This document shows positions 1 through 32,000 of a DNA stretch of 32,000 nucleotides, in pieces. The notes beneath the pieces were generated by a model. The model searched no databases, had not been told where the DNA came from, and saw only the letters and a list, made by a program, of their open reading frames with translations. A program made the position numbers and the translations under genes. Position 1 is the first letter of the stretch; every line of letters begins with the position of its first letter. The stretch comes from Kineococcus radiotolerans SRS30216 = ATCC BAA-149. Its GTDB lineage: Bacteria > Actinomycetota > Actinomycetes > Actinomycetales > Kineococcaceae. Location: the NCBI RefSeq assembly GCF_000017305.1, contig NC_009664.2:2820001-2852000 (forward strand), read 5' to 3'.

Positions 1-2
1 GC

Positions 3-107
3 GACGACGGGGAGCCGGGGGCCCTGGAGGTCCAGGGTGCGTTCTCCGTCCCGCTGGCGGAGCTGCGCGAGGCGCACACGGCGACGCTGCCGAAGCACTT
101 CGGCTGA
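3..107 (+). CDS. 3' end of a CDS running in from the left edge (tail ...AELREAHTATLPKHFG*); possibly purL (FGAM synthase II)
   Basis: Frame 3 is open from the window edge to TGA at 105-107, with G/C-dominated third positions, and a strong hairpin follows. The purL idea rests only on tail resemblance and on purF-purM lying downstream, as in actinobacterial synteny. Confidence 0.35.
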   Translation, partial: DDGEPGALEVQGAFSVPLAELREAHTATLPKHFG

Positions 108-109
108 AC

Positions 110-142
110 GGCGGGGCGGGACCGGACCGGTCCCGCCCCGCC
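110..142. terminator. Strong GC hairpin between two convergent genes (bidirectional terminator candidate)
   Basis: GGCGGGGCGGGACCGG (110-125) is the perfect reverse complement of CCGGTCCCGCCCCGCC (127-142). It sits 3 nt after the upstream stop and about 30 nt from the stop of the minus-strand gene. There is no clear U-tract. Confidence 0.55.
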
Positions 143-172
143 GGCCTGGTCAGGTCGGACCGGCCGGGTCCC

Positions 173-532
173 TCACGGCCGGCCCCACAGGGCGAGGAGG
201 AGCAGCGGGACGAACAGGACCGCCTGGGGCACCCCGACCAGCAGCGCGGTGGCGCGGACGTCGGCCCGCGCCCTCGCCGCGATGCCCGCGGCGAGGGGGA
301 CGGGGGTGCCGACGGCGACGGCGCCCATCGCGAGCAGCAGCGGCCACGGGGCCTCGCCGGGGTCGAGGACGGCCCACGCCACCGCCTGGGCGAGGAGCGG
401 GAGCGCCACGGCGACCAGGACCCCTCCGCCGACCACGGCTCCCGCCGTGGACGCCGTGGCGCGTGCGGGGGTGGGTGCGGGCTCCGGATCCCGCTGGCGC
501 ACCCGCGTCCAGGTCCACGTCACGGCGGTCAC
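173..532 (-). CDS. Hypothetical small membrane protein (about 119 aa, roughly 3 hydrophobic segments)
   Basis: 3' part of minus ORF 173..685. GC3 is high, and hydrophobic stretches include GAVVGGGVLVAVALPLLAQAVAWAVL and ALLVGVPQAVLFVPLLLLALW. The start is uncertain (GTG at 532 or 523) and no clear SD is present. Confidence 0.45.
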   Translation of the reverse strand: MTAVTWTWTRVRQRDPEPAPTPARATASTAGAVVGGGVLVAVALPLLAQAVAWAVLDPGEAPWPLLLAMGAVAVGTPVPLAAGIAARARADVRATALLVGVPQAVLFVPLLLLALWGRP

Positions 533-595
533 CGTAGCGGGTGGGAGTTCCCCGCCCCCGGACCGCGCCCCTCCGACTTTCCTGCCACTCAAGTG

Positions 596-631
596 TTGCC
601 TGCCGGGCAAGTGACGAGTAGCTTTCTCGTC
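596..631 (+). promoter_or_regulatory. Candidate sigma70-type promoter with overlapping palindromes upstream of the membrane-protein/wHTH operon
   Basis: TTGCCT (596-601), a 17-nt spacer, then TAGCTT (619-624, TAnnnT type). A near-perfect palindrome TTGCCTG-C-CGGGCAA (596-610) covers the -35. A hairpin GACGAG-N7-CTCGTC (613-631) covers the -10/TSS. The SD GGGAGGA (652-658) precedes the GTG at 667. This is the least GC-rich stretch of this intergenic region. Confidence 0.35.
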
Positions 632-666
632 AGGCAAGCAAGCACTCGAACGGGAGGAACCCCACC

Positions 667-1092
667 GTGGACGCTCGCGAAGCACAGCAGGCCCTGACCC
701 TGGCCGCCCGGCGCCGCCAGCAGACCATCACCGCCGGGACCGCCCCCTGGACCCGCGGGCAGGTGTGGAGCCTGTGCTCCTGCGCCCTGGCCCTGGGCGT
801 CCTCACCGACGCGGGCATGGTCTGGCTGTGGCTGGTCCTGGTGCTCACGGGCGTCGGGGTCGCCTGGCAGCGCGGGGTGCGCCTGAAGCCCACCCGCGCC
901 TCCAGCCGCTGGCAGACCGCCCTGGTCGCCACCTTCGTCCCCGCGGCCGCGGTGGACGTCGCCTTCCAGGCGGTCGCGCGGGGGCTGGACTGGCCGCTGC
1001 CCAACACCGTCGGCATGGTCGGCGCCTGCCTGGTCATCGTCACCCTGACCCGCGCGGTGCAGGCCCGGATGGCTGCGAGCCTGCGCCCGTGA
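667..1092 (+). CDS. Hypothetical integral membrane protein (141 aa, about 4 TM segments)
   Basis: GTG start preceded by GGGAGGA. Hydrophobic segments include VWSLCSCALALGVL, MVWLWLVLVLTGVGVAW and TVGMVGACLVIVTL. The stop overlaps the next start (GTGA). Confidence 0.6.
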   Translation: MDAREAQQALTLAARRRQQTITAGTAPWTRGQVWSLCSCALALGVLTDAGMVWLWLVLVLTGVGVAWQRGVRLKPTRASSRWQTALVATFVPAAAVDVAFQAVARGLDWPLPNTVGMVGACLVIVTLTRAVQARMAASLRP

Positions 1093-1451
1093 CCACCGCG
1101 CCCGACGCCCAGCCCGCCGCCGCTGCCGCGACCCCCTCCGGCGCGGGGGGCGCCGCGATCGACGAGTTCCTGCACACCCCCGCCCGGCTGAACATCTGCT
1201 CCCTGCTCGCCCCGGCGGACTGGGTGACCTTCTCCTTCCTGCGCGACACCATCGGCACCAGCGACTCCGCCCTCTCCAAGCAGGTCGCCGCCCTGGAGCA
1301 GGTCGGCTACGTCGAGGTCCGCAAGGAGCGCGCGGTGCAGGCGCTGCGGCGCCAGACCTCGGTGCGCCTCACCGCCGCCGGCCGCGACGCCTTCGAGGCC
1401 TACCTGGCCACCCTCGAGCTCCTCGTCGCCCGGGCCCGCGGCGACCGCTAG
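1089..1451 (+). CDS. Winged-helix (MarR/HTH_34-like) transcriptional regulator, 120 aa
   Basis: C-terminal 120 aa of ORF 765..1451. The GTG at 1089 overlaps the upstream TGA. The motif LHTPARLNICSLLA....VTFSFLRDTIGTSDSALSKQVAALEQVGYVEVRKE....RQTSVRLTAAGRDAFEAY is a typical wHTH plus wing. Confidence 0.75.
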   Translation: MTTAPDAQPAAAAATPSGAGGAAIDEFLHTPARLNICSLLAPADWVTFSFLRDTIGTSDSALSKQVAALEQVGYVEVRKERAVQALRRQTSVRLTAAGRDAFEAYLATLELLVARARGDR

Positions 1452-1606
1452 GACGTGCCCGGCGGGCCGTCGCCGCCGCGCCGCCCCGGTCGTGGGCGGG
1501 GGGTGGGCATGCGGAGGGCGTCTTCGTGGTTGAGTACGGCGCTCACGCCCTGCGACGACACCGTCGGGGGGCACGGGAGTGGACCGCAGCTCGAGGAGAG
1601 GCACTG

Positions 1607-1918
1607 ATGGCGACCGACTACGACGCACCGCGCAAGACCGACGAGGACCTCGACGCGGATTCGATCGAGGAGCTGAAGACCCACCGCACGGACAAGACGT
1701 CGTCCTCCAGCGTGGACGAGGACGAGGCGGAGGCGGCGGAGGGCTTCGAGCTGCCGGGCGCCGACCTGTCCGGGGAGGAGCTCTCGGTGCGGGTCCTGCC
1801 GCGCCAGCAGGACGAGTTCACCTGCACCAGCTGCTTCCTGGTCAAGCACCGCAGCCAGCTGCACGCCAGTTCCGACGTCACCGGCGGCCGGCTGATCTGC
1901 AACGACTGCGCCGCCTGA
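1607..1918 (+). CDS. DUF4193 family protein (acidic N-terminal half plus C-terminal CxxC...CxxC zinc-ribbon-like motif)
   Basis: ATG at 1607 follows GAGGAGAG. The N-terminus MATDYDAPRKTDEDLD... is the conserved actinobacterial DUF4193 signature, and FTCTSCFLVKH....LICNDCA supplies 4 Cys. Confidence 0.85.
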   Translation: MATDYDAPRKTDEDLDADSIEELKTHRTDKTSSSSVDEDEAEAAEGFELPGADLSGEELSVRVLPRQQDEFTCTSCFLVKHRSQLHASSDVTGGRLICNDCAA

Positions 1919-2056
1919 GACCGGACGGGGAGGCGGCCCGCGCCGGCCGCCGCCCCCGGGCGCGGCGGCGCGGGCGGGCCGGTGCTCCCCCTCGCGCCCG
2001 GCGCGGGCCCCGGCGGCCTCGCCGGGGTGGCTGTTCCGCCCGGGGCCCGACAGGGT

Positions 2057-2956
2057 GTGCCCGTGACGACGCGACAGCACGAGGACCAGGTCGACGTTCC
2101 CGTGGACGCGGTGCGCCGGCTCGTCGCCGCGCAGTTCCCGCACTGGGCGGGGGAGCCGGTCTCCGCGCTGGAGAGCGCCGGCACGGTCAACGCCGTCTTC
2201 CGCGTGGGGACGGACAAGGTCGCCCGCCTCCCGCTGCGGCCCGGGGCCGCGGACCGGGTGCCCCGGGAGGTCGAGGCCGCGCGGGAGCTGTTCGGCGCCA
2301 CGCGGTTCCCCACCCCCGAGCCCCTCGCGATCGGGGGACCGGGGGAGGGGTACCCCTTCCCCTGGTCGATCTCCACCTGGGTCCCGGGCACCCCCGCCGA
2401 CGAGGTCGACGTCACCGCGGCCGGCGGTCTCGCGCTCGACCTCGCCGAGTTCGTCCACGACGTGCGCGCCCTGCCCCTGCACGAGCACCGGTTCAGCGGG
2501 ACCGGCCGGGGCGGGGACCTGCACGTCCACGACGCGTGGGTGGACCGCTGCCTCGCGCGCAGCGAGGGCCTGCTCGACGTGCCCCGGCTGCGCGCCCTGT
2601 GGGAGGGGTTCCGCCGCCTGCCGCACGTGGCCGCCGACGTCGTCGTCCACGGCGACCTGATCCCCGGCAACGTCCTGGTCGCGGGGGGCCGCCTGGCCGG
2701 GGTCCTCGACGTCGGCGGCCTCGGCCCGGCCGACCCCGCGCTGGACCTCATCGCCGGCTGGCACCTGTTCGAGGCCCCGGCGCGGGAGGAGTTCCGGCGT
2801 GCGGTCGGCGCCGACGGGCTGGACTGGGTCCGCTCCCAGGCGTGGGCGTTCCAGCAGTCCGTGGGGCTGGTCGAGCACTACGCGCGGACGAACCCGCGGA
2901 TGAGCGCGCTCGGGCGCACGACGCTGGACCGGATCCTCGCCGACCCGCTGGTCTGA
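2057..2956 (+). CDS. Aminoglycoside/choline-kinase-type phosphotransferase (APH family)
   Basis: The Brenner/catalytic motif VVHGDLIPGNVLV and the downstream GVLDVGGLGPADPALDL are present. The start is uncertain (GTG 2057 or 2063). GC3 drops upstream of about 2056, arguing against the 1982 start of the ORF track. Confidence 0.8.
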   Translation: MPVTTRQHEDQVDVPVDAVRRLVAAQFPHWAGEPVSALESAGTVNAVFRVGTDKVARLPLRPGAADRVPREVEAARELFGATRFPTPEPLAIGGPGEGYPFPWSISTWVPGTPADEVDVTAAGGLALDLAEFVHDVRALPLHEHRFSGTGRGGDLHVHDAWVDRCLARSEGLLDVPRLRALWEGFRRLPHVAADVVVHGDLIPGNVLVAGGRLAGVLDVGGLGPADPALDLIAGWHLFEAPAREEFRRAVGADGLDWVRSQAWAFQQSVGLVEHYARTNPRMSALGRTTLDRILADPLV

Positions 2957-2980
2957 GCGGCCGCGCCCGGGACGCCGCGG

Positions 2981-3448
2981 TCAGCCCCGCAGGAACTCCG
3001 CCAGCACCTCCACCACGAGGGCGTGGTCGTCGGCCTCCGGCAGCCCGGACACCGCGACCGCGCCGACGACCCCGACCCCGCGCACCCGCAGCGGGAAGGC
3101 GCCGCCGTGGGCGGCGAACTCGCGGGGGTCCACCCGGGCGTCGACGTCGAACTCGCCGCCGCCGCGGCGCGCGCGCGTCCCCACGAGGTAGGACGCGTGG
3201 CCGAAGCGGTCCACGACGTTCATCTTGCGCTGCAGCCAGGCGTCGTGGTCGGCGACCGACCCGGGCAGCGCGGCGTGGAAGAGGCGCTGCCCGTTGCGGC
3301 GGATCGCGACCGCCACCGCGAGGTCCCGGGACCGCGCGCGCTGGACGAGCAGCGACCCCAGGCGCCAGGCGTCGTCCTCGTCGAAGCGGTCGAGGACGAG
3401 GTCCGCCTCCTCGGCGGTCAGGCGGGCGAGCAGGTCGTCGGTGTCCAC
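2981..3448 (-). CDS. UPF0303 / heme-degrading (GlcG/HbpS-like) domain protein
   Basis: 155 aa; the GTG at 3448 is preceded by GAGGAG. The sequence pattern (LLARLTAEEADLVLDRFDEDDAWRLG...AVAIRRNGQRLFH...) fits the UPF0303 family. Confidence 0.7.
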   Translation of the reverse strand: MDTDDLLARLTAEEADLVLDRFDEDDAWRLGSLLVQRARSRDLAVAVAIRRNGQRLFHAALPGSVADHDAWLQRKMNVVDRFGHASYLVGTRARRGGGEFDVDARVDPREFAAHGGAFPLRVRGVGVVGAVAVSGLPEADDHALVVEVLAEFLRG

Positions 3449-3550
3449 GGGGCTCCTCGGGTCGGTGGGGTCCCGATCCTCCCGCGTCCCCCTCCGCCGG
3501 GCGCGGGCGGGCCGGGGCGGGCGGGTCTCGGGAGAGGTTCCTGAGGGATC

Positions 3551-3586
3551 TTTGTCTTGACATGCTCACGCGACCACGCCTACCGT
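3551..3586 (+). promoter_or_regulatory. Candidate iolT promoter with an overlapping GntR-type half-palindrome (putative IolR operator)
   Basis: TTGACA (3557-3562), an 18-nt spacer, then TACCGT (3581-3586). TTTGTC-TT-GACATG (3551-3564) resembles the perfect TTTGTC-N2-GACAAA palindrome at 5952-5965. Confidence 0.4.
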
Positions 3587-3620
3587 CCGGCGACGCGATC
3601 CGCAGGACGAGGGAGTTCCC

Positions 3621-5093
3621 ATGTCGACCACCCCGGGCCGGTCCGCCGCACCCGGAGGGGGTGTGCACGACGCGCTGCCGCCCCTGACCGACGGCCCCCA
3701 CCGCAGGCGGCTGGGCGTCGTCGCCCTCATCGCGACCTTCGGGGGGCTGCTCTTCGGCTACGACACCAGCGTCATCAACGGCGCCCTCGAACCGATGGTC
3801 CGGGAACTCGGCCTCACCACCCTCACCGAGGGCGTCGTGACGAGCTCGCTGCTCTTCGGCGCCGCCGTCGGCGCGATCAGCGGCGGACGCCTCTCCGACG
3901 CCTGGGGCCGGCGGCGGTCCATCCTGCTCATGTCGCTGTTCTTCTTCGGCGGCGCCCTGGTCTGCGTCTTCACCCCGAACTTCGAGGTCATGGTCGTCGG
4001 CCGCGTCGTCCTCGGCCTCGCCGTCGGCGCCGCCTCGACCGTCGTGCCGGTCTACCTCGCCGAGATGGCGCCCTACGAGATCCGCGGGTCGCTCTCGGGG
4101 CGCAACGAGATGATGATCGTCGTCGGCCAGCTCGCGGCCTTCGTCGTCAACGCGATCGTCGGCAACGTCTGGGGCGAGCACGCCGGGGTCTGGCGCATCA
4201 TGCTGGCCTTCGTGACGCTGCCCGCCGTCGCCCTGTTCGTCGGGATGCTGCGGGTGCCGGAGTCCCCGCGCTGGCTGATCGACCACGGCCACTACGACGA
4301 GGCGCTCGCGGTGCTGCGGACCCTGCGCTCGGAGGAGCGCGCGGAGGCGGAGGCGCGCCAGATCGCCGGGCTGACCCACGAGGACTCCAAGCGGGTCCCG
4401 ATGGACTGGCGCAGCGTCCTGTCCCACCGGTGGCTGCGGCGCATCCTGCTGATCGGCACCGGCCTGGGGGTCGCCCAGCAGCTGACCGGGATCAACTCGA
4501 TCATGTACTACGGGCAGTCCATCCTCGGCGAGGCCGGGTTCTCCTCCAGCGCGGCCCTCATCGCCAACGTCGCCCCCGGGGTCATCGCGGTCGTCGGCGC
4601 GTTCATCGCGCTGCGGATCATGGACACCTTCAGCCGCCGCCGGACGTTCGTCCTCGGCTACTCGCTGACGACCGCCTGCCACCTGCTCATCGGGATCGGC
4701 TCCGTGCTCCTCCCCGTGGGCAACCCGTTGCGCCCGTGGGTGATCCTCTTCCTCGTCGTGGCCTTCGTCGGGTCCATGCAGACCTTCCTCAACGTGGCGA
4801 CGTGGGTGACGCTGTCGGAGATCTTCCCGCAGCGGATGCGGGCGTTCGGCATGGGGACCTCGGTGTTCGTCCTGTGGATCACCAACGCCCTGCTGGGCCT
4901 GTGGTTCCCGACGCTGGTGAGCGCGCTCGGCATCACCGGCTGCTTCTTCGGGTTCGCCGTGGTCAACCTGCTGGCGCTGGTGTTCGTGAAGACCCAGGTC
5001 CCCGAGACCCGCGGGCGCTCCCTGGAGCAGCTGGAGGAGGCCGTCACCAGCGGCGCGATCCACGACCGGGCCGTGCGCGACGGCCTCGCCTGA
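3621..5093 (+). CDS. iolT: MFS sugar-porter family transporter, probable myo-inositol:H+ symporter
   Basis: 490 aa with sugar-porter signatures GLLFGYDTSVINGAL, GRRRSIL, PESPRWL and PETRGRSLEQLE. It lies next to iolR and the iol genes. Substrate is inferred from context. Confidence 0.8.
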   Translation: MSTTPGRSAAPGGGVHDALPPLTDGPHRRRLGVVALIATFGGLLFGYDTSVINGALEPMVRELGLTTLTEGVVTSSLLFGAAVGAISGGRLSDAWGRRRSILLMSLFFFGGALVCVFTPNFEVMVVGRVVLGLAVGAASTVVPVYLAEMAPYEIRGSLSGRNEMMIVVGQLAAFVVNAIVGNVWGEHAGVWRIMLAFVTLPAVALFVGMLRVPESPRWLIDHGHYDEALAVLRTLRSEERAEAEARQIAGLTHEDSKRVPMDWRSVLSHRWLRRILLIGTGLGVAQQLTGINSIMYYGQSILGEAGFSSSAALIANVAPGVIAVVGAFIALRIMDTFSRRRTFVLGYSLTTACHLLIGIGSVLLPVGNPLRPWVILFLVVAFVGSMQTFLNVATWVTLSEIFPQRMRAFGMGTSVFVLWITNALLGLWFPTLVSALGITGCFFGFAVVNLLALVFVKTQVPETRGRSLEQLEEAVTSGAIHDRAVRDGLA

Positions 5094-5116
5094 GGCGACC
5101 GGGCCTCAGCGGTGCC

Positions 5117-5854
5117 TCAGCGGTCGACGAGGGTGACCTCGAACGCGTACCGGCTGGCGCGGTAGACGTGCCGGCCGTACTCGACGACCTTGCCGGAGTC
5201 GTCGTGGGTCGTGCGCTCCATCGTCAGCAGCGGCGCGCCGCGGCGCTCGTCGAGCAGCGTGCACTCCTCGCCGGTGCCCCGGCGGGCGCCGATGCGCTGG
5301 CGCGCCACCCGCATCCCCACCCCGCGGCTGCGCAGCAGCTGGTACATCCCGCGCTCGGTGAGGGCCTCCACCGTCAGGTCCGTGTACGGGGCGGGCAGCC
5401 AGTTCTCCAGCACCGCCAGCGGTTCACCGCCCGACATCCGCAACCGGCGCAGGTGCAGCACGGGCGTGCCGGGGCTGATGGCGAGGCTGCCGGCGACGTC
5501 GTCGGCGGCCCCGTCCATCTCGTGCAGCAGGACCCGGGTGTCCGGCTGCTGACCGGACCGCACCAGGTCGTCGTGCAGGCTGGTCAGCTCCACGGGCCGG
5601 GTGACCTGGCCGTGCACGACCTGGGTGCCCACCCCGCGCTTGCGGACCAGCAGGCCCTTGTCGACGAGCTGCTGGATCGCGCGGCGCATCGTCGGGCGCG
5701 AGAGGCCCAGCTGGTCGGCGAGGTGGATCTCGTTGTCCAGGCGCGACCCGGGCAGCAGCTTGCCGCCCTCGATGGCCTGCTCGATCTGGCGGGCGACCTG
5801 GAAGTACAGGGGGACGGGACTGGACCGGTCCAGGTCGACGAACAGATCGCTCAC
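5117..5854 (-). CDS. iolR: GntR/HutC-family transcriptional repressor with UTRA effector domain (IolR-like)
   Basis: C-terminal 245 aa of ORF 5117..7060. The GTG at 5854 has GGGAG upstream. The wHTH is PLYFQVARQIEQAIEGGKLLPGSRLDNEIHLADQLGLSRPTMRRAIQQLVDKGLLVRKRGVGTQV, followed by a UTRA-like region. It is divergent from iolC. Confidence 0.85.
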   Translation of the reverse strand: MSDLFVDLDRSSPVPLYFQVARQIEQAIEGGKLLPGSRLDNEIHLADQLGLSRPTMRRAIQQLVDKGLLVRKRGVGTQVVHGQVTRPVELTSLHDDLVRSGQQPDTRVLLHEMDGAADDVAGSLAISPGTPVLHLRRLRMSGGEPLAVLENWLPAPYTDLTVEALTERGMYQLLRSRGVGMRVARQRIGARRGTGEECTLLDERRGAPLLTMERTTHDDSGKVVEYGRHVYRASRYAFEVTLVDR

Positions 5855-5951
5855 CACAGCTCCCGGAGGTCGTGCGACGCGGCGCAGCCACGTCGCCGTG
5901 CCGCCGTCGGACCATGGTAGCCGCCACGAGGTGTGTACGTCAGGAGGTGCG

Positions 5952-5973
5952 TTTGTCCTGACAAAGCTTGACA
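5952..5973. promoter_or_regulatory. Perfect palindrome TTTGTC-CT-GACAAA (putative IolR operator) next to a TTGACA -35 box in the iolR/iolC divergent region
   Basis: TTTGTC at 5952-5957 and GACAAA at 5960-5965 are exact reverse complements and fit the GntR-type tnGTnnnACna consensus. TTGACA lies at 5968-5973. Confidence 0.45.
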
Positions 5974-6064
5974 GGCGGGTCTTCCCCGGAGGACGCTCGA
6001 CCCAGCCACCGCGCCGCTGCGGCCCGGGGCGGCACCGATGATCCGGACTGGGAGGGGACCTCGC

Positions 6065-7042
6065 GTGAGCACCACGGCCGCGCTGGACGTCGTGACCATG
6101 GGCAGGGTCGGCGTCGACCTCTACCCGCTGCAGGACGACGTGGGCCTCGAGGACGTCGAGACCTTCGGCAAGTACCTGGGGGGCAGTGCCACCAACGTCG
6201 CCGTCGCCGCCGCGCGGCACGGGCGCGCCACGGCCGTCGTCACCCGCACCGGCAACGACGCCTTCGGGAGGTTCGTCCACCGGGCGCTCGCCGGTTTCGG
6301 GGTCTCCGACCGGTTCGTCTCCGGCGTCGAGGGGCTCAACACCCCGCTGGCGTTCTGCGAGATCTACCCGCCGGACCACTTCCCGCTGCTGTTCTACCGC
6401 CAGCCCACCGCGCCGGACCTGCAGATCCGCGCCGAGGAGCTCGACCTCGACGCCATCCGCGACGCCGGGGTCTTCTGGACCACCGTCACCGGCCTCTCCG
6501 AGGAACCCAGCCGCGGCGCGCACCACGCGGCCTGGGCGGCCCGGGCGCGCAAGCCCCTCACGGTCCTCGACCTCGACTACCGGCCGATGTTCTGGGCCTC
6601 CCCGCAGGAGGCGACCGAGCAGGTGCGCCGCGCGCTGCCGCACGTCACCGTCGCCGTCGGCAACCGCGAGGAGTGCGAGGTCGCCGTCGGCGAGACCGAA
6701 CCCCGCCGGGCCGCCGAGGCCCTGCTGGCCGCCGGGGTGGAGGTCGCGATCGTCAAGCAGGGGCCCAAGGGCGTCCTGGGGGCGACGAGGAACCCCGACG
6801 GGGGCACCGCCTTCGTCGAGGTCCCGCCCACCCCCGTCGCCGTCGTCAACGGCCTCGGCGCCGGCGACGGCTTCGGCGGCGCGCTGTGCCACGGGCTGCT
6901 CGCCGGCTGGGACCTGGAACGGACCCTGCGCTTCGCCAACGCCGCCGGCGCCATCGTCGCCACCCGGCGCGAGTGCTCCACCGCCATGCCGTTCACCTCC
7001 GAGGTGGAGGCCCTGCTCGAGGAGGTCGCCGCCCGTGCCTGA
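6065..7042 (+). CDS. iolC: 5-dehydro-2-deoxygluconokinase (PfkB family)
   Basis: The N-terminus LDVVTMGRVGVDLYPLQ...GKYLGGSATNVAVAAARHG and the C-terminal GAGDGFGGAL PfkB motif are present. The GTG at 6065 follows GGGAGGGG. Codons between ATG 6038 and 6065 have poor GC3. Confidence 0.85.
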   Translation: MSTTAALDVVTMGRVGVDLYPLQDDVGLEDVETFGKYLGGSATNVAVAAARHGRATAVVTRTGNDAFGRFVHRALAGFGVSDRFVSGVEGLNTPLAFCEIYPPDHFPLLFYRQPTAPDLQIRAEELDLDAIRDAGVFWTTVTGLSEEPSRGAHHAAWAARARKPLTVLDLDYRPMFWASPQEATEQVRRALPHVTVAVGNREECEVAVGETEPRRAAEALLAAGVEVAIVKQGPKGVLGATRNPDGGTAFVEVPPTPVAVVNGLGAGDGFGGALCHGLLAGWDLERTLRFANAAGAIVATRRECSTAMPFTSEVEALLEEVAARA

Positions 7043-7937
7043 CGAGAACGGCTCCTCCACCGGTTTCGCGAAGGACTACGCCGAGGTCGCGGAGATCCGC
7101 GCCCGCCACCCCGAACGCATCCTCGAACGCTCCCGGGCCCGGCGCCGCCGCCCCCTGCTGGAGGCCGACGGCCGCCTCATGGTCGTCGCCGCCGACCACC
7201 CCGCCCGCGCCGCCAACGGCGTCGGGAAGGACGCCATGGCGATGGCCGACCGCACCGAACTGCTCGACCGGCTGCGGGTGGCGCTCGCCGTCCCCGGCGT
7301 CGACGGCCTGCTCGCCTCGGCCGACATCGTCGAGGACCTCACCCTCCTCGGGGCGCTGGAGGGCAAGGTCGTCTTCGGGTCGATGAACCGCGGCGGCCTC
7401 CAGGGCGCCACCTTCGAGCTCGACGACCGCTTCACCGGCTACGACGCGCAGGCCGTGCAGGACATGAACCTCGACGGCGGCAAGTTCCTCGCCCGCATCG
7501 CCCTCGACGACGCCGGCACCCTGCCGACGCTGACGGCCTGCGCCGACGCCATCAGCGAACTCGCCGCGCGCCGGCTCGTGGCGCTCATCGAACCGTTCTG
7601 GTCCAGCCACCGCGACGGCAAGGTCGTCCACGACCTGACCGCCGACGGGGTCGTGAAGTCCATCAACGTGGCGCAGGCGCTGGGCCGGACCACGGCCTAC
7701 ACCTGGCTGAAGATCCCCGTCGTCGAGGACATGGAACGCGTCATGGACGCCACGACGCTGCCGACGCTGCTGCTCGGGGGGGACCCGGCGACCTCGCCGG
7801 AGGAGACGTTCGCGACCTGGCGCAAGGCGCTGGCCCTGCCGTCGGTGCGCGGGCTGACCGTGGGGCGGACCCTGCTGTACCCCCCGGACGGCGACGTCGA
7901 GTCCGCGGTGAAGACCGCCGTCTCCCTGGTGCGCTGA
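7035..7937 (+). CDS. Class-I-aldolase-like (beta/alpha)8 protein of the Cgl0159 type, probable 5-dehydro-2-deoxyphosphogluconate aldolase (IolJ function)
   Basis: Last 300 aa of ORF 6186..7937. The GTG at 7035 overlaps the iolC stop by 8 nt. The position between iolC and iolB matches corynebacterial/actinobacterial iol clusters. Function is inferred from context. Confidence 0.65.
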   Translation: MPDENGSSTGFAKDYAEVAEIRARHPERILERSRARRRRPLLEADGRLMVVAADHPARAANGVGKDAMAMADRTELLDRLRVALAVPGVDGLLASADIVEDLTLLGALEGKVVFGSMNRGGLQGATFELDDRFTGYDAQAVQDMNLDGGKFLARIALDDAGTLPTLTACADAISELAARRLVALIEPFWSSHRDGKVVHDLTADGVVKSINVAQALGRTTAYTWLKIPVVEDMERVMDATTLPTLLLGGDPATSPEETFATWRKALALPSVRGLTVGRTLLYPPDGDVESAVKTAVSLVR

Positions 7938-7948
7938 GGAGCCCGACG

Positions 7949-8863
7949 ATGACCTCCGGAACCGACCCGAACCTCTTCCTCCCCGCCGGGTCCACCGCGG
8001 CCGACGGTTTCGACCTCGTCGTGACCCCGGAGTCGGCGGGCTGGGGCTTCTCCGGCCTGCGCACGCTGACGCTGGCCCCGGGGGCCTCCCGCACCTTCCC
8101 CACCGGCGAGGACGAACTGCTCGTCCTGCCGCTCTCCGGTGCCTGCTCGGTCACGGTCGCGGGCGAGACCCTCGACCTCGCCGGACGCACCGGCGTCTTC
8201 GACGGGGTCACCGACTTCGCCTACGTCGGCCGCGACAGCGAGCTGACGATCTCCAGTGCCGCAGGCGGCGTGTTCTCGTTCCCGGGCGCACGGGCGTCAC
8301 GCCGCCTGCCCTTCCGGTACGGCCCGGCCTCGGGGGTCCCGGTGGAACTCCGCGGGGCCGGGTCGTGCAGCCGGCAGGTCAACAACTTCGCCACCCCGGC
8401 GGCCTTCGAGACCGACAAGCTCATCGCCTGCGAGGTCGTCACCCCCGGCGGGAACTGGTCCTCCTACCCCCCGCACCGCCACGACCGCACCAGCGACGTG
8501 GAGAGCGAGCTCGAGGAGATCTACTACTACGAGTTCCGCGCGCTGGCGCCGCAGGGCGTCCCGACGGTTCCCGGGGGCGTGGGCCTGCAGCAGGTCTACG
8601 GCGACGCCGAACGCCCGATCCGGGTCCTGGAGGAGGTCGGCTCCGGCGACGTCGTGCTCATCCCGCACGGCTGGCACGGACCGTCGGTCGCCTCCCCGGC
8701 CTACGACATGTACTACCTGAACGTCATGGCCGGGCCCGAGGCGGAACGGGCCTGGAAGATCTGCGACGACCCCGCCCACGGCTGGGTGCGGTCGACCTGG
8801 GAGCAGCAGGCCGTCGACCCCCGCCTGCCCTTCTACTCCACCCCCGAGCCCGACGAGCACTGA
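7949..8863 (+). CDS. iolB: 5-deoxy-glucuronate isomerase
   Basis: 304 aa cupin-type IolB pattern (GWGFSGLRTLTL..., NWSSYPPHRHD, EEIYYYEF, GWHGP). GAGGAG lies upstream of the ATG. Confidence 0.85.
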   Translation: MTSGTDPNLFLPAGSTAADGFDLVVTPESAGWGFSGLRTLTLAPGASRTFPTGEDELLVLPLSGACSVTVAGETLDLAGRTGVFDGVTDFAYVGRDSELTISSAAGGVFSFPGARASRRLPFRYGPASGVPVELRGAGSCSRQVNNFATPAAFETDKLIACEVVTPGGNWSSYPPHRHDRTSDVESELEEIYYYEFRALAPQGVPTVPGGVGLQQVYGDAERPIRVLEEVGSGDVVLIPHGWHGPSVASPAYDMYYLNVMAGPEAERAWKICDDPAHGWVRSTWEQQAVDPRLPFYSTPEPDEH

Positions 8864-8875
8864 GAGACGATCGAG

Positions 8876-10807
8876 ATGAGCGCGGTACCCCCCAACCCGG
8901 CAGTGGTGACGGTGCGGTTGACGGTCTCGCAGGCCGTCGTGCGGTTCCTGCAGGCGCAGTTCAGCGAACGCGACGGCGTGCGCCGGCCGTTCTTCGGCGG
9001 CGTGTTCGGCATCTTCGGGCACGGCAACGTGGCCGGGATCGGCCAGGCCCTCCTCGAGGCCGAGGAGGGGGCGCTCGGCGACGACTGGGAACCCCCGGCC
9101 CACCTGCGCTACATGACGGGTCGCAACGAGCAGGCGATGGTCCACGCCGCCGTCGGCTACGCCCGGCAGCAGGACCGGTTGCAGACCCTCGCGGTCACCG
9201 CGTCGGTCGGGCCGGGATCGACGAACATGCTGACCGGCGCGGCCCTGGCCACGGTCAACCGCATCCCCGTGCTGCTGCTGCCCGCCGACGTGTTCGCGAC
9301 CCGCGTCGCCTCGCCGGTGCTGCAGGAGCTGGAACAGCCCTACGGCTACGACGTCTCCGTCAACGACGCGTTCCGGCCGCTGTCGAAGTTCTTCGACCGG
9401 GTGTGGCGCCCGGAGCAGCTGCCCTCCGCGCTGCTCGGGGCGATGCGGGTCCTCACCGACCCGGCCGAGACCGGTGCGGCGACGATCTGCCTGCCCGAGG
9501 ACCTGCAGGCCGAGGCGTGGGACTTCCCCGTCGAGCTGTTCCGCGAGCGGACCTGGCGCATCGCCCGGCCCGTCCCGGAGAAGGTCGCGATCGCCGAGGC
9601 GGCCGACCTCATCCGTTCCGCGAAGGCCCCGCTCGTCGTGGCCGGCGGCGGGGTCGTGTACTCGCAGGCCACCGAGGCGCTGCGGGCGTTCGTGGAGGCC
9701 ACCGGCATCCCCGTGGGCCAGTCCCAGGCCGGCAAGGGCGCGATCCGCTACGACCACCCCCTGTCGCTGGGGGCCGTCGGTTCCACCGGCACGACGGCGG
9801 CCAACGAGATCGCCGCGGAGGCCGACGTCGTCATCGGGATCGGCACGCGGTACTCCGACTTCACCACCGGCTCGCGGACGGCGTTCCAGAACCCGGACGT
9901 GCGGTTCGTGAACGTCAACGTGGCCTCCCTCGACGCGGTCAAGCACGCCGGGCTGCCCGTGCAGGCCGACGCCCGCGAGGCCCTGGAGGCGCTCACGGAG
10001 GCCCTGGAGGGTTTCTCCACCCCCGACGCCTACCGGGAGCGCGCCGCGCGCCTGAACCGCGAGTGGGACGCCGTGGTGGACCGGTTCTTCCACTCCGGGA
10101 TCGGGGAGGCGAAGGGCCTGCTGGCGCAGGCCGAGGTCATCGGCGCCGTCGACGAGGTGGCCGGGGACCGCGACGTCGTGGTGTGCGCCGCGGGGTCGCT
10201 GCCCGGGGACCTGCACGCCATGTGGCGCAGCCGCGACCCGAAGCAGTACCACGTCGAGTACGGGTACTCCTGCATGGGCTACGAGATCCCCGGCGGGATC
10301 GGGGTGGCGCTGGCCGCCCCGGACCGGGACGTGTTCATCACCGTCGGCGACGGTTCGTTCCTCATGATGCCGACGGAACTGGTGACGGCGGTCCAGGAGG
10401 GCGTGAAGGTCATCGTCGTCCTGCTCCAGAACCACGGTTTCGCCTCCATCGGCGCGCTGTCGGAGCAGCACGGTTCTCAGCGCTACGGGACGAGGTACCG
10501 CAAGCGGTCGGAGTCCGGGCGGCTGGAGGGGGAGAAGCTGCCCGTCGACCTCGCGGCGAACGTCGAGAGCCTGGGCATCCGGACGCTGCGCGCCGGCACC
10601 CGCAAGGAGCTCGTGGCGGCCCTGCAGGACGCCAAGGCCTCTAGGGAGTCGACCTGCGTGTACGTCGAGACCGACCTGTACTCCGAGGCCCCCGACGGCG
10701 GCGGCTGGTGGGACGTCCCGGTGTCGGAGGTGTCCCACCTGGAGTCCACCCGGGCCGCGCGGACCTGGTACGAGGGCGAGAAGCGGACCCAGCGCCCGCT
10801 GCTCTGA
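8876..10807 (+). CDS. iolD: 3D-(3,5/4)-trihydroxycyclohexane-1,2-dione acylhydrolase (ThDP-dependent)
   Basis: 643 aa with ThDP-enzyme architecture. The ThDP-binding motif is GDGSFLMM...N, and the N-terminal RLTVSQAVVRFLQAQ is typical of IolD. Confidence 0.9.
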   Translation: MSAVPPNPAVVTVRLTVSQAVVRFLQAQFSERDGVRRPFFGGVFGIFGHGNVAGIGQALLEAEEGALGDDWEPPAHLRYMTGRNEQAMVHAAVGYARQQDRLQTLAVTASVGPGSTNMLTGAALATVNRIPVLLLPADVFATRVASPVLQELEQPYGYDVSVNDAFRPLSKFFDRVWRPEQLPSALLGAMRVLTDPAETGAATICLPEDLQAEAWDFPVELFRERTWRIARPVPEKVAIAEAADLIRSAKAPLVVAGGGVVYSQATEALRAFVEATGIPVGQSQAGKGAIRYDHPLSLGAVGSTGTTAANEIAAEADVVIGIGTRYSDFTTGSRTAFQNPDVRFVNVNVASLDAVKHAGLPVQADAREALEALTEALEGFSTPDAYRERAARLNREWDAVVDRFFHSGIGEAKGLLAQAEVIGAVDEVAGDRDVVVCAAGSLPGDLHAMWRSRDPKQYHVEYGYSCMGYEIPGGIGVALAAPDRDVFITVGDGSFLMMPTELVTAVQEGVKVIVVLLQNHGFASIGALSEQHGSQRYGTRYRKRSESGRLEGEKLPVDLAANVESLGIRTLRAGTRKELVAALQDAKASRESTCVYVETDLYSEAPDGGGWWDVPVSEVSHLESTRAARTWYEGEKRTQRPLL

Positions 10808-10877
10808 CGGGCCGGTCCGCCGGGAAGCGGTTTCCGAGCGGGCCCGTCCGCACCGGTCCCCGCGGGGTCCGGCGCGC

Positions 10878-10901
10878 CCTCTCCGTGAGGTGCGGGAGAG
10901 G
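10878..10901 (+). terminator. Hairpin after iolD followed by the only A/T-rich stretch of the region (terminator candidate)
   Basis: CCTCTCC (10878-10884) pairs with GGAGAGG (10895-10901) across a 10-nt loop, followed by TAAGTATGTAA. Confidence 0.3.
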
Positions 10902-10913
10902 TAAGTATGTAAC

Positions 10914-10952
10914 GACAATCGCTTGACAGTGCGCGCTCCGGCGCGCCACAGT
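10914..10952 (+). promoter_or_regulatory. Candidate promoter/operator of the iolE-ABC-iolG-iolH operon
   Basis: GACAA-TCG-CTTGACAG (10914-10929) closely resembles GACAA-AG-CTTGACAG at 5960-5974. TTGACA (10923-10928), an 18-nt spacer, then CACAGT (10947-10952). Confidence 0.35.
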
Positions 10953-11010
10953 TCCCTCGTCGTCCTCCGCGTCCGGAGGACGGCGCACGACGACGTGGAG
11001 GACGTTCCCC

Positions 11011-11904
11011 ATGGGCATCACCATCGGCTCCGCCCCCGACTCCTGGGGCGTCTGGTTCGCCGACGACCCGCTGCAGACCCCGGCGTCCCGCTTCCTCGAC
11101 GAGGTGGCCGAGGCGGGGTACGAGTGGATCGAGCTCGGCCCCTACGGCTACCTGCCCACCGACGCCGCGGAACTCTCCGACGAGCTCGCGAAGCGCGACC
11201 TCAAGGTCTCGGCCGGCACCATCTTCGCCGCCCTGCACCGCCCCGACCACTACGACGAGGCCTGGGCCCAGGTCGAGCTCGTCGCGGACCTCACCCGGGC
11301 CGTGGGCGGCACCCACCTCGTGGTGATCCCCGGCCAGTGGCGCAGCGACAAGACCGGCGAGGCGCTGGAGCCCCGCGAGCTGGACGAGGCCGGCTGGCAG
11401 CGGCTGGCCTCGGGCATGGACCGCCTCGGCGCCGACGTGAAGGAGCGCTACGGCCTGCAGATGGCCTTCCACTCCCACGCCGACACCCACGTCGACACCC
11501 AGGACCAGATCGAGCGCTTCCTGGAGATGACCGACCCCGAGGTCGTGAAGCTGTGCCTGGACACCGGCCACGTCAGCTTCTCCGGGGGGGACAACCTGGA
11601 GATCATCCGCAGGCACCCCGACCGGATCGCCTACGCCCACCTCAAGCAGGTCGACCCGCAGGTGGTCGCCAAGGTCAAGGCCGAGGACCTCGGCTTCGGC
11701 GACGCGGTGAAGCTCGGCGCCATGGTCGAGCCCCCGCAGGGGGTACCGGACATGCCGCCGGTGCTGGCCGCCCTGGAAGATCTGGGGCGTGACATCTTCG
11801 CCATCGTCGAGCAGGACCTCTACCCGGTCGCCTTCGACGTCCCCCTGCCCATCGCCCGCCGGACCTGCTCCTACCTCCGCTCCTGCCGCCTCCCGCGGGC
11901 CTGA
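11011..11904 (+). CDS. iolE: Xylose-isomerase-like TIM-barrel protein, probable inosose (2-keto-myo-inositol) dehydratase
   Basis: 297 aa. YGLQMAFHSHADTHVDTQDQIERFLEMTDPEVVKLCLDTGHVSF and AIVEQDLYP resemble the IolE core as I recall it. GGAGGA lies 8 nt upstream of the ATG. Supported by iol context. Confidence 0.65.
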   Translation: MGITIGSAPDSWGVWFADDPLQTPASRFLDEVAEAGYEWIELGPYGYLPTDAAELSDELAKRDLKVSAGTIFAALHRPDHYDEAWAQVELVADLTRAVGGTHLVVIPGQWRSDKTGEALEPRELDEAGWQRLASGMDRLGADVKERYGLQMAFHSHADTHVDTQDQIERFLEMTDPEVVKLCLDTGHVSFSGGDNLEIIRRHPDRIAYAHLKQVDPQVVAKVKAEDLGFGDAVKLGAMVEPPQGVPDMPPVLAALEDLGRDIFAIVEQDLYPVAFDVPLPIARRTCSYLRSCRLPRA

Positions 11905-12040
11905 CCCCGCCGCGACCGGCCCCGCGGGGGCCGATCGCCCCCGCACCACCCGCACCGCCGCAGGACCGCACCACCCCGTTGAGGAACAGCGGGTTCGGCT
12001 CGACCGGGCGAGGAACGCCCGAGGAGAAGGGACCGGATCG

Positions 12041-13042
12041 ATGAGGATTCGCTCGCGCAGGACCACCGTCGCCGCGCTCGTGGCGGTCGCCGCCCTCACG
12101 GTGGGCGGGTGCAGCTCGTCCGGCGGCAAGGCCGAGGACACCGCCGACGGAGGTGCCGCCGCCGGTGTCGCCGACACCCCCCGGATGAAGATCGCCATGG
12201 TGACCCACGCGGCCCCCGGCGACACCTTCTGGGACATCGTCCGCTCCGGCGCCGAGGCCGCCGCGGCCAAGGACAACGTCGACCTCAACTTCCAGGGGGC
12301 CCCGGAGGCCGCGGACCAGGTCAACCTCGTCCAGAGCGCCATCGACTCGAAGGTGGACGGCATCGCCGTCACCTTGGCCAAGGCCGACGCGCTGGCCCCC
12401 AGCGTGCAGGCGGCCACCGCCGCGGGCATCCCCGTCGTCGCCTTCAACGGCGGCTTCGAGGAGTGGAAGACCGCCGGTGCCATGGGTTACTTCGGCCAGG
12501 ACGAGGAGCTGGCCGGTGTCGCCGCGGGTGAGCGGCTGAGCAGCGAGGGCGCCAAGAAGACCCTCTGCGTCATCCAGGAGCAGGGCCACGTCGGGCTGGA
12601 GGCCCGCTGCGCCGGGGTCGCCCAGGGCCTGTCCGGCGGCACCACCGAGAACCTCTACGTCACCGGGACCGACATGCCCTCGGTGCAGCAGACCATCACC
12701 TCCAAGCTGCAGCAGGACCCCGCCGTCGACCACGTCGTCACCCTCGGCGCGCCGTTCGCCCTCACCGCGGTCAAGGCCGTGGCCGACGCGGGCAGCAGCG
12801 CCGAGGTCGCCACCTTCGACACCAACAAGGAGCTCATGGGCTCCATCCAGAGCGGCGACGTGAAGTGGGCCATCGACCAGCAGCCCTACCTGCAGGGTTA
12901 CCTCGCGGTGGACTCGCTGTGGCTGTACAAGACCAACGGCAACACCATCGGCGGTGGCCAGGCCACGTTGACCGGCCCGGCGTTCATCGACTCCACCAAC
13001 GTGGACCGCGTCGCCGACTTCGCGGCCAACGGAACCCGGTGA
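12041..13042 (+). CDS. ABC transporter periplasmic sugar-binding lipoprotein (RbsB/CUT2-type)
   Basis: Signal peptide plus lipobox (AALVAVAALTVGGC), then a Peripla_BP pattern (KIAMVTHAAPGDTFWDIVRSGAEAAA...VDGIAVT...IPVVAFN). The ATG at 12041 follows GAGGAGAAGG. Confidence 0.85.
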   Translation: MRIRSRRTTVAALVAVAALTVGGCSSSGGKAEDTADGGAAAGVADTPRMKIAMVTHAAPGDTFWDIVRSGAEAAAAKDNVDLNFQGAPEAADQVNLVQSAIDSKVDGIAVTLAKADALAPSVQAATAAGIPVVAFNGGFEEWKTAGAMGYFGQDEELAGVAAGERLSSEGAKKTLCVIQEQGHVGLEARCAGVAQGLSGGTTENLYVTGTDMPSVQQTITSKLQQDPAVDHVVTLGAPFALTAVKAVADAGSSAEVATFDTNKELMGSIQSGDVKWAIDQQPYLQGYLAVDSLWLYKTNGNTIGGGQATLTGPAFIDSTNVDRVADFAANGTR

Positions 13043-13049
13043 CGCACCC

Positions 13050-14111
13050 GTGAGCACCTCCGTCAGCACGTCGAAGGTCCCGCCCGCGGTGCGGGCCAAG
13101 GACGACCGGGTCGCGACCCGCTCGCTGCTCTCGCGGCTGCTGTCCAGGCCCGAGATCGGCTCCCTCATCGGCGCGGTCGCCGTGTTCGTCCTCTTCTGCG
13201 TGGTGGCCCCCACCTTCCGCACCGCTCCCTCGCTGGCGACGGTCGCCTACTCCGCCTCCACGATCGGCATCATGGCCGTGGCGGTGGCCCTGCTGATGAT
13301 CGGCGGGGAGTTCGACCTCTCCGCCGGCGTGGTCGTCACCACGACGGCGCTGGCCGCCTCCACGTTCGCCTACCAGCTGGGACTGAACCTCTGGGTCGGG
13401 GTCCTCGCAGCGCTGGTGCTGGCCCTGGGGATCGGCGCCTTCAACGGCTGGCTGCTCATGCGGACGGGGCTGCCGAGCTTCCTCATCACCCTCGGCACGT
13501 TCTTCATGCTCCAGGGCCTCAACCTCGGCGTCACCAAGCTGCTCACCGGCGGGGTGTCCTCGGACTCGGTGGCCGACATGGACGGCTTCGCCTCCGCCCA
13601 GGCGGTGTTCGCCTCCACGATCGACGTCGGCGGGATCGGCATCAAGATCACCGTCCTGTGGTGGATCCTCTTCGTGGCCATCGCCACCTGGACGCTGCTG
13701 CGCACCCGCGTCGGGAACTGGATCTTCGCCGTCGGCGGCGACGACAAGGCCGCCCGCGCGGTCGGGGTCCCGGTGCGGAGGACGAAGATCGGGCTGTTCA
13801 TGACCGTCGGCTTCGCCGGCTGGTTCGTGGGCATGCACCAGCTCTTCAGCTTCGACTCCATCCAGTCCGGCGGCGGCGTCGGCCAGGAGTTCATCTACAT
13901 CATCGCCGCCGTCGTCGGGGGGTGCCTGCTCACCGGCGGGTACGGCTCGGCGGTCGGCTCGGCCATCGGGGCGCTCATCTTCGGCATGACCAGCCTGGGC
14001 ATCGTCTACGCCGGCTGGGACGCGAACTGGTTCAAGCTGTTCCTCGGCGTGATGCTCCTGCTGGCCACGATCGTCAACCTGGTCGTCAAGAACCAGGCCG
14101 CGAAGAGGTGA
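13050..14111 (+). CDS. Sugar ABC transporter permease (RbsC/AraH-type)
   Basis: 353 aa with about 9-10 hydrophobic segments. The typical motif IFAVGGDDKAARAVGVPVRRTKIGLF is present. Confidence 0.85.
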   Translation: MSTSVSTSKVPPAVRAKDDRVATRSLLSRLLSRPEIGSLIGAVAVFVLFCVVAPTFRTAPSLATVAYSASTIGIMAVAVALLMIGGEFDLSAGVVVTTTALAASTFAYQLGLNLWVGVLAALVLALGIGAFNGWLLMRTGLPSFLITLGTFFMLQGLNLGVTKLLTGGVSSDSVADMDGFASAQAVFASTIDVGGIGIKITVLWWILFVAIATWTLLRTRVGNWIFAVGGDDKAARAVGVPVRRTKIGLFMTVGFAGWFVGMHQLFSFDSIQSGGGVGQEFIYIIAAVVGGCLLTGGYGSAVGSAIGALIFGMTSLGIVYAGWDANWFKLFLGVMLLLATIVNLVVKNQAAKR

Positions 14112-14118
14112 GGACCCG

Positions 14119-14967
<849 letters not shown>

Positions 14968-14991
14968 CCCCTCCAGCAGCACACCCGACGA

Positions 14992-15013
14992 CCCCCGGCG
15001 GCCCCGCCGGGGG
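14992..15013 (+). other. Intercistronic GC hairpin between the ABC ATPase gene and iolG
   Basis: CCCCCGGCG (14992-15000), loop GCCC, CGCCGGGGG (15005-15013): a perfect 9-bp stem with no U-tract. It could be an attenuator or an mRNA-stability element. Confidence 0.3.
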
Positions 15014-15037
15014 AGACGACACCCGAGGACGGACCGC

Positions 15038-16084
15038 ATGAGCACGGCGACGCAGACGACCGACCGCACCGCGCGTCAGGGGTACGACCGCGATGTGCGC
15101 GTCGCCGTGCTCGGCGTCGGCATGATGGGCCAGGACCACGCCCGCCGCCTCGCCACCCTGACCAAGGGCGCCCAGCTCGTCGCGGTCAGCGACGTGGACG
15201 CCGCCCGCACCGACGCGGTCGCCGCCGAGCTCGGCGTCCGCGCCGTGCACGACCCGGCCGCGGCCATCGCCGACCCCGAGGTGGACGCCGTCGTCATCGC
15301 GACGCCCGGGTTCACCCACGAGGGTCTGGTGCTGGAGGCCATCGCCGCGGGCAAGCCCACCCTGTGCGAGAAACCCCTCACCACCTCCCCGGAGACCGCC
15401 CGCGCGGTCGTCGAGGCCGAGCGCGCCCTGGGCCGCCCCCTCGTGCAGGTGGGGTTCATGCGCCGCTTCGACGCCGAGTACGAGCAGCTGCGCGCGCTCG
15501 TCGCCTCGCGCGAGCTGGGCCGGCCGCTGTTCCTGCACTGCGTGCACCGCAACGCCACGACCCCGCCGAACTTCAACTCCGAGATGCTCATCCTCGACTC
15601 CGTCGTCCACGAGGTCGACATCGCCCGCTTCCTGCTGGGCGAGGAGATCACCGCGATCACGGTGCTCACCCCGGGCCGCACCGCCCACGCCCCCGAGGGC
15701 CTGCAGGACCCGCAGTTCGTGCTCATGGAGACCGCGAGCGGCACCCTCGTCGACGTCGAGATCTTCGTGAACACCACCTTCGGCTACGAGGTCCGCACCG
15801 AGCTGGTCGCCGAGCGCGGCAGCGCGATGACCGGCCTGGGCGTCGGGCTGGTCCAGCACTCCGCCGCCGGGTGGGGAGGGCGGATCGCGGCCGACTTCAA
15901 GCAGCGCTTCGGCGCCGCCTACGACACCGAGTTCCAGCGCTGGGTGGACGCCGTCCGCAGCGGCGCCGGCGTCGACGGGCCCGGGGTGTGGGACGGGTAC
16001 GCCGCGGCCGCCGTCTGCGCCGCCGGCGTGCAGTCCCTGCGCACCGGCCGCCGCGTCGAGGTCGACCTCGGCGCCCGGTCCTGA
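15038..16084 (+). CDS. iolG: Gfo/Idh/MocA-family oxidoreductase, probable myo-inositol 2-dehydrogenase
   Basis: Rossmann N-terminus [17 protein letters not shown], the CEKPL motif and a GFMRRFD segment are present. Supported by iol context. Confidence 0.8.
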
Positions 16085-16096
16085 GGAGGCCCGCGG

Positions 16097-16951
16097 ATGC
16101 AGATCGCCCTGGACCCCTACATGTTCCGCGACGTCCCGCTGCTGCAGCTGCCGGGAGTGGTTGCCGACCTCGGCTACGAGTGGATCGAGCTCTCCCCGCG
16201 CGAGGACTTCATCCCCTTCTTCCGCCACCCCCGCGTCGACCTGGCCGGGGTGCGGGCCTTCCGCAAGGCGCTGGAGGCCGCCGGGGTGGGCGTGTGCTCC
16301 ACCCAGTTCGTGCAGCGCTGGTCCGGTCCCGGTGAGGACGAGCGCCGGCAGGCGGTGCGCAACGTCAAGCGCATCGTCGAGGTGAGCACGGAGCTCGGCG
16401 TCCCCGTCCTGCAGTCGGAGTTCAACGGCCGCCCCGAGCTGCCGGAGGCCAGCGAGGCCCGCTTCTTCGACTCCTTCGAGGAGCTCGCCCCGGTCTTCGA
16501 GTCCGCCGGCGTCGAGCTGCGCCTGGAACCGCACCCCGACGACTTCGTCGAGGACGGTTTCCGCGCCGTCGACCTCGTGCGCGGCCTCGACCGGCCCTGG
16601 CTGGGGTTCGTCTACTGCACCCCGCACACCTTCCACCAGGGCGGGGACGGACCGGGGATCGTGCGCTACGCCGGCGACCTGGTCCGCCACGTGCACGTGG
16701 CGGACTCCTTCGACCCCCGCGGTTCCTCCGGCCTGCGCTACATCGTCAACCCCCCCGGTTCCACCGCCCGCGTCCACCAGCACCTCGACGTCGGCGAGGG
16801 CGAGGTCGACGTCGACGGCATCTTCGCGGCCCTGGGCGAGGTCGGCTTCGACGGCGCGGTGTGCTCCAGCGTGTTCGCCTGGGAGGAGCGGCGCGAGGAG
16901 TCCAGCCGCTTCATGCGCGCGAGGATCCAGGAACTCGTCGACCGCTGGTGA
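16097..16951 (+). CDS. iolH: Sugar phosphate isomerase/epimerase (TIM barrel), IolH-like
   Basis: The segments ALDPYMFRD...LGYEWIELSPREDFIPFFRHPRVD, GLRYIVNPPG and HQHLDVGEGEVD match the IolH pattern as I recall it. GAGGAGG lies upstream of the ATG. Confidence 0.7.
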   Translation: MQIALDPYMFRDVPLLQLPGVVADLGYEWIELSPREDFIPFFRHPRVDLAGVRAFRKALEAAGVGVCSTQFVQRWSGPGEDERRQAVRNVKRIVEVSTELGVPVLQSEFNGRPELPEASEARFFDSFEELAPVFESAGVELRLEPHPDDFVEDGFRAVDLVRGLDRPWLGFVYCTPHTFHQGGDGPGIVRYAGDLVRHVHVADSFDPRGSSGLRYIVNPPGSTARVHQHLDVGEGEVDVDGIFAALGEVGFDGAVCSSVFAWEERREESSRFMRARIQELVDRW

Positions 16952-17696
16952 CCCGGGGCTCGCGGGTCAGCCACCGGCCGAACGTCAGCTCCCCCCGGTC
17001 GGCGTCGGGATCGGGCAGCAGCGTCCCGTCGCGCAGCGCGCGGCCGAACCCGCCGGGCAGGGGCAGGGCGAGGACGAGGCCGCGGTGCCCGGTGGCCCGG
17101 GCCCAGGAACGGGCCGCGTCGGCCATCGCCAGCACCTCCGGCCCGGCCAGGTCGCGCACCCGGCCCGCGGGCCCCCGCTCGGCCAGGGCCACCAGCCGCT
17201 GCGCGACCTCGCGCGCCGCGACGGGCTGCGACCTCATCACCGGGACCAGGTGCACCGGCCCGAACGCGGCCCGGCCGTGCAGCTGCCCGGCGAACTCGTG
17301 GAACTGGGTGGTGCGCAGCAGCGTCCACGGGACCCGCCCGCCGGCGACCTGCTCCTCCTGGGCGGCCTTGCCCGCGTAGTAGCCGTGCGGGGCCCGGTCG
17401 ACGCCGACGATGGACAGCGCGAGGTGGTGACCGACCCCGGCGTCCTCCTCGGCCGCGAGGAGGTTCCCCGTCACGGCGGTGAAGAACTCCCGCGCCACCC
17501 GCGCTGAGCCCGTCCCCACCGACGTGACGTCCACGACGGCGTCCACCCCGGCGAGGGCCCCGCCCAGCCCGGTCCCGGCGACGAGGTCGACCCCGGTGGA
17601 GCGGGCGAGGACGACGGCCTCGTGGCCGTGCTCGCGGGCGACGTCCACGACGTGCTGCCCGACGGTGCCGGTTCCCCCGGCGATCGCGATGCGCAT
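16911..17696 (-). CDS. NAD(P)H-binding NmrA/atypical-SDR (epimerase-like) protein
   Basis: The N-terminal MRIAIAGGTGTVGQHVV is a Rossmann GxxGxxG motif. 261 aa. It is divergent from the ECF41 sigma gene, and its 3' end overlaps iolH by 41 nt (convergent). Confidence 0.8.
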   Translation of the reverse strand: MRIAIAGGTGTVGQHVVDVAREHGHEAVVLARSTGVDLVAGTGLGGALAGVDAVVDVTSVGTGSARVAREFFTAVTGNLLAAEEDAGVGHHLALSIVGVDRAPHGYYAGKAAQEEQVAGGRVPWTLLRTTQFHEFAGQLHGRAAFGPVHLVPVMRSQPVAAREVAQRLVALAERGPAGRVRDLAGPEVLAMADAARSWARATGHRGLVLALPLPGGFGRALRDGTLLPDPDADRGELTFGRWLTREPRVTSGRRVPGSSRA

Positions 17697-17731
17697 GCCC
17701 CTCCGACGACGCAGCGGCCCCGGACGTCAGG

Positions 17732-18688
17732 ATGGGCTCCGGCGGCGAGGAGGGGGAGGTGCGGGTGGACACCGGGGTCGACGACCTGCCCGGAGGGGCC
17801 GGGGAGCGCCGGCGGCTGCTGTCGCTGGGCTACCGGATGCTCGGGACGCTGGCCGAGGCCGAGGACGCCGTGCAGGAGACCTACCTCCGCTGGTACCGGC
17901 TGAGCGCCGCCGAGCGCGCGGCCGTCGCGAACCCGCCGGCGTGGCTGACCCGCGTCGCGAGCCGGGTCTGCCTCGACGTCCTCGCCTCCGCCCGCCACCG
18001 CCGGGAGCGGTACGCGGGGGAGTGGCTGCCCGAGCCCGTCCCCTCGGACCTGTTCTCCGGCACCGTCTCGGGCCGCCCGGCCGTCGACCCGTTCGAGCGG
18101 GTCAGCCTCGACGAGTCGGTCAGCACCGCCGTCCTCGTCGTCATGGAGTCGATGACCCCGGCCGAGCGGGTCGCCCTCGTCCTGCACGACGTGTTCGGGC
18201 TGCCCTTCGCCGAGATCGCCGACGTCGTCGGCCGCGCCCCCGCGGCGGTGCGCCAGCTCGCCTCCTCCTCCGCCCGCCGCCGCGTCCGCGAGCACGGCGC
18301 CGTCGGCGGCGACCGCCGCGAGCACGACGCCGTGGTCCGCGCCTTCGCCCGCGCGGCCGGCACCGGCGACGTCGAGGCGCTGGCGGCGCTGCTCGACCCC
18401 TCCGTCGTCCTGCGCTCCGACGGCGGCGGGGTGGTGAGCGCCGCCCGCCGCCCCGTGCGGGGGCGCGACGACGTGGCGCGGTTCCTCCTCGGCGTCGTCC
18501 GCAAGAACCCCGCCCTGCGGGTGCGGGAGGTGCGCACCGGCGACGGTCTGGCCCACTGCTTCACCGACGGGGAGGCGGCGCGCGCCGTGCTGAACCTGCG
18601 GGTCCGGGACGGGCACGTCCAGGACGTCTGGATCCAGCTGAACCCCGGGAAGCTCAGCGCCTGGGCGCCGAGCGCTCCCACGCGCTGA
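17732..18688 (+). CDS. sigJ: ECF sigma factor, group ECF41 (SigJ-like) with SnoaL-like C-terminal extension
   Basis: Region 2 is LGYRMLGTLAEAEDAVQETYLRW and region 4 is ERVALVLHDVFGLPFAEIADVVGRAPAAVRQL. The ECF41 hallmarks WLPEP, DGGG and NPGKL (consensus NPDKL) are present. An alternative start, GTG 17759, has a better SD (AGGAGG 5 nt upstream). Confidence 0.85.
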   Translation: MGSGGEEGEVRVDTGVDDLPGGAGERRRLLSLGYRMLGTLAEAEDAVQETYLRWYRLSAAERAAVANPPAWLTRVASRVCLDVLASARHRRERYAGEWLPEPVPSDLFSGTVSGRPAVDPFERVSLDESVSTAVLVVMESMTPAERVALVLHDVFGLPFAEIADVVGRAPAAVRQLASSSARRRVREHGAVGGDRREHDAVVRAFARAAGTGDVEALAALLDPSVVLRSDGGGVVSAARRPVRGRDDVARFLLGVVRKNPALRVREVRTGDGLAHCFTDGEAARAVLNLRVRDGHVQDVWIQLNPGKLSAWAPSAPTR

Positions 18689-19868
18689 AGGAGCGCAGCG
18701 ACCCCGAGCCCGGGCGGCGCAGCCAGGGCCAGGGGTGGCGGGCGACGACGTCGAGGCGGGCCGCGCGGCGGGCGAAACCGGGGACGGGGGCGTGGGTGAC
18801 GGCGAGGCGGCGCCCGGCGAGCTCCGCGACGGGATCGCCGAGGCGGACCTCGCAGCCGAGCTCGGCGAGGGTCTCGGCGAGGAACACCAGGCGCTTGCCG
18901 GACAGCCGCAGCCGGGCCAGCAGCGGCTCGTCGAACACGAACACCGCGGGGACGCCGGGGTGGGCGGCGAGCGCGGGGTCGGTGTCGGCGAGGGACTCCG
19001 CGGTGAGCCACACCGCGTCGGGCTCGCCGGTGACCTCGGGGGTGCGGGGGCCGGCGTCGGTGGGTCCGCCGGCGAGGCCCTCGGGGGGCTCCACGCGGGG
19101 ACCGGCCTCCGTCTCCGGCCAGTCCTGGACCGGGCAGGCCCGCCGCAGCGCGCACGTGCCGCACAGGCCCGGGGCGCGCTTCTCGACCTGCCACCGGCTG
19201 AAGCCGTAGACCTTCCCCGTCCCGGTGCCCACGGCCCACTGCCAGCCGAGGCGGTTCGCGGCGGGGGAGCCGTCGAGGAGGTGGCGGTACATCTCCCGCG
19301 CGCCCTCGCGCCAGTCCGCCCCGGCCCGCACGGAGTACTGCGAGGCCAGCCACATCCGGGTCTGGTTGACCAGCCAGCCCTCCTCGTGCAGCTCCGCGGT
19401 GGTGGTGGCGACGCAGGCCATGTCCTGCGGCCACGGTTCGCGCTCCCACGGCTGCGCGGGCACGGGGGCGGCGAAGCGCAGCGGGCGGGCCGTCGCGGGG
19501 CCGAGGCGGGCGTAGAGGTGGCGGGCGTACTCCTGCCACAGCAGCTCGTCGCGGAACTTCGCCCGGTCGCGGGCGGGGGCGTCCCCCGCCGCGGCCCACA
19601 CCGTCGGCAGCGGGAGCAGCCCGTGGCGCACGTAGGGCGAGAGCCGGGTCGCGCCGCGGCGCTCGGGCGGCCAGACCTCGCTGCGCCGGGCGGCGTAGCC
19701 GGTGAGGTCCAGCGCGGCGAGGGCGGCGTCGGCGGCGGCCTGCCCGCCGCGCACGGGCGAGGCCGGCACGGGTTCCCCCGCCGGCTCGCAGGTCAGGTGG
19801 CCGAGGTGGGTGGCCACCCAGGCGCGCACGGCGTCGCGCTCGGCGGGCGGGGAGGGCAGGCGGGGCAC
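18654..19868 (-). CDS. Photolyase/cryptochrome-family protein with atypical domain order (FAD-binding domain, Cys cluster, then alpha/beta-like domain)
   Basis: The 3' 404 codons of ORF 18654..20288. Photolyase FAD-domain motifs are TRLSPYVRHGLL, FRDELLWQEYARH, WLVNQTRMWLASQ and GWQWAVGTG. The start is set at GTG 19868 because GC3 collapses between 19868 and 19943, and the glycine riboswitch lies further upstream on the other strand. Confidence 0.7.
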   Translation of the reverse strand: MPRLPSPPAERDAVRAWVATHLGHLTCEPAGEPVPASPVRGGQAAADAALAALDLTGYAARRSEVWPPERRGATRLSPYVRHGLLPLPTVWAAAGDAPARDRAKFRDELLWQEYARHLYARLGPATARPLRFAAPVPAQPWEREPWPQDMACVATTTAELHEEGWLVNQTRMWLASQYSVRAGADWREGAREMYRHLLDGSPAANRLGWQWAVGTGTGKVYGFSRWQVEKRAPGLCGTCALRRACPVQDWPETEAGPRVEPPEGLAGGPTDAGPRTPEVTGEPDAVWLTAESLADTDPALAAHPGVPAVFVFDEPLLARLRLSGKRLVFLAETLAELGCEVRLGDPVAELAGRRLAVTHAPVPGFARRAARLDVVARHPWPWLRRPGSGSLRSFSAWERSAPRR

Positions 19869-19977
19869 CCCGTCATCGTCACCCGGGGGTGCGGGGACGG
19901 CACCCGCAGCGCCCGCTGGTCCCCGGGGTCGGTCGTGTGCCACGCTGACGGCGAGGACAACTGAACACACGGCCGCT

Positions 19978-20166
19978 TCCCCCCGGCGGGAGAGCCCCAC
20001 CGGCCCGCCGGTGGGCACCGAAGGAGCAACCACCCCGGAACCTCTCAGGTCCACGTACCGCCACGGGCAGGCCGCTCTGGAAAGCAGGACCCCACGGTCC
20101 TCACCGACGGGGAAAGCCTCGCTGCGCGGGGTGAAGCTCTCAGGTCCCGCGACAGAGGGGGTCCAG
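19978..20166 (+). promoter_or_regulatory. Tandem (two-aptamer) glycine riboswitch
   Basis: Aptamer 1: GGGAGAG...GCACCGAAGGAGCAAC...CTCTCAGG. Aptamer 2: CTCTGGAAAG...CACCGACGGGGAAAGC...GCTCTCAGGTCCCGCGACAGAG. It lies immediately 5' of gcvT, the classical context. Boundaries are approximate (about +/-10 nt). Confidence 0.85.
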
Positions 20167-20205
20167 CACGTGGCCGCACCCCGCGGCCGCGACGAGAGGA
20201 GCCCC

Positions 20206-21345
20206 GTGACCACCCCGGCCACCACCCCCGCGCCCCCCGCGAGCACCCCCCTGGCCGACGCCCACGCCGCGCTCGGTGCCTCCTTCACCGACTTCGCCGG
20301 CTGGCAGATGCCGCTGCGCTACGCCTCCGACCTCGCCGAGCACCACGCCGTCCGCCGCGCGGCCGGGATCTTCGACCTCTCCCACATGGGGGAGATCCGC
20401 GTCAGCGGCCCGCAGGCCGGGGCCGCCCTCGACGCCGCCCTCGCCGGGCGCCCCTCGGCGATGGCCATCGGCCGCGCCGCCTACGGGCTGCTCGTCGACC
20501 ACGAGGGCGGGATCGTCGACGACCTCGTCACCTACCGCCTCGGGGAGCAGGAGTTCCTCGTCGTCGCCAACGCCGCCAACGTCGAGCCCGTCGTCGTCGC
20601 CCTCGCCGACCGCGCCCGGCCCTTCGACGCCCACGTCGCCGACGAGACCGCCCGCTGGGCGCTCGTCGCGGTGCAGGGCCCGGCCTCCGCCGCGATCGTC
20701 GGCCCGCTCGTCGACGCCGACCTCACCGCCCTCGGCTACTACCGCTGCGCGCCCGCCACCCTCACGACCGGACCCGGCGCCCCCGGCGTCGAGGTCCTCC
20801 TCGCCCGCACCGGCTACACCGGCGAGGACGGCTTCGAGGTCTTCGTCCCCGTCGACGACGCCGTCGCCGCGTGGGACGCCCTGCTGGCCGCCACGCGCGA
20901 GCACGGCGGCGTCCCCGCCGGCCTCGCCTGCCGCGACACCCTGCGCCTGGAGGCGGGGATGCCCCTCTACGGGCACGAGCTGACCACCGCCACCAGCCCC
21001 TTCGCCGCGGGCCTGGGACGGGTCGTCAAGCTCGACAAGGACCCCGGTCCCGTCGGGCTCGAGGCGCTCCAGCGCCTGGCCGCGACCCCGCCCGCCCGCG
21101 TCCTCGTCGGCCTGCGCGGCACCGGGCGCCGCGCCCCGCGCGCCGGCTACCCCGTCGTCGCCGGCGGTTCCCCCGTGGGGGAGGTCACCAGCGGGGCCCT
21201 CTCGCCCACCCTGGGGTACCCCGTCGCGATGGCCTACGTCGACGCCGCGCTCTCGGCACCGGGGACGGCCCTGGCCGTCGACGTCCGCGGCACCGAGCTG
21301 CCCGTCGAGGTCGTCGCGCTGCCCTTCTACCGCCGGGAGCGCTGA
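20206..21345 (+). CDS. gcvT: Glycine cleavage system aminomethyltransferase (T protein)
   Basis: The GTG at 20206 follows GAGAGGA. The segments GASFTDFAGWQMPLRY, AGIFDLSHMGEI, ARTGYTGEDGFE and RDTLRLEAGMPLYGHEL are canonical GcvT. Confidence 0.9.
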   Translation: MTTPATTPAPPASTPLADAHAALGASFTDFAGWQMPLRYASDLAEHHAVRRAAGIFDLSHMGEIRVSGPQAGAALDAALAGRPSAMAIGRAAYGLLVDHEGGIVDDLVTYRLGEQEFLVVANAANVEPVVVALADRARPFDAHVADETARWALVAVQGPASAAIVGPLVDADLTALGYYRCAPATLTTGPGAPGVEVLLARTGYTGEDGFEVFVPVDDAVAAWDALLAATREHGGVPAGLACRDTLRLEAGMPLYGHELTTATSPFAAGLGRVVKLDKDPGPVGLEALQRLAATPPARVLVGLRGTGRRAPRAGYPVVAGGSPVGEVTSGALSPTLGYPVAMAYVDAALSAPGTALAVDVRGTELPVEVVALPFYRRER

Positions 21346-21348
21346 GGC

Positions 21349-22744
<1,396 letters not shown>

Positions 22745-22764
<20 letters not shown>

Positions 22765-23668
22765 CCCGCCGCACGTCGCGCTCGACGGCCTCGACGAACG
22801 CGGTGACGGCCCGCCGGGCCGGGCGCTCGGGGGAGGGGCGGGCGGTGGCCAGCGACAGCGTCCACCCCGGCTGCTCGCCCGTCACCGCCTGCTCGTGGCA
22901 GCCGGGGGGCACCGGCACCGACCCGGGCACGAACGCCGGGCCCAGCCCGGCGGCGACGTAGCGCGGGAACGTCGACACGTCCGGGACCTCCAGCACGACG
23001 TGCCGGCGCGCCCCGGCGCGCTCGAACACCGCGTCCACCTGCAGCCGGTTGCCGAAACCGGGGGGACCGTCGATCCAGCGCTCCCCCGCGAGGTCGGCCA
23101 GCTCCACCGGCCCCGGGGAGGCCAGCGGGTGCCCGGCGGGCAGCAGCAGCCGCAGCGGGGCGCGGACCAGGGGCCGCAGCGCGACCGCCCCCGGGGGGCG
23201 GAAGGGCCACGACAGGAACGCCGCGTCCAGCTCCCCCTCGACCAGCGCCCGCAGCAGGCCCCGCGAGCCGTCCGCGAAGACCCGCATCGACACCGACACC
23301 CGCGGGTGCTCCGCGGTGAACCGCTGCAGCAGCCGGGGCAGGTCCACGGGGTGCATGGTGGTGACGACCCCCACGGCCACCGGGCCGGTGGGCCCCTCCT
23401 CGGCGCCGCGCACCGCGGCCCGCGCCTGCGACACCCCGGCCAGCAGCCGCCGCGCCTCCGGCACCAGCGCCCGGCCCGCGTCGGTGGGCACCGCCCGCCG
23501 CGACGTGCGGACGAACAGCCCCGCCCCCAGGTCCTCCTCCAGCGCGCGCACGACGGTGCTCACCACCGACTGCGCCGTCCCCAGCCGGCGGGCGGCCGCG
23601 CTGATCGTCCCCGCCTCCACCACGGCCAGGAACACCTCGAGCTGACGCAGCTCCACCCGTCCTCCCAT
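22745..23668 (-). CDS. LysR-family transcriptional regulator
   Basis: The N-terminal HTH is [48 protein letters not shown]. 307 aa. It is divergent from an MFS gene. Confidence 0.9.
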
Positions 23669-23743
23669 CGCGATCCCCGATGGATGCTCCCACCGCCCAG
23701 CGTCGGCCCGGAAGGCCGCGCGGGCCGCGCGGTTGGGCCCGGC

Positions 23744-25063
23744 ATGAGCTCACCCCGCCGCCACCGCCTCGGCTTCTGGATCGTCGCCGCCGCGTTCGCG
23801 ATCGCCATGGCGTTCCCCACCGTCCCCACCCCCCTGTGGGCGCTCTACCGCGAGCGCGACGGGCTGCCCACCGCGGTCGTCACCGTCGCGTTCGCGGCCT
23901 ACGCGGCCGGGGTCGCGGTCGCGCTGTTCACCGCCGGGCACCTCTCCGACCACCTCGGCCGCCGCCGCGTCCTCGTGCCCGCCCTCGCCCTGGAAGCCGC
24001 CGCCGCCCTCGCCCTCGCCCTCACCCCCGACGTCGTCGTGCTCGTCGCCGCGCGCGTCGCGACCGGCCTCGCGGTGGGGGCGCTGACCCCCACCGCGACC
24101 GCCCACCTCGCCGAGCTGCACGGGCGGACCGCGTCGGCGCACCCGGCCACCGGGGCCGTCGTCGCGACCGCCGCCAACCTCGGCGGCCTGGGCCTGGGGT
24201 CGCTGGCCGCGGGGTTCCTCGTCGGTCACCTCGGCGACCCGCTGCGCGTCCCGCACCTGGTGTTCCTGGTCCTGCTCCTGCTCGCCACCGCCGCGCTCGC
24301 CCTCGTCCCCGAGACCGTCCAGCGCGAGCACCGCCCCTACCGCGTGCAGCGCATCGCCGTCCCCGCCGCCGCCCGCGGCCGCTACCTCGCCGCGGCCCTC
24401 GCCTCCTTCGGCCTGTTCTCCGTGATGGGCCTCTTCAGCTCCCTGGCCCCCGCCGTCCTGGCCTCCCTCGGCCACCCCGGTCCGGTCGCCGGCGGGGCCA
24501 CGGCGTTCTCCGTCTTCGCCGCCGCCGCCCTCAGCCAGGTGCTGCTCGCGCGGCTGGCCCCCCACCACCAGGTGCGCCTCGGGCTGGTCCTCACCGCCGC
24601 CGGCGTCGTCGTCCTCGGCGCGGGCGTCCTGCTCGCCGCGGTCGTCCCCTTCGTCGCGGGCGGGGTCGTCGCCGGCGCCGGGGTCGGGGTGCTGCTCAAG
24701 GGGGCGCTGAGCACCGCCACCGCGCTGGCCCCGGCCGGCTCCCGCGGGGAGGCCGCCGCCGGGATCTTCCTCGCCGGCTACCTCGGGATGGCCGTCCCGG
24801 CGTTCGCGGTCGGTCTCAGCAGCTCCTCCGGGGTCCCCTTCGGCGTCTCGGTGCCGGTCCTGGCCGTCGTCGTCCTCGTCGTCCTGGGTGCCGTCGCGGT
24901 GGCGCTGCACCGCAACCCCGCCCCCGCCGACGCCCCCGCCGACGCCCCCGCCGACGCCCCCGCCGACGCCCCCGCCGACGCCCCCGCCGACGCCCCCGCC
25001 GACGCCCCCGCCGACACCCCCGTCGACGCCGCGGCGCACCCCGCGTCCCGGGTGCGCGCCTGA
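23744..25063 (+). CDS. MFS transporter (about 12 TM segments) with a C-terminal (APAD)n repeat tail
   Basis: The ATG at 23744 lies within ORF 22895..25063. The MFS loop motif [13 protein letters not shown] is present, the protein is hydrophobic throughout, and the tail is [14 protein letters not shown]... Confidence 0.85.
24920..25027 (+). repeat. Perfect 12-bp tandem repeat GCCCCCGCCGAC x8 plus one degenerate copy, in frame within the MFS gene
   Basis: Read directly: eight identical units at 24920-25015, and a ninth ACCCCCGTCGAC at 25016-25027. Confidence 0.95.
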
Positions 25064-25096
25064 GCGCGACGCGGCCCCGGCTGCGACGATGCGGGG

Positions 25097-25489
25097 GTGC
25101 CTCCCCGCCGCCGCACCGACCCCGCGGAAGGCCTCGCCGCCGTGCGCGCCGTCGAGGACGTCCTGGCCGGGGGCGGGCAGCCCCCGCGCCCCCTCCTGGC
25201 CACCGCCGTGCGCTACGCCCTGGAGGAGCTCGCCGCGCGCCACCCCGGCGGCAGCGTCGAGGTGCGGGTCCCGCCCTTCGCCGCCGTCCAGGTCCTGGAG
25301 GGCCCGCGCCACACCCGGGGCACGCCGCCGGCGGTCGTGGAGGTCGACCCCACCACCTGGATCGGGCTGGCCACCGGCGCCCTGCGCTTCGACGAGGCCC
25401 GCGCCGACGGGCGGGTCCGGGCCAGCGGCAACCGCGCCGACCTCGGCGGCCTGCTGCCCGTGGTGCCGCCGCGTACCGTGCTCCCGTGA
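25097..25489 (+). CDS. Sterol-carrier (SCP2-like) family protein, the conserved actinobacterial neighbour of purF
   Basis: 130 aa. The pattern VRYALEELAARHPGGSVEVRVPPFAAVQ...TW..LATG and the position upstream of purF (as with M. tuberculosis Rv0807) support the call. The start codon is uncertain. Confidence 0.65.
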   Translation: MPPRRRTDPAEGLAAVRAVEDVLAGGGQPPRPLLATAVRYALEELAARHPGGSVEVRVPPFAAVQVLEGPRHTRGTPPAVVEVDPTTWIGLATGALRFDEARADGRVRASGNRADLGGLLPVVPPRTVLP

Positions 25490-25839
25490 GCGAGCCGTCC
25501 CAGACCCCGCCGTCCGAGGCCCCCGAGGAGACCCCTGGGCCGGCCCCCGAGGAGGCGCCGGACCGCGAGGGCACCGCGTTCGTGCAGGTCACCCGCCGCC
25601 GGGCCCCCCGCTTCCGCGCCTTCGTCGTCACCGGCCTGCTGCTCGCGGCCGTCATCGCGGCCGTCGTCGCGGCGGTGACCCCGCCCAGCGGCGGCTACTC
25701 CCAGCGGGCGCTGTTCGGGTACCTGTTCTGCAGCCTCGGCCTGCTGGGGGTCATCCTCGGCGGGCTCGTGGCGGTCCTGATCGACCGCCGCACCGGGACC
25801 CGTCCCGGGCCCCGCGCCCGTCGCCGCCGCCGCGGCTGA
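25486..25839 (+). CDS. Hypothetical small membrane protein (117 aa, 2 TM segments, acidic Pro-rich N-terminus, Arg-rich C-terminus)
   Basis: The GTG at 25486 overlaps the upstream TGA (GTGA). GC3 is high. The TM segments are FRAFVVTGLLLAAVIAAVVAAV and LFGYLFCSLGLLGVILGGLVAVLI. Confidence 0.55.
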   Translation: MSEPSQTPPSEAPEETPGPAPEEAPDREGTAFVQVTRRRAPRFRAFVVTGLLLAAVIAAVVAAVTPPSGGYSQRALFGYLFCSLGLLGVILGGLVAVLIDRRTGTRPGPRARRRRRG

Positions 25840-25879
25840 CCGGTCGGCCCGCGGCGCGGGGGTGTGACACACTCGAGAC

Positions 25880-27424
25880 GTGGCCCGCGGTGACGGACGT
25901 CTGAACCACGACCTGCTCCCCGGCGAGAAGGGCCCTCAGGACGCTTGCGGCGTCTTCGGGGTCTGGGCGCCGGGCGAGGAAGTCTCCAAGCTCACCTTCT
26001 ACGGCCTCTACGCCCTGCAGCACCGGGGGCAGGAGGCGGCCGGCATCGCCGTGAGCAACGGCGAGCAGATCCTGGTCTTCAAGGACACCGGCCTGGTGTC
26101 CCAGGTCTTCGACGAGTCCGCCCTGGAGTCCCTCCAGGGGCACATCGCCGTCGGGCACGCCCGCTACTCCACGACCGGTGGGGGCGGCTGGGAGAACGCC
26201 CAGCCCACGCTGGGCGACACCGCCGGCGGCACCGTGGCCCTGGCGCACAACGGCAACCTCACCAACCTCTTCGAGCTGCGCGACCTGCAGGCCGAGCGGT
26301 ACCCGCACTCCGAGCGCCCGGTGCTGCCGGGCCGCCCCTCGCCCAGCGAGCTGGCCCGCGGCAACACCACCGACACCGCGATCCTCACCGCGCTGTTCGC
26401 CGGCGACCCCGACCACACCCTCGAGGCGACGGCCGCCGAGGTCCTCCCGCACGTGCAGGGCGCGTTCAGCCTCGTCTTCATGGACGAGCACACCCTCTAC
26501 GCCGCCCGCGACCCGCAGGGCATCCGCCCGCTGGTGCTGGGCCGGCTGGAGCGCGGCTGGGTGGTGGCCTCCGAGACGCCGGCCCTCGACATCGTCGGGG
26601 CCAGCTTCGTGCGCGAGATCGAACCCGGTGAGCTCATCGCCATCGACGCCGACGGGCTGCGCAGCACCCGCTTCGCCGAGGCGAAGCCCAAGGGCTGCGT
26701 CTTCGAGTACGTCTACCTCGCCCGCCCCGACACCTCCATCAGCGGCAAGGTCGTCCAGGAGGCCCGCGTCGAGATGGGCCGGGTCCTGGCCCGCGAGCAC
26801 CCCGTCGAGGCCGACCTCGTCATCCCGACCCCGGAGTCCGGGACGCCCGCCGCCATCGGCTACGCCGAGGAGTCCGGCATCCCCTACGGGCAGGGGATGG
26901 TGAAGAACTCCTACGTGGGGCGCACCTTCATCCAGCCCAACCAGACGATCCGCCAGCTCGGCATCCGCCTGAAGCTCAACCCGCTCAAGCACGTCGTCGC
27001 CGGCAAGCGGCTCGTCGTCGTCGACGACTCCATCGTGCGCGGCAACACCCAGCGGGCCCTGATCCGGATGCTGCGCGAGGCCGGCGCGGCCGAGATCCAC
27101 GTCCGGATCTCCTCCCCGCCGGTGAAGTGGCCGTGCTTCTACGGCATCGACTTCGCCACCCGCGCCGAGCTCATCGCCAACGGCCTCTCCGTCGAGGACG
27201 TCGCCCAGAGCATCGGCGCCGACTCCCTGGGCTACATCTCGCCCGAGGGCATGATCGCCGCGACCGACCAGCCCGCCGAGCGGCTGTGCACGGCGTGCTT
27301 CTCCGGGAGCTACCCCGTCCCGCTCAACGACCTCGACCGCCTCGGCGACCACGCGATGGACAAGCCGCGCATCCCGATCACGCCGGTCAGCCGGTCCGAC
27401 GCCGCCCAGGGGGCACAGCAGTGA
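25880..27424 (+). CDS. purF: Amidophosphoribosyltransferase (with N-terminal propeptide before the catalytic Cys)
   Basis: CGVFGVWAP, YALQHRGQEAAGI, the PRTase motif RLVVVDDSIVRGNT and Fe-S Cys residues (CFYGID, CTACFSG) are present. Confidence 0.95.
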   Translation: MARGDGRLNHDLLPGEKGPQDACGVFGVWAPGEEVSKLTFYGLYALQHRGQEAAGIAVSNGEQILVFKDTGLVSQVFDESALESLQGHIAVGHARYSTTGGGGWENAQPTLGDTAGGTVALAHNGNLTNLFELRDLQAERYPHSERPVLPGRPSPSELARGNTTDTAILTALFAGDPDHTLEATAAEVLPHVQGAFSLVFMDEHTLYAARDPQGIRPLVLGRLERGWVVASETPALDIVGASFVREIEPGELIAIDADGLRSTRFAEAKPKGCVFEYVYLARPDTSISGKVVQEARVEMGRVLAREHPVEADLVIPTPESGTPAAIGYAEESGIPYGQGMVKNSYVGRTFIQPNQTIRQLGIRLKLNPLKHVVAGKRLVVVDDSIVRGNTQRALIRMLREAGAAEIHVRISSPPVKWPCFYGIDFATRAELIANGLSVEDVAQSIGADSLGYISPEGMIAATDQPAERLCTACFSGSYPVPLNDLDRLGDHAMDKPRIPITPVSRSDAAQGAQQ

Positions 27425-28527
27425 GTTCGACGACCGAGCGCGCCGGGACGACGTACGCCGACGCGGGGGTCGACGTCGTCGCGGGCGACCGCGCCGTGGA
27501 GCTCATGAAGGCGTCCGTGGCGCGCACCCAGGGCCCCGAGGTCGTCGGCGGCTTCGGCGGCTTCGCCGGCCTCTACGACGTCTCGGCCCTCAAGGACTAC
27601 CGCCGCCCCCTGCTGGCGACGAGCACCGACGGCGTCGGCACCAAGGTCGCGATCGCGCAGGCCGTCGACAAGCACGACACCATCGGCGCCGACCTCGTCG
27701 GCATGGTCGTCGACGACGTCGTCGTGTGCGGGGCGACGCCGCTGTTCATGACCGACTACATCGCCTGCGGGCGCGTCGTCCCCGAGCGGATGGCGGCCAT
27801 CGTCGCCGGCATCGCCCGGGCCTGCGAGGAGGCCGGGGTCGCGCTGGTCGGCGGGGAGACCGCCGAGCACCCGGGTCTGCTCGGCCCGGAGGAGTACGAC
27901 GTGGCCGGCGCGGTCACCGGGGTCGTCGAGGCCGACGAGCTGCTCGGTGCCGAGCGCGTCGAGGTCGGGGACGTGCTCGTCGCGATGGCGAGCTCGGGTC
28001 TGCACTCCAACGGCTACTCGCTGGTCCGGCGGGTCTTCGCCGACGCCGGCTGGGCCTACGACCGGCACGTGGAGGAGTTCGGGCGCACGCTGGGCGAGGA
28101 GCTGCTGACCCCCACCCGCATCTACGCCCGGCCCGCCCTCGCGACGCTGGCCTCCGGCGGGGTGCACGCCATGAGCCACGTCACCGGCGGGGGGCTCGCC
28201 GCGAACCTGGCGCGCTGCCTGCCCGCGCACGTGACGGCCGTGGTGGACCGCACCACGTGGACGCCCGGGGCGGTCTTCGGCCTGGTGCGCGACCTGGGAC
28301 GGGTGCCCGCCGACGACCTCGAACGGACCCTCAACCTGGGCGTCGGCATGCTGGCCGTCGTGCGGGCCGACAGCGTGGACGCCGTCGTGCGCAGCGTCGA
28401 GGGAGCGGGCATTCCGGCGTGGGTGTGCGGTGAGGTCCGGGAACGGACCGACGCGGACGGGGAGAGCAACGGGAAGGGTGTCGCAGGAGGCGTGACGCTC
28501 CTCCAGGGCCGCCACCGGGGTTGGTGA
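27421..28527 (+). CDS. purM: Phosphoribosylformylglycinamidine cyclo-ligase (AIR synthetase)
   Basis: The GTG at 27421 overlaps the purF TGA. The motifs YADAGVDV, GGFGGFAGL, LATSTDGVGTK, DLVGMVVDD, GGETAEHPG and SSGLHSNGYSL are present. Confidence 0.95.
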   Translation: MSSTTERAGTTYADAGVDVVAGDRAVELMKASVARTQGPEVVGGFGGFAGLYDVSALKDYRRPLLATSTDGVGTKVAIAQAVDKHDTIGADLVGMVVDDVVVCGATPLFMTDYIACGRVVPERMAAIVAGIARACEEAGVALVGGETAEHPGLLGPEEYDVAGAVTGVVEADELLGAERVEVGDVLVAMASSGLHSNGYSLVRRVFADAGWAYDRHVEEFGRTLGEELLTPTRIYARPALATLASGGVHAMSHVTGGGLAANLARCLPAHVTAVVDRTTWTPGAVFGLVRDLGRVPADDLERTLNLGVGMLAVVRADSVDAVVRSVEGAGIPAWVCGEVRERTDADGESNGKGVAGGVTLLQGRHRGW

Positions 28528-28568
28528 CGGTCGTGCAGGGGCGGCACGCCTCCAGCGATGCCTTCGAA

Positions 28569-28591
28569 GTGCTGCGGCCAGGCCGCAGCAC
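28569..28591. terminator. Hairpin between convergent purM and the DUF3073 gene (bidirectional terminator candidate)
   Basis: GTGCTGCGG (28569-28577) pairs with CCGCAGCAC (28583-28591) across the loop CCAGG. A second stem, CCGAGC-N7-GCTCGG (28592-28610), spans the DUF3073 stop. Confidence 0.4.
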
Positions 28592-28600
28592 CCGAGCGGA

Positions 28601-28858
28601 TCAGGCTCGGCGCTTGGACGACCACTCGTCGTAGTCGTCGGTCGCGGTGTACTTCGACCAGTCCTCGGACTCGTCGTCCGATTCGTCGTCTTCAACGTCA
28701 GACACCGGCGCCTCCTGGGCGGCGGGCCGCCCGATCTGACGGTACGGGTCGGGCCCGTGAAGCTCACGTTGCAGCGCGTTGTAGTCGGTATCGGGGCTGT
28801 AGTACTTCAGCTCCCGAGCGACCTTCGTCTGCTTGGCCTTCTGACGGCCGCGCCCCAT
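28601..28858 (-). CDS. DUF3073 family protein (basic N-terminus, acidic C-terminus)
   Basis: MGRGRQKAKQTKVARELKYYSP... is the conserved actinobacterial DUF3073 N-terminus. The position next to purM matches mycobacteria. GAGGGGG lies upstream of the ATG. Confidence 0.85.
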   Translation of the reverse strand: MGRGRQKAKQTKVARELKYYSPDTDYNALQRELHGPDPYRQIGRPAAQEAPVSDVEDDESDDESEDWSKYTATDDYDEWSSKRRA

Positions 28859-29075
28859 GGCGTCGACCCCCTCGCGCGTCGGCCGGGGCAGGCTGAGCTG
28901 ACCCCGGAGCAGCTGTCATCTCTCCGTGGCACCAACGGTACATGCCCGCGAGACCTTCCGGCATCCCGGTGGTCCGGGTCGCACCCTGGACGGAGCACCC
29001 GGCGGGCCCGCGGACCCTCCCGGCATGCGCTTAGCTGTGCCCGTGAGCAGCGCAGGAGGCGGCGGAGGCCGTCGG

Positions 29076-30473
29076 GTGGTGGCCGGGGTCGACTCCTCGA
29101 CCCAGTCGTGCAAGGTCGTCGTGCGCGACGCGACGACGGGTGAGCTGCTGCGGATCGGGCGGGCCCGGCACCCCGAGGGGACCGAGGTCGACCCCGACCG
29201 CTGGTGGCGCGCCCTGGAGGAGGCCGTGGCCGACGCGGGCGGGCTCGACGACGTCGACGCGCTGGCCGTCGGCGCGCAGCAGCACGGCTCGGTCCTCCTC
29301 GACGAGGACGGCGAGGTCGTCCGTCCCGCGCTGCTGTGGAACGACGGCCGCTCGGCGGCCGCCGCCGAGGCGCTGACCGCGGAGCTCGGCGGCCCGCAGG
29401 CGTGGGCCGAGCAGGTCGGCAGCGTCCTCGTCGCCTCCCTGACCATCACCAAGCTGCGCTGGATCGCCGAGCACGAACCCGCCCACGCGGCGCGGACGGC
29501 CTCGGTCTGCCTGCCGCACGACTGGCTGACCTGGAAGCTGGCCGGCGCGGGCGGGGCCCGCCTCGTCACCGACCGCGGCGACGCCAGCGGCACGGGCTAC
29601 TGGTCGCCCACCGGCGGCTACCGCACCGACCTGCTGCGCACCGCCTTCGGCGCGACGCCGGAGCTGCCCGACGTCCTCGCCCCCGCGGAGTCCGCGGGCC
29701 CCACCGCCAGCGACCTCTCCCGCGGGGCCCGGCTGGGCCCGGGCACCGGCGACAACATGGCGGCCGCCCTCGGGGTCGGCGCCCGCGTGGGCGACGTCGT
29801 CGTCTCCATCGGGACCTCCGGCGTGGTGAGCGTCGTCAGCGACCTCGCGACCCACGACCCGAGCGGGCTGGTCGCCGGCTTCGCCGACGCCACCGGCCGC
29901 TACCTGCCGCTGGTGTGCACCCTCAACGCCGCCCGCGTCCTGGACTCCGCCGCCCGGATGCTCGGGGTCGACCACGCCGAGCTCTCCCGGCTGGCGCTGT
30001 CCGCCCCGGCCGGCAGCGACGGGCTGGTCCTGGTGCCGTACCTGGAGGGGGAGCGCACCCCGGTCCGCCCTGACGCCACCGGGGCCCTGCACGGGCTCAC
30101 CCTGTCCACCTCCACCCCCGCCCACGTGGCCCGCGCCACCGTCGAGGGGCTGCTGTGCGGGCTGGCCGACGGCCTGGACGCCCTCGTCGCCCAGGGCGTC
30201 GAGATCGGCCGGGTCGTGCTCGTCGGCGGCGGCGCGCGCTCGGAGGCCGTGCGCCGCCTGGCACCGGCCGTCCTGGCCCGCCCGGTCGTCGTCCCCGAAC
30301 CGGGGGAGTACGTCGCCGACGGCGCGGCCCGGCAGGCCGCCTGGGTGCTCACCGGCGGCGAGGCCCCGCCGGACTGGACCCTCGGCGCGTCGCGGACCTT
30401 CGAGGCCGACCCGACCCCGCACGTGCGGGAGCGCTACGCGCAGGTGCGCGACCTCACCGCGAACCGCCTCTGA
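29076..30473 (+). CDS. xylB: FGGY-family carbohydrate kinase, probable xylulokinase
   Basis: [16 protein letters not shown] at the N-terminus, [19 protein letters not shown] and [11 protein letters not shown] are present. The GTG at 29076 lies 7 nt after GGAGG; the ORF-track start at 28926 is probably too long. Confidence 0.8.
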
Positions 30474-31257
30474 GGGTGCGGTGGGCGTGCGCCTCGGCCA
30501 GCACGGCGTCGCGGGTGAGGGAGGGGTCGTCGGCCACCCAGCCCACCGAGAGGCCGACGTGGACGCCCGCCTGCACGGCGCCGACGCTGCGCCGCAACCG
30601 CTCGGCGAGGGCCTGCACGTGCGTGGCGGGCACCGCCTCGACGAGGACCACGAACTCGCCCCCGCCCAGGCGGGCCACGGTGTCACCGGCCCGGACCTCC
30701 GCGGCCAGCCGCCGGGCGACCTCCACCAGGACCGCGTCACCGGCTCCCCCGGGGCCCTCGACGCCGCACCGCAGGACGAACGTGCGCAGGGCGGGGTCGG
30801 CCCGGGCCCGGGTCCGGGAGCGCTCCCAGCGGCCCTCCAGCGCCGTGCGGTCGAGCGGCCCCGCCGGGGCGTCGCGCCCGTCGCGGGGGCCGGGCGCGCG
30901 CTCGCCGGCGAGGCGGTGGGAGACGTCCCAGGCCGCGACCACGAGGTGGTTCCCGCCCCGGGTGCGGGCGAGGACCTCCAGGCGCACCTCCGGGCGCGCC
31001 GCGGGCCGCAGCCGCAGCGGCCCGGGACGTTCCCCCGGACGGCGCAGCGCGGCGGCCAGCGCCGCCCGCGCCCGCTCCCGGTCCGCGGCGAGCACGAGGT
31101 CGAGGGCGTCGGTGCCGACCAGCGCCGACGGGTCGGCCAGGACGAGCTCCCCCAGCCCCGGCGAGGCCCACTGCACGCTCGTCCCCGACAGCAGCGCGGT
31201 GGCGGGGGCCGCGGCGGCCAGGGCCCGCCAGTCCGGGCTGGCTCCCCGCGGGGTCAC
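30454..31257 (-). CDS. PAS-like plus degenerate GGDEF domain protein (GGGEF, RxxD I-site retained)
   Basis: The 3' 267 codons of ORF 30454..31821. The GTG at 31257 overlaps the upstream TGA. The key motif is [20 protein letters not shown]. The upstream ORF portion runs across tRNA genes and is not coding. Confidence 0.75.
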
Positions 31258-31574
31258 GCCCGTGCGCTGCCGGCCCGTCGCGCGAGGCCGTCGCCGATCC
31301 CGGCCAGGACGGCCGCGGCCGCGGTGGTCGTCAGCACCGCCGGCCAGGGGCCGAGGCGCCGCGACAGCGGGTGCGAGAGACCCACCAGGCCGACGGTGCC
31401 CGCGGCGAGGGCGGCGGCGAGGGCGGGGGAGCCCCCCGCCCAGCGGGGGAGGGCGGCGCCCAGGCCCGCGGCGAGGGCGACCCCGGCGAGCTTCCGGTTG
31501 CCCGTCCGGCGCCCGATCGCGTACCCCCCGAGGACCGCGGGAGCGATGAGGACGGGGCTCGGGATCGCAGGCAC
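31254..31574 (-). CDS. Hypothetical Gly/Ala-rich small membrane protein (106 aa)
   Basis: GC3 is very high throughout and there are about 3 hydrophobic segments. The stop overlaps the GGDEF gene start. There is no obvious SD before the GTG at 31574. Confidence 0.5.
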   Translation of the reverse strand: MPAIPSPVLIAPAVLGGYAIGRRTGNRKLAGVALAAGLGAALPRWAGGSPALAAALAAGTVGLVGLSHPLSRRLGPWPAVLTTTAAAAVLAGIGDGLARRAGSARA

Positions 31575-31607
31575 GGCAGGAGGTTAGCTCCCCGAGCTGG
31601 GAACGAC

Positions 31608-31639
31608 GAAGGCCCCGGCGCCAGGGCGCCGGGGCCTTC
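31608..31639 (-). terminator. Strong hairpin downstream of tRNA-Phe (terminator of the tRNA cluster)
   Basis: GAAGGCCCCGGCGCC (31608-31622) is the perfect reverse complement of GGCGCCGGGGCCTTC (31625-31639). On the minus strand it is followed by GTCGTTCC. Confidence 0.55.
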
Positions 31640-31658
31640 GATCGAGCTTCGTTCCAGG

Positions 31659-31731
31659 TGGCCAGGAGCGGGGTCGAACCGCTGACCTTCCGATTTTCAG
31701 TCGGACGCTCTACCAACTGAGCTACCTGGCC
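31659..31731 (-). tRNA. tRNA-Phe (anticodon GAA)
   Basis: The reverse complement folds as a cloverleaf: acceptor GGCCAGG/CCTGGCC, D-arm GCTC-AGTTGGTA-GAGC, anticodon loop CTGAAAA, T-arm AGCGG-TTCGACC-CCGCT. 73 nt; CCA is not encoded. Confidence 0.95.
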
Positions 31732-31762
31732 GTGCCGGGCCGGGTGAAACCGGCACGACGAG

Positions 31763-31836
31763 CGACCCCGACGGGACTCGAACCCGCGACCTCCGCCGTG
31801 ACAGGGCGGCGCGCTAACCAACTGCGCTACGGGGCC
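31763..31836 (-). tRNA. tRNA-Asp (anticodon GTC)
   Basis: Reverse complement GGCCCCGTAGCGCAGTTGGTTAGCGCGCCGCCCTGTCACGGCGGAGGTCGCGGGTTCGAGTCCCGTCGGGGTCG. The anticodon loop is CTGTCAC. Confidence 0.95.
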
Positions 31837-31937
31837 TCAGAGAGGCCTTTTCTTGCTGGCCTTGCGTGCTTGCAGAGAAGACCTTACCCGATGTCGGCGG
31901 TGGTCGTGACCACCTCCGGACCAGCCGGTCCACCGCG

Positions 31938-32000
31938 TACCCCCAACGGGATTCGAACCCGTGCTACCGCCTTGAAAGGGCGGCGTCCTAGGCCACTAAA
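31938..32000 (-). tRNA. tRNA-Glu (anticodon TTC), with the 5' end cut by the window edge
   Basis: Reverse complement ...AGTGGCCTAGGACGCCGCCCTTTCAAGGCGGTAGCACGGGTTCGAATCCCGTTGGGGGTA. The anticodon loop is CTTTCAA. Confidence 0.9.

Follow-up and report, generated by a model that had tools for sequence, protein, structure and literature searches.

The question raised by this locus is whether a photolyase homologue in which the FAD-binding domain stands first and an alpha/beta-like segment last represents a new protein architecture, and which function can be assigned to it. The gene is located on the reverse strand (18654..19868) of the window, i.e., the whole 32-kb stretch of Kineococcus radiotolerans DNA analyzed here. 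The initial annotation had considered its reversed domain order to be unlike that of the characterized family members. This did not hold, as proteins with such an architecture have already been characterized under the names NewPHL (PMC7736829) and SPL, the latter including RfSPL of the subgroup Ac (PMC8476157). The reversed-order class, together with its four-cysteine actinobacterial subgroup, was published and characterized at the biochemical level in 2020-2021, and the gene is a routine orthologue. We consider it highly probable that it encodes an actinobacterial SPL/NewPHL member of the four-cysteine "Ac" subgroup within the cryptochrome/photolyase superfamily, to be explained as an FAD/[4Fe-4S] CPD photolyase.

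Based on the open reading frame and its translation, the gene is complete and encodes 404 aa, beginning with GTG and ending with TGA at 18654-18656. Its third-position GC content (GC3) amounts to 98%, whereas the two alternative frames on the same strand reach 79% and 61%. A longer form of the open reading frame extends to 20288; since the homologues measure 395-410 aa and span 99-100% of the 404-aa form, position 19868 is the correct start. Full-length relatives are encoded by the genomes of at least 591 species, complete chromosomes included, and the same architecture of 395-430 aa is shared by thousands of database proteins. The family is very widely distributed among soil and aquatic Actinomycetota, with orthologues mostly bearing the annotation "FAD-binding domain-containing protein" or "deoxyribodipyrimidine photolyase". 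That the reversed order merely reflects an artefact of assembly or gene calling, a check already called for by the initial annotation, is a practically negligible explanation: no point in its favor was found, whereas the unbroken, GC3-rich reading frame and the database-wide as well as genome-wide recurrence of the architecture stand against it. The locus is therefore genuine and an assembly artefact was ruled out. A search for further photolyase or UV-repair genes across the 32-kb window returned none.

The FAD-domain motifs and the cysteines read by eye from the sequence (C152 and C236-x2-C239-x5-C245) were all recovered in the translation of 18654-19868 (reverse strand). In a Pfam scan of the domain order, FAD_binding_7 (PF03441) matched residues ~104-216 of the 404-aa protein with E=2e-12, while neither PF00875 nor PF04244 matched at the N-terminus at E<=10, in agreement with the claim that no alpha/beta domain precedes the FAD domain. 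Only ~37 residues are found there. This lead segment (residues 1-37, 19758..19868, reverse strand) stands where the alpha/beta domain is missing from the N-terminus and is predicted by AF2 with a pLDDT of 90-97, including a conserved helix at residues 11-25; among 55 homologues V18, H21, L22, and L25 are invariant and W17 is nearly so. It is followed by the all-alpha FAD-binding catalytic domain (residues ~38-232, 19173..19757, reverse strand), as delimited by PF03441, phmmer against the PDB, Foldseek, and conservation. The phmmer matches comprised class I CPD photolyase structures (E. coli Phr 1DNP, Synechococcus 1TEZ/1OWL, and Thermus 1IQR), aligned on their residues ~200-400 with E ~1e-13 and 24-29% identity, and the best NCBIfam partial matches were exclusively CPD photolyase models. 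A Foldseek search of the full-length model against the PDB retrieved classical photolyase FAD domains only (TMq ~0.4), with no SPL/NewPHL structure among the matches. By these comparisons, the catalytic domain lies nearest to class I CPD photolyases.

This assignment extends to the active site. Twelve CPD-type substrate- and FAD-contacting residues (E108, W111, N168, R171, M172, W186, D199, A204, N205, G208, W209, and W211) correspond, in the same order, to E. coli E274, W277, N341, R344, M345, W359, D372, A377, N378, G381, W382, and W384. All of them are invariant or nearly invariant in close homologues and are kept in diverse members as well. Concerning the tryptophan triad, the SPL/NewPHL class is described as retaining only the two FAD-proximal members (W382 and W359 in E. 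coli numbering), not W306. Of the retained pair, W209 (E. coli W382) is invariant and W186 (E. coli W359) nearly so. In addition, W141 aligns with E. coli W306 and is the majority residue among close homologues, in which W146 is invariant; judged from this alignment, the subgroup may therefore carry a third tryptophan.

The cysteine set consists of the distal Cys152 (19413..19415, reverse strand), corresponding to RfSPL Cys155, and the loop C236-x2-C239-x5-C245 (19134..19163, reverse strand), whose three proximal cysteines correspond to RfSPL Cys239/242/248; all four are candidate Fe-S ligands. The one-plus-three arrangement, which had been likened to the cluster of FeS-BCP proteins, is indeed present and all four cysteines are invariant in the 55 homologues. 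When 37 diverse relatives whose active site is intact were compared, 28 possessed all four, five possessed none, and four had one or two, with C236/C239/C245 mostly being retained or lost jointly with C152. In the AF2 model the loop 236-245 reaches a pLDDT of 62-65, flanked by confident segments. The resulting pattern, C-x83-C-x2-C-x5-C, is the same as in RfSPL with positions offset by 3, and Cys155/239/242/248 represent the published Fe-S ligand set of that protein (PMC8476157).

The NewPHL class was defined by its inverted domain order (Emmerich 2020, PMC7736829), and the "short photolyase-like" proteins (SPL; Xu 2021, PMC8476157) are the same class. Within it, the subgroup "Ac" (Actinobacteria) is distinguished by four conserved cysteines and represented by the 406-aa RfSPL of Rhodococcus fascians (PMC8476157). 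Four Rhodococcus loci of our comparison set (L040, L041, L044, and L048) encode 406-aa proteins with cysteines at 155/239/242/248, identical to the published RfSPL descriptors, the match to RfSPL being drawn from length and cysteine positions in these genomes. Over residues 1-400, the L040 protein and the window protein are 61% identical; within the Z-domain the value is 64%. RfSPL contains FAD and an Fe-S cluster, as demonstrated by an Fe:S:FAD ratio of ~3.5:4:1, absorbance at 410 nm, and an EPR signal (PMC8476157). It repairs CPDs, as seen on oligo(dT)16, but not 6-4 products; its activity is weak, cofactor occupancy is low, and the cluster is either [4Fe-4S] or [3Fe-4S] (PMC8476157). Its role in vivo is minor, and knockout of Rfspl caused no significant photoreactivation defect (PMC8476157), so that its principal function in the cell may lie elsewhere. 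NewPHL proteins bind FAD, repair CPDs in single-stranded DNA only, and use the Z-domain to seal the FAD site; this strand specificity was established only with DsNewPHL and MmNewPHL (PMC7736829), which belong to the cysteine-less subgroup A.

C-terminal to the cysteine loop follows a Pro/Gly/Glu-rich inter-domain segment (residues 246-284, 19017..19133, reverse strand) with conserved P246, P251, G273, and P274. Its pLDDT of 82-90 in AF2 means that it is predicted to be an ordered stretch and not a floppy linker. The Z-domain itself (residues 285-404, 18657..19016, reverse strand) is delimited by AF2, Foldseek, and profiles. The structure prediction proposed in the initial annotation yielded five beta strands alternating with helices for the C-terminal ~120 aa, at high confidence (pLDDT 90-97 for the secondary structure elements). 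With a pLDDT of 85 and a pTM of 0.87, the full-length AF2 model implies a defined packing of the two domains. Within the Z-domain, W287 is invariant, as are P363 and G364; the next residue is F365 (the window reads GFA, against a consensus of PVPGF), and the tail FSAW is conserved. The P363-G364-F365 stretch corresponds to the "GFF" motif of NewPHL, whose Z-domain is described as ~150 aa long with a conserved tryptophan and a GFF-type motif (PMC7736829).

The origin of this domain is the point at which our analysis reaches beyond the published descriptions. Xu et al. (PMC8476157) described SPLs as lacking an alpha/beta domain and left the C-terminal part unmodelled, calling it an "extension", and Emmerich et al. 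(PMC7736829) merely hinted at a similarity to the antenna domain. The likeness of the C-terminal ~120 aa to the alpha/beta antenna domain, originally noted by eye, was supported by the predicted fold, by photolyase matches in Foldseek and in a profile search of the PDB, and by sub-threshold PF00875 matches of related sequences; the C-terminal 148 aa of the window protein alone matched no Pfam or NCBIfam family. The homology becomes visible only via diverse family members and a profile, and on this basis the Z-domain seems remotely homologous to the N-terminal antenna domain of classical photolyases. An unlikely reading, albeit one with an appreciable chance of being right, is that the C-terminal domain is an unrelated module resembling Rossmann or USP folds, or else a "sealing" extension of ancestral origin, and that no domain permutation took place. 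It would account for the fact that every PF00875 match remains under the Pfam gathering score (at most ~22 bits compared with 26.6), but PF00875 was the sole family matched repeatedly, by 8 out of 27 diverse Z-domains with a best E of 1.8e-5 and a colinear alignment covering model positions 2-153. A Z-domain profile searched against the PDB returned 12 matches (best E=0.0015), all of them located in the N-terminal region of photolyases or cryptochromes. Foldseek is cited on both sides: the E-value of 6e-3 is modest and generic Rossmann and USP folds follow closely behind, yet class II photolyases lead in the PDB as well as in BFVD (probability 0.85-0.99), photolyases occupying the top three to four places in these two independent libraries. 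By hhalign, the Z-domain profile gave only a 9-column match with the single E. coli Phr sequence. Against a 22-sequence enterobacterial N-domain profile it aligned colinearly over 105 columns with E=0.015 and a probability of just 2.9%, which favors the unrelated-module reading; this N-domain profile was a poor one, the homologue search having yielded enterobacterial fragments only. The published evidence is likewise divided, with the secondary-structure order having been judged non-Rossmann and, conversely, the GREMLIN contact map having been found "strikingly similar" to the antenna domain by Emmerich et al. (PMC7736829).

The apparent homology between Z-domain and antenna domain is a modest addition to a published class; it favors an origin by domain swap over the scenario of a "single-domain ancestor of all photolyases" proposed for SPLs. 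It is improbable that the Z-domain is, beyond this, truly a relocated antenna-binding domain, so that the protein of the FO/F420-producing Kineococcus might bind an antenna and constitute a permuted photolyase with FAD, [4Fe-4S] cluster, and antenna. If true, SPL/NewPHL proteins would be two-domain photolyases with swapped domains and not ancestors with a single domain, which would undercut the model of SPL as the ancestor of all photolyases.

What was seen here comprises the architecture, the conserved residues, an orthologous relationship with RfSPL-type proteins, and a predicted fold; by analogy we infer that the Kineococcus protein behaves like RfSPL, DsNewPHL, and MmNewPHL in terms of FAD, Fe-S cluster, CPD repair, and single-stranded DNA. 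The N-terminal all-alpha domain would bind FAD, to be photoreduced to FADH-, and FADH- would split cyclobutane pyrimidine dimers via light-driven electron transfer, as in class I CPD photolyases, the substrate probably being single-stranded or locally unwound DNA. C152, C236, C239, and C245 would ligate a [4Fe-4S] cluster, which probably stabilizes the catalytic domain at its C-terminal end and may aid DNA binding or charge transfer. The Z-domain, as a diverged and relocated copy of an antenna-type alpha/beta domain, is proposed to pack on the catalytic domain and to seal the FAD pocket. Taken by analogy with its relatives, the protein is most likely an FAD/[4Fe-4S] CPD photolyase that plays a minor part in repair and probably has single-stranded DNA as its substrate.

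Two other functions were weighed against this assignment. It is very improbable that we are dealing with an FeS-BCP/CryPro protein (cf. PhrB and CryB) that has been truncated or rearranged and acts as a (6-4) photolyase. The arrangement of its cysteines does resemble PhrB Cys350/438/441/454 (PMC8476157), and the FeS-BCP structures 5kcm and 7ykn gave the most aligned columns and the highest TMq (0.44) in Foldseek. In the sequence search of the PDB, however, PhrB (4DJA) is absent at E<=10 while class I CPD photolyases score ~1e-13; the best NCBIfam models are CPD-specific as well, and neither a PF04244 match nor any alpha/beta domain at the N-terminus is present. Conservation extends to E108, N168, and M172, which are of the CPD type, only 5 instead of 12 residues separate the third from the fourth cysteine, and in vitro RfSPL acted on CPDs but left 6-4 photoproducts unrepaired, no loss of absorbance at 325 nm being observed (PMC8476157). 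Judged by its sequence, the window protein is not a member of FeS-BCP/CryPro. Quite improbable, too, is a role mainly as a bacterial cryptochrome that senses light or redox state, with the Z-domain or the Fe-S cluster signaling to a partner, possibly the overlapping ECF41 sigma factor. The weak repair by RfSPL and the knockout almost without phenotype speak for such a sensor (PMC8476157), Xu et al. raised a cryptochrome-like role of the C-terminal extension (PMC8476157), and in the window the gene does overlap a sigma-factor gene. Yet the whole CPD-repair active site is strongly conserved, in vitro repair activity has been demonstrated for three family members, and the genomic neighborhood gives no support to a partnership.

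The ECF41-type sigma gene (17732-18688, forward strand) converges on the photolyase gene, and the 35-nt overlap reported previously (18654..18688) is real; it forms an inverted repeat with 15-nt arms, at whose outer ends the two stop codons lie. As is typical, the sigma gene is paired with a divergent gene of its own, which encodes an NAD(P)H-binding protein (16911-17696). On the other side, the glycine riboswitch noted near the 5' end proved to be a tandem riboswitch (19977-20161, forward strand), 108 nt from the start codon of the photolyase gene. Across 80 related loci, tblastn of five window neighbors and all-against-all clustering of flanking open reading frames revealed only the photolyase gene and shadow ORFs as shared, hence no conserved gene neighbor. 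The adjacency to ECF41 gene and riboswitch is not kept even at the 91%-identical orthologue of Kineococcus terrestris, beside which the sigma gene is absent. As a consequence of this lack of conservation, the two neighbors are considered incidental and without functional message, and a functional connection of the photolyase gene with the ECF41 sigma factor, the glycine riboswitch, or gcvT was rejected.

In comparison with known systems, RfSPL is the closest counterpart: with 406 versus 404 aa, it is alike in domain order, four-cysteine pattern, and CPD/FAD residues, although the Rhodococcus protein is biochemically characterized and that of Kineococcus is known here from sequence. What the RfSPL paper termed a C-terminal "extension" is, in the window protein, predicted to form an alpha/beta domain with five strands and a relationship to PF00875. 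The relatives present in at least 591 species genomes could yield more stable proteins to address cluster type and physiological role. DsNewPHL and MmNewPHL have the same CPD active site and likewise do without the classical N-terminal antenna domain, but as subgroup A proteins they have no conserved cysteines and carry FAD only, in contrast to the four-cysteine Fe-S signature seen here. In the FeS-BCP/CryPro proteins PhrB and CryB, the catalytic domain has the same overall fold as in the window protein and likewise bears one distal and three proximal cysteines at the C-terminal end, which in FeS-BCPs ligate a [4Fe-4S] cluster; these proteins differ in normal domain order, DMRL antenna, (6-4) specificity, and a spacing of 12 residues, as in PhrB, rather than 5 between the third and fourth cysteine. 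Class I CPD photolyases, finally, are the nearest solved relatives of the catalytic domain and have the same FAD- and CPD-binding residues, but, unlike the window protein, they place the alpha/beta antenna domain first, followed by a long inter-domain linker, contain no Fe-S cluster, and repair double-stranded DNA.

Judged by its relatives, the real photolyase gene is the 404-aa form, read on the minus strand from a GTG start at 19868 to 18654. The open reading frame itself is readable from 20288; the GTG start was chosen because the closest database proteins measure 395-410 aa and cover 99-100% of this form. In a database protein search, the closest relatives included a JGI metagenome protein (97% identical) and a protein of Kineococcus terrestris (91% identical), and third-position GC amounts to 98% in the photolyase frame, the strand's two remaining frames having 79% and 61%. 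All motifs and cysteine positions (C152, C236, C239, and C245) listed in the initial annotation were found in the translation, which additionally contains the non-conserved C27 and C339. Its description of a FAD domain without a preceding alpha/beta domain was likewise borne out. FAD_binding_7 (PF03441, E=2e-12) is the sole Pfam domain, with no match to DNA_photolyase (PF00875) or PF04244 anywhere in the protein at E<=10, and the best solved relatives by sequence, the class I CPD photolyases 1DNP, 1TEZ, 1OWL, and 1IQR (E about 1e-13), align only with their residues about 200-400, i.e., their FAD domain. In NCBIfam, only CPD photolyase models were matched, in part and far below threshold, through their C-terminal halves; the last 148 residues of the protein gave no match.

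More than 4,500 database proteins match the window protein, the best 120 of them all being full-length (about 400 aa) and originating from Kineococcus, Quadrisphaera, Motilibacter, Angustibacter, Frankiales, and others. Scanning a single genome for each species located relatives in at least 591 genomes, including Rhodococcus, Nocardioides, Geodermatophilus, Microlunatus, Patulibacter, and Solirubrobacteraceae; with this many relatives, the reversed domain order is not an assembly artefact. Alignment to E. coli photolyase equates E108, W111, N168, R171, M172, and W186 with Ec E274, W277, N341, R344, M345, and W359, and D199, A204, N205, G208, W209, and W211 with Ec D372, A377, N378, G381, W382, and W384. 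All 12 of these substrate/FAD-site counterparts are invariant or nearly so in 55 homologues and are also kept in diverse members. Conservation of the four cysteines, proposed initially as a check, proved complete in the 55-sequence alignment. Among active-site-intact representatives of 50%-identity clusters, all four are present in 28, none in 5, and a partial set in 4, a mostly all-or-none pattern as expected for a joint ligand set.

The photolyase gene converges on an ECF41-type sigma factor gene (17732-18688, plus strand; Sigma70_r2, r4_2, and a C-terminal SnoaL_2 extension), and the 35-nt overlap described for the two genes is real. This overlap (18654-18688) forms an inverted repeat whose 15-nt arms are 87% complementary and flank a 5-nt loop, the outermost triplets being the stop codons of both genes and the mirrored C-terminal peptides reading SAWERSAPRR-stop and SAWAPSAPTR-stop; it may serve as a shared bidirectional terminator hairpin. 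The usual partner of ECF41 sigma factors is an oxidoreductase or epimerase, which we take the divergent NAD(P)H-binding (NAD_binding_10) protein gene (16911-17696, minus strand) to be; for this reason, the sigma gene probably belongs with that gene and not with the photolyase. On the other side, a tandem glycine riboswitch with two aptamers (19977-20070 and 20072-20161, plus strand) sits upstream of both gcvT (about 20200-21345) and a gene for L-serine dehydratase (21349-22764). In none of 80 related loci, the 91%-identical K. terrestris orthologue included, was the sigma gene or the riboswitch/gcvT side found beside the photolyase gene, nor did these loci reveal any other conserved neighbour. 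The photolyase gene is thus a stand-alone unit, its adjacency to sigma gene and riboswitch carrying no functional information. The 32-kb window was found to contain no further photolyase or UV-repair gene. It also hosts a carbohydrate or inositol-catabolism-like cluster (5972-16951, plus strand) that includes a PfkB kinase and a TPP-dependent enzyme along with two TIM-barrel proteins resembling xylose isomerase, a Gfo/Idh/MocA oxidoreductase, and the binding protein, permease, and ATPase of a sugar ABC transporter, as well as three tRNA genes (31659-32000, minus strand), of which the last is truncated by the edge of the window.

The reversed order, initially noted as opposite to that of characterised family members, is already published. 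The NewPHL class is defined by its "inverted topology", in which a catalytic FAD domain is placed N-terminally and is followed by a C-terminal "Z-domain" of roughly 150 aa bearing a conserved Trp plus a GFF motif (Emmerich et al. 2020, PMC7736829), and was independently described as SPL ("short photolyase-like"; Xu et al. 2021, PMC8476157). The anatomy was hence correctly read, yet it is known as a kind, and the window gene is a routine orthologue. Regarding the nature of the C-terminal part, Xu et al. left the "C-terminal extension" unmodelled and stated SPLs to be without alpha/beta domain (PMC8476157), while Emmerich et al. considered the Z-domain fold unknown and non-Rossmann, a figure legend describing its contact map as "strikingly similar" to the antenna domain (PMC7736829).

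The AlphaFold2 model of the full-length window protein (pLDDT 85, pTM 0.87) places five strands alternating with helices at residues 285-384 (pLDDT 90-97), and a model of the Z-domain only showed the same topology. In the Cys loop (221-250), pLDDT falls to 62-65, as expected of a loop needing its cofactor. For the Z-domain model, the top Foldseek matches in the PDB were class II CPD photolyases (7VJ3, with E=6.6e-3, prob 0.99, and TMq 0.53; 7VJ4; 2XRY) and those in BFVD were photolyases of poxviruses and baculoviruses (prob 0.85-0.96), with generic Rossmann and USP folds behind them. A diverse 27-sequence Z-domain profile matched 12 of all PDB sequences (best E=0.0015), each a photolyase or cryptochrome aligned in its N-terminal region. 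PF00875 was matched by 8 of the 27 Z-domains (best E=1.8e-5, all below the Pfam gathering score), colinearly along positions 2-153 of the 164-position model; no other family recurred. A run of hhalign against an enterobacterial N-domain profile gave a colinear, weak alignment. The likeness to the antenna domain, first noticed by eye, thereby gained support from structure and profile searches, and sequence and models together make it likely that the Z-domain is a remote homologue of the classical antenna domain; such a swap would concern entire domains and would not be internal to any of them. The C-terminal tail (18657-18700, residues about 391-404; pLDDT below 50) carries a conserved R-S-F-S-A-W, or R-F-S-R-Y-W in distant members, resembling by eye the F-T-P-F-(K/W) that ends the classical N-terminal domain (YKVFTPFKNA, E. 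coli-type alignment), which is consistent with a permuted domain. This evidence goes slightly past both papers, with small residual value; signs of a permuted antenna domain in the "extension" touch on the proposal, made in print, of SPLs as the single-domain ancestors from which the entire family arose.

Concerning function, the window protein is most likely a FAD-dependent CPD photolyase of the SPL/NewPHL class, each functional detail being held somewhat less firmly than the class assignment itself. C152, C236, C239, and C245 are candidate ligands of a [4Fe-4S] cluster, which may serve a structural purpose or DNA charge transfer, and the relocated alpha/beta domain would seal the flavin pocket, as covariation indicates for the Z-domain packed on the NewPHL catalytic domain (PMC7736829). 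The substrate would probably be single-stranded or unwound DNA and the role probably a minor back-up to classical photolyases; two alphaproteobacterial NewPHL members bind FAD and repair CPDs only in single-stranded DNA (PMC7736829). In the alignment, W141 falls on E. coli W306, which is the photoreduction triad's distal Trp, and W146 does not vary among close homologues (both codons within 19431-19448). Published descriptions have SPL/NewPHL keeping two of the three triad Trp; by sequence, the actinobacterial subgroup may possess a longer electron-transfer chain.

The initially suggested likeness to the FeS-BCP/CryPro class (Agrobacterium PhrB, Rhodobacter CryB) holds for the cysteine arrangement, which about one third of SPLs, making up subgroups C and Ac, share with PhrB (PMC8476157), but not for the spacing, with 5 residues between third and fourth Cys compared with 12 in PhrB. 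Membership in that class was rejected, given the missing PF04244 match, no PhrB sequence match at E<=10, and CPD-type active-site residues. SPL/NewPHL is the assignment we hold with high confidence. Leaving the Trp triad aside, all sequence-testable defining features of its actinobacterial four-Cys subgroup Ac (subgroup C being mostly cyanobacterial; PMC8476157) are present, including the Z-domain hallmarks W287 (invariant) and P363-G364-F365. Proteins of four Rhodococcus loci (L040, L041, L044, and L048; 406 aa, Cys only at 155, 239, 242, and 248) exactly fit the published descriptors of the representative Rhodococcus fascians RfSPL (406 residues; Cys155, Cys239, Cys242, and Cys248), which contains FAD, iron, and acid-labile sulfide (Fe:S:FAD about 3.5:4:1), shows an Fe-S EPR signal, and repairs CPDs, not 6-4 photoproducts (PMC8476157). 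Between the L040 protein and the window protein, identity is 61% across residues 1-400 and 64% within the Z-domain, and the RfSPL cysteine pattern equals that of the window protein with an offset of three residues.
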